Assembly: GCA_003598085.1 (NCBI GenBank)
Contig: QZKU01000042.1
Coordinates: 28,138-92,137 of the forward strand
Reading direction: 5' to 3'
Length of the DNA stretch: 64,000 nt
DNA from: Candidatus Abyssobacteria bacterium SURF_5
Lineage (GTDB): Bacteria; Abyssobacteria; SURF-5
Each line of letters begins with the position of its first letter. Within the stretch, counting starts at the first letter, position 1. A program made the translations under genes and the position numbers. Positions 1-64,000 of the stretch are shown piece by piece. The notes beneath the pieces were generated by a model. That model had not been told where the DNA came from, did no database searches, and saw only the letters and a list, made by a program, of their open reading frames with translations.

Positions 1-1
1 A

Positions 2-85
2 GAACGTCTGGATGCTCAGTCCGTGCAGGACGATGAAAACATATATCGCACCGTAGCCCGCCGAATGCTGGACGACCTGCTGTAG
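2..85 (+). CDS. C-terminal fragment of an unidentified upstream gene (partial)
   Basis: The frame is open from the window edge, reads ...ERLDAQSVQDDENIYRTVARRMLDDLL and ends at TAG 83-85. There is no start in the window and the ORF track does not list it. Confidence 0.3.
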   Translation, partial: ERLDAQSVQDDENIYRTVARRMLDDLL

Positions 86-148
86 AGAAGACTCCTCAAG
101 CTTACCTTTGCGTAAACCTGCCACAGGGAAAACTTTTTTGGACGCGAT

Positions 149-1126
149 CTAAGGGTATTTCCCCATTCTGACGGTTATTTGCGGCAGAGATGCCACGACG
201 ACGTCTCCGATGATCTGCAGAGATTCAGGGTTCACCTTGTCGAGGGTATCCTCCGGCGAATGCCAGAATTCATTTGTACGTGACGCGGGGCCATAATGAA
301 AATCGATGATGTTCAGAGCCGGAATTTTTCTCTTCAGGAAGGGGAGGTGGTCGTTTTGAATCCAGGCCGGCGCGGTAGTGAATTGTTTTTGATAACCCAT
401 GCGTTCGGCGGTATTCCACACGATGTTTCTCAGCCAGCGCGTTGAATACAGTTCGGTCTCGATTGAAAGATGCGAATCGCCCACCATATCAAGGAGGATC
501 ATCGCCTTCACGTTCTTGATCTCACCCGATGCCTGAAGTCGATCGACATAATGGTTGCTTCCGTACAGGCTGTCGGCGGGGCTCCATTTGACGAAGGCTT
601 CTTCGCCGTCAAAGAAAACCAGCCACAGGGTCGTCCCCGTTTGTTTTGGCTGCAGACATTGCGAAAGTTCGAGCAAGACCGCCGTTCCCGAGGCGCCGTC
701 ATTTGCTCCGACGAATTCGAACCCATTGAATAATTTAGTGTCGTAATGGGCGCCCACTATGATTACGTCGCTGGATAAGCCGGGCAAAACGCCGATGATA
801 TTCTTCATCTTCTTTGTGCCGAGTGGCGTTCGAGCCTCGAACGGCTGCTCCTTGACATCAACACCATTGACACGCAGGTGATTCAAGATGTAGTCCTGTG
901 CCCTGGCCGCTGCGGGAGTTCCGGGCACCCGCGGCCCCAGCTTCACCAGAGAACGAAGATGCTCAAAGGCCCGATTCCCATTGAACGAGCACGCTGTTCT
1001 TTCGGCGGTCGCGTTCGTTGGTTTGAAAGCGAGGTATCCGGCTGTAAGAAGGGCGCACAGAACGGCAAGCAAAGCAAGCGCCGATGTTTTACAGAAAATC
1101 TCCAGGATGATCCGAAGGGATTTCAT
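149..1126 (-). CDS. M28-family metallopeptidase / glutaminyl-peptide cyclotransferase-like protein, membrane-anchored or secreted
   Basis: 325-aa ORF with a hydrophobic N-terminus. Motifs GAHYDTK, GANDGASGTAVLLEL, FFDGEEA and LLDMVG are typical of the M28 fold and of bacterial glutaminyl cyclases. Confidence 0.8.
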   Translation of the reverse strand: MKSLRIILEIFCKTSALALLAVLCALLTAGYLAFKPTNATAERTACSFNGNRAFEHLRSLVKLGPRVPGTPAAARAQDYILNHLRVNGVDVKEQPFEARTPLGTKKMKNIIGVLPGLSSDVIIVGAHYDTKLFNGFEFVGANDGASGTAVLLELSQCLQPKQTGTTLWLVFFDGEEAFVKWSPADSLYGSNHYVDRLQASGEIKNVKAMILLDMVGDSHLSIETELYSTRWLRNIVWNTAERMGYQKQFTTAPAWIQNDHLPFLKRKIPALNIIDFHYGPASRTNEFWHSPEDTLDKVNPESLQIIGDVVVASLPQITVRMGKYP

Positions 1127-2579
1127 GTATTCCTCTCCCGGTCATGAAGAAGACGGGTCGTGACGAATTCAGGGCCGCCATGGCCTCGGGGTTTGCCGCG
1201 ATCCGCTCGCGATAATCATCGGTTTCGGAATGCAGCACGAGGGCAAGGTCGGGTCGTATGCCCTCGACGTATTGCGCATATTTCATGAGCGTGAAGTAAG
1301 TCCATGAAGTGACAATGACCGAATTCTCCGGGAGTCGCTCGTTGATGAGGTTGATGTACTCCCTGCCCCTGCGCTCACGACGCCAGTCGATTGTCGGGAA
1401 TGAGCAGCCGGCTTCAACGCTCCATTGGAGGAATCGGGATGAGGGGAAGATGAGATATGCGGTGACGGCCCAGGCGGCAAGCAGAGTCCAGAAAGCGACA
1501 TGAGAGCCTGCCGGGGACTTGCGGCTGATCCAATCGCGCATCGCATCAGCCCCGGCGGCGATCCAGACAGCGGAAACGATGCAACTGGGAATGAGGTAAT
1601 GAAAAAAGGAGAAGTAATAGCTGAAGTTGGTCAGGTAGAGCGAATTTGCGGCCTGGATCAAGCCGAGAAAAATAGATATCCGCCAGTTGCGTTTCCAGAA
1701 CGTGAGGATGCCGGCGATCAATAAAGGAATCATGATATGGAAGCTGCCCAGATAGACTTTCAGAAGATAGAGGGAGCTCCTGGCGATTGTCCCAAAGCCG
1801 CTGAACGAAGCCGGATTGTGCGAGAGTCCGAGGACGTAATACAGGAGACTCACGGGAGTCGTCGGAGAAGAAAACGTATCGAATGGCGGCGCCACGGTCG
1901 CGCGATGCATCATCCAGATATATGGAGCAAGCCCCAGCGCGAAGAGGCACCCTCCCAACAACAGATTCCTTGGCTGCAACTCATTTCTTTTTGTGAGCAC
2001 GAGCCAACCGATAGCGGGCAGGTGCAGCAGATTCTGCATATGCGCCGTCCAACTCAGGCCGAAGACGAGCATGCCGGCCAGGAAATGGAGGCGTGATCCC
2101 CGGATTAGGAACAGGCTGAACAGGAGGATGTACGAGGCTGTCAACATACCCGCGAAAGCATGCACGTTCGCGGACTCGGCTCGCGACCAGAGGACGGGGG
2201 AGAACCCAAGAACTATTCCGCCGAAAATCGCTAATGAATCCTTTTCCAGCAGGACGCGAATGGTCAAGGCGGCGAGCATGACGGTTATCGCGGCGCTTGC
2301 TGCGGAGAACATATTGAGCCGATACGCCACGGTGCCGACAGGCAGAAAAGAGAACAGTTTTCCCGCGACCACTGTGATCGGATAACCGGTTTGATGGCAG
2401 ACGCCGATCAGGTACGACTGAGCCACCAAATCTGCGCTGTCACCGGTAACGATGTCGGGGGCCAGAAAATGACGATATATAAGAAAGAAGAATAAGGCGG
2501 CGCCCGCGCAGGCGATATATGTGGTTCGAGGTAGTGAATTCATCTGGCGTTTTGAGATCTTGCGGCCCCCCATTGACAT
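1089..2579 (-). CDS. Polytopic membrane protein, DUF2723/TMEM260-like GT-C glycosyltransferase (putative)
   Basis: 496-aa ORF with many hydrophobic segments. The N-terminal GDSADLV...CHQTGYP resembles the DUF2723 signature as I recall it; this was not searched. Confidence 0.65.
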   Translation of the reverse strand: MSMGGRKISKRQMNSLPRTTYIACAGAALFFFLIYRHFLAPDIVTGDSADLVAQSYLIGVCHQTGYPITVVAGKLFSFLPVGTVAYRLNMFSAASAAITVMLAALTIRVLLEKDSLAIFGGIVLGFSPVLWSRAESANVHAFAGMLTASYILLFSLFLIRGSRLHFLAGMLVFGLSWTAHMQNLLHLPAIGWLVLTKRNELQPRNLLLGGCLFALGLAPYIWMMHRATVAPPFDTFSSPTTPVSLLYYVLGLSHNPASFSGFGTIARSSLYLLKVYLGSFHIMIPLLIAGILTFWKRNWRISIFLGLIQAANSLYLTNFSYYFSFFHYLIPSCIVSAVWIAAGADAMRDWISRKSPAGSHVAFWTLLAAWAVTAYLIFPSSRFLQWSVEAGCSFPTIDWRRERRGREYINLINERLPENSVIVTSWTYFTLMKYAQYVEGIRPDLALVLHSETDDYRERIAANPEAMAALNSSRPVFFMTGRGIHEIPSDHPGDFL

Positions 2580-2630
2580 TAATTATATCATGGCGATTAA
2601 CAACGGTTGAAGGCAATAACGATCATCCGG

Positions 2631-2659
2631 TTGACATGTGAATCAAAATTCGCGAGAAT
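2631..2659 (+). promoter_or_regulatory. Possible sigma70-type promoter for the FmdB-like gene
   Basis: TTGACA (2631-2636), a 17-nt spacer, then GAGAAT (2654-2659). It lies about 40 nt upstream of ATG 2698. The -10 element is weak. Confidence 0.3.
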
Positions 2660-2697
2660 AGTTAGTAGAAAAACGTTTGTTTGCGGGAGGTGAAGCA

Positions 2698-2955
2698 ATG
2701 CCGACATATATCTATAAGGCCAGGAACGGCGGCTGTTCTTTCTGCAAAAAATCCTTCGAGCAAAAGCAAGGAATACAAGAAGCGCCTTTGTCAATCTGCC
2801 CCCAATGCGGCGCGGCGATCGAAAGAGTCATTTGCGCGCCGAACCTGATGACGGGGCGAAGCGAGAAGTCGATCCTTTCCGACGGCAACCTCCAGAAGCA
2901 CGGGTTCACGAAATTAATAAATGAGGGTGGCGGAAAGTTTCGCAAGACGTGGTGA
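2698..2955 (+). CDS. FmdB-family zinc-ribbon protein
   Basis: MPTYIYKA... with CSFC and CPQCG cysteine pairs. A GGGAGG Shine-Dalgarno lies about 8 nt upstream of ATG 2698. The track start at 2677 is probably too early. Confidence 0.8.
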   Translation: MPTYIYKARNGGCSFCKKSFEQKQGIQEAPLSICPQCGAAIERVICAPNLMTGRSEKSILSDGNLQKHGFTKLINEGGGKFRKTW

Positions 2956-3001
2956 CTTTTCCGGGAGATGAGGGAGGGCTCAGTTCCAGCCGAACGCCTT
3001 C

Positions 3002-3292
3002 TCATTTATCCAGTTCTCGATACAGAATCCATTCGAGATCGGGGCCCTTTCGATCCAGATAGATTTCGAAGACGCGCCCTTCCCGAGTCAGCACCTGAAA
3101 ATACGTGCGGTGGCGGCGCAGCTTCCATGTTTTCCGCTTGGGCGAACCGGGAGGGAATCCCCAGTCCTGCCAAATCCTGATGATTTTCTGAATGTGGAAC
3201 TCTTTCCCGCGCCAGGTAAAGGCCACCGGTTGTACGGGCTCGCCTGCGCCCTCGATCTCGATTTTTTCAGAGAAGATTTCCATGAGGATCAC
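3002..3292 (-). CDS. Small conserved hypothetical protein
   Basis: 96-aa ORF. Its start overlaps the stop of the upstream membrane gene (3289-3292), suggesting translational coupling. No family recognised. Confidence 0.5.
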   Translation of the reverse strand: MILMEIFSEKIEIEGAGEPVQPVAFTWRGKEFHIQKIIRIWQDWGFPPGSPKRKTWKLRRHRTYFQVLTREGRVFEIYLDRKGPDLEWILYRELDK

Positions 3293-5232
3293 GTGATCGA
3301 GCGCCCTGACTCTTCACCTTTGTTTTTCGTTTTTGCGAGCGCCCAAATGGACAGCAGAGTCGCTTGCAGAACGATGCCGGCAACGCCCAGCATTTTCCAA
3401 TGATCGGCGAGAATATCCGCCAGAAATGAAAGCTGGTTCTGCTCCTTCAGGGCCCAATTCTTTTCACCAGCCCAGCCCCAGTTATTGCGGATGATCAGGA
3501 GAGGGAACCAGAGTATCAGCAAGTTCTCCGCCATAATCGGCAAGACGAGCAGGAGCTTCAGTTTTCTCGGGAAATCGGCTGCGATCCGCGCAAGGAAAAG
3601 CAATGTCAGAACAACGGCTGTCGCACTGCCGGCGCTTATTGTTCCGTGTATATATATCTCGTGAACTGTGATTATTCCGCCAAGATAGCCGGCAATCGCC
3701 ATCCAGTACAACAGGTATGCGCCGGCAAGTTTATCATCGTCAGGGATCCGCTCTGCGCTGGATCTTTTCTTGACCGAGAGAGCGAAAAATGCCAAACCTA
3801 AAGCAACTGCACCTGCTCCGAAGTAGCCTGCGAACATTTTTCTCGCGAAATCCGGGTGATTAAAATAGCGGGGGAAAAAGTTCTGCCCGAAATTCTGTCC
3901 CGCCAGAAGGAAGCCCGCAATCAATGCCGCCCACAGTGAAAGCACGAGCAGCGGGAGGCGAACGCGCTTTCCATGAAGCGATTGCACAAATGGGGCATCT
4001 TCCCGCGTGCGCGAGATTCTGTATACGATGGCGGCCAGCGCCGATGCAAAAAGCGTCGCAGTGCCGATGCCGAAAACAGAGTTGTACGAGAGCGCCTGCA
4101 GGTTCTGGAGGAATCGCAGGTAGTCGAGATTTTGCCCCGCGATGTCGTACAGAAAGAGCGGCGAGAACATAGCGGCAAGGACATGATACGTAAAAAGGGT
4201 GACATATCCAGCCAATCCACCCACAGCGGCTGGACGCTCATAATAGGAAAGAAACGTTCCAGCAACCCCGAAGAAGCGGGTGGACCAGGCAAACCAGATG
4301 CCGTCGATGATGAAAAAACAGACGACACAGGCGATCCCCATCCGAAGCGCTCTTGCCGGTTCTCTTTTTACAGCGGGCAAGAACATGTCCACGAGAATCA
4401 CGACGGTAGAGAACAACGAAGACTGATGCGCGAGGAATCCGGCCCAGATCAGCACAAAAACCGGTAAGGCAGCTTGTATATCGGGGAACCGGTGCTGTTT
4501 CCGATTGATCAGATAGAAATATGCGGCTGCCAGTGCAAAATATGCGGCAAACAGTTTTGGCCAGGGATACCAGCTATTGTGGACGAGCGACGGCGAGAAA
4601 AACAGGGCGGCCATAATCAATAAGGTTCTTTTTCTGCCGGTGAGATGAGCGCAGAGCGCGAAGGCCGGCAACACGAAGATCGAGTTGAGAAGAGAGGCCG
4701 CAAGCTGATAGACCCAGAAATGATCGCCGAAGATCGAGAGGAAGAAAGCGGTGTTGAGGTTGAGCAGCGGAGTTCGGGAGGCGAAGTTGTACATCCCGAG
4801 CCACAGGTGGTCGTGGGTGATCTTGCCGAGATACATCTGCGAAAGACTGTAGTGCTGCCACCAATCGAAGTACCAGAAACCACCGAGATAGATCGGGAAT
4901 GCCGCCTGAAGCAGCAGGATAAGCGCCAGGAACAGCGTGCCTATCACCAATGGCAGCCTGTATGTTTTTTCGGGGCCGGTTGTTCCTCGAAGCGCTGGAA
5001 TAATTGAAAGGACCATTAGCGCGAGAATCAGCGTGTGAAGCGCGAACTGAGGGAGGCCAAGAGCATGAGTGACAAAAGCAATTCCTCCGATTAGAAGCGA
5101 CGCGGCTGCGGGCGCGAGGACGGCGGCATCAATCGAGCTGAAGCGATTCAGCCGCCGCAGATGAAAGAAAGGGGCGGCATATGCGAGCGCAATCGCCGCG
5201 AGAGTAATCATTATATGGATGATTTCGCGCAT
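3289..5232 (-). CDS. Large polytopic membrane protein (GT-C-like, function unknown)
   Basis: 647-aa ORF, hydrophobic throughout. It sits between two other GT-C-like genes. No catalytic motif recognised. Confidence 0.6.
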   Translation of the reverse strand: MREIIHIMITLAAIALAYAAPFFHLRRLNRFSSIDAAVLAPAAASLLIGGIAFVTHALGLPQFALHTLILALMVLSIIPALRGTTGPEKTYRLPLVIGTLFLALILLLQAAFPIYLGGFWYFDWWQHYSLSQMYLGKITHDHLWLGMYNFASRTPLLNLNTAFFLSIFGDHFWVYQLAASLLNSIFVLPAFALCAHLTGRKRTLLIMAALFFSPSLVHNSWYPWPKLFAAYFALAAAYFYLINRKQHRFPDIQAALPVFVLIWAGFLAHQSSLFSTVVILVDMFLPAVKREPARALRMGIACVVCFFIIDGIWFAWSTRFFGVAGTFLSYYERPAAVGGLAGYVTLFTYHVLAAMFSPLFLYDIAGQNLDYLRFLQNLQALSYNSVFGIGTATLFASALAAIVYRISRTREDAPFVQSLHGKRVRLPLLVLSLWAALIAGFLLAGQNFGQNFFPRYFNHPDFARKMFAGYFGAGAVALGLAFFALSVKKRSSAERIPDDDKLAGAYLLYWMAIAGYLGGIITVHEIYIHGTISAGSATAVVLTLLFLARIAADFPRKLKLLLVLPIMAENLLILWFPLLIIRNNWGWAGEKNWALKEQNQLSFLADILADHWKMLGVAGIVLQATLLSIWALAKTKNKGEESGRSIT

Positions 5233-5241
5233 ATGTACGAG

Positions 5242-6888
5242 CTAGCCTGCTCCCCCACCGGTAGGCGAATCCCGTCTCGGTCGAATATAAATCAATGCGT
5301 TCGCCTCTTTCGTCAATAGATCATACCCGTTCTGCGCCACGGCCTCAAGATAGATGCTTTGCCACCAGTGCATGCAGTTGCCGGCAACGACCACCTGCAC
5401 GCGCGGGTCGGCGATGGCGCGGCGGAGATCGTCTTTGCGCAGCAACTTTAAAGCGTCGGCGGTTTCAGGGGGAATATCTTCGGAAACGCCGATCGAAATC
5501 TGATTTTCCATTTTTGGATAGATGGTTCTGTCGGCAGAAAGGAGGTAACCGGGCCAGGAGCTTACCACCGGCGATCCCTCGCTCGATGATTCGACTATAG
5601 CGGCTATTTTGTTAGCGGTGGCGATAGACCAGTCGTTTGGATCGCTTCCGTCTGGAATGCCGGGAACATTACGACCTTTGAAAAATAAGGAATGGACGCG
5701 TGGAGCCGCCGCTGTCGCGGCGAGGAGTGCAATGAGGGCAATGGAAGCGCATATTATCTTCCGCATTGCTGCCGGCAGAGGACGACTATAGGCGTGAATA
5801 GCCTGGAGCAGCGAGAGGGCCAGGAACGGGACGAGTACGCAGAAGTATTGTCCGAAGGTTGGCGTGGGCAGCAGCGAGGCGATTCCGAGAAGCGCGGCTG
5901 CAGCCGCGGCCAATTTTCCGCTGTCGCTCATGCGTTTCCACGCGATAATGGCAACCGGAAACGCGGCGAACAGAAGGGACAATTGTGTGGGGCGAAAAGT
6001 TCCGGGGCTGAAGACAAGTTTTCGCACTACCTCGAACTTTTGCGGCAGGTCCCCGACAAATCCCGCGGGATCACGAAGGGCGTGATACGTCACGTTATCG
6101 AAGAGGAACTGTCGGGGCGCCAGACAAAGGAGGATAAGGGACGGAATCAGCCCGAGAACGAATCCAGTCGAGAAATCCCTGAAGGCTGCGAGGCGGCGCC
6201 GATCAATCTGTTTCCAAAGAAAAAAGAGCAACGCAGGCGCGGCGGCAAGAAAGAAAAGACGGGTTTGCACGCTGAGCGCCAGGAGAAACCCTGCGGCGCC
6301 GAATCGATATTTTCCTTTGTACTCTCCGAGCAAGATGATGCTGCTGAAGAGAAGGGACGTCGAGAGAGCATACGTTTTAGCGGTAAGGAAGAAAAGGAGC
6401 ACGGAGAGATTCAGCGTGTATAGCAGGAAAGCGGCGACAGCGAGCAGCCGGCTACTTGTTGTCTTTTCGACCGCCCACACGAGAAGTGCGCCGGTTGCGG
6501 CTGAGAGGAGAGCAGAAAAGATACGGCCTGCTTCCCATGTATAGCCGAACAGGCGCATCCAGCAGCCGTACAGGTAGGGCAAAAGCGGCATCTGCTGATA
6601 GAAGACGTCTCTGTAGGGTATCGCTCCTTCAGAGAAGACGATTTTCGAGATGTAGAGATAGAATCCTTCGTCGCTGTCAATGAGCCGGCGTACTGCCAAG
6701 AGCGAGAAGAAGGACAATTGGATCAGAAAAAGGAGGGTGAAGGGGATCAGCCGGCGAAGGCGGGATGCGCTTTCTATCGTTTCGACTTCATCCCGCATTG
6801 TTTCCGGCACAGGCGGAGAGCCTGCGGGCGAAGCGGCGGGTTGTGATGACAGCCGGGGATTAGATGGCACTGCCGGTTCCGACGACAC
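5242..6888 (-). CDS. GT39/ArnT/PMT-like membrane glycosyltransferase (putative)
   Basis: 548-aa multi-TM ORF with an acidic DSDEGFY loop after the first TM, as in family 39 GT-C enzymes. An alternative start at 6798 (MRDEVE) would remove the 29-nt overlap with uvrA. Confidence 0.7.
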
Positions 6889-9739
6889 TTTTTCTTTCTA
6901 AAACGGGTTTGAGAAAACGTCCGGTATATGATTTTTGGGAGGCGCTTATTTCTTCGGGAGTGCCAGCGCCAATGAGAAAGCCTCCCTCGTCGCCTCCTTC
7001 CGGTCCGAGATCGATTATATAGTCGGCTGTTTTGATAACATCGAGATTGTGCTCGATAACAATAACTGTGTTGCCGGCGTCGACCAGTCGCGCCAGGATG
7101 GCCAGGAGCCGCTTGATGTCGTCGAAATGCAGACCGGTTGTCGGCTCATCGAGGATATAGAGTGTTTTCCCGGTATCGCGCCGGGACAGTTCGGTGGATA
7201 ATTTCACGCGTTGGGCTTCGCCTCCCGAAAGTGTGGTGGATGACTGCCCGAGCTTGACGTAGCCAAGGCCGACGTCGAAAAGCGTTTGCATCTTCTGTTT
7301 GATAGCGGGGATTTCTGCAAAGAACGCGAGCGCGTCCTCGACCGTCATATCGAGAACTTCGGCGATATTTTTTCCCTTATACCTGACAGCGAGCGTTTCA
7401 CGGTTATAGCGCAGGCCGCCGCAGGCCTCGCAGGTGACGTACACGTCGGGCAAGAAGTGCATCTCGATCTTGATCAGGCCGTCCCCTTTGCAGGCCTCGC
7501 ACCGTCCGCCTTTCACGTTGAAGCTGAAGCGGCCCGGCCTGTATCCTCTCACTTTTGCGTCGGGCACGCGGGAGAACAGGTCGCGGATATGGGTGAAGAC
7601 GCCGGTGTAGGTGGCGGGATTTGATCGCGGGGTTCGACCAATCGGCGATTGGTCGATATCGATCACCTTATCGATATACTGGGCGCCCTTTAGGTCGTTA
7701 TACGGTCCGGGTTTGGTTTTCGATCGATAGAGCTTTCGCGCCAGCGCGGGATAAAGCGTTTCGTCGACGAGTGAAGATTTGCCGGAGCCGGATACGCCCG
7801 TGACGGCGATGAAAAGACCGAGCGGGAATGAGACGTCGATATTCTTCAAATTATTGTGGCGCACGCCGATCAATTCGAGATTTTTGCCGTTTCCCTGTCG
7901 CCTCACCGCAGGCATTTCGATCTGGAGCTCGCCGGTCAGGTATTTTCCGGTCATCGAGCGGTCGCACATCATGATTTCGTCCGGTGTGCCGGAAATCACC
8001 ACCTCGCCGCCATGGACACCTGCCATCGGGCCGAGGTCGATTATGTAATCGGCGGTCCGCATGGTGGCCTCATCATGCTCGACAACAATAACAGTGTTTC
8101 CGATGTCCCGCAGCCTGAGCAGCGTTTGCAGGAGGCGGTGGTTGTCGCGCTGGTGCAGTCCGATGCTCGGCTCATCCAGGATGTAGAGGACTCCGACCAA
8201 TCCGGAGCCCACCTGTGTGGCCAGCCGTATTCGTTGTGATTCACCGCCCGCAAGCGTGCCGGCGGGTCGGTCAAGCGTGAGGTAATCGAGGCCGACATTG
8301 AGCATGAAGTCGAGCCGCTCGCGCATTTCCTTCAGAATTCGCCCCGCGATCTGTGATTCCACTTTCGAGAGCCTAAGCCGGCCGAAGAACTGCCGCGCCT
8401 CCTTAATGGACAGAGCCGTCACCCCGGCGATGTTCTTTTCGCCCACCCGCACGGCAAGGCTCTCGGGCTTCAATCTGGCGCCTCCGCATGCAGTGCAGGG
8501 GCGCGGCCTCATATAGGACTCGATCCACTCTCTGATCGCGACCGAATCGGTTTCCTTATACCGCCGTTTCAGGTTTGGGATAACGCCTTCGTAGGTCTTA
8601 TGGAAGGCATACTTGTTGCGCCCATGCGACAGCGCAAAATCGAGTTCTTCTTCATTAGTGCCGTAGAGGAGGATATCACGATGTTTCGGCGAGAGATTCT
8701 TGAAGCTGGTGTTGATGTCGAAGCCGTAATGCCGGCTCACCTGTTCAAGCATCTGGGTGAAGTAGCGCGAGTTTTTCTGAATCGTTTGCCAGGGCTCGAT
8801 GGCCCCCTGTCGAATGCTTTTAGTCGGGTCCGGCACTACGAGCTCGGGCTCGATCTCCAAGCTGGTTCCTAATCCGCCGCATGCCGGACATGCGCCGTGG
8901 GGGCTATTGAATGAGAACATTCGCGGTTCGAGTTCGGGATAGCTGATCCCGCACTCGATGCATGCCAATTTTTCGCTGAAAATCTTTTCCCGGCTCTTGG
9001 CGCGACCGCCGGCGGGCTCCTCAGATAAGAGGCTCACGATGCCTTTGCCAAGCCGCAAAGCGGTCTCAACCGAGTCGTTCAGTCGCGAGCGAATTCCGTG
9101 CTTTACGACGAGGCGGTCAATGACGACGTCAACATCGTGGGCTTTGCGTTTGGCGAGTTTGATCTCCTCGCTGGCGACATCGTACATCTTGCCATCTACG
9201 CGCACGCGCACGTAGCCCTCTTTGCGGACGTTCTCGAAAATGTGGCGATACTCGCCTTTTCGCCCGCGCACGAGCGGGGCGAGCAGGATGAGGCGCGTTC
9301 CTTCCGGGAGGGAGGCGATCTGGTCGGTAATTTCCTGTGCAGTCTGCGAAGAGATGATTTTGCCGCACTTGTAGCAATGGGGCGTGCCGATGCGGGCATA
9401 CAGGACCCGCAAATAGTCGTAAATTTCAGTGACCGTTCCGACCGTCGAGCGGGGGTTTCTTCCGGCCGTTTTCTGTTCGATGGAGATTGCGGGTGAAAGA
9501 CCCTCGATGTGTTCGACGTCGGGTTTCTGCATCTGCTCGAGGAACTGGCGAGCATAAGCTGAGAGGCTCTCGACATAGCGGCGTTGTCCTTCGGCGTATA
9601 TGGTATCGAATGCAAGAGAGGACTTGCCCGAGCCGCTCAGTCCCGTGATCACGACGAGTTTATCGCGCGGAATGCGCAGATCGATGTTTTTCAGGTTATG
9701 TTCCTTGGCACCGCGTATATCAATGAACCGGTCATTCAT
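6860..9739 (-). CDS. uvrA: Excinuclease ABC subunit A
   Basis: 959 aa. [35 protein letters not shown], two ABC modules ([25 protein letters not shown]) and zinc-finger cysteines. Confidence 0.97.
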
Positions 9740-9745
9740 CCGGAA

Positions 9746-10417
9746 TTAAATCTCCCATCCGAATCTTCCAACCAGCGGCACAAAAACGCAGCTGGTGAGA
9801 TCGGTTTCCTCGAACTTTCGTCCGCGCCGAACGATCCGTTTGCACACCTGGATCATTTTTTGGCCGACCGGGATGATGAGCCTGCCGTCATCGGCCAACT
9901 GTTCCAGGAGCACCTCCGGCACTTCCGGCGCTGCGGCTGTAACGAGAATCGCATCGAAGGGCGCGTGTTCGGGGAGTCCCCGGCTCCCGTCGCCGCAGAA
10001 GACGGCGATGTTGGCATACCCTACCTGTTTGAGGGTAGCGTACGCAAGGCAGGCCAAGCGCTGGCGCCGCTCGATTGTGTAGACAAATGACGTCAATCTG
10101 GAGAGGACGCCCGCCTGATAGCCGCTGCCCGTGCCGACCTCGAGCACGACATCGGAAGGCCGCAACATCAGCTCCTGCGTCATGACGGCCACCATGTAAG
10201 GCTGAGAGATCGTCTGATTCTCCCCAATGGACAGCGGGTGGTCCTCATAAGCCTGGTGCCTGAGTTCCTGCGGAACAAATTCATGGCGCGGCACCAGGAG
10301 CATTGCTGCCAGGACGCGTTCATCGCGGATTCCGCGACCGCGCAATTGTCGCTCCACCATGAGGCGCCGGGCGAGCTTCAACTTGGGCGGGTCATGGAAG
10401 GCGGCGCTTACTGCCAT
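9746..10417 (-). CDS. pcm: Protein-L-isoaspartate O-methyltransferase
   Basis: 223 aa. [10 protein letters not shown] and [15 protein letters not shown]-binding motifs. Confidence 0.93.
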
Positions 10418-10471
10418 AAGGCGAAATGAGGATGTGCCGGTAGCCTGCGCATGGCGGGTATTGGGCCGTTG

Positions 10472-10678
10472 CTATTTTGAGATCAGGGAGTCCATGTCAT
10501 TCACCACGGCCTCGGCGATCTCTTTTTTGATGGCATCCGAAACTTTATAATTGTGTTGTTTTTCCAGAATTTCCAGTGTTTTCATAACGAGACTGTACGT
10601 AAATTCCTCTAATTTCACAATCAGCCTCCATGACTGACATCGAGTTAAGGTCGTATGAAAGAAGTTATCCAATACCAA
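10472..10678 (-). CDS. Small hypothetical protein (uncertain)
   Basis: 68-aa ORF in a relatively AT-rich gap between pcm and the response regulator. No motif. It may start at the internal MKTLEILEK. Confidence 0.25.
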   Translation of the reverse strand: MVLDNFFHTTLTRCQSWRLIVKLEEFTYSLVMKTLEILEKQHNYKVSDAIKKEIAEAVVNDMDSLISK

Positions 10679-10772
10679 GAAAATTATAACATGGAGCGAA
10701 AACGACAGTCAATCGATCATCAGTGTGGGTGGCAGAGAAGAAGCGGCGTATTCTGCGGGGACAGGGAAAACG

Positions 10773-11156
10773 TTACTTCCTCGGGGATTCTTTTTCGACG
10801 ATTTCGCGAATGACTTTCAGTGCGCGGTTCACATTGAAAGGTTTTTCCAGACAGAGAAGTGCGCCCATACTGAGGGCTTCCTGCACGTTCTTGTCCATTC
10901 CGAATCCGGTGGTGACGAGCACCGGGACACTTGAATTGAACTGACGGATCGCCTTGAAGGTGTCCAATCCGTTCAGGTCGGGCATGTGCATGTCGAGGAT
11001 GACGAGATCGAAGTGAGTCGCCTTCAGTTGTTGGAGGGCGGCGACGCCGCCGCCGACGGGCCTCGGGGCATAGCCGAGGATCTCGATGATGTCGCAGAAC
11101 AGCTGGCGGACCTCTTCATTATCATCAATAATCAGTATCTGCCTATTATCAACCAT
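10773..11156 (-). CDS. Single-domain response regulator (CheY-like receiver)
   Basis: ILIIDDNEE ... LVILDMHMPDLNG ... PVLVTTG receiver motifs. The start at MVDNRQ (11156) avoids overlap with the upstream gene; the track start is 11210. Confidence 0.85.
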   Translation of the reverse strand: MVDNRQILIIDDNEEVRQLFCDIIEILGYAPRPVGGGVAALQQLKATHFDLVILDMHMPDLNGLDTFKAIRQFNSSVPVLVTTGFGMDKNVQEALSMGALLCLEKPFNVNRALKVIREIVEKESPRK

Positions 11157-11175
11157 GCGCTTCTCCCTCTCGGTC

Positions 11176-11823
11176 CTAAAGCATTTCGAAATCCTGGCCG
11201 GAATTGTCATTGAGCAGGCTTCGGGCGAACCGCCGGAACTGCAGGTTCATCTGGTGCATGCTTTCGGAGGCTTTGATAATGGAATTCACCTGGCGCTTCG
11301 TGGTGTTGTCACCGCTTTCTTCGAGTCGAATCTGCAGGAGCTGTGCGAAGCCGGAGGTGATGGAAAGCGGGTTATTAAGTTCGTTATTCAATGCGATGGC
11401 CCGCTCGGCGACCTGGGCGAGTTTTCGAGTCTTTTCGAGTTCCCGTTCGAGCTTGAGCTTATCCCAGGCGCGCTCGACCGAGATCTTAATGATTTCGAAA
11501 TCGAACGGTTTGAGGATGTAATCATACGCGCCGCTGCGGATGGCTCTGACGGCGGACTCGACTGAGGCGTAGCCGGTAATGACGATCACGAGCGTGTTTG
11601 GGCAGTTCTCCTTGATGTACTTCATGACGGCGAAGCCATCGAGTTCGGGCATCATGAGATCTGTGATGACGAGGCCGAATGTATGATTTTTCAGCTTCTC
11701 AATACCAGAACGCCCATTTTCGGCAGTGTCCACTTCATATCCGATGTTTGACAGCAGGACTTTGATGCTGTCACACATCCTTTTTTCGTCGTCTATCACC
11801 AGAATTCGGTTCTTCTCGGCCAC
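11176..11823 (-). CDS. Receiver domain fused to a His-less DHp (HisKA-like) domain, with no ATPase domain
   Basis: ILVIDDEK ... VITDLMMPELDG receiver, then a coiled coil, then ALNNELNNPLSITSGFAQLL. That last stretch aligns to the neighbouring kinase's AHEINNPL with Asn in place of the phospho-His. Confidence 0.8.
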   Translation of the reverse strand: MAEKNRILVIDDEKRMCDSIKVLLSNIGYEVDTAENGRSGIEKLKNHTFGLVITDLMMPELDGFAVMKYIKENCPNTLVIVITGYASVESAVRAIRSGAYDYILKPFDFEIIKISVERAWDKLKLERELEKTRKLAQVAERAIALNNELNNPLSITSGFAQLLQIRLEESGDNTTKRQVNSIIKASESMHQMNLQFRRFARSLLNDNSGQDFEML

Positions 11824-11844
11824 CTGAAAACCCCCTCTCTTGCA

Positions 11845-13851
11845 TTATGAAGACTGGATAACCTGAAACACCTTGTCGCTGACGACTGGAAGCTGGATGG
11901 TGAAGGTAGTGCCGCGGCCGGGCTCGCTGTCCACGCTGATCTCTCCGTTGTAGTTCTTGATGATGCCGTATGAAACCGAGAGGCCGAGGCCCGTTCCCTT
12001 CACGCCCTTGGTCGTGAAGAACGGTTCGAAGATATTCTTGATATTTTCCGGCGGAATTCCGCATCCGTCATCAGCGACATCGATTTCGACCCGCCCTTTT
12101 CTGTAGCGGGTGCGAACAGTCATTTTTCCTCCTTCGGGCATTGCGTCTTCCGCGTTTTTTATCAAATTGAGGAAGACCTGTCTGATCTGGTCGGTGGAGA
12201 CGTTGACTTCGGGCAGGTTTTCGGCCAGTTCAGAGGTAACCTCGATCTTGCGCCGGAACAATTGGCCTCTCAGCAGAGCCAGCAGTTCTTCGAGGACCTG
12301 GTTGATCTGCACCGATTGGATGTCTTCGGCGCCCGGTTTGGCGAACCGCAGCAGCCTGCGTACGATGCCGGCAATCCGGTTGATTTCCTGGTCGACGATT
12401 TTCATGTTCTCGCGGTTAGGGTCTTCCTCGGGCATCAGCAGCTTGGCGATACCGACGTAATTCTTGATAATGCCGAGGGGATTATTGATTTCGTGCGCGA
12501 TCTGCGCGGCCAGTTCGCCGGTGGCGGCCATGCGTTCGGATTGCATCAACTGGGCTTGCAGTCTTCTCAACTGGTTGACTTTCTGCTCGAGTTCCTTGCT
12601 ATGCCGCTGCAACTGTTCCTGCGCGCGCTGCATGCGGTCCGCCATCCGGTTGAATTCGACGGCGAGCAGTTCGATTTCGTCGCCGCTTCTGATGTCGATG
12701 CGGTGCTCGAGGTTTCCCTGTCCAATCTCCTGCACCCCCAGTTGCAGGACGCGGATCGGTTTGAGCGCCCGTCTGGCCATCGCCAAGCCGCTCAGCGAGA
12801 GCGACACCAGCACGATCGCGCTGAAGATGAGCGCCTGGAAGAAAAGTGAATTCAGCGGACGCATGACTATATCTTCCGGGATTGCGACGACTGCGCTCCA
12901 GTCGCTTCCGTCGTAGGTGAAGAGAGGCGGGGAGGAAGACGGCCGCAACACGGGCGCGAAGCCGGCAAATGCGGTAATTCCCAACTGATCCAGAGGAACC
13001 AGGGACTGGCCGATCTCGCCGAAATCGAACTTTTGGAGTCCACTGGTGATTCTCACCATGCGAGGGGTCTGGCTGTCATTCTTGAAAACCCACAGATTTC
13101 GCTCGTTGCCTGCCCCGATGAGCAGGGCGGTTATTTCCTGTGACTTTTCATGGATCAGCATGTGGTCGAGGCTGTATTCAGCGTAAAGGATCCATTGCGC
13201 GGACCCGGTCGCGGAAGGGAAAATGGGGACGGTCATGGGCACGACGACGGAAGCGGGTTCTTCGGTGAAAAGCGGTTCATAGAGTCGCGGGCGGTCGCGT
13301 TCGAACGCCTCTGTCTGCTGCCACCATTCTTCCTGGATGACACTGGGCCCGTGCAACTCGCCATACGCCGCGATCACGATTCCCGCCTGGTCGATCACGC
13401 GCAAGAGCCGGAAGCCCGGATATGCGATGGCCACGGCCTGCAGGGCAGCGGCGAGTTCATTATTTTGAAGGGCTTGCAGTTCAGCCTGAGGGCGACTGGA
13501 TACCTTCCACAGCGCCATTTCCTTGATGGCGAGGTCTGCGATTTCCGGGGCGGAAAGCGATCTATACCTCTGGCTCTGGTCGCTGACTGCTTCCTGTAAC
13601 CGGTCGGATTGCGACAGGCTTACGAGCAGGGAAAGTCCGGCGCTCAGGGCGGTATGGATCTCACTTGCCCGGCCTTCGGCCACCCGCTGTACGGCGACGC
13701 CCGCTCCTTCGCTGCGGATTTTGTAGCCATGATAGTAGCTGAACAGGGCGCTGCACAGAATGGCGAATCCGGCTCCCACGGCCATGATGGTGACAAACCT
13801 TCTGGTCAAGGTTTGCCTGGTCATGCCGGAGAAAACGTCCGCTTGTCTCAT
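11845..13851 (-). CDS. Sensor histidine kinase (extracytoplasmic sensor, HAMP, HisKA, HATPase)
   Basis: 668 aa with two TM segments flanking a sensor domain of about 300 aa. Intact H box [15 protein letters not shown] box [11 protein letters not shown]1 DDGCGI and G2 GTGLGLS. Confidence 0.9.
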
Positions 13852-15890
13852 AGCGACGCCTCTTGAAGAAATGAGGGGGGATTCAAGGGAATGCTGACGC
13901 TGAAGACACTCCCTCCGTCACCCGTGTTGACGACCTTGATATCGCCGCCATAGCTCTGGATTATGTTGTGGACCATGTACAATCCCAGCCCCTTCGGGAC
14001 AAGTCCTTTCGCGACGCCGCTAGGAAGGAAAAGCTCGTTTGCCTCGGCCGGCGAATGTTGGGCTGCGGAGTTAGAGAACTCGACGCACAAGAAGGGATCG
14101 TCCCTGCGAGTACAGACGGCGAGGGTGCCTCCGTGCGGCATCTCGGCCATGGCGAGGCGCACAAGATTGGAAAACACCATATTCATCTGGTTGGGGATGA
14201 CGACGACTTCGGGCAGCGTTTGTTCGAGCTCAAGTTTCGTTTTGATGCCGGCCGCCTGAAGCTTATCGCGAGCCGATGCGATTGTGTTCTCGATGAGGAG
14301 GTTGATCGGGGTATCCCTGGGTTCTTCGAAATAGGCTTCGGAGAAATTCAGGAGTTGGTCGGTAATATTCGCGATACGATCCACTTCTTCCGAAAGGACG
14401 GCCAATTCGCCTTTACTTTCGGCAGAGGCTGTTTTTTCGTCCAATATGCGGATATAGTTTTTGACAATCCCGAGGGGGTCCTTCATTTCCCGGGCCACTA
14501 CGCCCGCCAGTCTTGAAGCGGTTATGGGAGATCGCAACTGCGACAGGCGAAGCTGTGTGGCCGTGCATTCGTGAAACAGCGTCGCATGTCTGAGCGAGAC
14601 TGCCGCGAAACTTGAGATCACCTCCATCAGTTCGAGGTCTTTTTTCGTAAATGCGCCGCCCACCTTGTTTATGAGTTCAATGACGCCCACGATCTCATTT
14701 CCGATCTTCATGGGTGCGGCGAGAATTGATTTGGAGACGAAGCCGGTCGCCTGTTCCACCTGCGGATAATAGCGCTCGTCTTTGTGGACGTCGCGGACGA
14801 TAACCGCTTTCTCGTGCTCGGCCACCCATCCTGCAATGCCCTGCCCCAGTTTGAGGCGGAACGGTTTGACGCATTCGGCTTTTTCACCAAGGGCGGCCAG
14901 GAAAATCAGTTGAGAGTCTTCGAGCTTCAGGATGGAACCTGCTTCGACCTTGATGACGCGGGCGATGCTTTTCAGAATACTGGTGAGGACCGCCTCGATA
15001 GCCAGATCCGCCGAGCTGATCGCGCGCGCCACTTCGTTGATCAACTGGAGGCGCAGGGCCTTCTGCTGGATCTCGAATTCAATTTTTTTCCGTTCCTTTA
15101 TGTCACGGATAATGGCAAGAATATATTTTTTCCCGTCGATGAGAACAGCGGTGGCGCTCACGTCGACAGGAATTGGATTCCGTTTTTTCGAAAAGATGGA
15201 GAGGTTGTCGAACCTGACGGCTCCCTGCTCGACGGCGTCGTTTATCTTTTCGATCATAAGGTTCAGGTCGAAGACGGAGACGAGCGAATTCAGGCCGGTC
15301 TGTTTCAACTCCGTCTCCGTATAGCCGGTCAGCCTGCAAGCCGCCTCATTGACTTCCACAAACATACCCGACTCATACTCGACCAGCACGATCGCATCGC
15401 TCGCCATTTTGAGCAGGCGGGAATACTTGTTTTCGGCGCGGCTGATCTCTCGCGACTGTCTCTTTTCGCCGGCCACACTGCTTTGCAGGAGGAGATGGTG
15501 AATGTTTCTGGTCAGGATCGACGAGAGCCGATGCAATTTTGCCGGCTGTCGCAGCAATTCTTTCAGGACCGCCGCCTGAGCGTGTTGAAAGAGGATGAGC
15601 TGAAGCTGTTGGACTTCGTGCGGCGAAAGATCTTTGAGGTATTTTTTCCGGGCTTTCTTCAACCGGAAAGAAGGCGTCGCCGGCCTCTTCTGAGATGAAA
15701 GGGCGGGGATCAGTGAAACGTAAATATCTTCGGCAAGTTCGGAGAATCGTTCGGAGGATAGACTTCCCGCGATCTTTTTTCGAAGCGACGATACTGCGAA
15801 AATATCGGTAACCGTCTGCCGAACCACCGACTCTTGCTGCTTGGAGAGGAGCCTTGCGAGTTCATTCGTACCGACTTTTGGAGACGCCAT
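13848..15890 (-). CDS. PAS/GAF sensor protein with a degenerate (pseudo) histidine-kinase core
   Basis: 680 aa with a PAS-like region (AIVLVEYESGMFVEVNEAACRLTGY) and a GAF region (GIAGWVAEHEKAVIVRDV). The H box reads AREMKDPLGIVKNY (His to Arg), the N box NLVRLAMAEM (Asn lost), and G1 is lost. A 4-nt overlap joins it to the downstream kinase. Confidence 0.85.
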   Translation of the reverse strand: MASPKVGTNELARLLSKQQESVVRQTVTDIFAVSSLRKKIAGSLSSERFSELAEDIYVSLIPALSSQKRPATPSFRLKKARKKYLKDLSPHEVQQLQLILFQHAQAAVLKELLRQPAKLHRLSSILTRNIHHLLLQSSVAGEKRQSREISRAENKYSRLLKMASDAIVLVEYESGMFVEVNEAACRLTGYTETELKQTGLNSLVSVFDLNLMIEKINDAVEQGAVRFDNLSIFSKKRNPIPVDVSATAVLIDGKKYILAIIRDIKERKKIEFEIQQKALRLQLINEVARAISSADLAIEAVLTSILKSIARVIKVEAGSILKLEDSQLIFLAALGEKAECVKPFRLKLGQGIAGWVAEHEKAVIVRDVHKDERYYPQVEQATGFVSKSILAAPMKIGNEIVGVIELINKVGGAFTKKDLELMEVISSFAAVSLRHATLFHECTATQLRLSQLRSPITASRLAGVVAREMKDPLGIVKNYIRILDEKTASAESKGELAVLSEEVDRIANITDQLLNFSEAYFEEPRDTPINLLIENTIASARDKLQAAGIKTKLELEQTLPEVVVIPNQMNMVFSNLVRLAMAEMPHGGTLAVCTRRDDPFLCVEFSNSAAQHSPAEANELFLPSGVAKGLVPKGLGLYMVHNIIQSYGGDIKVVNTGDGGSVFSVSIPLNPPSFLQEASL

Positions 15891-16041
15891 CCGCGGCCGA
15901 CCCCTTTCGCCGTCGACAGGCTGTCCGGTACCCCAAGTGCCAGTCCTATTACAACTTTGTGATTATTATAGCGGGTACTCTATTAATTTGCAACAGTTTT
16001 CCCGGGCGTGAGCGGTACGAAATGGTTTGACGAAGCAGCGG

Positions 16042-16461
16042 TTAAAAGTTCCGGCGTTCTTCGACATACAGGATCCGGAAAACCACGCTTTCTCCGCCGA
16101 TATCCATGATGATCTCACTGAATTGACCCGGTTCCAGCTTGAAGAGGACGTCTTCGAGATTCTTAGGCAGGACGCCTTTGCCGATCCAACCCATATCGCC
16201 GCGATGACTTGCGCTGAGTGCTTCTGATTTGGACCCGGCAAGTTCGGCAAAATTCGCACCCGTTTTCAGGAGCTCGTGAATCTCGTTTGCCTTTTTGCGG
16301 GCGCGCTCGATATCTTCCGGATCGGACGGATTAGCCTGAACCACGATAATGCGGCCTTTGACCTCCGGCTGTGGTTTCCGGCCCGGGCCAATAATTGCTA
16401 CTCCAATAACAAGAAGGAAAACCAATGGAACAGCCAGCCATAGAATCTTTGTCATCCGCAT
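16042..16461 (-). CDS. PpiC/parvulin-type peptidyl-prolyl cis-trans isomerase, membrane-anchored
   Basis: N-terminal TM MRMTKILWLAVPLVFLLV. Parvulin motifs ...SHRGDMGWIGKGVLPKNLEDVLFKLEPGQFSE. ATG at 16461; the track start 16554 is probably too early. Confidence 0.8.
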   Translation of the reverse strand: MRMTKILWLAVPLVFLLVIGVAIIGPGRKPQPEVKGRIIVVQANPSDPEDIERARKKANEIHELLKTGANFAELAGSKSEALSASHRGDMGWIGKGVLPKNLEDVLFKLEPGQFSEIIMDIGGESVVFRILYVEERRNF

Positions 16462-16809
16462 TCTTACCAATCCTTCGACAACCCCCAGAATAACGTTATT
16501 TAATCCTATCATAGGCCGCAGGCGGATTTCAAGGCGTCCTCGAGCATTTTTCACCCAAAAAGATGCTCTTTGTAGCAGGTGAGACGGAGTTAAACAGCGT
16601 GTCCAAATCTAATAAGAAGCGTCTTGCCATCCTTGCCATCATTATCGCATTCAGATATACTCGCATAGTCTCGCGCGGACGGATAGCTTCGCTCGCGCTT
16701 GAAGAGCGCTAACGATGTGTTTTGTGGCTTTTGCTCGGCATTGCGGGAGATTTTGAGTATCTTTACCGCTCTCATCGGAAGACATTCGAATGAGGAGAAA
16801 CCTGGTTCT

Positions 16810-17619
16810 ATGAAGGATCCAATTGAAGAGCAACCGGTGGAACAGTATTTAAAGCTGGCCGTTGATGCGGCCAGGGCCGCGGGAAAAATTTTGATTAAAA
16901 CATTAGGGTCGGTCGGCAGAATAGAACACAAGGGAGCGATCAATCTTGTGACCGAGATGGACGTGAGGTCGGAGGAATTGATAAAGAAGAAGATTCTGAA
17001 AGCTTACCCCGAACATCAGATCATGGCCGAGGAAAGCGACATGCCCGAAAAGAGCGCGGAGTTTCGGTGGATCATCGATCCGCTGGACGGCACCACGAAC
17101 TACGCGCACGGGTTTCCGCTTTTCTGCGTGTCAATCGCGCTGGAAATAAGCGGGACAATAGAAGTGGGCGCCGTTTATGATCCGACCCGCTCCGACCTCT
17201 TCACCGCTGTGCGCGGCGGGGGCGCATTTCTGAACGGGAAGAAACTAGCGGTCTCGGAAACCACGAGCGTCAACAATTCGCTGTTGGCGACCGGCTTTCC
17301 GTACGACCTGCGCGAGAGCGAGGCGAACAACGTGGACAACTGGAACGCCATGCTGCCTCGTGCGCAGGCGGTGCGCCGGGCCGGCTCGGCTGCACTCGAT
17401 CTTTGTTATACAGCCTGTGGGCGCTTTGACGGGTTTTGGGAGTTGAAGCTGTTTCCGTGGGATGTGGCGGCCGGATCGCTCATGGTGAAGGAAGCCGGTG
17501 GAGAGGTGACGGATATGGGTGGCGGGCCGTTTTCGATTTATTCCAAAGAGATCCTCGCCAGCAACGGCAGGATCCACCGGGAAATGGTGGAGATCCTCGG
17601 CAAAGGAAGAAGGCCGTAG
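16810..17619 (+). CDS. suhB: Inositol monophosphatase family protein
   Basis: WIIDPLDGTTNY and GSAALDLCYTACGRFDGFWE motifs. ATG 16810 is preceded by GAGGAG. The track start 16699 is probably too early. Confidence 0.85.
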   Translation: MKDPIEEQPVEQYLKLAVDAARAAGKILIKTLGSVGRIEHKGAINLVTEMDVRSEELIKKKILKAYPEHQIMAEESDMPEKSAEFRWIIDPLDGTTNYAHGFPLFCVSIALEISGTIEVGAVYDPTRSDLFTAVRGGGAFLNGKKLAVSETTSVNNSLLATGFPYDLRESEANNVDNWNAMLPRAQAVRRAGSAALDLCYTACGRFDGFWELKLFPWDVAAGSLMVKEAGGEVTDMGGGPFSIYSKEILASNGRIHREMVEILGKGRRP

Positions 17620-17664
17620 TTTATTACCAGCCTTAACTTCGTTTCCACAAAAGGCAAGCAAGGA

Positions 17665-18474
17665 TTGTTGGTGTCAAATTCACCCATATTTATCGGCGGC
17701 GCGGGCCGGTCGGGAACAACTCTGATCCGCGTGATCCTCGATTCGCACCCGAACATAGCCTGCGGCCCTGAACTGAAAGTGACGCCGATTGTGGCGGATT
17801 TGTGGCACAAGTTTCAGACCGCTCATTATCCGCCGCTGAAAGAATACCTTCTGACGCCGGCAGATATCAACCAGGTGTTCCGGCAGATGCTGCTTTCGCT
17901 TCTGGAGAAATACAGGCTGCAGTCGGGCAAAAGGCGGATTGCCGAAAAATCGCCGAACAACGTTTTTTTCTTTCACCACCTGCACGCACTGTTTCCGGAG
18001 AGCCCGCTCGTGCATGTGATCCGTGACGGGCGCGATGTTGTCTGTTCGCTGCTCACCATGAACTGGATCAATCCGCAAACGGGCCAGCGCGTCGATTACA
18101 CCCGCGATTCCCGCAAAGCGGCGGAATATTGGGTATCGGCGGTGACAATGGGCAGGCGCGCGGGCGCGAATCCGGCGATACGCCCGCGGTACCTTGAGAT
18201 AAAATACGAGGATTTGGTTATTTCGCCGGAGGACACGCTGAGGCGGCTGCTGATACATATTGGCGAGCCGTGGGATCCAACAGTGCTCGCGTATTATGAG
18301 AAGGAGCGGAACCTTGCCGGCGAGTCGAGCGCCGAGCAGGTATCAAAGCCGCTCTATACCGGCTCCGCCGGTCGCTGGAAAAAAGATCTCGCCGTCGCAG
18401 AGAGGAAAGCCATAAAAGAGGTTGCGGGGAAGCTGCTGGTTGAGCTGGGATATGCGTCGGATTTGGAGTGGTGA
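17665..18474 (+). CDS. Sulfotransferase family protein
   Basis: 269 aa. FIGGAGRSGTTL PAPS-binding loop, and HVIRDGRDVVCS. Confidence 0.85.
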   Translation: MLVSNSPIFIGGAGRSGTTLIRVILDSHPNIACGPELKVTPIVADLWHKFQTAHYPPLKEYLLTPADINQVFRQMLLSLLEKYRLQSGKRRIAEKSPNNVFFFHHLHALFPESPLVHVIRDGRDVVCSLLTMNWINPQTGQRVDYTRDSRKAAEYWVSAVTMGRRAGANPAIRPRYLEIKYEDLVISPEDTLRRLLIHIGEPWDPTVLAYYEKERNLAGESSAEQVSKPLYTGSAGRWKKDLAVAERKAIKEVAGKLLVELGYASDLEW

Positions 18475-18487
18475 GAGGGTAGTGAAG

Positions 18488-18567
18488 ACACGGACACACG
18501 GACGGACACGGACAGGTCGGACGAGTAGGACAGGTCGGCCGGGTCAGACACGTCGGACAGGTCAGAC
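18488..18567 (+). repeat. CACGGAC-family short tandem repeat array, locus 1
   Basis: Units of 8-9 nt: ACACGGAC three times, then degenerate AGGTCGGAC / GAGTAGGAC / GGGTCAGAC units. It starts 14 nt after the sulfotransferase stop codon. Confidence 0.85.
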
Positions 18568-18632
18568 GGGGGCGCAGGCGACGGCGGGGACGCATCGGAG
18601 GCGTGGAGTCGCCGATAATTCTAGATGCTTTT

Positions 18633-20144
18633 CTAGAGCATTTCGCGCAATTTCATGCGCTGGATTTTGCCGGAGGGGCCTTTCGGGAGTTCCTCGAGGA
18701 GTCTGATGAGTTTGGGCGTCTTGAATTTTCCCAGTAATTCACGGCAATGATTTTGCAGTTCCTGTTCTGTCGCATGGCAGCCCGGCTTGAGAACGACGCA
18801 GCACATGATTTCCTCGCCATAATGATCGTCGGGAATGCCGACGGCGGCGCAATCAAGCACCGCCGGGTGACAATACAGCGCCTCGTCTATCTCGCGCGGC
18901 GCGATGTTCTCGCCACCCTTGATGATAAGTTCCTTGATCCGCCCGGTAACGAAGACGAATCCATCCGCGTCCATGTATCCGATGTCACCGGTATGGAGCC
19001 AGCCGTCCGGCTCGATCGCCTTGGCGGTGATGTCGGGCGCCTTATAGTATTGCTTCATCACATTCTCGCCGCGTACCACGATCTCGCCCTGCGTGCCGTA
19101 TGGGACTTCATTGCCTTCACGATCCACGATTTTGGCTTCATTTCCGACGGCGCAGCCGGGCGACCCGTACTTTCTTTTGGCCGGGTCGAGCGGGTTGGAG
19201 AATATAGGGGCGGCCGTTTCCGTCAATCCCATGGTTTCGATGATGGAGATGTTGAACTTCTCTTCGAATGCCTTATGCAGAGCGGGCGGGAGAGCGGACG
19301 AAGCCGATCGGCCGAAGCGCACCCGCGAGAGATCGAGGTTTTTGCCGGCGAGATCGGTTGAATTGAGCAGATATGAGATGATAGTCGGCACAACGCTGAA
19401 CCACGTGCAGTTGTATTGCGATAGCTGTTCCCAGAAGTTGCTGACGCTGAACCGGTGCGGCATGACAACGGTTCCTCTGCTCAGGAGGGGAGCGATGACG
19501 GTCACGACGGCGCCATTGATGTGGTATACGGGCAATGAACACAAGGCGCGGTCGTCCGGCCCGAGCGCGTGAGCCATCATCGTGAAGCGGCCTCCTGCCA
19601 AGAGGTTCTTATGGGAGAGAACGACTCCTTTCGGAAGGCCGGTCGTGCCGGATGTATAGAGCAAGAGCGCGTCATCGTCTTCAGCGACATCCGGCAGAGA
19701 CAAATCCATGCGATCCTGAGTCTCCGGGAAAATCATTTCCGAATCATTATCAACCGGAACAAGTTGGATGCCGCGATTGATTTTGGAAACCGCCGCCTCC
19801 AGTTTTTCCTTGTGGTCCTCTGTGAAAAAAACGAGTTTTGTGTCCGAATGATCGAGGACGTAGGCGAGCTGAGACGGCTGGGCCAGCAGGTTGAGGGGCG
19901 CGACAGTGAAGCCGGAATACATCGCGCCGAGAAATATCTTGACGGTCTGATAGCCGTTTCCCATCATGTAGGACAACTTGTCGCCTTTGGCAAGCCCGAT
20001 TTCCAGCAGGCGTTTTCCGAATGTGATCGAGTCGCGCCTCAAGCGGCCATACGTGAGCTCGAGGCGGGGTTCGGGGGCAATCAGAAAGATTTTTTGCGGG
20101 TGCTGCTCGGCTCTTTCATCGACGACGTGTCTGAGGGTGCGCAT
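18633..20144 (-). CDS. AMP-dependent acyl-CoA synthetase/ligase (class I adenylate-forming enzyme)
   Basis: LLYTSGTTGLPKGVVLSHKNL, GEIVVRG, WLHTGDIGYMD and PKGPSGKI motifs. ATG at 20144 (MRTLRHVV); the track start is 20210. Confidence 0.9.
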   Translation of the reverse strand: MRTLRHVVDERAEQHPQKIFLIAPEPRLELTYGRLRRDSITFGKRLLEIGLAKGDKLSYMMGNGYQTVKIFLGAMYSGFTVAPLNLLAQPSQLAYVLDHSDTKLVFFTEDHKEKLEAAVSKINRGIQLVPVDNDSEMIFPETQDRMDLSLPDVAEDDDALLLYTSGTTGLPKGVVLSHKNLLAGGRFTMMAHALGPDDRALCSLPVYHINGAVVTVIAPLLSRGTVVMPHRFSVSNFWEQLSQYNCTWFSVVPTIISYLLNSTDLAGKNLDLSRVRFGRSASSALPPALHKAFEEKFNISIIETMGLTETAAPIFSNPLDPAKRKYGSPGCAVGNEAKIVDREGNEVPYGTQGEIVVRGENVMKQYYKAPDITAKAIEPDGWLHTGDIGYMDADGFVFVTGRIKELIIKGGENIAPREIDEALYCHPAVLDCAAVGIPDDHYGEEIMCCVVLKPGCHATEQELQNHCRELLGKFKTPKLIRLLEELPKGPSGKIQRMKLREML

Positions 20145-20190
20145 TGCTGTTTTACCATTGCGGCGGGCACCGGGGCTGGGGGGTAAGTGC

Positions 20191-20727
20191 TCATTTCCGG
20201 AACAAATCATAGCCGATGCGGAATGCCTCGCGGTTCTGGTCGTGGAATTTCGGCATGACGCTCAGGAGGCTCTTGAGGACGATGTCCTGTTTGAGGATGT
20301 CAACGGCGGCGGCGACTACGCCGAGCATGAGCGAGTTTGCGAACAGGGGGCCGTCGAAGTGTTTGACCGAGAGTTCGTTTGCCGGCACCGCCTTCTGCCT
20401 GCATTGAAGCGTTGAGTCGGTCTCATTGACGAAAGCCGGATCGAAGAGAATCAGTCCGTAATCCGGCATCAGGCGTTTGAACTGGTTGTAAGCGGCGCCC
20501 GAGAGCGCGATGAAGCAGTCGGGGGATTCGCAAATGGGGCTGTCGATAATCTCTGGTGAAAGCACGACCTGGCTGCGGACATAGCCGCCGCGCATTTCGG
20601 TTCCGTGGCTTTTCAGCATGCTGACGCGAAGTCCCTGTCGGACGCCCGCTTCGCCGATGATCTGTCCGAGGCGGACGACTCCCTGGCCTCCGAATCCGCT
20701 TGCAAGAATTTCGGTGCGCTCGTTCAT
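20191..20727 (-). CDS. 2-oxoacid:ferredoxin oxidoreductase, gamma subunit
   Basis: 178 aa. ILASGFGGQGVVRLGQIIGEA is the typical gamma-subunit N-terminus. Its start overlaps the beta stop. Confidence 0.85.
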   Translation of the reverse strand: MNERTEILASGFGGQGVVRLGQIIGEAGVRQGLRVSMLKSHGTEMRGGYVRSQVVLSPEIIDSPICESPDCFIALSGAAYNQFKRLMPDYGLILFDPAFVNETDSTLQCRQKAVPANELSVKHFDGPLFANSLMLGVVAAAVDILKQDIVLKSLLSVMPKFHDQNREAFRIGYDLFRK

Positions 20728-21560
20728 CAGGAATATCTCCCGCGAATTTCATCGACTTTGCGGCGCATGAGGGTCGAAAACTCCGGCCTCGAGTTGCTCG
20801 CATCATGATAAATGCCGGTGCGCCAGATGGTTTCTTCTTTTTCCTTGCCCAGAGGCGCGGCGTGCCGTTTGATCCAATTGAATATCTCGACTGGTTTTCT
20901 CGTGCCGAGCGCGTTCTTTCCGAAGTTGGTGGTGCACGGATAGACCACGTGGACCAGCGAAAGCCCGTTATTCTGAAGCGCCTTTGTGAGGCTCTCGACG
21001 AGAGAGGCGCCGTCCATGCTCACGTGCCTCGCGAGAAAGGTGGCGCCGGCTTCTTTCAGGATGCGCAGGACATCACGTTCCGGCTGGACCCAGTTCGGTT
21101 CAAACATTCCGTAGGGACTGCTGTCGGTCACAACGCCCGGCGGAGTCGTCCATCCGAACTGTCCGCCGGTTGATTGATAACCGAGGTTGTCGCAGACCAT
21201 GATGGTCATTTGCGCGTTCGTTCTGACGGCATGGAGTAGATGATTAAAGCCGATTCCGAACGCATCTCCGTCGCCCACGGTGAGAACGATCCGCTTCTCC
21301 GGCGGGAGCGCCAGCCGCAGACCGCGGGCAATCGCGTACACGCGTCCATGGGTTCCGGCGAAGCTGTCGCCTTTCCAGGTGGCGAACGTTTGCCGGCCCG
21401 CACAGCCGATGGAGGTTCCCCAGACGATATCACTGACCGTTAAGCCGACACCGTCGATCGCTTTGACGAGCGCCTTATGGCACTGTCCGAGTCCGCAGCC
21501 CGAACAAGCGGTGCTCGGTATTTTCCTTGAGCGCAGGTATTCGGTCGCGAGATAATCCAT
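20727..21560 (-). CDS. 2-oxoacid:ferredoxin oxidoreductase, beta (TPP-binding) subunit
   Basis: CSGCGLGQ, GDGDAFGIG and the TPP motif region. The start MDYLATEY at 21560 overlaps the alpha stop (TAATG). The track start 21662 is an upstream extension. Confidence 0.9.
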   Translation of the reverse strand: MDYLATEYLRSRKIPSTACSGCGLGQCHKALVKAIDGVGLTVSDIVWGTSIGCAGRQTFATWKGDSFAGTHGRVYAIARGLRLALPPEKRIVLTVGDGDAFGIGFNHLLHAVRTNAQMTIMVCDNLGYQSTGGQFGWTTPPGVVTDSSPYGMFEPNWVQPERDVLRILKEAGATFLARHVSMDGASLVESLTKALQNNGLSLVHVVYPCTTNFGKNALGTRKPVEIFNWIKRHAAPLGKEKEETIWRTGIYHDASNSRPEFSTLMRRKVDEIRGRYS

Positions 21561-22732
21561 TACCACGCCTCCGTTTCCCAGCCGCGGCGGCGGGGCGGCT
21601 TGCCTTGGAGCAGGTCGTCGAATATTTGGCTTAATTCGGCCACAGTGGGCAGTTCTCCGCATTTGCCGAAGAAATGCACTGAACTTTCGCGCGGGGCGGC
21701 TCGCTGAATTTCGCGCACCATTTGGCCGTCATAATTCAACTCGACCGACAGATATGTTGCGTTTCGCTTGAAGAGTTCGTCCGGGAACGGCCACAGCGAT
21801 ATCGGCCTGATCATGCCGATTTTCTTTCCTTGCGCGCGCGCCTTTTTCACCGCCGTCTTGACGACGCGTGAAGGCGTGCCGAAGGCCACCGCGATGATTT
21901 TGGGATCATCATCGAGGAACAGGGACTCGTGCCGCGTGATGAGATCCCGATGATTTCGTATTTTGTAAATCAGCCGATAGGCATGTTTATGCTGCGCCTC
22001 GACAGTCTCGATGTCGTATCCTTCCTCGGTCGGCGTCCAATCAGAGCAGAGCGCGCCGGTGTCCTTGCCAAGGACGACGGGCGGAATATCGATCTCGTCG
22101 GTCGGCGGATAGAACTGCGGGCCCGGATGCGCTTTTCTCTCGGCGAAACGAAGCCCCATCGCCTGCTTTTCCTCGTCGGTCTCAGGGATGCTGAGGTCTT
22201 CCCAGCCGTCGGTGATAAGCTGGTCGGCGAGAACGGTGACGGGGGTCCGGAAGCGTTCTGAGAGATAGAAGGCTTCAATAGTCAGGAAAAAAGCTTCCTG
22301 CGCGCTGTTCGGCGCGAGCACGATTGTCTCGAAGTTGCCGCCCTGCGTCACATAGCGGCTGAGGTAGAATTCTCCCTGGCCGGGAGCGCCGGTAATTCCG
22401 CTGACGGGCCCAACCCTTTGCGAGTTGAGGACGACGAGCGGGATCTCGCATCCAATCGCCCAGCCGTAGGGGTCGGCGTACAGGATGAAGCCGGGACCTG
22501 AGGTGGCGGTCATGGCTTTCATACCGCCGAGGGCCGCTCCAATCGCCATATGCATTGCGGCAGTCTCATCCTCCGTCTGCACATAGAATCCGCCGACGCG
22601 GGGCAGCAGTCCGGACATGGCTTCGGCTATCTCGGTTGCCGGAGTGATCGGGTATCCGCAGAAAACGCGGCATCCTGCCATAACTGCCGCCTGCGCCACG
22701 CCGAAGTTTCCCGTTTCCAAATAGCGTTTCAT
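21560..22732 (-). CDS. 2-oxoacid:ferredoxin oxidoreductase, alpha subunit
   Basis: 390 aa. GNFGVAQAAVMAGCRVFCGYPITPATEI is the typical alpha N-terminus. Confidence 0.9.
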   Translation of the reverse strand: MKRYLETGNFGVAQAAVMAGCRVFCGYPITPATEIAEAMSGLLPRVGGFYVQTEDETAAMHMAIGAALGGMKAMTATSGPGFILYADPYGWAIGCEIPLVVLNSQRVGPVSGITGAPGQGEFYLSRYVTQGGNFETIVLAPNSAQEAFFLTIEAFYLSERFRTPVTVLADQLITDGWEDLSIPETDEEKQAMGLRFAERKAHPGPQFYPPTDEIDIPPVVLGKDTGALCSDWTPTEEGYDIETVEAQHKHAYRLIYKIRNHRDLITRHESLFLDDDPKIIAVAFGTPSRVVKTAVKKARAQGKKIGMIRPISLWPFPDELFKRNATYLSVELNYDGQMVREIQRAAPRESSVHFFGKCGELPTVAELSQIFDDLLQGKPPRRRGWETEAW

Positions 22733-22798
22733 CCGCTCGTTCCTTCTACCTTCCGCATTATCTTGGTATTGCAGCGAGCCGTGGAATCAACAACGGCC

Positions 22799-24436
22799 TC
22801 ATTTTTTCTCGACCACTTCGATTGAAAAATCGGGGCAGGCGTAAAAGCACGCCATGCACCCGACGCACTGTTTGCTGCGCGAGGCAAACACCGGCCTGTA
22901 TCCGCGGTTATTGAATTTTTGTCCTGCTTCAAACACATTCAGGCCGCAGACTTCGATGCAGTAGCCGCATTCTTTGCATCCTTCCGTATGCACTTCAACT
23001 TCATAAAGGCGGGCATCGCAGTTTCTGCAACGGGCCGCCTCTTTCATTGCCATTTGTTTTGTCAGCCCGATTTCGATTGGGCGGAAACTGCTGGGGTGGT
23101 CGCTCAAGGGAATGCAGGGAATCGAAATGCGTTCTTGCTGTGCTGCGCCATCTTCCAGAACGACGCTCTCCTCGACCGGCGCGAGCGGCTGATCAATCTG
23201 GCCGGGTCCCCCGAGGAATTTATCAATTGATGATGCCGCTTTTCTTCCGTGGGCGATCGCCTCGATAATGGATGCCGGCCCGCTCACCAGATCGCCTCCG
23301 GCGAATAGTCCGTTCGTACCGGTGGACAAGGTATCCGGATCGACTGCAATTCGTTTCGTGTCGCGCCCGGCTTTTACTCCGATAGATTCGGCGAGATCGG
23401 GGGTTTGACCGACCGCTGCGATCACGGTGTCAACGGTCATCCTGAATTCGCTGTTAGGGACAGGAATGGGAGCAGGCCGCCCGCCGGCGTCCTTCTTTCC
23501 CAATTCCATTCGGAGCATGGACAACTCCAGCCGCGAGCTTTTTGGTTCGACGCGAACGGGGGCGGCAAGAAAGAGAAAAGTGACACCCTCGAAGACTGCG
23601 CTTGTAACTTCTTCCTGGTATGCAGTCATTTCGGCTTGCGATCTGCGGTAAACGACAAAAATTTCGCGGGCGCCGAGGCGGACTGCGCAACGGGCGGCGT
23701 CTACAGCGGTATTTCCACCTCCGATCACCGCAACCGTGCCATTCAGCGCAAGCTTCTGTGCCCGATTCACTTTTCTGAGGAAGGAGATGCCGTCGATGAC
23801 GCCTGGCAAGTCATCTCCCGGGATACCGAGCGCGGCTCCTTTTTGTGCTCCGCAAGCCAGATAGACTGCATCAAATCCCTGTTGAAAGAGTTGATCGACC
23901 GACTCGACCGGCCGGCGCGTCTCTATCACAACGCCTATCTGCCTGATCTGCTCGATTTCGGCGTCCAGAACTTCGCGGGGAAGCCGGTATTTCGGAATGC
24001 CGAAGCGCAGCATTCCACCGGGTTCCTCGAGCGCTTCGAGAACGGTCACGGCGTGGCCGAGCGTCGCGAGATAATATGCCGCCGTCAGTCCGCTCGGGCC
24101 AGATCCGACGACCGCCACTCGTTTTCCGGTTTTGGGTGCCAGTTTGAGGTTCCTGCGCCAAAGGTCTCCGCCTTTTTCGGCGGCTGCCCGCTTGAGCGCC
24201 CGGATGGCGATCGGGTCGCCGAACTGCCGGTTCGCGCATCCGGCTTCGCAGGGGCTGAAGCATGCATGGCCGCACACGGATGGAAAGGGGATGCGCTCGC
24301 GGATTACCGCCAGCGCTTCGTCGAACTTGCCCTCGCGGATGCGGCGGATATACCGCGGCACATCGATTCCGGCTGGACACGCCTCGCGGCAGCGGGTCAA
24401 GCGCAACTGCTCACGGGGCACTTCTTTTGGCTTCAT
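22799..24436 (-). CDS. GltD/NfnB-like NAD(P)H flavoprotein fused to a 2x[4Fe-4S] delta-type ferredoxin domain
   Basis: 545 aa. N-terminal Fe-S region CREACPAGIDVPRYI...CGHACFSPCEAGC. FAD/NAD folds VAVVGSGPSGLTAAYY and VAVIGGGNTAVDAA. C-terminal CRNCDA...CKECGYCIEVC...CVGCMACFYACP. It lies directly upstream of the oxidoreductase alpha/beta/gamma genes. Confidence 0.85.
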   Translation of the reverse strand: MKPKEVPREQLRLTRCREACPAGIDVPRYIRRIREGKFDEALAVIRERIPFPSVCGHACFSPCEAGCANRQFGDPIAIRALKRAAAEKGGDLWRRNLKLAPKTGKRVAVVGSGPSGLTAAYYLATLGHAVTVLEALEEPGGMLRFGIPKYRLPREVLDAEIEQIRQIGVVIETRRPVESVDQLFQQGFDAVYLACGAQKGAALGIPGDDLPGVIDGISFLRKVNRAQKLALNGTVAVIGGGNTAVDAARCAVRLGAREIFVVYRRSQAEMTAYQEEVTSAVFEGVTFLFLAAPVRVEPKSSRLELSMLRMELGKKDAGGRPAPIPVPNSEFRMTVDTVIAAVGQTPDLAESIGVKAGRDTKRIAVDPDTLSTGTNGLFAGGDLVSGPASIIEAIAHGRKAASSIDKFLGGPGQIDQPLAPVEESVVLEDGAAQQERISIPCIPLSDHPSSFRPIEIGLTKQMAMKEAARCRNCDARLYEVEVHTEGCKECGYCIEVCGLNVFEAGQKFNNRGYRPVFASRSKQCVGCMACFYACPDFSIEVVEKK

Positions 24437-24665
24437 TGAGATTCTTTCCTCCAGCGGGATTAGTTCCTATGGAGTATATAGGAAAAGAGGCCGAATTATC
24501 AAGTAATTCAGGGCATTTTGAAATATTTACATGAACGGAAAAAGAGGGGGTGAGAAATCCGGCGAGTTTCGGGGACCACGCGAGGCGCGTGGCTGTCGCT
24601 GCGCTCCAGCAACGCGAATTCCGTGATTGGAGCCAGCCCCCTTCGCCCGGACAGGCCTTGCCGGC

Positions 24666-24694
24666 TTGCATACCTAAGGGGGGTATGGTATAAT
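24666..24694 (+). promoter_or_regulatory. Sigma70-type promoter with a candidate CsoR operator in the spacer
   Basis: TTGCAT (24666-24671), a 17-nt spacer, then TATAAT (24689-24694). The spacer holds the G-tract pseudo-palindrome ATACC-TAAGGGG-GGTAT (24670-24686). It ends about 45 nt upstream of the csoR ATG. Confidence 0.5.
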
Positions 24695-24739
24695 TAAAGC
24701 AATGGGAGTATTCGGAAAACGAAATTCAGGAGAACGTAA

Positions 24740-25021
24740 ATGGCTGAGGTGGCCACCACTCACAGAGAACAAGTTGCGCGCCTGAAGAGAATCGAGGGGC
24801 AGATACGGGGGATACAGCGGATGATCGAAGAGGAGCGTTACTGCATTGATATACTGTATCAGCTCCAGGCAATTGAAGCGGCCGTAAAGGTTGTCGAGGC
24901 GAACATCCTCAAGAAGCATCTTCAGCACTGTGTTGGGGATGCCGTCCGCTCGGGTTCAGAGCGCGAGCAGGACGCCAAACTTGAGGAGATAATCAAGCTG
25001 CTGTTTCGTCTTAAGATGTAG
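24740..25021 (+). CDS. csoR: CsoR/RcnR-family metal-sensing transcriptional repressor
   Basis: 93 aa. RIEGQIRGIQRMIEEERYCIDILYQLQAI...KKHLQHC carries the C-H-C ligand signature. Confidence 0.9.
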   Translation: MAEVATTHREQVARLKRIEGQIRGIQRMIEEERYCIDILYQLQAIEAAVKVVEANILKKHLQHCVGDAVRSGSEREQDAKLEEIIKLLFRLKM

Positions 25022-25039
25022 ATTGCAGAAAGGTAAGCT

Positions 25040-25483
25040 ATGGAAGCCGAAGTTGGGAAAGTCATTGATACGCGCCCCGGCCACGCGCACGTGGAGGTCC
25101 AGCAAAGCTGCATTTGCTCGAGCTGTAAAGTTGCCTCAAGTTGTGTGCACGGAACAGGCGGCGCCAGGATCATTGAGGCCCGGGATCCGCTCGGGGTATC
25201 GGTTGATCAGCGGGTTCGCATCGAGTTGTCGAGCGGCGGGTTGATCGGCGCCTCTTTTCTCGCGTACATAGTGCCCATTATCGCCATGTTTATTGGCGTT
25301 GTGCTTGGGTACTATCTGCCGGGGGAGGAGCGCAGCGACACGTGGGCCGGTCTTGGAGCGGTAGCCGGATTGGGAGTCGGCGTGCTGGTTTCTCGCGTTT
25401 CGGCGGACTGGCTCGCCAGGCGGGGCAAGATAACGCCAACGATAACGGCCATAGTTGCAGAGGGCGACATGGAGGAGAGATAG
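25040..25483 (+). CDS. RseC/MucC-family membrane protein (SoxR-reducing-system-like)
   Basis: 147 aa. N-terminal beta region with [12 protein letters not shown], followed by two TM helices. Confidence 0.7.
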
Positions 25484-25485
25484 AG

Positions 25486-28155
25486 ATGCGAGCGAAGACA
25501 TTTGCAGTCAATGGCATGACGTGCAACCACTGTGTTCAGACAGTCACGAAAGCTTTGAAGAATGTTGCGGGTGTGGAGAGTGCGGACGTTTCGCTCGAGC
25601 GGCGATCGGCGGATGTTCGATACGACGAGAAGAAAACCGATCCGGGCGCCATTCGTCGGGCGATCATCGAGGCCGGTTATGAAACAGACGAGGATTCAGG
25701 GGAGTCGGACGAGACCGGGTCTGGAGGCGATTCGATTGCTTCACGAGATTCGCCTGCGCGAAGGAGCCGATTCAAGATATCGGGCATGACGTGCGCCAAT
25801 TGCGCGCGCACGATAGAACGAGGAGTGCAGGCGGTCGAAGGCGTTGTTTCCGCTTCGGTCAATCTGGTAGCGGAGACGCTGACGGTAGAATATGCCGATG
25901 GCGCCGTCGATGCCGAAGCCGTTAAGAAGAAAGTGGAATCGCTCGGCTACGGGGCGGCGCTGAGGGACGGCGAGGCGGAGACGCTCATATTCCGCCCGTC
26001 CGGGATGCACTGTTCGAGCTGCGCGGGCACGATCGAGAGCAGGCTCCGCCAGACTGCCGGCATCAGATCGGTGTCGGTGAATTTTGCGGCCGAGCGGGCG
26101 ACGGTGGAATTTGACTCATCTCAGATCGATAAATCGCAAATTTTCAGGGTCGTTCGCGATCTTGGCTATACGCCTGAAGAGGAGCTCGAGGAGGAGCCGG
26201 AAGACAAGCGCGATCTGTACTGGCTGTTGTACAGCATTATCCTATCGATTCCAATAGTTTCCTCGATGTACGTGAATGTTTTCGGGACGGCTGAGCCGTA
26301 TGTATTATTTGTTTTCACGACGCTGCTCCAATTCACTGCCGGATTGACTTTCTATTCGGGCGCCTATCATTCATTGAAGAACAGATTCGCCAATATGGAC
26401 GTACTTGTCGCCCTCGGAATCAGCGCGGCGTACCTCTACAGTGCGGCGGTAACCTTTTTCCCCTCGTATATGCCTTCGGCGCATCTATTTTATGAGACAT
26501 CCGCCTTACTGATCGTTTTCATCCGGTTCGGCAAAATGCTTGAGGCTCGCGCCAAGGGGCGGGCGAGCCGGGCGCTGAGGAAACTGCTCGAGCTTCAGGC
26601 GGAGCGTGCTCGTCTTCTGGTGAACGGGACGGAGCGCGAAGTCTCAGCGTCCGAGGTTACGATCGATGACGTCGTTGTGGTGCGGGCGGGCGAGAAAATT
26701 CCGGTGGACGGCGTGATTGTGGAGGGAAGTTCCAGCATTGATGAATCCATGATCAGCGGCGAGTCGGTTCCGGTGGACAAGGAACCGGGCAACGAAGTGA
26801 TCGGAGCGACGATCAATCGGACAGGTCTTCTCACGATTCGGGCGACGCGCGTCGGCAGGGATTCGGTTCTTTCGCAGATCGTACGGATGGTGGAGGAGGC
26901 CCAGAGCGACAAGGCGCCGATCCAGCGGTTCGCGGACGTTGTTTCGAACTATTTTGTGCCGGCAGTCGTGGTGACGGCGGCTGCGACGTTCATTTTGTGG
27001 CTTAGCTTCGGCTCGCCGGCGGCAATCGGGGGAGGCAGCGTTTTCATTTTCGCGCTATCGGCGGCAATAGCCGTTCTGGTTATCGCGTGTCCGTGTGCGC
27101 TTGGCCTCGCTACACCGACGGCCATCATGGTCGGAAGCGGAATCGGGCTCAATCGCGGCATCCTCTTCAAGCGGGCGTCGGTGCTGGAAAACATCTCGCG
27201 GCTGCAGACGATCGTTTTCGATAAGACCGGCACGCTCACCGAAGGCGCGCCTCGTGTGACTGATGTCGTTGCGCTCGATGGATCGCTCGATGAGAAGGGG
27301 TTGCTGGAGCTGGCGGCGGTGGCGGAGAGCAAGTCGTCGCATCCGCTGGCCCGCGCCGTAGCCGAAGAGGCAAAGAGACTTGGCCTGCATATCGAGGAGC
27401 CGTCGGCGTGTGAAGAAGCCGGCGGGAAAGGGATTATTTGCAGGCTGAATAATGGAGCCGATGCCGAGTTAATTGTAGGAAACCTGAAGCTGCTGCGCCA
27501 ATATTCCGTTGAGATGGGCCGGGGAGAGGAGGCGGCGGCCGATCTGATGGCGGACGGCAAGACGATAGTATATGTGGCTTCGGGAAGCAAGCTCAGGGGC
27601 CTTGTGGCTCTCGCCGATGCGCCGAAACAAAATGCCGCCCGCGCGCTTGACGAACTGCGCCGGCTCGGCTTGAAGACGTGCATGATCACCGGTGACAACA
27701 GAAGGGCGGCCGACGCTATTGCGCGCGATCTCGGAATAGGAGAGGTTGAGGCGGAAGTGATGCCGGGGGAAAAAATAGAGGCGATCAGGAAGTTCCAATC
27801 GAATAATCAGCGGGTCGGCATGGTTGGTGACGGCATCAATGATGCTCCGGCGCTTGCGCAAGCGGACATCGGAATCGCGATTGGATCGGGCACGGACATC
27901 GCCAAGGAGACGGGCGACGTCGTGCTGGTGAAGAGCGACCTGATGGATGTGGTTCGAGCAATCAGGTTGGGCCGGCTCACGTTGCGAAAGGTGAAGCAGA
28001 ATCTGTTCTGGGCGATGATTTACAATACGATAGGCATTCCGATTGCGGCTCTTGGTTTTCTGGAGCCGCGCTGGGCGGGTTTGGCGATGGCGCTCTCATC
28101 GGTATCGGTGGTGACAAATTCGCTACTGCTCAAGCGGTCCGGCAGGAAATTATGA
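25486..28155 (+). CDS. copA: Copper-translocating P1B-type ATPase with three N-terminal HMA domains
   Basis: HMA motifs MTCNHC, MTCANC and MHCSSC. CPC motif ACPCALG, plus DKTGTLT, TGDN and [11 protein letters not shown] 25486 follows GGAGGAGAGA. The track start 25342 is an upstream extension. Confidence 0.95.
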
Positions 28156-28174
28156 CGGTGATGTCGATAAGTGT

Positions 28175-28894
28175 CTATTCAGATTTCTCCTCATCCGTTG
28201 ATTTGCCCAGATCAAGCATTCCCATTTGTCCGACATACGGAGCTGAGCGCACGCGCTTCAGGCGGGTAATGCGCTGGAGCACTTCCTGAATCCTGCTGCA
28301 GCTCTTGAGAATGATCTCGATATCTTCCCCGGATAATGGAACACCCTCCTGGAGGTCGCTTTGCATATTTTCGGCGGAAAGGACGACGGCCTGAAGCGGG
28401 TTGTTGATTTCGTGGTGAAGCATGATAGCCATCTCGCCGAGCGCGGCGAGTTTTTCGGCTTCAGTGAGTTTCTCGCGGGTGGCGCTGAGCTCATCATACA
28501 GCGTCTTGGTTCGCATGGCGGAGCGGACGCGAGCCAGAAGCTCCTGTGAATCGAAGGGCTTGGTCACGTAATCGTAGGCGCCGCTTTCGAGTCCCTTCAC
28601 TTTACTCCTGAGATCGTCCATTGAGGTGACCAGGATGATGGGCACGTATTTGTTCTCGTGGATTTTCATGATCTGTCTGCACAATTCGAACCCGCTCATC
28701 TCCGGCATCACCACGTCCAGCAGGATCAGGTGAGGCTGGAATCGCCTGTCTTCGCTAAAGGCTTTTTCGGCGGTATGGGCGACTGCGACATCATATCCGC
28801 TGGCGGCAAGCTTGGTTTGCAAGAGCTCGGCGTTAATCAGGTCGTCGTCCACGACCAGGATTCTGCCTCGCTCTTTGCTTGTTCTTGCTGTCAT
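28175..28894 (-). CDS. Receiver domain fused to a DHp (HisKA) domain with the His retained, and no ATPase domain
   Basis: 239 aa. ILVVDDD ... LILLDVVMPEMSG receiver, then LHHEINNPLQAV H box, and no N/G boxes. The start overlaps the stop of the upstream propeller gene. Confidence 0.85.
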   Translation of the reverse strand: MTARTSKERGRILVVDDDLINAELLQTKLAASGYDVAVAHTAEKAFSEDRRFQPHLILLDVVMPEMSGFELCRQIMKIHENKYVPIILVTSMDDLRSKVKGLESGAYDYVTKPFDSQELLARVRSAMRTKTLYDELSATREKLTEAEKLAALGEMAIMLHHEINNPLQAVVLSAENMQSDLQEGVPLSGEDIEIILKSCSRIQEVLQRITRLKRVRSAPYVGQMGMLDLGKSTDEEKSE

Positions 28895-31125
28895 TGTGCG
28901 ATGAAAGTGATTTTGCCTGCGCCGATATTGCCGTAGTAATCGACAGCTTTCAAGACCACCGTGTGCTCTCCCTCTTCGAGTTCATCCGTTTGAAAGACAA
29001 CCGTTTCTTCCGAGGAATCGAAAATTCCGTCTTCGGGGAAGACCGGCCGCCATTCACCCGCATCGATGCTGTAATGGACAGCATTGAGGGGGCTGATACG
29101 ATCTGAGATACTGGCGGAGACGCGGTAGCGTCTTGTAGCCTTCACTTTGCCGGCGGTCAATCCTTCAACTTGAGGGGAGGTATTATCGATGGTGAAAAAG
29201 TCACTCATTCGTTCGTCCTCCAAGGCGAGAGTTTCCGGATTGGCCGGTTGATCTGAGGCGACAACTTTCACCTGATACTCGCCATCGGGAACGGTTTCAG
29301 TATCCCAATCGTACAAGCTCTCGTTGATGTCTTTTTTCAGCGGCTTCCATTTCTGCTCGCCGTCCCCTCTGAAGAACAGGCCATATCTCAGTTTGTCATT
29401 ATTCTGATCTTGAGCTTGCCATTGAATGCGGATTTTCGCATTTTTCGCGCTCGGACCGTTAACGATCTCTTCATTGTTTGATGCGGGCTTATTTTCGGCC
29501 TGGCCGGCAGATGGCGGCATTGCCGGGGGCATTGCCTTCATGGCGGCGGCCAGATCATTCGGGGCGGCGTCATTGTTATTTGGGGCTTTGCCGCCCACAG
29601 AAATCGAGTGGATTTTGGGCGGGAGGTTATTCTGGATATATGCCACTGTCACCTTGCGCAGCTCCGGTGATTCGTTTGGGTCCGACGTTTGCAGAATTGC
29701 GCGCCACTGGATGTAGCGTGCGGCCGGCGACGGAGATACGAAACTCTCTCTCGTTCCTCCATCGGGCCCCCATGCGCTCCAGGTGTCATCCGGGACCTGG
29801 CTATTTCCGCTCCGGGTTGAGAAAAGGATTCCGGTCCCGCGGGGGGTATCGGCTTCCCAGAATACTCGTCCCCATGTCGATACCGCTGTTGCGTCATGGA
29901 CTTTTGAGAAAAAAGTTCCTTTCGCGGCATAAACCCCGCTGAATTGAATTACCGCCGCATCATTTCCCAGACCGGCCGCTATCGAGCCGTCCTTTTTTTG
30001 ACGCAGCGCCAATACCTGTTTTTGGTCGGCCTTAAAAAAAGTTCCGGCCTCTCCGCCGGGTGAGACTATATATATTGTACCTTCGTCGCCCGAACCTGCC
30101 AGCAGATGTTCTCCCGCGAACGCCAGTGAAAAAATCAGCCGGTCGGGCGAAACCCAAAATTTTGAGGCGGCGCCGTTTTCGTCTATCTTATAGATTATGC
30201 AGCTTCTTTTTTTCGGAGTCGGAACTGCCGGGATTCCGGGAAGCGGGGCGGTCGGCTGGCCGTTATTGCCACCGTGCCCATTCCCGGACAAATCGATTTG
30301 GCCAAGGGCTTGTGCGGAAGACATATCGGCTGGCGCATTTTGGGGAGGTGAGACCTTTACGAAAAGGTCGCCCGGCGATGAAACCGCATAGAGGTTTCCC
30401 TGGGCATCCAGTGTCATTGCGGTGACTTCTTCAAGTTCCGTATCATGGAAGACCGCCGGTTTCCCCTTTCTATCGAATCGATAAATGATCCCATTCTGAT
30501 CGGTTCCCGCAAAGACATTTCCGCGATCGTCGCCTATGAGCGAGAGCAGACGGCGCTCACGGGAGTCGTACAGGATGCGGCCCTTTCTGTCGGGACTGAT
30601 TGCGAATAATTTCCCGTCATCGCCGGTTCCGGCCATCAAAGTTCCATCTTGTGTTTCCCAGAGCGCCCAGACAGCGGCCTGGCCGGTGTCGTAGTGTTCA
30701 GCGACTTCTCCTTTGGGATTAATCGTATAGATTTTCCCACCGGGGAATCCACCGGCGTACAGGGTCCCGTTTTTTCCCGCAAGCAGGGCAAATATTTGCT
30801 GCAATTTCAGTTGTGCGAAGGGCTCTGGCGTTCCATTGGGACTGATAAAAAAGATTCTGCCATCGCTGCCACTTCCTGCATAGAGGCGCCCTGCGGAATC
30901 TTCGGCGAGCGTCCACGCATAGCGCGCGTTCAGGTGAGCCGTTTGTGCTTTTGGGGCAAGCAGGATTCTGCCCGGCGCGATGATGGAAACGCCATCCGGC
31001 TCACCGGCGTCGAATGAGTTTTTTGTATTCTGCTCCCAAAGGGAACTGGTGACGGCCGACGCGCTGACGGCTGAGGTGATCATGAGAAAAAAGACAACTG
31101 CTCCAAGAACGGTTCGCCCTCTCAA
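28891..31125 (-). CDS. Secreted beta-propeller protein with C-terminal Ig/FN3-like domains
   Basis: 744 aa with a signal peptide. Repeated blades GSGSDGRIFFISPNG, GGFPGGKIYTINPKG, GTGDDGKLFAISPD, GTDQNGIIYRFDRKG and GSGDEGTIYIVSPGG. C-terminal beta-sandwich-like region (PDGEYQVKVVASD, HTVVLKAVDYYGN). Confidence 0.75.
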   Translation of the reverse strand: MRGRTVLGAVVFFLMITSAVSASAVTSSLWEQNTKNSFDAGEPDGVSIIAPGRILLAPKAQTAHLNARYAWTLAEDSAGRLYAGSGSDGRIFFISPNGTPEPFAQLKLQQIFALLAGKNGTLYAGGFPGGKIYTINPKGEVAEHYDTGQAAVWALWETQDGTLMAGTGDDGKLFAISPDRKGRILYDSRERRLLSLIGDDRGNVFAGTDQNGIIYRFDRKGKPAVFHDTELEEVTAMTLDAQGNLYAVSSPGDLFVKVSPPQNAPADMSSAQALGQIDLSGNGHGGNNGQPTAPLPGIPAVPTPKKRSCIIYKIDENGAASKFWVSPDRLIFSLAFAGEHLLAGSGDEGTIYIVSPGGEAGTFFKADQKQVLALRQKKDGSIAAGLGNDAAVIQFSGVYAAKGTFFSKVHDATAVSTWGRVFWEADTPRGTGILFSTRSGNSQVPDDTWSAWGPDGGTRESFVSPSPAARYIQWRAILQTSDPNESPELRKVTVAYIQNNLPPKIHSISVGGKAPNNNDAAPNDLAAAMKAMPPAMPPSAGQAENKPASNNEEIVNGPSAKNAKIRIQWQAQDQNNDKLRYGLFFRGDGEQKWKPLKKDINESLYDWDTETVPDGEYQVKVVASDQPANPETLALEDERMSDFFTIDNTSPQVEGLTAGKVKATRRYRVSASISDRISPLNAVHYSIDAGEWRPVFPEDGIFDSSEETVVFQTDELEEGEHTVVLKAVDYYGNIGAGKITFIAQ

Positions 31126-31157
31126 TTGCTTCCTCCTTACCTGAAACGGTCAGTCAT

Positions 31158-32987
31158 TTATGAGGCTTTTCGAGTGACGGTGATTGGCACAGTCACAAAG
31201 CCGGAGATTTCATAATCGGTGGTCACATGCTCTTCGAGAAGGATGCTCGAGCGGGTTATCCCGATCGGTTCCTTCCCGATGGTTTGGGAAAGCACGGAGA
31301 AGATGGATGAAGGCAGCGCCGCCATTTCTTCTCCGTTGATGACCACTCCCGGATCGGTAATGAGCAGGCGGATATCGATCCGATTGCCGGGATAGGGCTC
31401 ATTGATGAGCTCAAGAAGATGCTCGATACTGGTTGGCCTGAGCGAGTATGGATTGCGCATGCTTTCAAAAGCAGCCGTTTGAGAGGCGGCCGATATCTGC
31501 AAGAACGCCTGTCCCTCGGGGAAGTTGTCCGGTATCTTCAGACTGACATCCTGCTCCAAGTTCGCTTTCATGTATGGCTGCATGATGATCTTGAGGTCGA
31601 TTGTTTCACCCGGCTCCAGCGTGTTCTTCCAAATACGAACGCCGGTGATCTGAGCGGTATCGACCGCTTCCTTCACGTCGACGTTAATGGACACCTTCTT
31701 GAGGGTCAGTTCCTCGAACTCGTTATTGAGCAGACTGCTCAGGTCCCGGAAAAGTCCCAGCGAGGCCAGCATAGGCAGGCCGCCGAGGCCGGAGACGAAG
31801 TCGTCATTGCTGACGGTAGGATACTTATCCATCTCGATATCGTAATGGATGGAGGCGGCGAATTTGCCGAAATTGTTGTAGGCGCTCGTGAACGAGCCGC
31901 TCAAGGCCATTCCCACCAGCGGCGCGAGCAGTTGCCGATTGCGCGCCACCTCAAAATGATATTCTTGCGGCGGCTCGCCTTGCACATGAACCCGCAACTC
32001 GACGGGCACCATGCTTGGGGATCCGCCGAGAATGCCGGCAATGCCGGTGCTGCGATCCTGGACCAGTGCGCCGACTGACTTAAGGGCAGTGCTCATCTTG
32101 GAGGATACAACCATGCTGGACAGCACCGTGTGCACGTATGCGGTTGTCATTGGCAGATCTATCGGTCCCGACAGCATGAAAGGATGCCCGAAGGCGAGTA
32201 TTTTCCCGTTATCGTTGAGCGTGACGGTTCCGATAGCCGAGGCGGACAAATCGCCGCGCACGAGTTGAACGCCGATAGCCGATCCTTCTTCGAAGGGGAC
32301 TTCGAGACCTGAAAGATGCTCGGCGAACGAACCTCCGATCACGGGGACGACGCCATAGCCTTCAAGTTGGGGTTTGAAGAATTCAATAGCTTCCGGCGAG
32401 AAGCCGGAAAAAACCATCGGGGTCATGATGGGTTTCATGGTCGCATATTCGCTATTGATTACCGGAAGTGCGACTTTATAATTGGCTGTCTCGGCCCATC
32501 CTTTTTGGCCGGAAGCGCCGGTCCTTGTTATTGTTTTCTGTTCGCCGGCACGTTCGAACTTGAAAATGTCGAGCATCTCTCGAATCGGCGTGATGCCGGC
32601 GATTGCCTCTTTTGAGAAGGGCCAGGAATATGCAAGCGCTCCGATGATGCGGCCGTCGATATAGACGGGGCTGCCGCTCATTCCCGCGATTACGCCGGAG
32701 ACCGCGATCGGTCCGCCGGAGATGCGCGCAAGGATGAGGTCGCTGCGCGGGGAAACGTTGTAGACGACGCTGAGTATTTCCACATCGAACCGTTCGATGG
32801 TGGTGCCGGAGAAGACGGTCAGGCCGTATCCTTTCATGCCGGGCTTGACCTCGTCGACGAACATAAACCGATCCTCAGCGGATACGGCTTCCGGCTCCGA
32901 CATTTCCGCAAAAACGGAAGCGCCAAGTGGAAAAATAACGGTCAGCGCCAGGAGAACCACATTAAATTTTCTCAGATGCTTCATCAT
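31158..32987 (-). CDS. SpoIVB-type (S55) serine peptidase, secreted
   Basis: Signal peptide MMKHLRKFNVVLLALTV. GMSGSPVYIDGRIIGALAY matches the SpoIVB catalytic-Ser motif, and GKILAFGHPF matches the His region. ATG at 32987; the track start is 33041. Confidence 0.75.
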   Translation of the reverse strand: MMKHLRKFNVVLLALTVIFPLGASVFAEMSEPEAVSAEDRFMFVDEVKPGMKGYGLTVFSGTTIERFDVEILSVVYNVSPRSDLILARISGGPIAVSGVIAGMSGSPVYIDGRIIGALAYSWPFSKEAIAGITPIREMLDIFKFERAGEQKTITRTGASGQKGWAETANYKVALPVINSEYATMKPIMTPMVFSGFSPEAIEFFKPQLEGYGVVPVIGGSFAEHLSGLEVPFEEGSAIGVQLVRGDLSASAIGTVTLNDNGKILAFGHPFMLSGPIDLPMTTAYVHTVLSSMVVSSKMSTALKSVGALVQDRSTGIAGILGGSPSMVPVELRVHVQGEPPQEYHFEVARNRQLLAPLVGMALSGSFTSAYNNFGKFAASIHYDIEMDKYPTVSNDDFVSGLGGLPMLASLGLFRDLSSLLNNEFEELTLKKVSINVDVKEAVDTAQITGVRIWKNTLEPGETIDLKIIMQPYMKANLEQDVSLKIPDNFPEGQAFLQISAASQTAAFESMRNPYSLRPTSIEHLLELINEPYPGNRIDIRLLITDPGVVINGEEMAALPSSIFSVLSQTIGKEPIGITRSSILLEEHVTTDYEISGFVTVPITVTRKAS

Positions 32988-33185
32988 CCTGCTTCTTCCT
33001 TCATGCCGCCTTCGGCTGCTTCCGCACATGAGTGAAGTCATTTATCAATATTCACTTAAAATTGTAACGATTTTCAGCGTTTTCGTCAAATTTCGCGTTT
33101 ATGACATATCTAATTGCAAGGAAAAAAATTCCCATTGTTCGGCTTTAGAGGAAATGCTACAATAGGCGCCGCAAGCAAAGAACCC

Positions 33186-34124
33186 ATGAAAACGAGACGT
33201 TCTATGTCCGAATACGCACTTACCGTCGAAAACCTTCGCAAGTTTTATGGCAATATTTGTGCCGTAGACGGCATCTCTTTTTCGATCCAACGCGGAACCA
33301 TCTTTTGTCTGGTTGGCCCGAACGGCGCCGGTAAAACGACAACGATGGAAATGATCGAGGGCCTGAAAGAACCGGATTCGGGCGAAATCCGCTTGTTGGG
33401 GATGCAGATTCCGCAGGAGATCGACCGGGTCAAGCAGTTGATCGGGGTCCAACTGCAGACCACCGGCCTTTTTGAACGTTTGAAGGTAAAGGAAATTGTT
33501 GATCTATTCCGTTCTTTTTATGCGCATCCGGTTCCGGCTGAACAAGTGCTCGAGGCTGTCTCGCTCAGGACGAAAGAGGACCAGTTCGTAACGGCGCTTT
33601 CGGGGGGGCAGCAGCAGCGCTTGGCGCTTGCGCTCGCACTGGTTAATGATCCCGAAATTGTTTTTCTTGATGAGCCCACGGCCGGGTTGGATCCGCAGGC
33701 GCGGCATGAGGTATGGCGCCTGATCGAGTCCATCAAGGATCGGGGTAAGACCATTTTCTTTACTACGCATTATATGGATGAAGCCGAAAAACTCAGTGAC
33801 GAAGTTGCAATCATCGATAACGGGAAAATAATTGCAATCGATGCGCCGCGAGAACTTGTGGCCGGGTTGAATAAGGAGCATGTCATCCAGTTCACTGTGG
33901 AACCAGGTGTGAGCGGGGAAATTTTTTCCCAGTTGCACAAAGTTGGGGCCGTAAGTATGGCCAACGGCAATGTGGTGCTTTATACGGCTGATGTCAAGGA
34001 GTGCCTCATCGAACTGCTGAATCTCTCTCAACAGAAGGGGTTGGATATCAGGGACATGCAGTTTCGCAGCCCTTCTCTCGAAGATGTTTTTCTGGAGCTT
34101 ACAGGTAAAATGCTGCGGGAGTAA
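33186..34124 (+). CDS. ABC transporter ATP-binding protein (ABC-2/NatA-like), with no adjacent permease
   Basis: Walker A GPNGAGKTTT, signature LSGGQQQRLA, Walker B VFLDEPTAGLD. ATG at 33186. Confidence 0.9.
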   Translation: MKTRRSMSEYALTVENLRKFYGNICAVDGISFSIQRGTIFCLVGPNGAGKTTTMEMIEGLKEPDSGEIRLLGMQIPQEIDRVKQLIGVQLQTTGLFERLKVKEIVDLFRSFYAHPVPAEQVLEAVSLRTKEDQFVTALSGGQQQRLALALALVNDPEIVFLDEPTAGLDPQARHEVWRLIESIKDRGKTIFFTTHYMDEAEKLSDEVAIIDNGKIIAIDAPRELVAGLNKEHVIQFTVEPGVSGEIFSQLHKVGAVSMANGNVVLYTADVKECLIELLNLSQQKGLDIRDMQFRSPSLEDVFLELTGKMLRE

Positions 34125-34168
34125 AAGTTGGGATAAGGATAGCCGGGAAAACGCGACGGAAAACAGGA

Positions 34169-34513
34169 TCAGCCGAACAAGTCCAGGCGCCGCCCCAAGG
34201 CTCTTTGGCCCGTTTGCTGCTGAAGATCAGCGTTAAGCAGAGGAGTTCGCTCGCCGTCTATCTTGGTGTCTTCTGTTTGCAGACCGCCGACGGCTGAATC
34301 CAAGGTGTTTACCTGCGCCTGATCGCCGCGCGAGCCGCGAACAGTATCTTCCGCCCCTAGCCCGGCAGTCGAGTTATTCACTCCGGTTTTTGCCGGGCGC
34401 ACCGGATTCAGCGCCGGATCTAGTTGATTCGGCAATGCGGTGGTAAAAGCGAGAGGATTTAGGCTTCGTTGACCCATTGGTGAAATTATACCATCCAAAT
34501 AGGGTTTAGTCAA
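34169..34513 (-). CDS. Hypothetical protein, apparently disordered (uncertain)
   Basis: 114-aa ORF rich in Gly, Gln, Asn, Thr and Pro. No motif. Confidence 0.3.
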   Translation of the reverse strand: MTKPYLDGIISPMGQRSLNPLAFTTALPNQLDPALNPVRPAKTGVNNSTAGLGAEDTVRGSRGDQAQVNTLDSAVGGLQTEDTKIDGERTPLLNADLQQQTGQRALGRRLDLFG

Positions 34514-34587
34514 TCTTTGACAACTCTCCTTTCCTCTTGACGACAGCCGGTCGCGGCAGCATCATTTTGCAGATAACTTGAAGGAAA

Positions 34588-35271
34588 ATGATGGGAACAC
34601 GAAGAATGACATATGCGACCTGGTTGGGGGCGGTAATTTGCTTATTTTTTTTGCAGTCGTGCGCCCTAGTCGGACTGGTTCCGCTTTATCAGGAATCGGT
34701 GAAAGATGGCCAAGATATTTATACCATTCCTGCCGAAGACACGTGGCCGGCGGGGCCTCTTCCGGTAGCGATCGGAGCGATGGCGGCAAATCGAGCGGCG
34801 CTGGCTTATCTCGAGGAGGGCCCGCAGAGACTGTCTGCCCCCACGCAAGAGATGGAAACCATTTCAGGTGACGGTGCTGGAAGCTCTGATTTATTTTCCC
34901 TGGAGGAGCTAGGAACGGAGCTTCAGACAATTGTCTCGACTGTGATTTCCGATGACGAACTTTTCGAGGCGTTTATTCTTGACGAGGAATCGGGACGCCC
35001 TCGGATCGTGTGGGAGGCGGCGCACATTTCTGGTAGAGACGTACGATACCATGTCGGCGGGACGCTCAGCCTTGACCAAAGATCAAATAGACTTCGCATG
35101 CACTTGCGCCTGACGGACAGCCAGACCGGCCAATTGATTGGAACAGCATCGCGGGCGGGGCTTACAGTTGATGAAGCCGCCGAACATGCTGCTGAAGGGA
35201 TTCTGACGTGGTTGAAAAACGACGTCAGACTTTATTTGATCAAAGCCGAGCAGGCGCGGCAGCAGGATTGA
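34588..35271 (+). CDS. Putative lipoprotein
   Basis: 227 aa. The signal peptide ends in the lipobox-like LQSC. No family recognised. Confidence 0.6.
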   Translation: MMGTRRMTYATWLGAVICLFFLQSCALVGLVPLYQESVKDGQDIYTIPAEDTWPAGPLPVAIGAMAANRAALAYLEEGPQRLSAPTQEMETISGDGAGSSDLFSLEELGTELQTIVSTVISDDELFEAFILDEESGRPRIVWEAAHISGRDVRYHVGGTLSLDQRSNRLRMHLRLTDSQTGQLIGTASRAGLTVDEAAEHAAEGILTWLKNDVRLYLIKAEQARQQD

Positions 35272-35290
35272 GACGGGGTAGTTGGTGTGG

Positions 35291-35496
35291 ACACGGACAC
35301 ACGGACACACGGACGAGCACGGACTGACACGGACGGCACGGACACAAAAACGGGAAGCGACCGAAGACAGGGCAGACGGAGAGAAAGAGGCGGGCGAGGG
35401 GGGGACAGGCGACACAGACACAGGGACGAACACGGACACACGGACGGGCACGGACGCAAAAGAGGGAAGCGACCGAAGACAGGGATACACGGCGGG
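35291..35496 (+). repeat. CACGGAC-family short tandem repeat array, locus 2 (composite)
   Basis: Two blocks with 6 and 3 exact CACGGAC cores at 8-10 nt spacing. Each block is followed by the exact 21-mer GGGAAGCGACCGAAGACAGGG (35352-35372 and 35464-35484). It starts 20 nt after the lipoprotein stop codon. Confidence 0.9.
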
Positions 35497-35546
35497 AGAA
35501 AAGCAGCGCGAGATTTGGCCAGATATATAAGAGCTTGGATACAGGA

Positions 35547-36746
35547 TCACTTCTCGCAGAGGCAGTCCTGATCGAGAATGGCTGGTTCGATCGGCATCGC
35601 CGAAAGCAGCTCATTCCCGTTCTGCGTGATCAGAAGCGGTCTCTCCAATCTGAATCCGGCGACACCCGGCCGGTTCGCGACGATTGCAATCATCTGGATG
35701 TAATTGGGTTTCAGTTCGAACTCCGGCTCCGTGTTGCCCTCCTGCGGGTATTCGACGACGCACGGGTACCATTCGTGTCCGAAGTGGCCGATGCCGTGGC
35801 CGTAGCCGGGCAGCACGATGTCGTCCCAGTTGTTCTTCGCCACGAACGAAGTGACCTTTTGTGCGACCTCGCCGAGCGTGATGCCGGGCTGCATGGCGTC
35901 GATCAGCGTGTGGCACGTCTCGACGTAAGCGGCGGCTATTTCCTTCTGTTTTGTGGTGGGCCTGCCGACGAAGACATTGTGTGAGACGTCGCCGAGCATC
36001 AGCCCGTACATGGCATGAATATCGAGAAGGACAGCGTCGCCGCATTGAATGATCTTGTCGGTCGCAGGAGTGCACCCTCCCATCGCGTAGGCGGTGCGGT
36101 AGCCGGAGGCGATCTCCATTCCGCCGGTGAACGTCCAGGCGAATTCGCTGCCTGCATCGCGCGCCGCTTTCTCGGCGATGCCGGCGACCTGTTTTTCGGT
36201 CATGCCGGCGCGCAGTTCACGCAGCACGGCCTCATGGGCGGTGTCGCAGATGGCGCTTGCCTGGCGCATCAGCTTGACTTCTTCGTCTTCCTTAATGAGC
36301 GTGAGCTGATCGAAGACGTCGGCCGCATTCACCAGTTTTGCATTGGGCAGCCGGTAGCGGAGTTCCTCGTATTCGGCAAGGGTGATGTAGCCTTCGGGAA
36401 GATACGAACTCGAGCCGCTCTCGATGCCGATTGTGCCGCGCTCGAGGCCAAGGTCGGATATCTGCGTGACGATTGATTCGACGAAACCGGCCCCCTGTGA
36501 CGGTCCATATGGGATAACTACATTAAGCCATGAATCGTCTTTGACGCGCTCCGCATCGAGCATCAGCGTGATCAGGCGCGGCTCGCTGTCAGCGGGAATA
36601 ATGGCGACGCTGCGCCAGGGAACGAACGCGCCGGAGACATGCGTGATGGTTTTCAGCCGCGTCCCCACGAGGCAGTCGATTTTCTTTTGTTTCAGCGCCT
36701 CGCGAATTCGTTCGAGGCGTTCGGCGTATTTGATATAGGTGAACAT
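35547..36746 (-). CDS. M24-family metallopeptidase (Xaa-Pro dipeptidase/creatinase-like)
   Basis: Creatinase-like N-domain plus a pita-bread domain (LLDIHAMYG..GDVSHN, GHGIGHFGHE, ERPLLIT). ATG 36746 is preceded by GGAGA. The track start is 36839. Confidence 0.85.
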   Translation of the reverse strand: MFTYIKYAERLERIREALKQKKIDCLVGTRLKTITHVSGAFVPWRSVAIIPADSEPRLITLMLDAERVKDDSWLNVVIPYGPSQGAGFVESIVTQISDLGLERGTIGIESGSSSYLPEGYITLAEYEELRYRLPNAKLVNAADVFDQLTLIKEDEEVKLMRQASAICDTAHEAVLRELRAGMTEKQVAGIAEKAARDAGSEFAWTFTGGMEIASGYRTAYAMGGCTPATDKIIQCGDAVLLDIHAMYGLMLGDVSHNVFVGRPTTKQKEIAAAYVETCHTLIDAMQPGITLGEVAQKVTSFVAKNNWDDIVLPGYGHGIGHFGHEWYPCVVEYPQEGNTEPEFELKPNYIQMIAIVANRPGVAGFRLERPLLITQNGNELLSAMPIEPAILDQDCLCEK

Positions 36747-36939
36747 GATCGGTCTCCTTCGAATGTGGTGGTATTCCCCATTCCTGGATGCTGCGACTGT
36801 GACAGATGTAATTTTGGGGAGAGGAATGGGGGGCTGCATGTTTGCAATGACAGGGGAATTCTATCTGGCGGGATGCCGGTTGTCAATCCTTTTGTGGCGA
36901 GGGGCGCGACTGGAGGCGCGACGCCCGCTTATGTGATGC

Positions 36940-36968
36940 TTGACAATTGGTTCCGCACGTTTTATGAT
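36940..36968 (+). promoter_or_regulatory. Sigma70-type promoter for the VOC / aconitase X operon
   Basis: TTGACA (36940-36945), a 17-nt spacer, then TATGAT (36963-36968), 52 nt upstream of ATG 37021. A direct repeat GGCGCGAC-TGGA-GGCGCGAC lies just upstream (36903-36922). Confidence 0.45.
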
Positions 36969-37020
36969 GCCCGTGCCAGAGAGCCAATTTCATGTACGTG
37001 GAAAGGACCGGAGAATCAAC

Positions 37021-37470
37021 ATGTTAAAAGAAGTCCATCATACCGGCTTGAGCGTGACCGACATTGACCGGTCGCTCGAGTTGTACCGCGACATTTTAGG
37101 ATTTGAGATCCAGTGGGATGCCACGATCGAAAACATTCCGGAGTTCGGCACCGTGATCAGTCTGCCGGGCGTGAAGGAGCGCATCTGCATGATGCGGCTG
37201 AACAACTGTCGGATCGAGTTGTTCCAGTTCTACGAGCCGAAGGGCAAGAAAATTGAGCGGCGCCAGTGCGACCTCGGGTACATGCATGTTGCGTTCGTAG
37301 TTGATGAACTCGAAGAAATCTGCCGAAAGCTGAGGGAGAAGGGGATCGAGTTTTATTCGAAGCCGCAGGACCTGGGGATTTATGAGGTCGTTTTCTTCAA
37401 GGGCTTCGACGGCGAGACGATCGAGTTGATGAGGCCGAAAATAGGAGAGTTTTCGAAGCCCAAATCTTAA
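37021..37470 (+). CDS. VOC (glyoxalase/bleomycin-resistance/dioxygenase) family protein
   Basis: MLKEVHHTGLSVTDIDRSLELYRDILGF ... HVAFVV ... is the typical paired beta-alpha-beta-beta-beta module. ATG at 37021. Confidence 0.8.
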   Translation: MLKEVHHTGLSVTDIDRSLELYRDILGFEIQWDATIENIPEFGTVISLPGVKERICMMRLNNCRIELFQFYEPKGKKIERRQCDLGYMHVAFVVDELEEICRKLREKGIEFYSKPQDLGIYEVVFFKGFDGETIELMRPKIGEFSKPKS

Positions 37471-37511
37471 AGCCGTGGGGCCAGCCCATTCACAGATCAC
37501 AGGAGACGCCG

Positions 37512-38735
37512 ATGAAATTGACCAAACAACAGCGGGCGATGCTCGAGGGCGAGCAGGGGCCGATCATCGCGATGGCGATGAATTACTTGGTGAAATACGG
37601 TGAGGCAATGAGCGCGGAGAAGCTGATTCCCGTTCAGAACGTGCACACCGTATTCACAATACCGATGGGCGGAGACGCCGAGCAGGTGGTAGGCCTGCTG
37701 AAGATGTTCGGCCAGCACCGCGTAAAGGTGCCGACGACGACCCACGTCGGCTTCCTCGATTTCAGGAAATGGCGCGAGTTCGGCATCGAGGAATCACGCT
37801 ATGAGCTGCAGGCTTCGCTCGTTCCGATCGCCGCGCAGGCGGGCATCCAGCTTACCTGGACGTGCGCGCCGGAGATCATGGGCAACGCTCCGCTGAAGGG
37901 GCAGACCTGCGCGTGGATGGAATCGGCCGCGATCAGCTATGCGAACGGCATCCTCGGCGCGAGAACTAATCGCGAGGGCGCGGAATCGACGATGCCGGCG
38001 GCTGTCACCGGCTTCATCCCGTATTTCGGCAACCACATCACCAAGAACCGTCGCGGCACGATTCTGATTGAGGTCGAAGCCGACCTGGAAAATCTGTCCG
38101 ACTGGGGCACGCTCGGCTACTTTGGAGGAGAACAGGCGGGGCTCGGAGTTCCCGTCTTCAAAAACTGCCGTGTGCCCGCGCTCGAGGAAGCGAAGGAACT
38201 GTGCGCCGCGCTTGCGACCGAAGGCGGCGTCGGCATGTTTCATATAGCCGGAATCACTCCCGAAGCGCCGACGGTCGAGGCCGCTTTTCAGGGCCGCAAG
38301 CCGAAGAGCCGGCACAAATTCACCAACAAAGAGAAGAAGCGAATTTACAAGCGGCTGAATAATTGTCCCTCGCCCGAGGTGGACATCGTGATGCTCGGGT
38401 GCCCGCATGCTACGTTGACGGAGATCGTCGAGGCGGCTCACCTGCTTGATGGGCGGAAAGTTTCTCCGAACACGCAGTTCTGGGTCTGTACGACCGAATC
38501 GATCCGCGCATACGCCGAGAAGCTTGGGTATGACAAAATGATTTCCGATGCCGGCGGCAAGATCATGGCCGATACCTGCCCGTGCATCAGTCAGATCGAG
38601 ATGGCGCGCAACAAGAGGTACATGACGAATTCGGTAAAGCAGGCATATTATGCGCCGGGGCAGATCGGGGCGCAGGTGCATTTCGCGAATACGCGCGATT
38701 GTGTCGAGGCGGCGATAAAAGGAAGAAGGAGCTGA
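37512..38735 (+). CDS. Aconitase X catalytic (large) subunit, DUF521 family
   Basis: 407 aa. MKLTKQQRAMLEGEQG N-terminus and conserved Cys-containing regions (GCPHATL, DTCPC) typical of AcnX large subunits. Confidence 0.8.
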   Translation: MKLTKQQRAMLEGEQGPIIAMAMNYLVKYGEAMSAEKLIPVQNVHTVFTIPMGGDAEQVVGLLKMFGQHRVKVPTTTHVGFLDFRKWREFGIEESRYELQASLVPIAAQAGIQLTWTCAPEIMGNAPLKGQTCAWMESAAISYANGILGARTNREGAESTMPAAVTGFIPYFGNHITKNRRGTILIEVEADLENLSDWGTLGYFGGEQAGLGVPVFKNCRVPALEEAKELCAALATEGGVGMFHIAGITPEAPTVEAAFQGRKPKSRHKFTNKEKKRIYKRLNNCPSPEVDIVMLGCPHATLTEIVEAAHLLDGRKVSPNTQFWVCTTESIRAYAEKLGYDKMISDAGGKIMADTCPCISQIEMARNKRYMTNSVKQAYYAPGQIGAQVHFANTRDCVEAAIKGRRS

Positions 38736-38770
38736 TCTTCAGCAAGCCGGAAAGAAGGGGATAAAGCGCA

Positions 38771-39187
38771 ATGGCGAAAACATTGACAATAAAAGGCAGG
38801 AAGGTGGTCGGCGGGCAGGCGGAGGGCGAGGCTCTGATCGCGGATGAGCGTGTCTCGTTCTGGGGCGGAACGGACCCCACGCGCGGCGTCGTTCATGAAG
38901 TCGGCAGCAAGTTCGAGGGCAAAAGCTTTGCCGGAAAAGTCTTCATTTTCCGATTCACGAAAGGCTCTTCAGGCACGTCGGCCTACATCAATATCGCAGC
39001 CCGGCTCGGAGTCGCACCCGCGGCCATCATCAATACGGAACTCGATTCGCTCTGTGTGCTCGGATGCGCGATTGCCGACATCCCGATGATGACCGATCTC
39101 GATAAAGACCCGTTCAAGGTCATCAAGAACGGCGACTGGATCAAGCTTGATGCGGACGCAGGCACGATCGAAGTGACAAAGAAATAG
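38771..39187 (+). CDS. Aconitase X swivel (small) subunit, DUF126 family
   Basis: 138 aa. GEALIADERVSFWGGTDP..G and FTKGSSGTS motifs. It follows the large subunit directly. Confidence 0.8.
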   Translation: MAKTLTIKGRKVVGGQAEGEALIADERVSFWGGTDPTRGVVHEVGSKFEGKSFAGKVFIFRFTKGSSGTSAYINIAARLGVAPAAIINTELDSLCVLGCAIADIPMMTDLDKDPFKVIKNGDWIKLDADAGTIEVTKK

Positions 39188-39335
39188 CCCCAAGATTTAT
39201 TTGCCGAACTCCGAAGAAAGATTGCATCGGCAAGCGCAGTTCCAAGCGGTCCCGCCGAATGATGTGGATTATAGCATCTCGAACACACCCCATACAGGAT
39301 AGCGTTAAAGTGATATTCGAAACTGAAAGGCAATA

Positions 39336-41213
39336 ATGGATATTTTCCTCACCCCAAAAAGCGTTGCTATCATCGGCGCTTCGACGAATCCGATGAAGTT
39401 CGGCAGCATCATCATGGCGAACCTGTTCAATATCGGATATGAAGGCAAGATTTTTCCGGTCAATCAGAAAGCCGAGCCGATCGCAGGGCTTACCACGTAT
39501 CGCTCGGTGATAGAGATACCCGAACCGGTCGATCTCGCCATTTTTGCGATACCGGCGTCGGGCGCGCTGGAAGCAATGCGCGACTGCGCAGCCAAAGGCG
39601 TCAAAGGAGTTGTAATAATTTCCTCCGGATTTACCGAAGCCGGCGAGGAGGGCGAGCGCCGCCAGCAGGAGTTGCTCGATGTTGCGCAGGTGGCGGGCAT
39701 TCGCGTCATCGGTCCCAACACCACCGGGATTCTGAACCCGATCGATCGCTTCACCACCACGTTCGTTCCGCTGCAGGAGGTAAAGGCGGGACCGGTTGCC
39801 TTCATCGCGCAGACGGGCATGTTTGCTGGAATGCTACTGGAATGGATTCTGTCATCCGAATGTTTCGGAATCAGCCGCGTGATCGGACTGGGCAACAAAT
39901 GCGACGTCGACGACGCCGACGCTCTCGAATATCTCGCGGACGATGAGCACACCAAGGCGATAATGATGTACATCGAGGCGATCAAGGACGGCAGGCGCTT
40001 CATGGATGCCGCACGCGCGGCGGCATTGAAGAAGCCAGTATTCGCGCTGAAATCAGGCGAGACCGGCGAGGGCGCTCGCGCTGCGATGTCGCATACAGGT
40101 TCGATGGCCGGAAACGACGCGATCACATCGGCTGCTTTCAAGCAGGCCGGCATTATCCGCGTCGATTGCTTTCAGAAACTCATCGACTACGCCAAGATGC
40201 TTGCGTATCAGCCGGTGGCGAAGGGAAACCGGCTGGCAATCGTTTCGTTGTCGGGTGGAGCGGCGGTCATGTCGACGGACGCCGCCATGAAGGCGGGATT
40301 CCAGCTCGCGCATTTCTCCAATGAGATACTGGCCGAAATCCAGAAAGAATATCCTTTGTGGGCGACCGTTCGGCATCCATTTGATATCGAGCCGCTGACG
40401 GAAACGGTCGGCTTCATGCCCGCGTTCAAAAAGACCGTTCGCTGTGCGCTCTCGAACCCGGACACGCAGGTATGCCTCATCGTCACATGGACTCCGTTTG
40501 CCGGAATGGGCTACTCGTTCGAGTTCATCAAAGAGATGCAGGAAGAGTACCCGGGCAAGCCGGTGGCTTTCTGCTCGATCGGTTATAAGAACAATCATGA
40601 AGCCCTTTTCCAACAACTTGAAGCAAAGCAGATTCCTGTTTATTCCAGTTTTACGCGCGCGATCGATGCGCTTGCGGCTTCAGTCGAGTACGGCAAATTC
40701 CTCGCTTCGATCCGGCAGGCAAAGCTGGAAGAGAGAAGGTTTCTGAGGTCGGAGCGGCCAAAAACAAAGCCAGCCGCCGGACCGAAGAAGCCGGATTCGC
40801 GTGAACGTCACGAGAAAGTGACGGTCTTTTTCGATGGCGCCTCGCGCGGCAACCCCGGCCCGGCCGCGATCGGAATTGTCGTTAAAAATCAAAACGGCGA
40901 AACGCTCAGCGAGGTCAGCGAGGCCATTGGGAAGGCCACCAACAATTACGCTGAATATACCGCCCTTATCCGCGCGCTCGAAGAGGCGAGGCGGCTCGGG
41001 GCGACCGAGGTCAAGTGCCTGTCCGATAGCGAACTCGTGGTCCGGCAAATGAAGGGCGAATATGGCATCAAGAGCAAGTCGCTCCTTCCCCTCGTCAGCG
41101 AGGCACAAGCGCTCCGGCGCACATTCCACAGATTCGGCATCCGCCACATTCCCCGCGAGCAGAACAAGCGGGCCGACCAGCTTGCGGGATTGGCGCTGAA
41201 GAAGCAAAATTGA
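39336..41213 (+). CDS. NDP-forming acyl-CoA synthetase alpha-like module (CoA-binding plus ligase-CoA domains) fused to a C-terminal RNase HI domain
   Basis: 625 aa. N-terminal VAIIGASTNPMKFG...IFPVNQK and the phospho-His loop MSHTGSMAG. The C-terminal ~130 aa (about 40815-41210) read FFDGASRGNPGPAAIG...NNYAEYTAL...LSDSELVV...NKRADQLA, a complete DEDD RNase H set. There is no ATP-grasp domain. Confidence 0.8.
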   Translation: MDIFLTPKSVAIIGASTNPMKFGSIIMANLFNIGYEGKIFPVNQKAEPIAGLTTYRSVIEIPEPVDLAIFAIPASGALEAMRDCAAKGVKGVVIISSGFTEAGEEGERRQQELLDVAQVAGIRVIGPNTTGILNPIDRFTTTFVPLQEVKAGPVAFIAQTGMFAGMLLEWILSSECFGISRVIGLGNKCDVDDADALEYLADDEHTKAIMMYIEAIKDGRRFMDAARAAALKKPVFALKSGETGEGARAAMSHTGSMAGNDAITSAAFKQAGIIRVDCFQKLIDYAKMLAYQPVAKGNRLAIVSLSGGAAVMSTDAAMKAGFQLAHFSNEILAEIQKEYPLWATVRHPFDIEPLTETVGFMPAFKKTVRCALSNPDTQVCLIVTWTPFAGMGYSFEFIKEMQEEYPGKPVAFCSIGYKNNHEALFQQLEAKQIPVYSSFTRAIDALAASVEYGKFLASIRQAKLEERRFLRSERPKTKPAAGPKKPDSRERHEKVTVFFDGASRGNPGPAAIGIVVKNQNGETLSEVSEAIGKATNNYAEYTALIRALEEARRLGATEVKCLSDSELVVRQMKGEYGIKSKSLLPLVSEAQALRRTFHRFGIRHIPREQNKRADQLAGLALKKQN

Positions 41214-41298
41214 TTTACTGACGTTCCGGAACGAGTGCGTCTGCCGCCTCCCTCAGATCAGGCGAGAGCGCCGCATAATCAAAATCAAGAAGACCCTC

Positions 41299-42249
41299 AT
41301 GGCCCAAATCATCACCGACAGAATCAAGATTGGCATCAGTGCGTGCAATTTCGGGGCGACTGTTCGCTGGAATCACCGGGGCTGGGATCGCCCGCTCCTG
41401 CTGGGCAGGGAGAAGAGCGATTTCATCTGGACGCCGGTGTGCCCCGAGGTCAACGCCGGTCTCGGCGTTCCGCGGCCGCCCGTGCGCCTTTCGGGCGGCA
41501 ATGGGCACGAGTTCTGGTCGGGCGCCGCCAAAATGAAGAATCGAGCGGGTGAAGATGTGACCACGCTCGTAAAGGAGGGCTATCTGAAGTCGCTCGATAC
41601 TCTCAGGCAGGCTCAGGTCGCGGCCTTTGTCTTCATGGAAGGCAGCCCCTCGTGCGGCGTGTATCGGACGACGCTCAGGGATCGCCGGCTTGGCCAACCG
41701 CCCGGCGCCTTCGGTTCGCTGCTCCTGAAAGATGGATATTTTCTGATACCGGCGATCGACCTTGAGAGTCCGGTGAAATGGTGGGATTGGCGGCGGCGCC
41801 TTCATTCATTCGTGTGGTTGAAACATCAGGAGATCGACTCGAAGAAACACATTTACGACATCTGGCATCTTTTAAAATTCATGTGCCAGGAGGTCGCCCC
41901 GAAGGAGTCGGCGGAAATCGGGCGGCGCCTTGCCGCGATGCCTTCAAAGTTCTCTCAGCCGTTTGCGGATCAGTGGAAGAGCGAGGTCCTGATGCTGCTG
42001 CGCAAACCGTCTACCCACGCCCGAATCGGCTCGATCATGCTCAAGCATTATGCGCATTACCGCAAGCACTTTAATCCGGCGGCAGGAGATATCAAGTCGC
42101 CACGCAGCGATATCGCAAAGCATGCATTCGTCCGGGAACTGCGGGAAATGGAGAAACGGGCGTACCTGGAAGGCTATGATTTTGCGGGGACTCCGGTGCT
42201 CTACAGGGCTTGTTCTCAGAGCCATCACTCTCTTCCTCCCACTTCTTGA
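41299..42249 (+). CDS. DUF523 (YbbK/TudS-like) plus DUF1722 (YbgA-like) fusion protein
   Basis: 316 aa. IGISACNFGATVRWN ... CPEV ... SPSCG Cys-rich DUF523 core, with a helical C-terminal half. Confidence 0.75.
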   Translation: MAQIITDRIKIGISACNFGATVRWNHRGWDRPLLLGREKSDFIWTPVCPEVNAGLGVPRPPVRLSGGNGHEFWSGAAKMKNRAGEDVTTLVKEGYLKSLDTLRQAQVAAFVFMEGSPSCGVYRTTLRDRRLGQPPGAFGSLLLKDGYFLIPAIDLESPVKWWDWRRRLHSFVWLKHQEIDSKKHIYDIWHLLKFMCQEVAPKESAEIGRRLAAMPSKFSQPFADQWKSEVLMLLRKPSTHARIGSIMLKHYAHYRKHFNPAAGDIKSPRSDIAKHAFVRELREMEKRAYLEGYDFAGTPVLYRACSQSHHSLPPTS

Positions 42250-42410
42250 AAGAGGGGAGGGGGGATTCACGTGTGATGGATATCTCCAAAGCCGAAATCC
42301 CCCTTAGTCCCCCTTACCCAAAGGGGGAAATTTGATCATGCTCTAATCCAGTTGACAACGATCCTACGAGCTTTCTTGCGAAAGACGTTGAGGGAAGGAG
42401 TGGAGAAGAC

Positions 42411-42851
42411 ATGGATGAGAAGCAGATGAGGCGGCTTCTAAAAAATCTCTTTCAGACCCAGCGCCTGGCCGTTCTGGCGACGCAGGGCGAAAACGGGCCG
42501 TATACGAGCCTGATGGCTTTCGCAGCAACGGAAGACCTCAGGCGCCTTCTATTTGCCACCGACCGCGACACGCGCAAATATCGCAACATGTCGCATAATC
42601 CTTCTGTCGCCTTGCTTATCGATAATCGAAATCCGGAGAGATCCCGCACCCATTTTGCGGTGACCGCTGTTGGGAAGGCCGTACCCGTCACCGGGACGGA
42701 AGATGAGGTTCTGCGGTCGGCTTTTCTCCGGAAACATCCCGATCTGCGTGAATTCCTTGATAAGGAAGGATGTACTTTGTTCAAGTGCTCGGTGGAGGAG
42801 TATGTCCTCGTTCAGAATTTCCAGGACGTCAGCGTGTACCGGCTGGGATAA
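42411..42851 (+). CDS. Pyridoxamine 5'-phosphate oxidase-like FMN-binding split-barrel protein
   Basis: 146 aa. LAVLATQGENGPYTSLMAF ... VALLIDNR pattern. Confidence 0.75.
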   Translation: MDEKQMRRLLKNLFQTQRLAVLATQGENGPYTSLMAFAATEDLRRLLFATDRDTRKYRNMSHNPSVALLIDNRNPERSRTHFAVTAVGKAVPVTGTEDEVLRSAFLRKHPDLREFLDKEGCTLFKCSVEEYVLVQNFQDVSVYRLG

Positions 42852-42962
42852 AGGATGAGCCCATTTTGTAGGCGGGAGTCTCATCGATCTCCCGGAGGTG
42901 ATATGACACTTCCTCTCTTGCTCTGAAGGAATGATAACACTGCGCGAGCGAAGGGAAATCCC

Positions 42963-43517
42963 TCAATAGCTCGGGGGGATAGTAATACAGACGCCGCATG
43001 CAAATTCGGTTCCGAAGTTCACGTATTTGTGGGGAACGGCTGAATTAAAAAAGAGGGAGTCGCCTTCCTTGAGGACGTATTTTCTATCGCCGACTGTCAC
43101 TTCGACTTTCCCGCTCAGCACGAAAGCCCATTCCTGGCCGATGTGTTCGCCCATTCGCGCCGTCGAGTGCGCCATAGGGTCGCCGCTGTAAAAGACAGGC
43201 AGCATCGTCACGTTGCGCGGGTTGGGAACGAGAAACTCGAGGTCGAACTCTCCTTCACTCACGTGAAACTTCTGGCGCTCGTTCTTGCGCAGAACGACCG
43301 GTTCCTCGTAGGGTATTGACGCAAAAATGTCGTAGAGCGGAAAGTCAAGGACGCCGGCTATCTTCGACAGCGACTCGATTGAGGGAAACACGTTATCGTT
43401 CTCGATCCGTGATATCAAGGCTTTGGAGTATCCGCATCGCGAGGCCACGTCGTCAAGCGTGAAGCCTTTCTTCATTCGAGCCTTCCTGATAACCCCGCCA
43501 AGTTTCACCATGAACAT
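42963..43517 (-). CDS. XRE-family transcriptional regulator with a C-terminal cupin domain
   Basis: 184 aa. HTH region KKGFTLDDVASRCGYSKALISRIEND. Cupin region GDSLFFNSAVPHKYVN. Confidence 0.85.
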   Translation of the reverse strand: MFMVKLGGVIRKARMKKGFTLDDVASRCGYSKALISRIENDNVFPSIESLSKIAGVLDFPLYDIFASIPYEEPVVLRKNERQKFHVSEGEFDLEFLVPNPRNVTMLPVFYSGDPMAHSTARMGEHIGQEWAFVLSGKVEVTVGDRKYVLKEGDSLFFNSAVPHKYVNFGTEFACGVCITIPPSY

Positions 43518-43559
43518 TCTCCTCTATGCATTCTGATCGGATTGGAGCAACTGGGGTTG

Positions 43560-43597
43560 AATGGATAATTATAAATCATCCATTGTAAAAAAATCAA
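43560..43597 (-). promoter_or_regulatory. Candidate promoter and autoregulatory operator of the XRE-cupin gene
   Basis: On the minus strand: TTGATT (43597-43592), an 18-nt spacer, then TATAAT (43573-43568). The -10 element is bracketed by the inverted repeat AATGGAT / ATCCATT (43560-43566 and 43578-43584). Confidence 0.4.
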
Positions 43598-43962
43598 CCA
43601 ACGTGGGAAGTATTCAAATGGTGAAAGGAATTGAAAGTATTTTCTGGCGAAAATCCTTGCAGGCGCGGAGACCAACCGAATGAATTCGGCCCGATAATAA
43701 AGGGCAGCGGCGATATCCGGCGTAGCGCAGGCATCCTGCCTGCAGAGAGATAAGTTGCAGATATCCACTAATTGAACACAGGGCCATATAGTTTCTTAAG
43801 GTCTTCAGTGGCACAGGCTTCCAAGTCCGTGAGACTCAGAAACCATGGGAACGACAGTGAGACAGATCTGACACAGAAGCGAGACATGAAGCATGTTTGG
43901 TCTCGCTCAAGGGTGAGCGGTTGCACGCTTCGGCGGCAGGCAAGTGGAAACGGGCCGCGAGC

Positions 43963-44337
43963 TTATTTTCTGAACTGGATGATTTCGATCCGCCCGGTAT
44001 CGCTCAGGAACAGGCTCACGACCAGACTGGAGATGCTGTAGATGAAGGCTCCTCCAATCGCCGTCCAGATGCTGGAGACGGAGAATCCGATCACCACTCG
44101 TGCCGTCAGCCAGAACAGGAAGCCGTTAATGACGAAGACGAACAATCCGATCGTCACAATGGAAATGGGAAGGGTAATGAGGATGAGGAGCGGCCTGACG
44201 AACGAATTGAGCAATCCGAAGACGATTCCTGCGAACAGGAGGGCCAGGATACCGGCGATTTCGATGCCGGGAAACAGCCAGGCGACGAATGCGAGAAGCA
44301 GGAGATTGATCAGAAAGCGTCCCACGAAACCGAGCAT
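43963..44337 (-). CDS. DUF360 / phage-holin-4_2-family small membrane protein
   Basis: 124 aa with four hydrophobic helices. FVRPLLILITLPISIVTIGLF is typical of the YvlD/DUF360 family. Confidence 0.7.
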   Translation of the reverse strand: MLGFVGRFLINLLLLAFVAWLFPGIEIAGILALLFAGIVFGLLNSFVRPLLILITLPISIVTIGLFVFVINGFLFWLTARVVIGFSVSSIWTAIGGAFIYSISSLVVSLFLSDTGRIEIIQFRK

Positions 44338-44407
44338 TTGCTATTCCTCCACATGAGCTTTTCTCTTGTCGCGTTGAACAGCCGCCCGTGCAGCAGCCGC
44401 TTCCATA

Positions 44408-44887
44408 CTAGTGTTCCTTCGCGCGGGCAAGCAAAAGATTGGTGTCGCGCAGGCGCCGCGACAGCATGCGCGAGAGGTTGAACAAAAGGCGGACGGCCAC
44501 CGATTTGGTGAGCAGCCGCTGAATGCGGTCTTCATCGAGCGCCAGCAAGATGCAGTTATCCATGGCCACGGCTTTAGCGGACCGCTCTTTTCTTTCGAAG
44601 AACGCCATTTCTCCGAATGTCTCACCCTCGCCGAGCACAGCCAGAGTGCGATCTCCTCGTACGTCCTCATCGACGATCTGAACCCGGCCCTTCAGAACGA
44701 CGTACATTTCGCGGCCGGCGTCGCCTTTGCGGAAGATCACATCGCCGGTCATGATCTTCGATTGCAGGGCCATCGCCATGATTTTGATACAGTTCTTGAA
44801 TTCGATGCCGTCGAACAGCTCTATCGATTCGACCAACGGGCGATACTTCTCGTATTTTGCATACTTGTCGTCGGCCAATTCAACCAT
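44408..44887 (-). CDS. Stand-alone cyclic-nucleotide-binding (CAP-family cNMP) domain protein
   Basis: 159 aa. VIFRKGDAGREMYVVLKGRVQI ... LGEGETFGEMAFF ... RSAKAVA carries the phosphate-binding-cassette signature. Confidence 0.8.
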   Translation of the reverse strand: MVELADDKYAKYEKYRPLVESIELFDGIEFKNCIKIMAMALQSKIMTGDVIFRKGDAGREMYVVLKGRVQIVDEDVRGDRTLAVLGEGETFGEMAFFERKERSAKAVAMDNCILLALDEDRIQRLLTKSVAVRLLFNLSRMLSRRLRDTNLLLARAKEH

Positions 44888-44933
44888 GCGGCCCTCCTCT
44901 CAATCGGTGGAAGAAGACTGGCGGATCAGACTC

Positions 44934-45362
44934 TCATTTATTCAGTTCAATAAGCCCTTTGTACTTTGAGTACAATTCCCCAACGGCTCCGCCGCCGATT
45001 TTAACATCAGGCGCCTGTCTGACGTGCTCAAACTCCTTCAGGAATTCTTCCGGGACCACGGGTTCCGGCTCGGTTTTCTTCATGTCCAGCTTTTGCACGA
45101 CGATCCGCCCCTGTTGTTTCGAGGCCTCAAAATCGAAGTAGTAGGTGGCTCCAGTATCGGAAGGGACGTTGACAAAAATGCCCGATTCGAAGCCGGGAGG
45201 GCGCCCGTCACTCGGTTCAAAAATGATGCCTTCAACCGCCTGCCCTTTGCCGGCAGCATCGAACCTGATGAGCGAGCCGTGCCCGGCCTTGCGCATCTTT
45301 TCAAATATCTTTTCAATGTCCGAAATATTCATCGGGTCCGTCTTATTGTTGGAGAGGCGCAA
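44934..45362 (-). CDS. Hypothetical protein
   Basis: 142-aa ORF, or about 132 aa from MNISDIEK at 45332. No motif. The codon pattern looks like that of its neighbours. Confidence 0.45.
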   Translation of the reverse strand: MRLSNNKTDPMNISDIEKIFEKMRKAGHGSLIRFDAAGKGQAVEGIIFEPSDGRPPGFESGIFVNVPSDTGATYYFDFEASKQQGRIVVQKLDMKKTEPEPVVPEEFLKEFEHVRQAPDVKIGGGAVGELYSKYKGLIELNK

Positions 45363-45522
45363 TTAAAAAACCGACAGGTGAAAAATGGAGACGGTTTCGC
45401 CCCTTTTCCCCAGTCGGTGTTTCCATCCGTCCCACAAATGCATGCGGGGACATCGTTCGGCATATGAACTGTATAAAATCTTCCCGCAGTTGTCAAATGA
45501 AACCGTTTTCGTCGCCATTTGG

Positions 45523-46410
45523 CTATTTCGGAGATGGATCGGGTGCAATCGGACTGCGTTCCCTTCTGGCGGCAAGATGGAAAACGACCCACGCGCCGCA
45601 GAGCTCGCAGTCGACGTCGTTGCCGTAACAGCAAAACGGGTTTATGAATTTGTCACCTTCGAGCCAGAGGGGCAGAACGAAGCGTTTCGAGAGGCATTGC
45701 TTCACAACTGCCCGAGCGTTTTGGGAAAGAGTCAGCTCGAGGCTGCGGCTGTTGTTCCAGATGAAATCCGGGTGTTTCTTCTTCAGGCGAATGACTTCGA
45801 GCACGGCTTTATCGCGGCGATCGAGCGATCCCCAGGTGAAGTCGGAGTCGTCTATCCGGCGCGGCACGTAAAATGAGAAGGTCATTCCTTCGACGCGCGT
45901 GGGGAGCAAGCGTTCGACCAGTTCCTCGAGGTGGTCTTCGTTCAGTTTCGTAACCACGCACTGCACCATAACGGTAGGGCCGAAAACGTCGGGCACGCGG
46001 GCCAGTGTCCGCATGACGCGCTCGAAAGCGCCGTTGCCCCGTATCGAGTCGTTGATCTGCGGCGGGCCATCGACGGAGACGACATAGATGCAGTTGGGCA
46101 GATCGATCAGGTCGAGCGTGCCATTGGTCGTTACGTTATTCTGCTGGAAAATCTTCGAGCCCTCACGAAGCACGTCCGGCCTCAGCAGAGGTTCGCCGCC
46201 CATCCACAGCATCGTGTGGATATTGTGGCGCTGCTGCAACTCCGTCAGCGAGCGGAGCATCAGGTCTGTCTCCATCTCATGCTCGGGCTGGTTGGGGTTT
46301 CCATCGCGATAAATGAAGCAGTGCTTGCAGCGCAGGGTGCACCGATTGGTGATGTTGACCATGGCGGCCGGATACCAGCGGAACTGGCTGTCGTTTTCCG
46401 GCTCCGTCAT
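45523..46410 (-). CDS. Radical SAM protein
   Basis: 295 aa. The CX3CX2C motif NRCTLRCKHC is near the N-terminus, followed by GGEPLL. A C-terminal Cys cluster reads CCYGNDVDCELCG. Confidence 0.85.
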   Translation of the reverse strand: MTEPENDSQFRWYPAAMVNITNRCTLRCKHCFIYRDGNPNQPEHEMETDLMLRSLTELQQRHNIHTMLWMGGEPLLRPDVLREGSKIFQQNNVTTNGTLDLIDLPNCIYVVSVDGPPQINDSIRGNGAFERVMRTLARVPDVFGPTVMVQCVVTKLNEDHLEELVERLLPTRVEGMTFSFYVPRRIDDSDFTWGSLDRRDKAVLEVIRLKKKHPDFIWNNSRSLELTLSQNARAVVKQCLSKRFVLPLWLEGDKFINPFCCYGNDVDCELCGAWVVFHLAARRERSPIAPDPSPK

Positions 46411-47087
46411 TGTTTCTCCTCCTCGATGGCACGCTCCACTAATTCGCAGATGATGTGACCGATGAGAATGTGGGATTCCTGGATTCTCGGTGTTTCGCCG
46501 GAGGGCACATTCAGGAGGATATCGGCCGCTCCCTTCAATAAACCGCCCGAGAGACCGGTCATGCCGATCGTTGTGCTGCCGATCCGATGGGCCGCCTCGA
46601 TGGCTCGAATGATGTTTGGGGAATTCCCGCTCGTGCTGATGCCGATGACAACATCCTCCGGTTTTGCAGAGGCCTCCACCTGCCGCTCAAAGATGCGGTC
46701 GTAGCCGTAATCATTTCCGATTGATGTGAGAACGGAGGAGTTGGTATTGAGCGCGACGGCGAACAGCGGCCGGCGTTCTTTGAGAAAACGGCCGACCAGT
46801 TCGCAGGCGATATGTTGGGCATCTGCCGCACTGCCGCCGTTGCCGAACAGAATCAATTTTCCGCCGTTGCGGTAGCAGTCTACGATTTTTTCGGCGGTTA
46901 GTTCAATGTTGGAAAGCAGTTCATCGGAAAACCGTTGTTTCACGCGTACGCTGTCCTCGATCTTCTGCTGAATCAACTCGCGGTTCTTCAATCTGACGCG
47001 CCCTTTCCTGTTCGAAGCCGCCGGCGTTTGCGCCGGGGGCACGATTTTTTGAATTAGAATTCTATCACAAACCGGCTGCGTGGGCAA
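46407..47087 (-). CDS. gmhA: SIS-domain protein, GmhA/DiaA-type sugar-phosphate isomerase
   Basis: GNGGSAADAQHIACELVGRF and ISTSGNSPN motifs. A 4-nt overlap joins it to the radical SAM gene. The N-terminal ~30 aa may be over-extended. Confidence 0.75.
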   Translation of the reverse strand: MPTQPVCDRILIQKIVPPAQTPAASNRKGRVRLKNRELIQQKIEDSVRVKQRFSDELLSNIELTAEKIVDCYRNGGKLILFGNGGSAADAQHIACELVGRFLKERRPLFAVALNTNSSVLTSIGNDYGYDRIFERQVEASAKPEDVVIGISTSGNSPNIIRAIEAAHRIGSTTIGMTGLSGGLLKGAADILLNVPSGETPRIQESHILIGHIICELVERAIEEEKQ

Positions 47088-47101
47088 AAATGCATGTCAG
47101 G

Positions 47102-47887
47102 CTACAGTTCCCTCTCGGGTAGGGGACCGATGGTTAATGATTCCCCCGGCTCCAGCACGCGGATGGTCTCTTTCATGCCGGCCCGCTCGGCCGCCTGCAA
47201 CAGTCGAGGTATGGGCTCGGTGAACGGCTCGAGCGAGAGCTTAAAGGCTCCCCAATGGATGGGTATGAGCGCCCGTGCTCGAAGGATATGCGCGGCCTCG
47301 ACGGCATCCTCGGGCGCCATGTGGTTTTCTCTGAAAGGCGGCGGCTCATATGCGCCGACCGGCAGCAGGGCGGCGTCAATTTTCCACCGATTGGCGATAT
47401 CGCTTATTCCGTCAAAGAGACCGGTATCGCCGGCGAAGTAGATGACGGCGCTTCCTTCTATGATGTATCCCTGGTAGCCGGTGCAGAAGTAAAGCGGCGG
47501 CCTCCCCCCAAAATGTTTTGCGGGGACCGCGGTTATGTTCACCTGTTGGAGCTTGATCTGTTCCCATGGAGCGAGCGTTATGACTTGTCGTGAAGCACGC
47601 TTGAGGACTCGCTCGAGGCCGGGAGGCGCCACAACCGGCACATCCTTCCCCAATTTCTTCAGTGTCGGCACATCGAGATGGTCGTAATGTCCATGCGAGA
47701 CAAGCGCCAGATCGATTCGGGGAAGCGCGGCGGCGGTAAAGGGAAGCGCGCTTCGTCTTCGAATGAAAAGGGAAATCCGCCGGCTGAGGTTCGGATCGGT
47801 GATAATATTCTTATCAGCAATCGAAATGAGGGCCGACGAGTGCCCGAGGAACGTGATGCGCGCACCTCTTTTTGATTGCGGATTCAT
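47102..47887 (-). CDS. MBL-fold metallo-hydrolase
   Basis: 261 aa. ITFLGHSS and VSHGHYDHLD metal-binding motifs. Confidence 0.85.
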   Translation of the reverse strand: MNPQSKRGARITFLGHSSALISIADKNIITDPNLSRRISLFIRRRSALPFTAAALPRIDLALVSHGHYDHLDVPTLKKLGKDVPVVAPPGLERVLKRASRQVITLAPWEQIKLQQVNITAVPAKHFGGRPPLYFCTGYQGYIIEGSAVIYFAGDTGLFDGISDIANRWKIDAALLPVGAYEPPPFRENHMAPEDAVEAAHILRARALIPIHWGAFKLSLEPFTEPIPRLLQAAERAGMKETIRVLEPGESLTIGPLPEREL

Positions 47888-48002
47888 TGATATATCATAA
47901 CATTTCCATTCGATGCGGGCATGTCCGGCTGATTTTCAATTGAAGAGGAGATTTGATAGAATGCAAAAAGGTAAAGCACTGTGGGATTGAGGAGGAGCGG
48001 CG

Positions 48003-48863
48003 ATGATTGTAGATTTCCATATTCATCCGTTCTGCAAGGAGGCGACCGTTGTGCCGAGTCCGGAAGAGGCGCTGAAGCGGATGTACGGGGAGGAGGAAGA
48101 AAGATTTGGGCCGCTGATGGCGGGCTTCCGCTGGATTTTTACAGAGAAGTCGCTTGATGCCATTATCCATGAGATGGATGGAGCGGGCATTGATAAGGCC
48201 GTCATTGTTGCCGCGGATTATTCGACCGCGTATGGGACGGTGGTCGTAACGAATGAGGACGTTGAGCGGATGAGCCGGCAGCACCCGGACAGATTCGTCC
48301 CTTTTTGCAGCGTTGATCCCGGCATGGGGCGTCTCGCAGTCGACAGGCTCGAGCATGCAGTGAGGGAACAGGGAGCGCGCGGGCTGAAACTTGTGCCGCC
48401 AATGCAGGGTTTCAGGTTTGATGATCCTCGCCACGACACGCTCTGGAAAATGGCGGCCGAACTCGGGATCATTGTGTGGACCCATGCCTCCCATCAGCGG
48501 AGCACGCCGGGGACCGATGCGCGGTTGGGCCAGCCGATGCTGATCGAGGGCGTGGCGCTGAAATTCCCGAAATTGAAGATTGTGCTCGGGCACTGCGGTT
48601 TCCCCTGGGTTTGGGAATCGTGGTCGCTGGCGGCGCGCCATGAGAACGTGTACGTTGATATTTCCTCTTTCAAGGATTTGTATAGCCTGTTTCCGTGGGA
48701 CGCGTACAGCGCGAGCGGCATCGAGCACAAGCTGCTCTTTGCTACTGATAATCCGCTGAATAATTTCGGCGACTGTGTGAATGCGGTCAAAGGGCTTTCG
48801 ATCAGTGATAGTTTCAAAGAGGCGATTTTTGGAGGGAACGCGCAAAAGCTGCTCGGGCTGTAG
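48003..48863 (+). CDS. Amidohydrolase-2-family TIM-barrel metal hydrolase
   Basis: 286 aa. MIVDFHIHPF ... HASH ... LGHCGFPW ... ATDNP pattern. Confidence 0.85.
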   Translation: MIVDFHIHPFCKEATVVPSPEEALKRMYGEEEERFGPLMAGFRWIFTEKSLDAIIHEMDGAGIDKAVIVAADYSTAYGTVVVTNEDVERMSRQHPDRFVPFCSVDPGMGRLAVDRLEHAVREQGARGLKLVPPMQGFRFDDPRHDTLWKMAAELGIIVWTHASHQRSTPGTDARLGQPMLIEGVALKFPKLKIVLGHCGFPWVWESWSLAARHENVYVDISSFKDLYSLFPWDAYSASGIEHKLLFATDNPLNNFGDCVNAVKGLSISDSFKEAIFGGNAQKLLGL

Positions 48864-48911
48864 CGGGCTTTGTTGCGGATTGTCTTTTTTGTGTTTTGAG
48901 GAGGGATTCAT

Positions 48912-49634
48912 ATGATTCGCAGCCTCGCAGTTGTTTTCGTGGTGGTCTTGTTCATGCCGGCGATTGCTGTTGCCGATGAGGCCAAAAAGGCTCGCAGTGA
49001 ATTGGAGCAAATGAATGTTGCGTGTTCGGAAGAGGAGTTGGTGAACCGCGTAAAGCAAGGGGATCAGCCAATAGTCACGTTGCTGCTCGATGCGGGCATC
49101 AGCCCTGATACACGGGAGGCGGGGGGACAACCGGCTCTAGTGATCGCCGTACAGAAAGGTCATCTTGATGTGGTGAAGCTTCTGCTGAACAGAGGCTGCA
49201 ATGCTAATGAAAGAAAAGGCGATACATGGTGTCCATTGACGTGGGCTGCAAGCGAGGGCCATACGGAGATAGCGAAGGCGCTTATCGAGCATGGCGCGGA
49301 TGTGAATATGCAGGACAAAAACGGCGCGACGGCCTTGATGCACGCGGCCTCGTGGGGCCGGGCGGAGATCGTCGACGCCTTGCTCGAAGGCGGCGCCGAC
49401 GTGAACGCACAGGATAAGGAAGGCTGGACTGCGCTGATGTTTGCCGCGTTCAGGCGATATCCGGAAACGGTTTCCATGCTGCTCGAGCGAGGAGCCGATC
49501 CAACTCTGAAAAATAAAGACGGCGAGACGGCGCTTAACGCTGCGGCCTCTGGCGGAAACACTGAGATACTGCAGATGCTCCGGGAGTGGAAGAACACGGA
49601 CGAACGCGGACGAACACGGACTGACACGGACTGA
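48912..49634 (+). CDS. Secreted ankyrin-repeat protein
   Basis: Signal peptide MIRSLAVVFVVVLFMPAIAVA. About five ANK repeats (G.TALM.AA..G..EIV..LLE.GADVNA). The last ~12 codons and the stop codon (49632-49634) lie inside repeat locus 3. Confidence 0.85.
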   Translation: MIRSLAVVFVVVLFMPAIAVADEAKKARSELEQMNVACSEEELVNRVKQGDQPIVTLLLDAGISPDTREAGGQPALVIAVQKGHLDVVKLLLNRGCNANERKGDTWCPLTWAASEGHTEIAKALIEHGADVNMQDKNGATALMHAASWGRAEIVDALLEGGADVNAQDKEGWTALMFAAFRRYPETVSMLLERGADPTLKNKDGETALNAAASGGNTEILQMLREWKNTDERGRTRTDTD

Positions 49635-49706
49635 CACGGACTGAAGGGACGGGCACGGGCAGAGCGGCACACGGACTAACATGGACGAACACGGACCGGC
49701 ACGGAT
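49593..49706 (+). repeat. CACGGAC-family short tandem repeat array, locus 3
   Basis: Units of about 10 nt (GAACACGGAC / TGACACGGAC) with 6 exact CACGGAC cores plus variants. The array overlaps the 3' end of the ankyrin gene. Confidence 0.9.
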
Positions 49707-49786
49707 ATGTTTGATAGGGGTGGTCACTAGGTGAACGAGCGTGGGCGGGCGGGCCGGTGACTGCAGCAAGATGCCGTCAGGCCCGG

Positions 49787-49814
49787 TTGCGGCGGGAGCC
49801 GCAAATTTCCTTTT
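49787..49814 (+). terminator. Probable intrinsic terminator downstream of the ankyrin gene and repeat locus 3
   Basis: 7-bp stem TTGCGGC / GCCGCAA with a GGGA loop, followed by ATTTCCTTTT. Confidence 0.5.
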
Positions 49815-49840
49815 AGAGTGAAAGGAAGGTATATTCAGCG

Positions 49841-50614
49841 ATGTCTCGAGAAGAATGCAAGAGGCTTGATCAAGCCGATGTGTTGAGAATTCTATTTCAT
49901 CCGCGGCGCGACAATACGCCGGATGACGAGCAAACGGTTCGGTTTTCCGTTGCTGATGATATTGAGATAGGCGGGCGGTTTCATCCCGCGGACAAAGATG
50001 CGCCGGTAATCCTGCTGTTTCACGGCAACGGAGAGATTGCATCCGATTACGACATGATTGCGCCGTTCTATCTGGAGAACGGGATTTCGCTGCTGGTGGT
50101 GGATTATCGCGGCTACGGCAAGAGCGGCGGAAGGCCAACAGTCTCGACGCTGCTGGATGACGCGCTCGCCGTGTATCGGCAGACGGGGAAGGGGCTGGCG
50201 GATCACGGTTATCAATATTCGCGGCTGTTCGTTATGGGGCGCTCGTTGGGCAGTGCGGCGGCGCTCGAGATTGCCGCAGAAGCTGGCAAGAGCATAAGCG
50301 GCCTGATTATCGAGAGCGGTTTTTCAAACCCGCTTGCCCTGATAAACCGTCTTGGCGGGCCATCGCTTAAGGAACTGGAAGAGACGTGCGGATTTGACAA
50401 TCTGAAGAAAATCGAGCGAGTAGAGGCGCCCACTCTCATTATTCACGGCGAGGAGGATTTCATTATTCCCCTCGAGGAAGGCGAGGCGCTTTTCAAAGGG
50501 TGCAAAGCGAAGAGGAAGGAATTCCTCTCGGTTCCCGGTGCGGGTCATAACGATCTGATTGTGCGAGGGCTGCGCCAGTATTTCAAAGCGATACGGAAGC
50601 TGGTGTCTGGGTGA
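49841..50614 (+). CDS. Alpha/beta hydrolase
   Basis: 257 aa. HGNGE oxyanion region, nucleophile elbow GRSLGS, and a C-terminal GAGHND. Confidence 0.85.
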   Translation: MSREECKRLDQADVLRILFHPRRDNTPDDEQTVRFSVADDIEIGGRFHPADKDAPVILLFHGNGEIASDYDMIAPFYLENGISLLVVDYRGYGKSGGRPTVSTLLDDALAVYRQTGKGLADHGYQYSRLFVMGRSLGSAAALEIAAEAGKSISGLIIESGFSNPLALINRLGGPSLKELEETCGFDNLKKIERVEAPTLIIHGEEDFIIPLEEGEALFKGCKAKRKEFLSVPGAGHNDLIVRGLRQYFKAIRKLVSG

Positions 50615-50619
50615 TCGCC

Positions 50620-51660
50620 TCAATCCTGGCGCTGCGGGAAATGGATTTCATTTGGCTGCGGCGGCGGAGGATTCTTTGCGGCCCAATCGCCTAATTCATG
50701 CCGAATATGGCGGAGGAAATCCCGCCACGTTTCCTTGTCTTTCAGAAAATCGCCGAGCCGGACGCGGCCGCGGTTCTCTCCGAATTGTTCGTACCATTTC
50801 AGGGCGGCGCCGATCAGAGGGGCGACGCGTTCATCCGGCAGAAACCGTGCGATAATCTGGCCGTTGACCGGGTGTCGCCCGTGTTTGCCGCCGCAGCGAA
50901 CGATCCAGCCGACTCGTTTGGCATGCCATGCGTCGAACGGGCATGTGCGGATGCAATCACCGCAGTAGAGGCATCCTTCGGGTATGTAGCGGGGATGGCC
51001 GGATTGTTCATCGCACACGAGGGCTTGTTCGCGACATGCCTCAATGCAGACACCGCACGCCTGGCAGGCGCTCTCTTCCCACCTCGGCTCGACGGCTCCC
51101 TGGAAGCCGAGTTCCATCTCATTCGTGCGCGCGCAGTCGATCGGACAGCCGGAGAAGGATATCTTGAATTTGTGGGCGAGGCTTCCTTTACCGAAGAAGC
51201 GATCGGAAATCTCACGGGCCATCGCCTGGGTATCGGTGAGTCCATTCGGATTGTATTCACAGCCGGAGCAGGCGGTCGGCACGCGCACGCGCGCGCCGCA
51301 TGAAGCGATGTGCTGGCCGGCCTTCGCCAGCTCATCGCGCACGTTGCCGAGATCGCGGTAGTTGACGTAGGGGATTTCGAGTGATTGCCGGAATGAGAGG
51401 TGCACGTAGTCGCCGCCGTAGCGGCGGGCCACCTCGAACGCTTTTTCCAATCGGTCAAGCGGTACTCGTCCGCCCGGGCACTGCAGGCGTACGGTGAACA
51501 GGTCTTTCTGGCGCTGCTTGATGATTCCGCCGCTCTTGAGCGTATTGAAATCCAGACTGCCTTTCTTGCCTTCGACCTCGATTTCGACCGGCACGCGCGC
51601 GGTTTGATCTTCGATGTGTTTGTCTGTACTCATCTTGTTTCCTTTTTCAAAATAAGACAT
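50620..51660 (-). CDS. Small nitrite/sulfite-reductase-family (siroheme / [4Fe-4S]) protein with an inserted ferredoxin domain
   Basis: NIR_SIR-like regions (GIIKQRQ...FTVRL, CSGC...SGCPIDCARTNE). 2x[4Fe-4S]-type insert CQACGVCIEAC ... CLYCGDCIRTCP. ATG 51660 is preceded by GAGGAA. The track start 51672 is a TTG codon. Confidence 0.75.
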   Translation of the reverse strand: MSYFEKGNKMSTDKHIEDQTARVPVEIEVEGKKGSLDFNTLKSGGIIKQRQKDLFTVRLQCPGGRVPLDRLEKAFEVARRYGGDYVHLSFRQSLEIPYVNYRDLGNVRDELAKAGQHIASCGARVRVPTACSGCEYNPNGLTDTQAMAREISDRFFGKGSLAHKFKISFSGCPIDCARTNEMELGFQGAVEPRWEESACQACGVCIEACREQALVCDEQSGHPRYIPEGCLYCGDCIRTCPFDAWHAKRVGWIVRCGGKHGRHPVNGQIIARFLPDERVAPLIGAALKWYEQFGENRGRVRLGDFLKDKETWRDFLRHIRHELGDWAAKNPPPPQPNEIHFPQRQD

Positions 51661-51712
51661 GAAGTTCCTCAATTGCTTGGTTAGCTTTGATAAACATTTT
51701 GCATAAAGGGCA

Positions 51713-51849
51713 AAATATGGGGACAGAGACTATATTTTTATTCTTTATATACTTCTATTCTTAACGATAAAAATATGGTCTCTGTCCCCATATTTCTAGC
51801 GTTTATATATTTGTGTGCGTATTGATAAAAACATGGTCTCTGTTTCCAT
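51713..51849 (-). promoter_or_regulatory. AT-rich intergenic region with three copies of a ~18-26-nt motif (inverted and direct repeats)
   Basis: A perfect 18-bp inverted repeat AAATATGGGGACAGAGAC (51713-51730) / GTCTCTGTCCCCATATTT (51778-51795). A 26-nt direct repeat GATAAAAAYATGGTCTCTGTYYCCAT occurs at 51766-51791 and 51824-51849 (23 of 26 identical). The region lies between the tusA-like stop and the reductase start. Confidence 0.45.
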
Positions 51850-52079
51850 CATTCCTGTTTCCGGACGGTGACGCGGAAATGGGTCTGTTCGCGGACGACG
51901 CGCTCGATCCGGTGGCCCTCCTCTTTCAGGCTGCGGGGAACGTCGCGCATAGAGGTTCCGGGGTTGACAAGGAGTTCAATCAACTGTCCGGCCTCGAGTT
52001 CCTCGATTGCCAGTTTGGCCTTGATGAAGGTCATCGGGCATTGCGTATCTGTCAGGTCCAAGATCGACATTTTGCTCAT
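51849..52079 (-). CDS. TusA/SirA-family sulfurtransferase-like protein
   Basis: 76 aa. LDLTDTQCPMTFIKAKLAIEEL carries the conserved CP(x)P-type Cys motif. Confidence 0.85.
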   Translation of the reverse strand: MSKMSILDLTDTQCPMTFIKAKLAIEELEAGQLIELLVNPGTSMRDVPRSLKEEGHRIERVVREQTHFRVTVRKQE

Positions 52080-52095
52080 TTGATGCAGTTACACC

Positions 52096-52713
52096 TCAGT
52101 ACACGCGGTCCTTCTCGCAGCGGAATTCGATAAAGGCGAAGAGTTTATGGGCGAGTTGCGCAGCCTCGCGGTAATAGGGATGCGTCGCGGCCCGAGCGAT
52201 ATCGGTGAGGAAATTCGGCAGCCAGCCGAGCAGGTGATCCTGGAGGAAGGCGTCTTCCGCGTCCCGGCAAACCTCGATGGCTTCGTCGTCTTGGTGGAGG
52301 AACGCAAATGCCTGCTTTAACTTGAGATATCCCATGAAAGCGAGTTCGACAGCCACGTGATCGGGCGCCTCCGGCAGTTCCTTCGAGTAATTGAAACCGA
52401 AGGCTTTGTAGAAAGCGGCGACATCGGCGAGAATGATACCCTTGTCGGCCACACCGGTTTCGCCGTTGATGCGGCACTGTGATTCATATGGAGAAACACA
52501 GCCGCCGCTGCCGATGAGGTGATGATACGCGGATTGGAGGGAAGGATCGGACGTATACGCGACGACCTCCGCGGCCTCGACGCGCAGCTGAGGCGGCAGT
52601 TCCGGAACGAGAGAAGCCGCCGCAAGCATTGTCTCTTTTGTGGGCCAGCGAAACAAGTGCGAGCAGAAATTCCACGAGGTTCCATCGCGAAGCAGTCTTG
52701 CCATCATTTTCAT
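52096..52713 (-). CDS. TorD/NarJ/DmsD-family molybdoenzyme maturation chaperone
   Basis: ILADVAAFYKAFGF...PDHVAVELAFMGYL is the typical signature. ATG 52713 overlaps the gamma-subunit stop (ATGA). The track start 52848 is an upstream extension. Confidence 0.8.
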   Translation of the reverse strand: MKMMARLLRDGTSWNFCSHLFRWPTKETMLAAASLVPELPPQLRVEAAEVVAYTSDPSLQSAYHHLIGSGGCVSPYESQCRINGETGVADKGIILADVAAFYKAFGFNYSKELPEAPDHVAVELAFMGYLKLKQAFAFLHQDDEAIEVCRDAEDAFLQDHLLGWLPNFLTDIARAATHPYYREAAQLAHKLFAFIEFRCEKDRVY

Positions 52714-53594
52714 GCGCCTACCCCCAATCTCAGCGGCACCCATGCGCTGCGCATCTTGCGAGAGCCTGCATGTCCCTGACTTCCGTCCCATACAGCGAAG
52801 GCGATGAAGGCCTTGTCCCCCTTTTTGAATCCTCCCTGGCCGCTCCATTCAGGGACGGCGAGCGGACGAGAGAGAACGACATGCCATCGCCCCTTCTCCC
52901 ACAGGCCTGCTCCTTGCGAGGCTTGAGCCGGCAGATAGGCGAGAGTCCCAAAGCTTTCGGCGGTCAAGTCGTCGACGCTCGACGTGCGTTTCCCGGCGAG
53001 CGGATTTTGAGCGGCAAGCCCGGCAGTGAACAGTCTGTTCAATTCCTCTTTCTGCTCATCGGGCGCTGCATCGGAAGGATAATGGTCCACCGTCGCATTC
53101 GGGAAAATCGATTTCAGGCTCCATTCTCCGTCTTGCAGCGCCCGCTGATAGGACGCCTTCCATAGGTGGATATGGACAGGCCTGCCCATTGCGCCCATTG
53201 TCGAGTCCGGCGCTTCCGCCCCCGCCGCGACGGGTAGTTGGACGGCGACCGCATCGGAGAATCTTTGGGCTTCATCAACTTCGTCATTGGTTGCATCTTC
53301 CCAATCGATTCGGAACGCCACTTGGTCGTTATTACACAGAGCTTTAACCGAGATGCGGGGAAGGCCATTCATGAGTTTCGGTTCCGTCAGGTCCTGCGGC
53401 AGCAAATCGACGATTGCCTCTGGCGCCTGTTGCCACAGCGGGCTGTTGGGAGAGAGGTCCTGCAACTGCCCGTCTACGAAGAAGGCATTAACCCCCGCGA
53501 CCGGCGGCTGTTTTCCTTTTGCGCCTTGCGGGCACCCGAAAAAAGAAAGAGGCACGAAGAACAAGAGCAGGGCGATGATCAGCTTTTGATTCAT
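52710..53594 (-). CDS. Type II DMSO-reductase-family gamma subunit (EbdC/SerC/NxrC-like haem b domain), exported
   Basis: 294 aa with a signal peptide ending in the lipobox-like SFFGC. ISVKALCNNDQVAFRIDWEDAT...DAVAVQLP is an EB_dh-type pattern. Confidence 0.75.
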   Translation of the reverse strand: MNQKLIIALLLFFVPLSFFGCPQGAKGKQPPVAGVNAFFVDGQLQDLSPNSPLWQQAPEAIVDLLPQDLTEPKLMNGLPRISVKALCNNDQVAFRIDWEDATNDEVDEAQRFSDAVAVQLPVAAGAEAPDSTMGAMGRPVHIHLWKASYQRALQDGEWSLKSIFPNATVDHYPSDAAPDEQKEELNRLFTAGLAAQNPLAGKRTSSVDDLTAESFGTLAYLPAQASQGAGLWEKGRWHVVLSRPLAVPEWSGQGGFKKGDKAFIAFAVWDGSQGHAGSRKMRSAWVPLRLGVGA

Positions 53595-53627
53595 TTATAT
53601 ATTCCTCCAGTGTCTTCGCGAAGATAC

Positions 53628-54761
53628 TCAAGTGACGTTCATTCGAGGAACGCCGCGCTGCGTATCGAAAGCCGGGCGCACCGCGACCGGCTCGCGAACG
53701 GGGACAGCGACCAAAGTATCTCCATTATCGTTCAGCGCGCTTACGATATTGCCCTTTGTTTTAAAGGCCGCGACGGTTTTCGGCGTACACCCGAACAGAT
53801 TGATGAGCGCCGCCAGTTTCGGTTCGTTCTTATGGGCATTGCGATAGGTTTGAACCGCCTGCTCCGAGAGCGGCCCGAACAATTGGTTCAGGAACGGGTT
53901 CGGCACGTGGATCGGGGGAATGTAATAGACATTCGGCTCGAGCCCCAGTTGCGGGAACAAGGGGAGCGCCACTTTTTTCACATGAACCAGATAGTCGATC
54001 GGGTTATTCTCATTCGCCTTTTCGGGCACGGAAATCCATCCCCGCAGCCTGATCTTTCCGATGCATTGAGTGAAGCACCTTGGCTGTTCGTCCTGTTCGC
54101 CGAGCGGGAAACAAGCGATACATTTTTCAGAAACGCCGGTGCGCGAGTTAAAGAAAGTCTTCTTATAAGGGCATGCGCGCACGCATTCGCGGTAACCGCG
54201 ACAGCGTTTCTGGTCGATCAGGACGATCCCATCCTCGGGTCTCTTGTAGATGGAGCCGCGCGGGCAGGCCGCCAAACAAGCCGGATACGTGCAGTGGTTG
54301 CAGATGCGCGGGAGATAAAACATCCAGACGGGATGCGGCATTTCGACGGACATCCCGCCGTCGACCGTTCCGAAAATCTCATCCTCGCCGATATTCGGAT
54401 AGGAGTAATCGCCGCTTTCCGGCCGGTAGCCGAGGAGGCGCTCGCCTGCGGGGGCGGCCTCAAAGACGGTGCGACCCTCATAGCGTTCGCCGACCCATTC
54501 CTGCGGGCCGAGCATCTCGAGGATTTTCGAGTCGTACGCCAGCGGATACGAGCCGTAGGGCTTGCTTTCGACGTTGTTCCAGAGCATATACTCCTGCCCG
54601 CGGCCGGAGGTCCACGTGGTTTTGCAGGCGAGCGTGCATGTCTGGCAGGCGATGCACTTGTTCAGATCGAAAACGGCGGCGAATTGTTTAGCGGGCCTGG
54701 TCTCGCCATACCAGTAGCTCATGATTCGTCCGATTTGCCAGTTGAATACGCGTGCCATCAT
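53628..54761 (-). CDS. Type II DMSO-reductase-family beta subunit (NarH/NxrB-like, four Fe-S clusters)
   Basis: 377 aa. [17 protein letters not shown]...[28 protein letters not shown] and [13 protein letters not shown]. Its start overlaps the alpha stop. Confidence 0.9.
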
Positions 54762-57700
54762 TGACTCCTTTTCACGATATACGCGCCGGAGAGGTATCTT
54801 TTGAAGGATTCGCTTTCATACGTCGGCCGGATGCCGAGGGCCGCGGGCTGCCACAAAGCGGAGCCGTTGATGCCGCCGGGTTCGGCCTTCTCGATTTTCA
54901 CAAACGATTCGCGCGGGGCGCCCGTGGGGCAATGGACATCGGGCAAGAAACCCTTTCCGATGTTTTGGCCGGCGACGTCCTTCCGCACGAGCGAGTCGGT
55001 CATGTGCGTCGGCTTGAGCCAACCGCGCGTGGCGCTTTGGTGGCTGCCGGTGCGGAACATTGCCTGATAGTTTGTTTCGGGATTCTTCGCCAATCCGTCC
55101 TCGCGTGTCTCCTGTCCCTTGACGGAGCCGGGCGTCGCGGCATACATGTTGAACCACATCCGCGTAACGCCGAGCGGAGTGCCGGGATAATAGCGCGCGC
55201 GGCAGAGCAGGCGCGACACTTTGTAATCGGGGTCATCCGGTTTCCATCCGCGATAGGGGCGGTCGGCCGGATCGGCATCGATCCAGACGTAATCGCCGTC
55301 CTCGATTCCAAGTTTTCGGGCGTCCTGCGGGTTGATATCGACGTAGCCTTCGGAGACGAACGGCATTCGTTTGTCGCGGCGATAGATGTCGCCGAAGGGT
55401 CCGAACAGAATGGCGACCATATCGGTATCGATGGGCGTGGTGTGAGCGCCGTGGCGGTACTTGGGCGTATGAAAAATGAAGCGGTAGCCCTGGCTCATGA
55501 GCGGATGCTGAGTTTGTGACAGTTCGCTCCAGGGTTTGACGACGTTGCGCACCTGGCGGACTTCTCCGGATTGATCGCCCGGATCGAGGCCGTAGTCTTG
55601 CGGCGTGAGCGGCCGGATAAGCGGATGAGCTGCGGCCAGAATCGCATTCGGCTCATAAAAGGTGGAATCTATGGGCTCGCGATGCACCGGCAGGTTTTCA
55701 CCGTGCTCGATGAACTCGGGTTCGTCTCGATAAAATTCAAGCCTTCCCGTTTTCGTGTACCATGGCACGCTCTCCTCGGTCTGCTCGAAGCCGACGCATT
55801 TCGGCATTGTGCGCGACATCATGAGCGCAGGCACCCCTTTTTTCGCTTTTTCATGCAAATCGGCAAAAGAGTAGCCGGCGGTATTGCTGCTGTGGTCGAG
55901 GATGCGCTGGAGATAGACTCCGCTTTTCTGTTCGTCCGCGAATTTCCAATACAGCGAGAAGCGCGGGTCATCGATCAGCTCGCCGATCCGTTTACCGACC
56001 ATTGCGATGATCTCGATGTCGCCGCGACTGTCATGAATGCGGGCTATCGGCGTCTCGGGGTAAAGGGTAAGGAATGGGTTGGTGACGGACGCGCACATAT
56101 CGGGGTTTTTCGTTTCGGCCCACGAGTCGGCGGCGAAAACGATATCGGCATGTTCGCAGGAGGTGGACCACCACCACTCGTTCACGGCTATCATTTCGAA
56201 TTTCGGCAGCACGTTATGCACGACATTGTAGTGCCATTTCACATTTCCGAGGATCGAGTTGGCGTTTGCGAACCACAGCGTTTTGGTGGGCGCGGGCATG
56301 TGCGTTTTGCCGGTGAACAGTTTGCCGCCGACCTTCAGCGGATGGTCCTCGTGGTTGTAATAATGAGCCGATTCCGCCCGCCAATACACCTTTGGTCTGG
56401 CCGGCTTTGCGGGATCGAGTTCGATATCGAACGGGTTTTCATTGACGTACTGCGCGAGTCCATTGAACAGAGCGACCCGGTAATTGCCGGCATATGATCC
56501 CACGTTGCCGGCGATGCGGCCGACGTTGCCGGTCAAAGCGGCCAGCAAGAAGACGGCGCGATCCTTGAGGTCGTTGTTGAAGAACTGGTTGGGTCCCATT
56601 CCGATCGCCATAAGGGTCTTGCCGGGATGGGCCGCTATCTCACGTGCGAGCGAGACGATCGCATCTTTCGGCGCCCAGGTAATCTGCTCACCGTTTTCGG
56701 GCGAATAGTTATCGGCGAGGTAGTTTTTGATTACGGTGAAGATGGTGGCCGCTCGCACTGTCTCGTCGTTCGTCAGGGTTACCTCGAATTCCCCTTCGAG
56801 GGCGGGAGAAAGTCCTGAGTCATCGAAATGATTGCCGACCTGATCGCGGGTGATGGCGGCGGGCGCTTTTTTCTTAGTGTCCCAGACGACGAAATCGCCC
56901 CACTCGTCGCGCATCTCGGCCGGAATAAGCTGCTCCACCTGCTTATGGGGAGGGATTTTCTTGTCATCTGGTCGGACGACACGCGCCATGTTCTTGAGAT
57001 CGGCGTTCTGATAATCTTTGAAGATGTCGGAGGCATGCAGGAGCTTCATGTTGTCGTAGCGAACGAGCAGAGGCAGGTCGGTGAACCGTTTGACGTACTT
57101 TTCATCGAACAGCTTTTCCTGGACGATAACATTGGATAAGGCGAGCGCGAGAGCGGGCGTTGTTCCCGGGCGAACCATGATTCCGACGTCGGCCTTGTTC
57201 ACGGTTGCGCTATATTCGCAGGCGATGACGACGACGCGCGTGCCTTTCACGCGCGCCTCGGTGAGCCAGTGGGCGTCGGGCATTTTGGTGGTAATCCAAT
57301 TCATCCCCCACACGATTACGAGGTCCGCCTGTTCGGTTGAGTCCAGATCGAACTCGACGGTCTGCTGTCCGGTGACCATTGGATGTCCGGGCGGGAGATC
57401 GGTATGCCAGGAGTAGTTGTCCCATCCCCGCCCGCCGAGCGCATCGTCTTCCGAGACGCCGCGGATATGGCGATCGAGCAGCGCGAGCGAGTTTGCGAAG
57501 CGGTACATGCCAAACACGCGCGTCATGCCAAGGAGCGGCATCCCGCCACGGAACTTGAGGCATTGCGTGCCGGCGCCCCGCGTGACCTCGATCATCTCCT
57601 CGTCATATCCCTGTGCGCGCAGGCGCTTGGCGCCAGCTTCGCCGGAATAGGTCTGTGCGACATTGATCAACGTTCTTGCGGCCAGATCGGCCGCTTTCTC

Positions 57701-58234
57701 CCACGGTATTTTCTCCCAGGTATCGCGCGCGCGGTTGAAATACTCGACGGGCGGCTTTCCGGTGACCGGGTCACGCGGGAATCCTTTTTCGACCCATTCG
57801 CGGAAGCCGGTGCGCACCATGGGCGCCTTCACGCGGCGGTCTCCGTAGAAGCGTCGTGTGAGGGCGAGCCCTTTCTGGCAGCAGCGGGGGTCCCATCGGG
57901 CGGAGGCCTTGTTTCCGTAAAGGTCTTCGGCCTTTCCATAGCCGTAGGTGGCGCCGATGCGCACGATGACATCGTTTTTGACGTGCGCGGTGAGCAGGCA
58001 ATTATGCGTGTCGTTGGGCGCGCACAGAAACGTGAAGGTGCTGTCGGGTTTGAAGAGATCCCGATAGACTTTTTCCCAATCGCGATTCGGGTAAGCCTCG
58101 AGAGGGCTTTGCGCCGCCTCGACGAAGAGCCAGGGGAACTGTGCCAGGTATCCGGCAAAACCGAGCGCCGACGCTTTCTTAATGAACTCGCGGCGCCCAA
58201 ATCCGTTGCCGGCTTCCGATCCTTTGGTTGTCAT
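54758..58234 (-). CDS. Molybdopterin oxidoreductase alpha subunit, NarG/NxrA type (type II DMSO reductase family), Tat-exported
   Basis: 1158 aa. Twin-arginine motif GRREFIKK. N-terminal Fe-S motif CAPNDTHNC (C-x3-D-x3-C) followed by ...[32 protein letters not shown] aligns to the E. coli NarG ...QTRTPDAHFFTEVRYKGTK segment that carries the Asp Mo ligand. Confidence 0.9.
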
Positions 58235-58258
58235 GACACCTCCTGAGAAGGCAAATGA

Positions 58259-60583
58259 TTATTGCTTTGACTGTAGCGCACGAACAAAGGCGACAGTATC
58301 GTTAACGTCCTCTGCCGTCAATCTCGGGTAATTCAGATTGTCGGTTGCAAAGGCGGGCATGCCGAACATCGGGCGGCCGCGAATGATGGATGCCTGCAGG
58401 TATCCGTCGGTGGCGGCAGCCAGGAACGCGGAATTTGCAAGCTCCGGCGCCCATCCGTTGATGCCTCCCTGTCCATGGCACCCGGTACAGTTCTGATTGA
58501 AGAGGGTTTGGCCGTTTTGAGCGTCCCCCTGAACGAGCCGGCCCGGCGCTTGCGCCGGCAACTTCGCCAGTCGCCGGCGGATATATGTGATTGCATTGGA
58601 CAGTTGTTGATCGGTCACCTCCGGCGCAGAAAGTTGCCCGGGCGCATCTTTGGGCTGAATACAGCGGCCCAACCGAACGGCGGCCCCCAGATAGTCGTCG
58701 GATGCAGCTTCAAGAAGGGAAGGATTGACGATGTTTACCGCGTATTTCCCCTCTCCTCTTTCGGCGTGACATGGAGCGCACGATTCTGCGAAAACCGCCT
58801 GGCCATCCATAATTGAATCTGCCGGCGGAAGAACGGGCAGTTTCGCTTTCTTTCCCGACCGGAGGCTTTCGATGTAATCGATGAGGGAGGCCAATTCCTG
58901 AGCATTCAGCTCCGGCCGGCTTCCCATCGCGGTGTCTTCGCGCCCCTGTGTCAACATGTGGTAGAGGAACTTTGTGTCTGCCGTTTGAAGGAAGACCTCA
59001 TTGGAAAGATCGGGTCCGATGGCGGTGTTGGAGTCGTGGCAGACTGCGCAACTCTCGCGATAGATGGCTTTGCCGAGTTCGAGTTCATGCTGTGCGGAGG
59101 AGACATCCTGCCACGAGGGCGCCGCGGGTTGCTGCGAGCGCAGATATTCGACCAGCGATTGAATTTCGGCGGCACGAAGGCCGCCCTCTTTTGTTCCCCA
59201 CGGCGGCATCTTGCGGCCGGGACGCCCATTGACCAGATTTTCTCGAATGAACCGATCTGAAGCAACGGCCAAGAACTCCTGGCTCGTCACTGCCGGGAAT
59301 TTTTGGGTGAAAATACCGAAGCCGGCTCCCTGTCCGCTGACACCGTGACAGGAATTGCAGAATGCGCTGTAGAGTGATTTTCCGTCGGCAGAGAATTCGC
59401 GCTTGCCGAGCCGCTCGGACTCGAACCGGCCGGCAGGCCATCTGTTCATGGGGACATCGGCTCCACGCAGGGAGAGCATGTAGAGCGTAACTGCCTCGAG
59501 TTCCTCCGGCCTCAGCTCGGCGTGCGGCATTAGGCTGCCGGCGACAATGAGCGCGGGATCGAGCAGATGCGCCTTATGCCAGTTCGCCAGGTTATGTTCG
59601 CCTTCGACATACGAGAAATCGAGACGGTTTGGATTCTTCTTTCCGGTTGCCGACAAATCAGGGCCTTCGTCGCCGCCTGTCCCATTGATCCGGTGACAGC
59701 CGAGGCATCCTTTCCGATAAACAAGTGCTTTGGCGTCGACGAAGGCGGGCGCTTGCATGAGAGTATTGAGAAACGCATTTATCGCTGTGACTTCTTCCGG
59801 ATCGATCGGGCCGTAGCTCTCCAGCCACGCCGGCTCGATCGACTGTTGCTGCAACTCGAGGTGGTTCTGATGCCAATCGGCAAGAAATCCTCTGATGCCG
59901 ACCGTGGAGAGATCGGGCCCTGTGCCGCGCCCGCGCGCATCAACTTTATGGCACGCAAGACAATCGTATTGTTCGAACAGGCGCTTTCCACGGTCGGCCA
60001 ACTCTTGCGGCGGCACTTTCACGTGAGTGTGGCAACTGCCGCAGCCGGCCTGAAAGTAGCCGGCGGGAATGAGCGGGTCTTCCCAATGGGGGACGGTTCC
60101 ATGCGCGTCCTCGGTTGTTGTTGCAAGACCCTGTCCGCCATGACACAACGTGCAGCCGAACTGCTCGGGCGGATGTATATCGAATACCCACTGCGGATGA
60201 GCGCCGTAGGGCTGCTTCTGGTCCGCCAGATTGGGATTGTCAAAACCCGCGTGACATGTTGTGCAGCGATCGGAGACACCATATGCCGCCGACGTTATCT
60301 GCTTGATTTCCTGGGGGAACGGCGGCGGGCTTTTCCCCTCGGCGACGGCGACCGCGGCGAGCACGCTCTTGAAATTTCTCTGATGCTTCAGCCAGGGTTT
60401 CAGATAATGCTCGGTTATTATGGCGGCCAGCAGGCAGAGCAAAACGACTCCTGAAGTGATCAGCAAGGCCCAGCGTGCTCGCCTGCCTGCGGGAGTAACT
60501 GGATCGAACGTCGGGACGGTCAACCCTGAGAAGACCTCCGGGCGATGATTCTGTCCTGAGTTTCCGTTCAATGAATCGGCCAT
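58259..60583 (-). CDS. Membrane-anchored multihaem cytochrome c (nine CxxCH motifs)
   Basis: Start MADSLNG at 60583, which overlaps the cytochrome b stop by 16 nt. One N-terminal TM. CxxCH motifs: CTTCH, CTLCH, CGSCH, CLACH, CLGCH, CNSCH, CAVCH, CAPCH, CTGCH. The track start 60916 is an upstream extension inside cytochrome b. Confidence 0.85.
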   Translation of the reverse strand: MADSLNGNSGQNHRPEVFSGLTVPTFDPVTPAGRRARWALLITSGVVLLCLLAAIITEHYLKPWLKHQRNFKSVLAAVAVAEGKSPPPFPQEIKQITSAAYGVSDRCTTCHAGFDNPNLADQKQPYGAHPQWVFDIHPPEQFGCTLCHGGQGLATTTEDAHGTVPHWEDPLIPAGYFQAGCGSCHTHVKVPPQELADRGKRLFEQYDCLACHKVDARGRGTGPDLSTVGIRGFLADWHQNHLELQQQSIEPAWLESYGPIDPEEVTAINAFLNTLMQAPAFVDAKALVYRKGCLGCHRINGTGGDEGPDLSATGKKNPNRLDFSYVEGEHNLANWHKAHLLDPALIVAGSLMPHAELRPEELEAVTLYMLSLRGADVPMNRWPAGRFESERLGKREFSADGKSLYSAFCNSCHGVSGQGAGFGIFTQKFPAVTSQEFLAVASDRFIRENLVNGRPGRKMPPWGTKEGGLRAAEIQSLVEYLRSQQPAAPSWQDVSSAQHELELGKAIYRESCAVCHDSNTAIGPDLSNEVFLQTADTKFLYHMLTQGREDTAMGSRPELNAQELASLIDYIESLRSGKKAKLPVLPPADSIMDGQAVFAESCAPCHAERGEGKYAVNIVNPSLLEAASDDYLGAAVRLGRCIQPKDAPGQLSAPEVTDQQLSNAITYIRRRLAKLPAQAPGRLVQGDAQNGQTLFNQNCTGCHGQGGINGWAPELANSAFLAAATDGYLQASIIRGRPMFGMPAFATDNLNYPRLTAEDVNDTVAFVRALQSKQ

Positions 60584-62124
60584 TGGCTGTGGCTCCAATA
60601 AAAGTTCCAGTTTGGGCCGCGATGGACAGTCGCAACGTATGTCAGGATTATGAAAGCGACAAAGAAACAGGTGAACAACGCGATTGCGCCGGCGCGGGTG
60701 GAATTGTGCCGCCTGATGACATACAGCGACCAGCCCGCGAAAACCGCAACCAGGAGCGTCCCCGGGTTGAGCAGGATGATGACCAGTTGGGGGATGCCGG
60801 GGAACCAATTGCGCAGCCACCCAAACCGTATGGTGAAGGCGAGCAGCGCCACAACGACAATTGTCCCGAACAGCGCGCTCTGCAAGGCGAGCTTTCTTCT
60901 GCCGTCGCCGGCGCACCAGAGTCCACCCGGCTCTCTCTCACGATCGAGAAACGGGATAAGCCCTAATCCGATGAGAACGAGCGTTGGAATGCCGATGCCG
61001 CCCATGAAGGCGGAATAGGAGACCAGTTCCTGCAGTCCGAGGAAATACCACGGCGCCTTGGCCGGGTTTTCGGGGACGGCCGGATTCGCCAGTTCTTTTA
61101 AGGGAGCGTCGGCAATGAGCGCGAGCACAAGGCAGATCGCGCAGGTGGCCATGAAAACGGCCACTTCGGCATAGAACGCGTTTGGCCAGGAGGTGATCGT
61201 GTTTCCCTGGCCCAGATCGACATGCGGCGTTTTCCCCCGGACGAGCGCCATCAAGCCGTATGTCTTCTGCGGGCTCGGGTGGAAGGCGACATGCTGGCCC
61301 GTCAGCAGGCGCACCGGCGCCTCAGGCTCATCGAGGGGCCGGGCGAGGCCGCCGTCCTTGCGCACGCGCCAGAAGTGGACGCCGAGGAATATCGCCAGAA
61401 CCAGCGGCAGGAGGATTACGTGCAAAAGATAGAAGCGGGTGAGCGCCTCCTGTCCGACGGTATCCGCCCCAAGCAGGACGCGTTTTTGGATTCCGCCCGG
61501 GTCGAAGAATCTGGTAATACCGAGGGCGTCGGTCAGCTCACGCGGAGATTGAGCGATGTTGGAGCCGATCGTTATCGCCCAGTAGGCCAACTGGTCCCAG
61601 GGCAGCAGATATCCGGTGAAGCTGAGGCCGAGCGTCAGGACGAGCAGGGCGAGTCCAACAAGCCAATTAAATTCACGCGGGCTCTTGTACGAAGATGTAT
61701 AGAAGACGCGGGCCATGTGGAGAAACACGAGCAGTACCATGAGGTGGGCGCTCCAGCGATGGATATTGCGGATGAACTGGCCGGTCGGAACAATGAAGTG
61801 GATATCTTTGATCGATTCGTATGCCTGCAAAGTGGACGGTTTGTAATAGACCATCAGCAGGACGCCGGTGATGGTTAAAATGATGAAGGCGGCGAGGGCG
61901 CCGACTCCCAGGCCGCAGGTGCTCCAGAACTTGAGTGTTCGCTCCTGCACACGCGTCGAATGGATATGCAGGAAAAAGTTGGAGAATACGGCTTCCGAGC
62001 GGGTGCGGTCGGTATCGGGTCGGCCATGCCGGATTGCGGCGTCGCGAAGGTTTGCGGGCGTCTGCTGAAGATTCTCAGTGAACGTTTCGAGCGCGGTTCC
62101 AAATTGTTTCTTGTCCTGAGCCAT
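60568..62124 (-). CDS. Cytochrome b (b6-type N-terminal part fused to a subunit-IV-like part, plus extra C-terminal helices)
   Basis: 518 aa. His pairs at H122/H136 and H235/H250. GYLLPWDQLAYWA. Subunit-IV-like KAPWYFLGLQE. Confidence 0.9.
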   Translation of the reverse strand: MAQDKKQFGTALETFTENLQQTPANLRDAAIRHGRPDTDRTRSEAVFSNFFLHIHSTRVQERTLKFWSTCGLGVGALAAFIILTITGVLLMVYYKPSTLQAYESIKDIHFIVPTGQFIRNIHRWSAHLMVLLVFLHMARVFYTSSYKSPREFNWLVGLALLVLTLGLSFTGYLLPWDQLAYWAITIGSNIAQSPRELTDALGITRFFDPGGIQKRVLLGADTVGQEALTRFYLLHVILLPLVLAIFLGVHFWRVRKDGGLARPLDEPEAPVRLLTGQHVAFHPSPQKTYGLMALVRGKTPHVDLGQGNTITSWPNAFYAEVAVFMATCAICLVLALIADAPLKELANPAVPENPAKAPWYFLGLQELVSYSAFMGGIGIPTLVLIGLGLIPFLDREREPGGLWCAGDGRRKLALQSALFGTIVVVALLAFTIRFGWLRNWFPGIPQLVIILLNPGTLLVAVFAGWSLYVIRRHNSTRAGAIALFTCFFVAFIILTYVATVHRGPNWNFYWSHSQWPIH

Positions 62125-62132
62125 ATCGCCTC

Positions 62133-62600
62133 CTAGACGTGAAATTTGGTTCCGGCGGATACTTGCTTCTGCACGTCGACAACCAGTTGTCCGTCGGGCG
62201 CCATCGCGACTTCGAGCCAGGGCAGTGGAGAGGGCGCAGGTCCTTTTTTCACCTCGCCCTGAAGCCCAAATTTTGAGCCGTGGCAGGGGCAGTCGAAACC
62301 TGTGGGGCTCTGCGAGACTATGCAGCCGAGGTGAGTGCAGACGCCGGAGATGGCGAAGAAACCTTCCCCATCACGGAAGAGGAATGCGCGGGCTGCAGGC
62401 ATCCAGCGGACAGTCTCCGGCGCAAAATCATCCGGCCGGCCTATTTTGATTTTGCCCGCCTCACCGGTGATAACGGCAGGAAACGGGAGCCGGGCGATCC
62501 CGCCGGCGGTAACGACGAGTGCGGCTCCGCAGGTCCACGTGGCGGCTTTCCCCAAAAAATCACGCCGCGGGACTGGTTGTGGTTTTCGCAGTTCGCTCAT
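62133..62600 (-). CDS. Rieske [2Fe-2S] protein, Tat-exported
   Basis: Start MSELRK at 62600 (ATGA overlap with the upstream gene). PRRDFLGK twin-arginine motif. CTHLGC and CPCHGS cluster boxes. Confidence 0.9.
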   Translation of the reverse strand: MSELRKPQPVPRRDFLGKAATWTCGAALVVTAGGIARLPFPAVITGEAGKIKIGRPDDFAPETVRWMPAARAFLFRDGEGFFAISGVCTHLGCIVSQSPTGFDCPCHGSKFGLQGEVKKGPAPSPLPWLEVAMAPDGQLVVDVQKQVSAGTKFHV

Positions 62601-64000
62601 TCGAGTTTCTCCTGGAAACAAAAGCGTTCCATGGTGATAGCGCCGGTTGGACACCTCATGGCGCAACAGGCGCACCGTATGCATTTTTCTTCGTCTTTAA
62701 TGATTGCGGAGAGCGGCTTGCCGGGGTCAAGGAGCGAGATGCTGCGGGCGAGCGCGCCGATCTCGTCATTCGACTCGAGGTTGTCGAGAGACACGAGCCG
62801 CAGGCATAGGGTCGGGCAGACATCGGCGCAGCCGCCGCAGAGAACGCATTTTTCCGAGTCGAAAATCGTATTGATTCCGCAGTCGAGACAGCGTGAGGCT
62901 TCCACCCGCGCTCGCGCTTCATTGTATCCTTTCTCGACGCTCAGGGATTTGTCCTTGAGGCGCAGCGAGGGATCCGTGACCGGAATCTTCACTCGCGCCA
63001 ATCGCTCGTAGCCCTTCTCGCGCCGATAGGCCGGCGGTTCGAAATGGAGCTCGAGCGCGCGTGGGTCGAGAGAATTTCCTGTCAGGAATTCGAAGACGGA
63101 GCGCGCGGCTTTTTTTCCGCTCGCAATCGCGTCGATCATCAGCCGGGGGCCGTGAGCGACGTCACCGGCAAAAAAGACGGATGCGGCCGTGCTTTGCATG
63201 GTTTGCGGGTTGATCGAAGGGATTCCGCGGTCGCTGATCTCGATGCCGGTTTGAGCGGGATCGATAAACGAGAGGTCCGATGCCTGGCCGACGGCAAGGA
63301 GGACGGTATCGCACTCGATCGTTGTTAATTCGGCGGGATCGAATTCAGGCGCGAACCGTTTATTTTCGTCATACACGCGCAGCACCTTCTGGAAGACTGC
63401 GCCGGTGACGCGGCCCTGATCGTCCCGGATGATTTCTTTCGGGCCGAGGCTGGTTCTGAGGGTTATTCCTTCCTCGGCGCCTTCCACGATTTCGACATCG
63501 TCGGCAGGCATCTCGATCAGCGATTCGAGACAACACAGAGTCACCTCGCGTACTCCGGGCACGCGAACGGCGGTGCGGGCCGAATCAAAAAATTCCTGCC
63601 GCAGGACGGTTCGGCTGACGTCGTACGCCACGTTTCCGCCGCCGATTACGACCACCCGCTTCCCGATATCGACCGGGTTTCTCAGCGCTACATCCCTGAG
63701 GAAATCGACGCCGCCAAGGACGCCTGGGCCGTCGATTCCCGGCAGGCGCAGCCCGCGCGATCTCTTTGCGCCCACGGCCACAACGACGGCATCGTGTTCC
63801 CTTGTAAGCGACTCAAACGCGATGTCTTTGCCGATCTGGATTCCGCAACGAATTTCGGCACCCAAAGACTCAATCAGGGCAACCTCGGCTCTTATTACGT
63901 CGCGCGGCAGGCGGTATTCCGGCACGCCCAGGTAGAGCATGCCGGCGGCGACCGGCTCCATCTCATAGATGATCGGTTGCAGGCCGAGTAAAGCCAGGTC
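62597..64000 (-). CDS. GltD-like FAD/NAD(P)-binding flavoprotein with a C-terminal 2x[4Fe-4S] ferredoxin domain (5' end outside the window)
   Basis: The frame stays open to the window edge (...DLALLGLQPIIYEMEPVAAGMLYLGVPEYRLP). VVVIGGGNVAYD NAD fold, FFAGDVAHGP. C-terminal CLDCG...CVLCGGCADVCP and CIRCACCAMRCP. Confidence 0.85.
   Translation of the reverse strand, partial: DLALLGLQPIIYEMEPVAAGMLYLGVPEYRLPRDVIRAEVALIESLGAEIRCGIQIGKDIAFESLTREHDAVVVAVGAKRSRGLRLPGIDGPGVLGGVDFLRDVALRNPVDIGKRVVVIGGGNVAYDVSRTVLRQEFFDSARTAVRVPGVREVTLCCLESLIEMPADDVEIVEGAEEGITLRTSLGPKEIIRDDQGRVTGAVFQKVLRVYDENKRFAPEFDPAELTTIECDTVLLAVGQASDLSFIDPAQTGIEISDRGIPSINPQTMQSTAASVFFAGDVAHGPRLMIDAIASGKKAARSVFEFLTGNSLDPRALELHFEPPAYRREKGYERLARVKIPVTDPSLRLKDKSLSVEKGYNEARARVEASRCLDCGINTIFDSEKCVLCGGCADVCPTLCLRLVSLDNLESNDEIGALARSISLLDPGKPLSAIIKDEEKCIRCACCAMRCPTGAITMERFCFQEKLE

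Follow-up and report, generated by a model that had tools for sequence, protein, structure and literature searches.

The fusion gene and its upstream neighbors

The window analyzed here, a 64,000-nucleotide stretch of one contig of Candidatus Abyssobacteria bacterium SURF_5, carries a gene whose 625-aa product (P0001) joins an alpha module of the ADP-forming acyl-CoA synthetase (ACD) type to a type-1 RNase H domain (Table 1). An earlier reading made from the letters of the window alone, hereafter the sequence-only reading, had described this gene as one uninterrupted frame, and it does run from ATG to stop, with a Shine-Dalgarno-like AAAGG about 6 nt 5' of the ATG. The CoA-binding and ligase-CoA domains named in that reading are likewise recovered by Pfam and NCBIfam matches, and the MSHTGSMAG loop is present. 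In an AlphaFold2 model based on an alignment of 22 fused orthologs, the chain forms two confident folds, with a mean pLDDT of 85.7.

Table 1. The fusion gene, its parts, and the genes upstream of it, in coordinates of the window
Feature	Coordinates	Strand	Basis and remarks
Promoter-like site TTGACA-17-TATGAT ahead of the VOC gene	36940..36968	+	11/12 consensus matches; consensus match only
VOC/glyoxalase-family gene	36940-37470	+	Pfam
AcnX large subunit (aconitase X)	37512-38735	+	Pfam
AcnX small subunit (aconitase X)	38771-39187	+	Pfam
Whole fusion gene (P0001, 625 aa)	39336..41213	+	Single ATG-to-stop frame
CoA-binding Rossmann domain (ACD subdomain 1), residues 8-134	39357..39737	+	PF13380 E 2e-23, PF02629 E 4e-13; aligns with 2CSU, 4XYL
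Succ_CoA_lig flavodoxin-like domain (ACD subdomain 2), residues 151-289	39786..40202	+	PF13607 E 5e-53
Phospho-histidine loop MSHTGSMAG (H253), residues 251-259	40086..40112	+	H253 invariant in 22 fused orthologs
ACD subdomain 5 (Ligase_CoA_2-like), residues 302-455	40239..40700	+	Weak Pfam match, E 0.004 (residues 302-437); 2CSU/4XYL alignment
Interdomain linker, residues 456-493	40701..40814	+	Tail of the last alpha helix, then a disordered hypervariable stretch
Type-1 RNase H domain (archaeal/Rv2228c type), residues 494-622	40815..41201	+	PF13456, PF00075, PDB matches

Upstream of the fusion and on the same strand lie genes for a VOC/glyoxalase-family protein and for the two subunits of aconitase X (AcnX), an order that recurs in six other genera. 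The AcnX small subunit gene is separated from the fusion by a 148-nt gap, and no terminator-like site was found on the + strand between 39187 and 39336. We infer that the fusion is probably co-transcribed with the upstream VOC and aconitase-X genes. A role for the neighboring AcnX as the mevalonate-pathway dehydratase was considered and rejected because no HMG-CoA reductase was matched in the genome. In another genome of the family, G001, the fusion directly follows the VOC gene, and AcnX has no match anywhere in the genome; the alpha-RNase H fusion is intact there nonetheless. Thus, the alpha module is more than an accessory of the AcnX operon. The substrate of the alpha module may be connected to the VOC and AcnX genes.

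The two modules and the linker between them

Over their whole length, the first 455 residues align with two ACD alpha subunits of solved structure, Pyrococcus horikoshii PH0766 (2CSU, E 5e-91) and the ACD1 alpha subunit of Candidatus Korarchaeum (4XYL, E 4e-84). The CoA-binding domain, the Succ_CoA_lig domain, and subdomain 5 are colinear with those of the solved subunits, and the catalytic phospho-histidine lies in an SHTGS loop like theirs; what sets the fusion protein apart from PH0766 and ACD1 alpha is its additional C-terminal nuclease domain. The subdomain 5 region is modeled at a pLDDT of about 90. Besides H253, the invariant residues of the 22 fused orthologs include E214, those of the CoA-binding glycine motif, and a large part of the CoA-binding and ligase-CoA cores. 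Low pLDDT is assigned to the phospho-His loop (residues 252-259) in the AlphaFold2 model, and in our reading this may reflect the mobile swinging loop of ACD enzymes. The NCBIfam acetate-CoA ligase alpha model TIGR02717 covers residues 3-452 at 444 bits, which is below the equivalog cut-off of 567. The module is therefore a member of the ACD family that cannot be assigned as an acetate-specific equivalog. Its identity to the 16 paralogs encoded in its own genome is just 30-40%. Judged by its layout and its conserved residues, the module looks like a catalytic-type ACD alpha subunit.

A catalytic alpha subunit raises the question of its ATP-grasp (beta) partner. As the sequence-only reading had pointed out, neither the fusion frame nor the neighboring genes contain an ATP-grasp domain by Pfam search, and all ATP-grasp_5 matches of the genome are on contigs other than that of the fusion. 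Seventeen ACD-alpha-type genes are present in the genome, every one with the catalytic histidine (17/17). Four of the 17 are full-length alpha-beta fusions of about 700-730 aa, and one follows a free-standing ATP-grasp beta gene of 223 aa (L005:1486-2157); this only free beta of the genome thus adjoins its own, different alpha. The remainder, eleven genes and the fusion studied here, are alpha-only, with no ATP-grasp in frame. A beta gene linked to the fusion was found in none of the genomes examined. In Pyrococcus furiosus, alpha genes are unlinked to beta genes, and five alpha and two beta subunits combine into ten active isoenzymes (PMC3942289). Given this unlinked and shared beta, a missing ATP-grasp is not unusual for the ACD enzyme family, and the ATP-grasp beta is probably supplied to the fused alpha in trans.

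The C-terminal domain scores above the cut-offs of both relevant Pfam families, PF13456 (E 3e-23; 82.6 bits against 21.6; residues 493-618) and the type-1 RNase H family PF00075 (E 2e-12; 47.8 bits against 25.8). The Pfam name RVT_3 ("reverse transcriptase-like") is misleading here, and no retroelement is implied. NCBIfam models matched by this part of the protein are those for bifunctional RNase H/acid phosphatase, haloarchaeal RNase HI, and Thermoproteota RNase HI. The best PDB match is 3HST (Rv2228c; E 1.5e-30), and 3U3G and the Halobacterium RNase HI 4E19 are also matched. All four carboxylates of the DEDD active site, which the sequence-only reading had recognized within an RNase H fold, are in place: D500, E540, D564, and D614 align in register with 3HST and 3U3G and are invariant in the 22 fused orthologs. 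Based on family membership and this intact active site, the module is predicted to cleave the RNA strand of RNA/DNA hybrids in a metal-dependent manner. In the whole genome (5.1 Mb, 98.5% complete), RVT_3/RNase_H matches are confined to the fusion gene, so that the fused domain is the only detectable type-1 RNase H of the cell; one RNase HII gene is located elsewhere.

In the alignment of the 22 fused orthologs, mean identity to the protein of the window is 74.5% for the alpha module, 68.4% for the RNase H domain, and 19.8% for the linker. These values indicate that purifying selection acts on both modules. The linker is of low complexity, varies from 23 to 118 aa in length and from -5 to +12 in net charge among the orthologs, and has no motif or charge that is conserved across them; residues 466-491 fall below a pLDDT of 50 in the AlphaFold2 model and are thus predicted to be disordered. 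The sequence-only reading had drawn attention to a basic linker, KTKPAAGPKKPDSRERHEK. This sequence is present in the window, but its basic character is not kept across the orthologs and is limited to the closest relatives. We accordingly rejected the linker as a conserved nucleic-acid-binding element, given the range of its charge.

Distribution and history of the fusion

We sampled the phylum with 11 species genomes, ten from the family of the fusion and one from its sister family. The fusion is intact in seven of the ten family genomes, and intact fused frames of 612-702 aa are found in G001, G003, G004, G005, G006, and G009; the fused copy of G008 ends at a contig end. About 20 metagenomic protein clusters from JGI, NCBI, ENA, and Logan assemblies have the same full-length architecture at 65-82% identity. 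Artifactual joining of two adjacent genes, whether through a frameshift introduced in sequencing, an overlooked stop, or a chimeric assembly, could be argued from a single protein, P0026 of G007 (468 aa, 69% identity), which seems unfused in databases. We rejected P0026 as a natural split because a stretch of N bordered by duplicated sequence lies in the linker of G007 and marks a scaffold gap. Other short close matches (P0023, P0024, P0025, and P0027) come from contigs of 1.7-4.2 kb or are labeled partial. Public reads, from two of three soil-metagenome runs of one study in which the shared words were few, gave short contigs from relatives that are about 90-97% alike, none of them across positions 40700-40830, and no RNA runs containing the sequence were among the public sequencing runs found. 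The matter is decided by the orthologs. Because unbroken fused frames stand in independent assemblies of different studies, a frameshift or chimera, the error against which the sequence-only reading had advised a check, is excluded, and we assign an artifactual joining a very small probability. The fusion is real, and it is restricted to one lineage.

At least seven genera, diverged to about 65% identity, retain the fusion. When residues 300-625 were compared with 1.84 billion representatives clustered at 50% identity, the junction was matched by one representative alone (P0011). Proteins of 600 aa that end in an RNase H and are matched in several stretches were considered as independent fusions and set aside, as those checked proved to be tandem RVT_3 repeats. 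From this single junction-spanning representative, we conclude that the fusion originated once and has a narrow range, limited to a single family within a small candidate phylum. The nearest unfused relatives of the alpha module are about 50% identical to it and have no AcnX neighbors; the metagenome-assembled genomes that encode them are labeled delta proteobacterium, Syntrophaceae, Proteobacteria, and Nitrospinota.

Standalone forms of the nuclease occur on both sides of the family boundary. The genome of the sister family (G010) encodes a standalone RNase HI in a 182-aa open frame with 45% identity. Within the family, G002 encodes a standalone RNase HI of 163 aa with an intact DEDD set, located 27 nt downstream of a VOC gene, and neither an orthologous alpha nor AcnX was found in that genome. 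The G002 sequence falls within the fused clade in a maximum-likelihood tree built from RNase H domains, as sister to the fused copy of its genus-mate G008, with support of 100/98. This nesting identifies G002 as a case of secondary deletion, in which AcnX and the alpha module were lost and a working RNase HI gene stayed behind.

Independent enzymes or a coupled pair

The RNase HI of this clade is a serial fusion partner. When proteins of 343-1094 aa were searched with the RNase H region as the query, the relatives recovered at 45-56% identity were fused to at least a dozen unrelated enzymes. PurN formyltransferase is by far the commonest partner; the others include PhzF, HAD hydrolases, a beta-lactamase fold, Nif3, FMN-dependent dehydrogenase/IMPDH-type and CBS domains, ribulose-phosphate epimerase, histidine phosphatase (Rv2228c type), inositol monophosphatase, FMN reductase, a PNPOx fold, arginase, and tryptophan 2,3-dioxygenase. 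Together with the precedent of Rv2228c/MSMEG_4305, these relatives bear out the statement of the sequence-only reading that fusions of RNase HI to metabolic enzymes are already known, and ACD-alpha is one more partner in the series. The particular combination is another matter. Literature searches on the fusion found nothing relevant, in agreement with the sequence-only reading, and the architecture is uncharacterized, with no description in the literature searched. Its database names are all automatic ("reverse transcriptase-like protein", "CoA-binding protein", "acyl-CoA synthetase (NDP forming)/ribonuclease HI").

Among known systems, Rv2228c/MSMEG_4305 (RnhC) resembles the fusion in belonging to the same RNase HI subfamily (NF005567 is matched at E 2e-38) and in joining RNase HI to a metabolic enzyme by a variable linker. 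The partner in that case is a histidine phosphatase (CobC acid phosphatase) rather than an ACD alpha subunit, the domain order is reversed, with the RNase H C-terminal in the fusion studied here, and the lineage differs as well. A further point of difference is that the fused copy described here is the only RNase HI of its genome. The fusion protein is not itself of the Rv2228c type, as it covers only positions 3-132 of the 378 in the NF005567 profile and has no PF00300 match. According to the study of this system, the RNase HI and CobC domains are functionally dissociated in vivo, removal of CobC from MSMEG_4305 hardly changed growth or the level of hybrids, the two domains differ in evolutionary rate and are joined by a highly variable linker, and drift is named as the cause of the fixation of the fusion (PMC7466739). 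The fusion described here follows that pattern.

The second comparison is with protein acetyltransferases of the Pat/PatZ type, in which an ACD-like module is likewise joined to an unrelated catalytic domain. Pat also includes an ATP-grasp part and a GNAT domain. The CoA-binding/ligase-CoA region of the Pat structures 9ISQ and 9IT0 is homologous to the alpha module (E about 1e-51), and their chains are about 880 aa long compared with 625 aa for the fusion. Pat 9ISQ/9IT0 have a deletion at the phospho-His segment and no histidine, whereas the fusion protein keeps SHTGS letter for letter; it has neither a GNAT nor an ATP-grasp domain by Pfam and is therefore not of the Pat type. Since SHTGS is kept while GNAT and ATP-grasp are absent, the alpha module looks like a working subunit and not like a Pat-type sensor.

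We favor the hypothesis, at a probability of roughly 60%, that the two modules act as independent enzymes on one chain. Five observations support it, namely the hypervariable and disordered linker, the loss of the alpha module in the G002 lineage, the standalone enzyme of the sister family, the promiscuity of the RNase HI clade in its fusion partners, and the retention of the phospho-His loop. A different explanation is that the alpha module senses or reports metabolic state, through CoA/acyl-CoA occupancy or its phospho-histidine, and thereby gates or localizes RNase HI, or that an alpha dimer makes RNase HI bivalent. Selection for physical linkage could be reflected in the retention of the fusion in most genera of the family, and no RNase HI-type match besides the fused copy was found in the genomes that retain it. 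The persistence of the alpha module in G001, where AcnX was not found, would also fit, as would the influence of the CobC domain on the RNase H activity of Rv2228c in vitro that is reported in the work on that protein (PMC7466739). Against coupling stand a linker that varies fivefold in length and keeps neither a motif nor a charge, an RNase HI that remains intact in G002 after the alpha module was lost, the resemblance of the alpha module to a catalytic enzyme, and a clade joined to so many unrelated enzymes that partner-specific logic is hard to maintain. On the same grounds, the suggestion of the sequence-only reading that the protein is a CoA- or acyl-CoA-responsive RNase H on the Pat model finds no support here, and we regard coupling in general as unlikely. 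A complex prediction between the alpha module and the RNase H domain returned a score of 0.00, which we count for neither reading.

Alternatively, the alpha module could be a non-catalytic remnant or scaffold that is carried along by its fusion to an essential RNase HI. This would agree with the lack of a dedicated beta gene beside the fusion in any genome examined, with the sub-equivalog TIGR02717 score, and with the alpha module of G001 that remains without AcnX. A hitch-hiking remnant would, however, be expected to decay, and the alpha module is the better conserved half of the protein, with its phospho-histidine, E214, and CoA-binding glycine motif invariant. We therefore consider a pseudoenzyme distinctly improbable.

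Returning to independent action, we envisage the following course of events. The fusion arose once, at the base of the family, probably by loss of the stop between adjacent genes, and a disordered, fast-evolving linker ties the ACD alpha paralog (residues 1-455) to the RNase H (residues 494-622). The alpha module would bind CoA and an acyl substrate and carry out the CoA/acyl-phosphate chemistry at site I, with H253 becoming phosphorylated, and its turnover would require an ATP-grasp beta subunit in trans. The RNase HI module would cut the RNA of hybrids as the standalone enzymes of its clade do. We propose that the fusion persists because splitting it needs a new start signal, as in G002, and not because the activities are coupled.

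A far-reaching version of coupling is that the family's only RNase HI is functionally tied to a phospho-His CoA-ligase subunit, such that removal of hybrids (R-loops, primers) would be tuned by acyl-CoA/energy status or delivered in bivalent form on an alpha dimer. We view this as a long shot. If true, metabolism would act directly on RNase H activity in a way that has no described precedent, and coupled modules would amount to a new link from central metabolism to RNA/DNA hybrid processing; the present evidence points the opposite way. The main value of the fusion, which provides a candidate-phylum lineage with its sole RNase HI, is that it offers a clean natural case of the origin and break-up of an RNase HI fusion, with a single origin, a secondary fission, and a hypervariable tether.

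ACD genes of the genome and neighbours of the fusion gene

We find 17 loci for alpha-type genes of ADP-forming acyl-CoA synthetase (ACD) in the window's own genome (G000), and all of them retain the catalytic histidine. Only five ACD-type ATP-grasp beta domains are encoded in the same genome, four fused to an alpha module and one free-standing, and alpha-only ACD paralogues thus greatly outnumber beta domains. Numbers are similar in relatives from the same family.

The VOC and aconitase X genes upstream of the fusion gene are also kept in six other genera. HMG-CoA reductase has no match in this genome, which rules out a role of the window's aconitase X as the dehydratase of the mevalonate pathway. 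Against the model for cis-3-hydroxy-L-proline dehydratase this aconitase X scored 261 bits, far under the 700-bit cut-off.

Of the two promoter-like sites, one points toward the VOC-aconitase X string and the other toward a divergent gene for an M24 peptidase. Since the -35 hexamer coincides with the TTG listed as the start of the VOC ORF at 36940, the true start probably lies further downstream. On the other side of the fusion gene, the neighbouring ORF carries a 2-thiouracil desulfurase-like domain confined to its first 150 residues, and neither Pfam nor NCBIfam has a family that matches its C-terminal half; this ORF is not conserved beside the fusion gene in relatives.

Features around the fusion gene and related loci
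Feature	Location	Remarks
Two back-to-back promoter-like sites	window 36858-36968	each matches 11/12 consensus positions
VOC/glyoxalase-family gene and two-subunit aconitase X	window 36940-39187	upstream of fusion gene
316-aa ORF	window 41299-42249	downstream of fusion gene
Scaffold gap (run of N) in a same-family relative (G007)	L031:808-2871 (G007:C14)	breaks linker of fusion gene
Example ACD alpha-type loci of G000	L013, L017, L018, L020-L022	

An artefactual split and taxon labels in databases

Duplicate copies of one short peptide-coding stretch lie on both sides of the scaffold gap in the relative, and this gap has given rise to a spurious unfused protein of 468 aa (P0026) in public protein sets. 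NCBI labels also differ within one GTDB family (L046, which is JACRIR010000238.1, and P0008), where genomes are named Candidatus Poribacteria bacterium, Candidatus Abyssobacteria bacterium SURF_17 or uncultured bacterium. It is likely that at least one of these names is misleading.

RNase HI as a fusion partner

Four of the top RNase H matches (P0228, P0231, P0241 and P0287; 540-730 aa) carry a SAP DNA-binding motif at the N-terminus and three RVT_3 RNase H domains in tandem.

There seems, to our knowledge, to be no systematic census of fusions involving RVT_3-type RNase HI. Many unrelated enzymes are joined to such domains in metagenomic proteins (P0121-P0222), the RNase HI domains of which share 45-56% identity with that of the window's fusion gene. 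PurN formyltransferase is by far the commonest partner in this set, and the others include PhzF, HAD, Nif3, the beta-lactamase fold, ribulose-phosphate epimerase, arginase and tryptophan dioxygenase.

Follow-up and report, generated by a model that had tools for sequence, protein, structure and literature searches.

What would a bacterium do with an NAD(P)H flavoprotein, a Rieske/cytochrome b complex, a multihaem cytochrome c, and a periplasmic molybdoenzyme encoded side by side, and in which direction would electrons run through them? The question is raised by positions 52096-64000 of the window (the whole stretch of DNA analyzed, 64,000 nucleotides from Candidatus Abyssobacteria bacterium SURF_5), where eight tightly packed genes lie on the minus strand. 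All eight are present at the coordinates given in an earlier note on this DNA, with which the domain assignments agree. In the direction of transcription, they are as follows.

62597..64000, minus strand: GltD/NfnB-like NAD(P)H flavoprotein, C-terminal 467 aa only; the gene runs past the window end
62133..62600, minus strand: Tat-exported Rieske [2Fe-2S] protein, 155 aa (Pfam Rieske; NCBIfam TAT signal)
60568..62124, minus strand: fused cytochrome b6/subunit IV-type cytochrome b, 518 aa (Pfam Cytochrome_B; NCBIfam ExtP and ExtQ)
58259..60583, minus strand: membrane-anchored nine-haem cytochrome c, 774 aa (nine CxxCH; one N-terminal transmembrane helix)
54758..58234, minus strand: Tat-exported molybdopterin alpha subunit, 1158 aa, periplasmic NXR/pNAR type (NxrA/NarG-like; RR motif; PDB match)
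53628..54761, minus strand: four-cluster Fe-S beta subunit (NxrB/NarH-like), 377 aa (Pfam Fer4_11; NCBIfam DMSO_red_II_bet, narH)
52710..53594, minus strand: exported EbdC/NxrC-type haem b gamma subunit, 294 aa (Pfam EB_dh; NCBIfam DMSO_red_II_gam)
52096..52713, minus strand: NarJ/TorD-type assembly chaperone (delta), 205 aa (Pfam Nitrate_red_del; NCBIfam DMSO_red_II_cha)

Are these genes a single unit? The flavoprotein stop is joined to the Rieske gene by an ATGA overlap, followed by an 8-nt gap before cytochrome b, a 16-nt overlap of the cytochrome c start with the cytochrome b stop, and a 24-nt gap with GGAGG ahead of alpha; alpha and beta are again joined by ATGA, 33 nt separate beta from gamma, and gamma and the chaperone gene overlap at ATGA. 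The junctions at 58234/58259 and 60568/60583 fall exactly where they had been placed. No promoter-like or terminator-like site was found in any intergenic gap of the unit, and terminator-like sites are fewer in the real sequence than in shuffled sequence. We judge it reasonably probable that the eight genes form one transcription unit and would provide a self-contained respiratory nitrate-reducing chain.

A search for the same synteny in related genomes, which the earlier note had proposed, finds the unit in several phyla. The four genes upstream of alpha keep their order in 60 of the 61 related loci whose upstream flank is long enough, the downstream side of the eight-gene order is kept in 61 of 62 loci, and the eight-gene order is also present in independently obtained contigs (L001, L002, L085, and L086). 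Carriers include Abyssubacteria, Acidobacteriota, Planctomycetota, Binatia, Zixibacteria, and others; Thermoguttaceae MAGs (L016 and L057) hold the full module, flavoprotein included. Many of the carriers are uncultured soil and subsurface bacteria. The alphas of module-bearing loci form one monophyletic clade (100% bootstrap), and the closest relatives are those of Ca. Abyssubacteria SURF_17 (82% alpha identity). The next relatives, of Gaiellaceae and SAR202 types, fall outside this clade with alpha, beta, gamma, and delta genes only, Rieske/cytochrome b genes being absent from the loci examined. In total, these observations bear out the claim of a dedicated, hard-wired module. Kuenenia NxrA belongs to a different clade from the window alpha, which is not nested in a well-characterized clade that would explain the arrangement. 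Over its N-terminal 105 residues, one short stretch of machine-read sequence, it shows 61-62% identity to Nitrotoga/Hydrogenobaculum versus 43-48% to Kuenenia, Nitrospira, and Nitrospina, which provisionally suggests that it is nearer to the Nitrotoga/Hydrogenobaculum type.

The molybdoenzyme most resembles, among solved structures, Kuenenia NXR-ABC (PDB 7B04; Chicano 2021, PMC8387239), the best match for both alpha (7b04_B, E=2.8e-283; 41% identity) and gamma (7b04_C; also 2ivf_C). The alpha motif CAPNDTHNC aligns with C67/N70/D71/C75 of KsNxrA (reference positions from PMC8387239), and HTDLPP holds the Mo-ligand Asp; the two enzymes share the substrate Asn, the 3Cys/1Asp FS0 motif, and Asp as Mo ligand, and their gamma subunits share Met and Lys as ligands of haem b. 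Export signals are found as Tat motifs on alpha and the Rieske protein and as a signal peptide on gamma. The latter ends in FFGC, with a lipobox-like Cys in most orthologs, and gamma is probably a lipoprotein.

The Rieske protein carries the motifs CTHLGC...CPCHGSKF, and its “SF” pair is present in 65 of 66 orthologs. Cytochrome b has about 8-9 transmembrane helices, an N-terminal half resembling b6 (PDB 1vf5_A, E=5.6e-39), and a C-terminal half of the ExtQ/subunit IV type. Its helix-B haem-ligand histidines (122 and 136) are invariant in a 67-sequence alignment, as is the Qo-site motif APWY; the helix-D His pair was read from the window sequence alone, aligned to b6. Cys70 is not conserved in the alignment, and there is therefore no family-wide haem ci site. 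In the cytochrome c, exactly nine CxxCH motifs and one N-terminal helix were counted, as had been claimed; a Pfam Cytochrome_C7 domain is followed by repeated Cytochrom_C and CBB3 domains. Orthologs have 7, 8, or 9 haems; most have seven, and nine is a minority variant.

For the flavoprotein, the window offers Pfam Pyr_redox_2 and Fer4 domains (NCBIfam PRK12771 and PRK12814) and a C-terminal 2x[4Fe-4S] domain. The complete flavoprotein P0128 (622 aa) supplies the N terminus beyond position 64000 and adds a Fer4_20 two-cluster domain; with the C-terminal cluster pair described earlier, the total comes to four Fe-S clusters or more. Across 53 orthologs, conservation covers the motifs for FAD and NAD(P)H and 17 Cys, every cluster Cys among them; the nearest solved relatives are NfnB/StnC-type flavoproteins.

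How might these parts work together? Most likely, we propose, in energy-conserving nitrate respiration, from quinol to a periplasmic, lipid-anchored nitrate reductase. We posit that the products associate physically and that the Qo site of the Rieske/cytochrome b complex would oxidize quinol, with electrons passing from the Rieske cluster to the membrane-anchored multihaem cytochrome c, which would stand in for cytochrome c1/f. From there, electrons would reach the high-potential haem b of lipid-anchored gamma and then, through the four beta Fe-S clusters and FS0, the Mo center of periplasmic alpha, where nitrate would be reduced to nitrite. Since the catalytic site would face the periplasm, a Rieske/cytochrome b Q cycle, and not a NarI redox loop, would conserve the energy. 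The cytoplasmic flavoprotein, which carries FAD, four or more [4Fe-4S] clusters, and a site for NAD(P)H, would sit on the n-side as a fifth redox subunit integral to the assembly. Most likely it would give NAD(P)H electrons to the b-haem/Qi side, making the whole an NAD(P)H/quinol:nitrate oxidoreductase; NAD(P)H is possibly a donor to the module, though sequence alone cannot tell donor from product.

Several lines of indirect evidence favor forward nitrate respiration over other directions. Thermogutta terrifontis R1 grows anaerobically on nitrate, and its sole Nar is THTE_1506-1509 (PMC5673643); based on gene order and family-level MAGs, we infer that it belongs to the alpha clade. Ca. Abyssubacteria SURF_17 is reported to be without cytochrome c oxidases, in a habitat where nitrate is available (PMC6121073). 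In vitro, nitrate reduction by Kuenenia NXR is about 25-fold faster than nitrite oxidation (PMC8387239). The provisional nearness of alpha to the Nitrotoga/Hydrogenobaculum sister clade, some members of which are known to reduce nitrate, points the same way. Supporting evidence also comes from the neighborhood: upstream of the unit, at least 21 loci have an Rrf2-family regulator (by profile scores generic Rrf2, not specifically NsrR), and downstream, about 10 have genes for a Crp/Fnr regulator and for RIC/YtfE, a protein of Fe-S repair. However, enzymes of alpha's lineage are bidirectional, which counts against the forward reading.

Could the electrons be split instead? We consider it unlikely that the complex performs quinol-based electron bifurcation, as proposed for anammox complexes, in which one electron would run downhill via the Rieske protein and multihaem cytochrome to nitrate and the other uphill to NAD(P)+ by way of the b haems and the subunit with Fe-S clusters and FAD, yielding low-potential reductant at no proton-motive force cost. 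By established redox potentials, the nitrate/nitrite couple is high enough to cover the cost of reducing NAD(P)+ with menaquinol, and the flavoprotein's nearest solved relatives are bifurcating enzymes. Counting against it, bifurcation is not known to have been demonstrated directly for a Rieske/cytochrome b complex, even in anammox bacteria; an electron would also need to cross the membrane against the membrane potential, and most carriers appear heterotrophic (Acidobacteriota and Planctomycetota) and not short of NAD(P)H. The proposal draws further on a subunit composition the same as that of Kuenenia R/b-2 and R/b-3, for which the mechanism was put forward (bioRxiv 10.1101/855817), and on the Wood-Ljungdahl pathway of Abyssubacteria, which could use the reductant (PMC6121073). 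Decidedly improbable, in our estimate, is nitrite oxidation, with the molybdoenzyme acting as an NXR that feeds the multihaem cytochrome and returns part of the electrons to quinone and NAD(P)+; if so, the unit would be a dedicated reverse-electron-transport device, and cryptic nitrite oxidizers would exist in many phyla. Alpha does sit in the periplasmic NXR-like lineage with Kuenenia NxrA as its best solved match, Nitrotoga oxidizes nitrite with a related enzyme (PMC6050957), a point against the forward reading, and several MAG studies call such genes putative NXR (bioRxiv 10.1101/2020.05.19.103440; PMC6094997). Nonetheless, the closest relatives reportedly lack cytochrome c oxidases (PMC6121073), the cultured carrier Thermogutta is a nitrate reducer (PMC5673643), carrier lineages are mostly non-autotrophic, and the Crp/Fnr and RIC neighbors fit anaerobic nitrogen-oxide respiration; alpha is also outside the Kuenenia NxrA clade and, in the one stretch compared, less like Nitrospira/Nitrospina NxrA than the Nitrotoga/Hydrogenobaculum type. 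Of the earlier proposal of an NAD(P)H/quinone-linked nitrate/nitrite module, which took no side on direction, the dedicated unit stands; reverse transport and bifurcation, named there only by way of example, are less favored than forward nitrate respiration.

Does the unit divide into separable parts, the flavoprotein-Rieske-cytochrome b-multihaem set being a general complex III that would also supply oxidases and further acceptors, with the molybdoenzyme as one of several clients and no fixed supercomplex? For T. terrifontis, the cytochrome c, cytochrome b, and Rieske genes are the sole complex III listed and are given a part in aerobic respiration too, alongside an aa3 oxidase (PMC5673643 supplement), and the extra monohaem domains of the cytochrome c could dock other partners. 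We give this reading little chance, however, given that the genes are almost always linked, in a single order and with overlapping frames, across phylogenetically diverse carriers, and that alpha relatives without bc-type genes lie beyond the clade. Were the molybdoenzyme to act on some other periplasmic compound, for instance a different oxyanion, the module would lie outside the nitrogen cycle; among the type II DMSO reductases are enzymes for chlorate, perchlorate, selenate, and hydrocarbons, and Castelle et al. suggested a new enzyme type for the Zixibacteria RBG-1 homolog, which they report to be missing three of five Nar/NXR-conserved residues and which may use another substrate (PMC3903129). 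This we regard as very improbable: the NXR/NAR substrate Asn is retained together with the Mo-ligand Asp, EbdA having Ile at that position, the RIC/YtfE neighbors point to nitrosative stress, and Thermogutta respires nitrate with a sole Nar of the same gene order (PMC5673643).

Is forward nitrate respiration by such a unit without precedent? The earlier note knew of no description of this gene order, but the arrangement is not wholly undescribed; in parts, precedents exist, among them Thermogutta and a haloarchaeal cluster (PMC5673643, PMC3509893) and the anammox complexes. In T. terrifontis R1, THTE_1506-1512 run in the window's order (TorD, “NarI” [gamma], NarH, NarG, cytochrome c, cytochrome b, and Rieske), the likeness being one of gene order. 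Its authors noted that complex III (THTE_1510-1512) adjoins NarGHI/TorD (THTE_1506-1509) and proposed that it takes part in respiring nitrate (Elcheninov 2017, PMC5673643). The enzyme is annotated there as cytoplasmic NarGHI, whereas we read the window enzyme as periplasmic; the parts of the paper available to us do not mention the flavoprotein (expected as THTE_1513) or recognize cross-phylum conservation of the unit (PMC5673643). The haloarchaeal Rieske/cytb-pNar cluster (narB/narC plus narGH; Martinez-Espinosa 2007; Baymann 2012, PMC3509893) likewise encodes a Tat-exported NarG-type enzyme that faces outward, together with a Rieske protein and a cytochrome b of its own. A periplasmic haem b protein resembling EbdC is also present, and a Q cycle is proposed to replace the NarI redox loop (PMC3509893). 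Its pNarG, however, is about 33% identical to the window alpha and belongs to another clade, its cytochrome b is Actinobacteria/Thermus-like rather than b6/“green” type, and it is not described with an NAD(P)H flavoprotein or multihaem cytochrome c, both of which the window unit has.

In Kuenenia stuttgartiensis, R/b-2 and R/b-3, compared here by composition only, likewise combine a Rieske/cytochrome b core, a GltD-like NAD(P) oxidoreductase, and multihaem c-type cytochromes in one cluster. These complexes (kuste4569-74 and kustd1480-85) were reportedly described by Kartal in 2013 and de Almeida in 2016. In contrast to the window unit, the anammox R/b clusters are not known to be linked to nxr, and R/b-3 instead carries an HAO-like octahaem protein. 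Kuenenia NXR, a bidirectional nitrate/nitrite enzyme (PMC8387239), is soluble and forms tubules with NXR-T in the anammoxosome, whereas the window gamma looks lipid-anchored and the partner of its enzyme would be the operon-encoded Rieske/cytochrome b complex. Nitrotoga NXR and the window alpha are both about 40% identical to Kuenenia NxrA. A periplasmic NAR sister clade in Hydrogenobacter and Hydrogenobaculum is said to have been described by Kameya in 2017. The Nitrotoga/Hydrogenobacter/Hydrogenobaculum “sister clade” (Kitzinger 2018, PMC6050957) is, like the window enzyme, periplasmic, with a signal-peptide gamma and no transmembrane anchor; Nitrotoga loci, however, are described as nxrABC plus chaperone only, and Nitrotoga has ACIII and no Rieske/cytochrome b complex (PMC6050957). 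The Nitrotoga/Hydrogenobaculum sister clade includes known nitrate reducers and one characterized periplasmic NAR.

The eight consecutive minus-strand genes that the earlier note had described at 52096-64000 are present as it described them, judging from open reading frames and from Pfam and NCBIfam matches. In order, they are as follows.

Flavoprotein, minus strand: GltD/NfnB-like, with C-terminal 2x[4Fe-4S]; cut off by the window end
Rieske protein, minus strand: carries a twin-arginine motif
Cytochrome b, minus strand: 518 aa; first half similar to b6 (PDB 1vf5_A, E=5.6e-39), second half to subunit IV/ExtQ
Cytochrome c, minus strand: 774 aa; exactly nine CxxCH motifs and a single N-terminal membrane helix
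Alpha, minus strand: 1158 aa; molybdopterin subunit, Tat-exported
Beta, minus strand: Fe-S subunit with four clusters
Gamma, 52710-53594, minus strand: haem b subunit of EB_dh type, with a signal peptide
Delta, minus strand: chaperone of NarJ/TorD type

Of the seven junctions in this set, the first, fifth, and seventh are ATGA overlaps; the second is an 8-nt gap, the third a 16-nt overlap, the fourth a 24-nt gap with GGAGG, and the sixth a 33-nt gap. Scans against shuffled sequence found no promoter-like or terminator-like sites inside the intergenic gaps of the module, and neither scan returned anything beyond the shuffled background (terminator-like sites were fewer than in the shuffled sequence). 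Because the junctions are tight or overlapping and the gaps are free of such sites, the predicted gene structure supports a single operon for all eight genes. Exact-sequence look-ups with the cytochrome b and alpha of the window gave no match. The N terminus of the flavoprotein was supplied by a protein database entry for this organism, P0128 (the full-length protein, 622 aa), and brings with it an extra N-terminal two-cluster Fer4_20 domain; the context farther upstream was taken from relatives.

The alpha subunit matches the NCBIfam family DMSO_red_II_alp (E=1.3e-95), and its CAPNDTHNC...C and HTDLPP motifs align with C67/D71/C75 and Asp275 of KsNxrA, the NxrA of Kuenenia stuttgartiensis. 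The Cys-x2-Asn-Asp-x3-Cys arrangement keeps the FS0 ligands C67/D71/C75 together with the substrate residue N70 of KsNxrA, and the Asp ligand to Mo is kept in HTDLPP; alpha has, in other words, both the N-terminal FS0 [4Fe-4S] motif and the Mo-ligand Asp by which type II DMSO reductases are recognized. Beta, gamma, and the chaperone match DMSO_red_II_bet, _gam, and _cha, which completes the type II DMSO reductase four-gene set within the operon. With its Tat motif GRREFIKK and an Asp at the D71 position, alpha also displays the trait of periplasmic NXR, namely, Tat export and an FS0 cluster held by three Cys and one Asp.

The best solved match of alpha is Kuenenia NxrA (7b04_B, E=2.8e-283), at an identity of only 41%; for comparison, KsNxrA is ~60% identical to the Nitrospira/Nitrospina enzymes and ~40% identical to those of Nitrotoga/Hydrogenobaculum (Chicano et al., PMC8387239). 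In a neighbor-joining tree (100 bootstraps) of full-length representatives from a 50%-identity set, the 84 module-linked alphas form one clade with 100% bootstrap support, and Kuenenia NxrA, there a partial sequence, falls in a separate clade. The sister of the module clade is a Gaiellaceae-type enzyme at 54% identity, whose locus holds alpha, beta, gamma, and delta only; the locus of a SAR202-type enzyme at 45% identity is likewise without Rieske/cytochrome b genes. The window alpha groups with the Gaiellaceae type and not inside the Nitrospira/Nitrospina/anammox periplasmic NXR clade, in a tree built without full-length Nitrospira, Nitrospina, and Nitrotoga references; the 50%-identity set yielded mainly fragments and none of these three. 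Nor is it an ortholog of haloarchaeal NarG, as it is 33% identical to the pNarG of Halorussus, which is placed among the outgroups. The NxrA alignment in the supplement to Chicano et al. was machine-read, with the errors that this entails, and comparison was hence confined to 105 N-terminal residues, over which the window alpha is 61-62% identical to Nitrotoga/Hydrogenobaculum and 43-48% identical to Kuenenia, Nitrospira, and Nitrospina. Provisionally, these residues would fit alpha into the "sister clade" of Kitzinger et al., which comprises Nitrotoga NXR, putative NarG of known nitrate reducers, and the characterized periplasmic NAR of Hydrogenobacter (PMC6050957).

How far does the gene order extend beyond this genome? 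The nearest alpha relatives (81-83% identity) are encoded by Candidatus Abyssubacteria and by similar contigs from metagenomes, and their loci contain all eight genes with an Rrf2-family regulator ahead of them. All eight window proteins were then searched against 80 loci, one genome per species, with alpha identities of 64-82%. The upstream four genes (flavoprotein, Rieske, cytochrome b, and multihaem cytochrome) are present in conserved order in 60 of the 61 loci whose sequence reaches 6.6 kb or more upstream of alpha, and beta, gamma, and delta are present in 61 of the 62 loci with sufficient downstream sequence, which supports the suggestion of the earlier note that the unit is a dedicated module. 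Spacing is tight in all surveyed loci. The sole locus without the upstream genes, L036 from a Sandaracinaceae MAG, branches outside the other clade members in the alpha tree (79% support for the rest).

By record titles, some of whose taxon labels look unreliable, the carriers include Acidobacteriota (Vicinamibacterales, Bryobacterales, Pyrinomonadaceae, and Blastocatellia), Planctomycetota (Thermoguttaceae, Pirellulales, Phycisphaerae, and one Brocadiia MAG), Binatia, Eisenbacteria, Zixibacteria, and Abyssubacteria; Methylomirabilota proteins are among the close relatives of the flavoprotein. The same eight-gene unit lies on two independently retrieved contigs of 6.45 Mb and 3.27 Mb, which are long-read MAGs and not isolates. 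In Thermoguttaceae MAGs, the unit is complete and includes the flavoprotein; a search with a Thermoguttaceae flavoprotein returned MAG proteins only and none named as Thermogutta terrifontis. In the flanks of the homologous loci L001-L086, an Rrf2-family regulator lies immediately upstream in at least 21 loci (in L086, its end overlaps the flavoprotein start), and downstream, in about ten loci, there are an RIC/YtfE di-iron Fe-S repair protein and a Crp/Fnr-family regulator, as well as a polytopic membrane protein and a small unknown protein.

The Rieske boxes CTHLGC and CPCHG occur in every ortholog with a Rieske match, and the "SF" residue pair, which goes with a midpoint potential near +200 to +230 mV (Baymann et al., PMC3509893), occurs in 65 of 66. 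Cytochrome b comes from two separate genes in 7 of the 67 sequences compared. Its helix-B haem-ligand residues, His122 and His136, are invariant across the 67; the helix-D His pair was seen in the window sequence, aligned with the haem-ligand His of b6. At the Qo site, APWY replaces PEWY or PDWY without exception. Haem ci was considered as a feature of the family and rejected, since Cys70, near Cys35 of b6, is not conserved. In the window protein, Cys70 lies one position off the haem ci Cys35 of b6, and the corresponding residue in relatives is Met, Trp, Phe, or Leu; Cys70 is a lineage-specific residue. No match to cytochrome c1 or f was found for the third subunit, which is instead a cytochrome with seven to nine haems. 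The count varies by lineage (in L001-L083, seven in 58 loci, nine in 8, and eight in 3), with the nine-haem form belonging to an Abyssubacteria-like group.

In 53 orthologs of the flavoprotein, the FAD and NAD(P)H motifs are conserved, as are 17 Cys residues of its clusters; the nearest solved relatives of the module protein are flavoproteins of the NfnB/StnC type. Based on the near-absolute linkage, the translational overlap with the Rieske gene, and the conserved cofactor sites, we argue that the flavoprotein is likely an integral subunit of the complex. A second GltD/NfnB-like flavoprotein is encoded on the minus strand at 22799-24436; it shares the architecture of the module protein (Fer4_20, Pyr_redox_2, and C-terminal Fer4) at 31% identity and is followed directly, on the same strand, by three genes for a 2-oxoacid:ferredoxin oxidoreductase (20191-22732) and by one for an AMP-binding enzyme (18633-20210). 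The locus at 18633-24436 suggests that an NAD(P)H/Fe-S adaptor of this type also serves another low-potential enzyme.

In gamma, a Met and a Lys align with the haem b ligands of NxrC (7b04_C) and EbdC (2ivf_C), in which the haem b is of high potential. A lipobox-like Cys closes its signal peptide (the window has FFGC; most orthologs from L002-L083 have LLAAC, LMAGC, LSAAC, and the like), and gamma is thus probably a lipoprotein, which suggests that the molybdoenzyme would be lipid anchored on the outer face of the membrane. The Kuenenia NXR is described as forming tubules (PMC8387239), and the Nitrotoga gamma as equipped with a signal peptide and lacking membrane helices (PMC6050957); a lipid anchor is mentioned for neither.

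These features are consistent with a proposed path in which quinol is oxidized at Qo and electrons would pass through the Rieske cluster to the membrane-anchored multihaem cytochrome, from there to the haem b of gamma, the Fe-S clusters of beta, and FS0, and finally to the periplasmic Mo center. On the cytoplasmic side, the NAD(P)H site, FAD, and Fe-S clusters would form a wire that completes the set. We speculate that NAD(P)H electrons enter through the flavoprotein at the b-haem/Qi side, such that the flavoprotein would act as a built-in, nonpumping NAD(P)H dehydrogenase; for carriers that are mostly heterotrophic, NAD(P)H oxidation would be the simpler reading.

In which direction would electrons flow? 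The Kuenenia NXR is bidirectional in vitro (PMC8387239). For the module, several observations indirectly favor the reduction of nitrate. In Thermogutta terrifontis R1, which grows anaerobically with nitrate, the sole Nar is encoded by THTE_1506-1509 (TorD, "NarI," NarH, and NarG), contiguous with THTE_1510-1512 (cytochrome c, cytochrome b, and Rieske), and the authors suggested a part for complex III in nitrate respiration (PMC5673643); based on this gene order and on the Thermoguttaceae MAGs that carry the unit, Thermogutta would belong with the module carriers. For the Abyssubacteria MAGs nearest to the window, an absence of cytochrome c oxidases and an origin in subsurface fluids that contain nitrate were reported (PMC6121073), and the Rrf2-family regulator upstream and the RIC/YtfE and Crp/Fnr-family proteins downstream point the same way. 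So does the haloarchaeal pNar (NarGH with NarB/NarC), in which Rieske and cytochrome b genes lie in the nar operon, as in the module, and are thought to feed an outward-facing Nar, with energy conserved via a Q cycle (PMC3509893); a similar model exists for Methanoperedens (PMC4683180). We therefore think that the module is probably a self-contained, energy-conserving unit of periplasmic nitrate respiration, a reading that we hold with moderate confidence.

Other readings draw on parts of the same evidence. Nitrite oxidation with reverse electron transport would suit the periplasmic-NXR trait of alpha; set beside the growth of Thermogutta with nitrate and the separate placement of Kuenenia NxrA, we consider it improbable. 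The Rieske/cytochrome b part of the module might be a general complex III, merely colocated with the molybdoenzyme, which we judge to be just as improbable next to an order of genes kept in nearly every locus with enough sequence. That the molybdoenzyme acts on a different substrate has some backing in MAG homologs described as a "putative NXR" that may be a nitrate reductase or belong to a new type of enzyme (PMC3903129); given that the sole Nar of a nitrate-grown organism has the module's gene order, we find this very improbable.

Bifurcation brings the flavoprotein to the fore. To our knowledge, bifurcation by anammox Rieske/cytochrome b complexes has long been proposed and never demonstrated. 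Kartal 2013 and de Almeida 2016 are said to set out both the subunit set of the Kuenenia complexes R/b-2 and R/b-3 and the bifurcation proposal. Compared by subunit set, R/b-2 and R/b-3 resemble the module in having a GltD-like FAD/NAD(P) subunit and a multihaem cytochrome c beside Rieske/cytochrome b, and quinol bifurcation to NAD(P)+ has been proposed for them (bioRxiv 10.1101/855817). Could the module be a bifurcating (in reverse, confurcating) Rieske/cytochrome b machine, in which the high nitrate/nitrite potential drives electron transfer between quinol and NAD(P)(H) through the hard-wired NfnB-like flavoprotein? As a mechanism in this form, we hold it to be possible and rather doubtful; ranked as a rival of nitrate respiration fed by simple NAD(P)H oxidation, bifurcation by the module strikes us as unlikely. 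If true, the mechanism would be widely shared among Acidobacteriota, Planctomycetota, Binatia, and subsurface lineages and testable in cultivable heterotrophs such as Thermogutta. In a related reading, many of the carriers could also run the unit backwards and would then be cryptic nitrite oxidizers.

Every element of the unit is precedented: the periplasmic NXR/NAR lineage, the haloarchaeal Rieske/cytochrome b-pNar arrangement, the anammox Rieske/cytochrome b complexes, and a passing note on the adjacency in Thermogutta. In the full-text literature searched, with Kameya 2017 and ten Brink 2013 outside its scope, neither the eight-gene unit nor its distribution is described. The unit is a bacterial counterpart of the haloarchaeal pNar solution, apparently assembled independently. 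MAGs from soil, groundwater, and wastewater commonly contain alpha genes of the module clade under inconsistent labels (narG, nxrA, and "putative NXR"), and this inconsistency has fed claims of new nitrite oxidizers. Homologs in MAGs have been called narGHI (PMC6121073), a putative nitrite oxidoreductase of new NOB (bioRxiv 10.1101/2020.05.19.103440), and "likely nitrite oxidation" (PMC6094997). That these genes are almost always linked to a quinol-oxidizing Rieske/cytochrome b complex and an NAD(P)H flavoprotein is a concrete ground for reading them as energy-conserving periplasmic nitrate respiration. Because genetic manipulation of anammox bacteria is impossible, the function of their Rieske/cytochrome b complexes is without experimental test (PMC8387239); the lineages that carry the module include at least one cultured member, and the question of anammox-type complexes may thereby be open to experiment.

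Across the whole 64-kb window, searches for tRNA and Rfam families gave zero matches. Outside the module, a sirohaem-type sulfite/nitrite reductase-like protein (NIR_SIR, 350 aa, with an inserted ferredoxin domain) is encoded at 50620-51672 on the minus strand, 423 nt downstream of the chaperone gene; its best NCBIfam match, AsrC, is far under the cutoff, and its position beside the module is not conserved in relatives. Two adjoining minus-strand ORFs at 47895-50138 (411 and 333 aa, TTG starts), flanked by a metallo-beta-lactamase-fold gene and the NIR_SIR gene, are without a Pfam match and may not both be genuine genes. On the plus strand, the gene at 39336-41213 joins a CoA-binding/succinyl-CoA-ligase-like domain (acetyl-CoA synthetase alpha type) to a C-terminal RNase H/RVT_3 domain, an unusual fusion.
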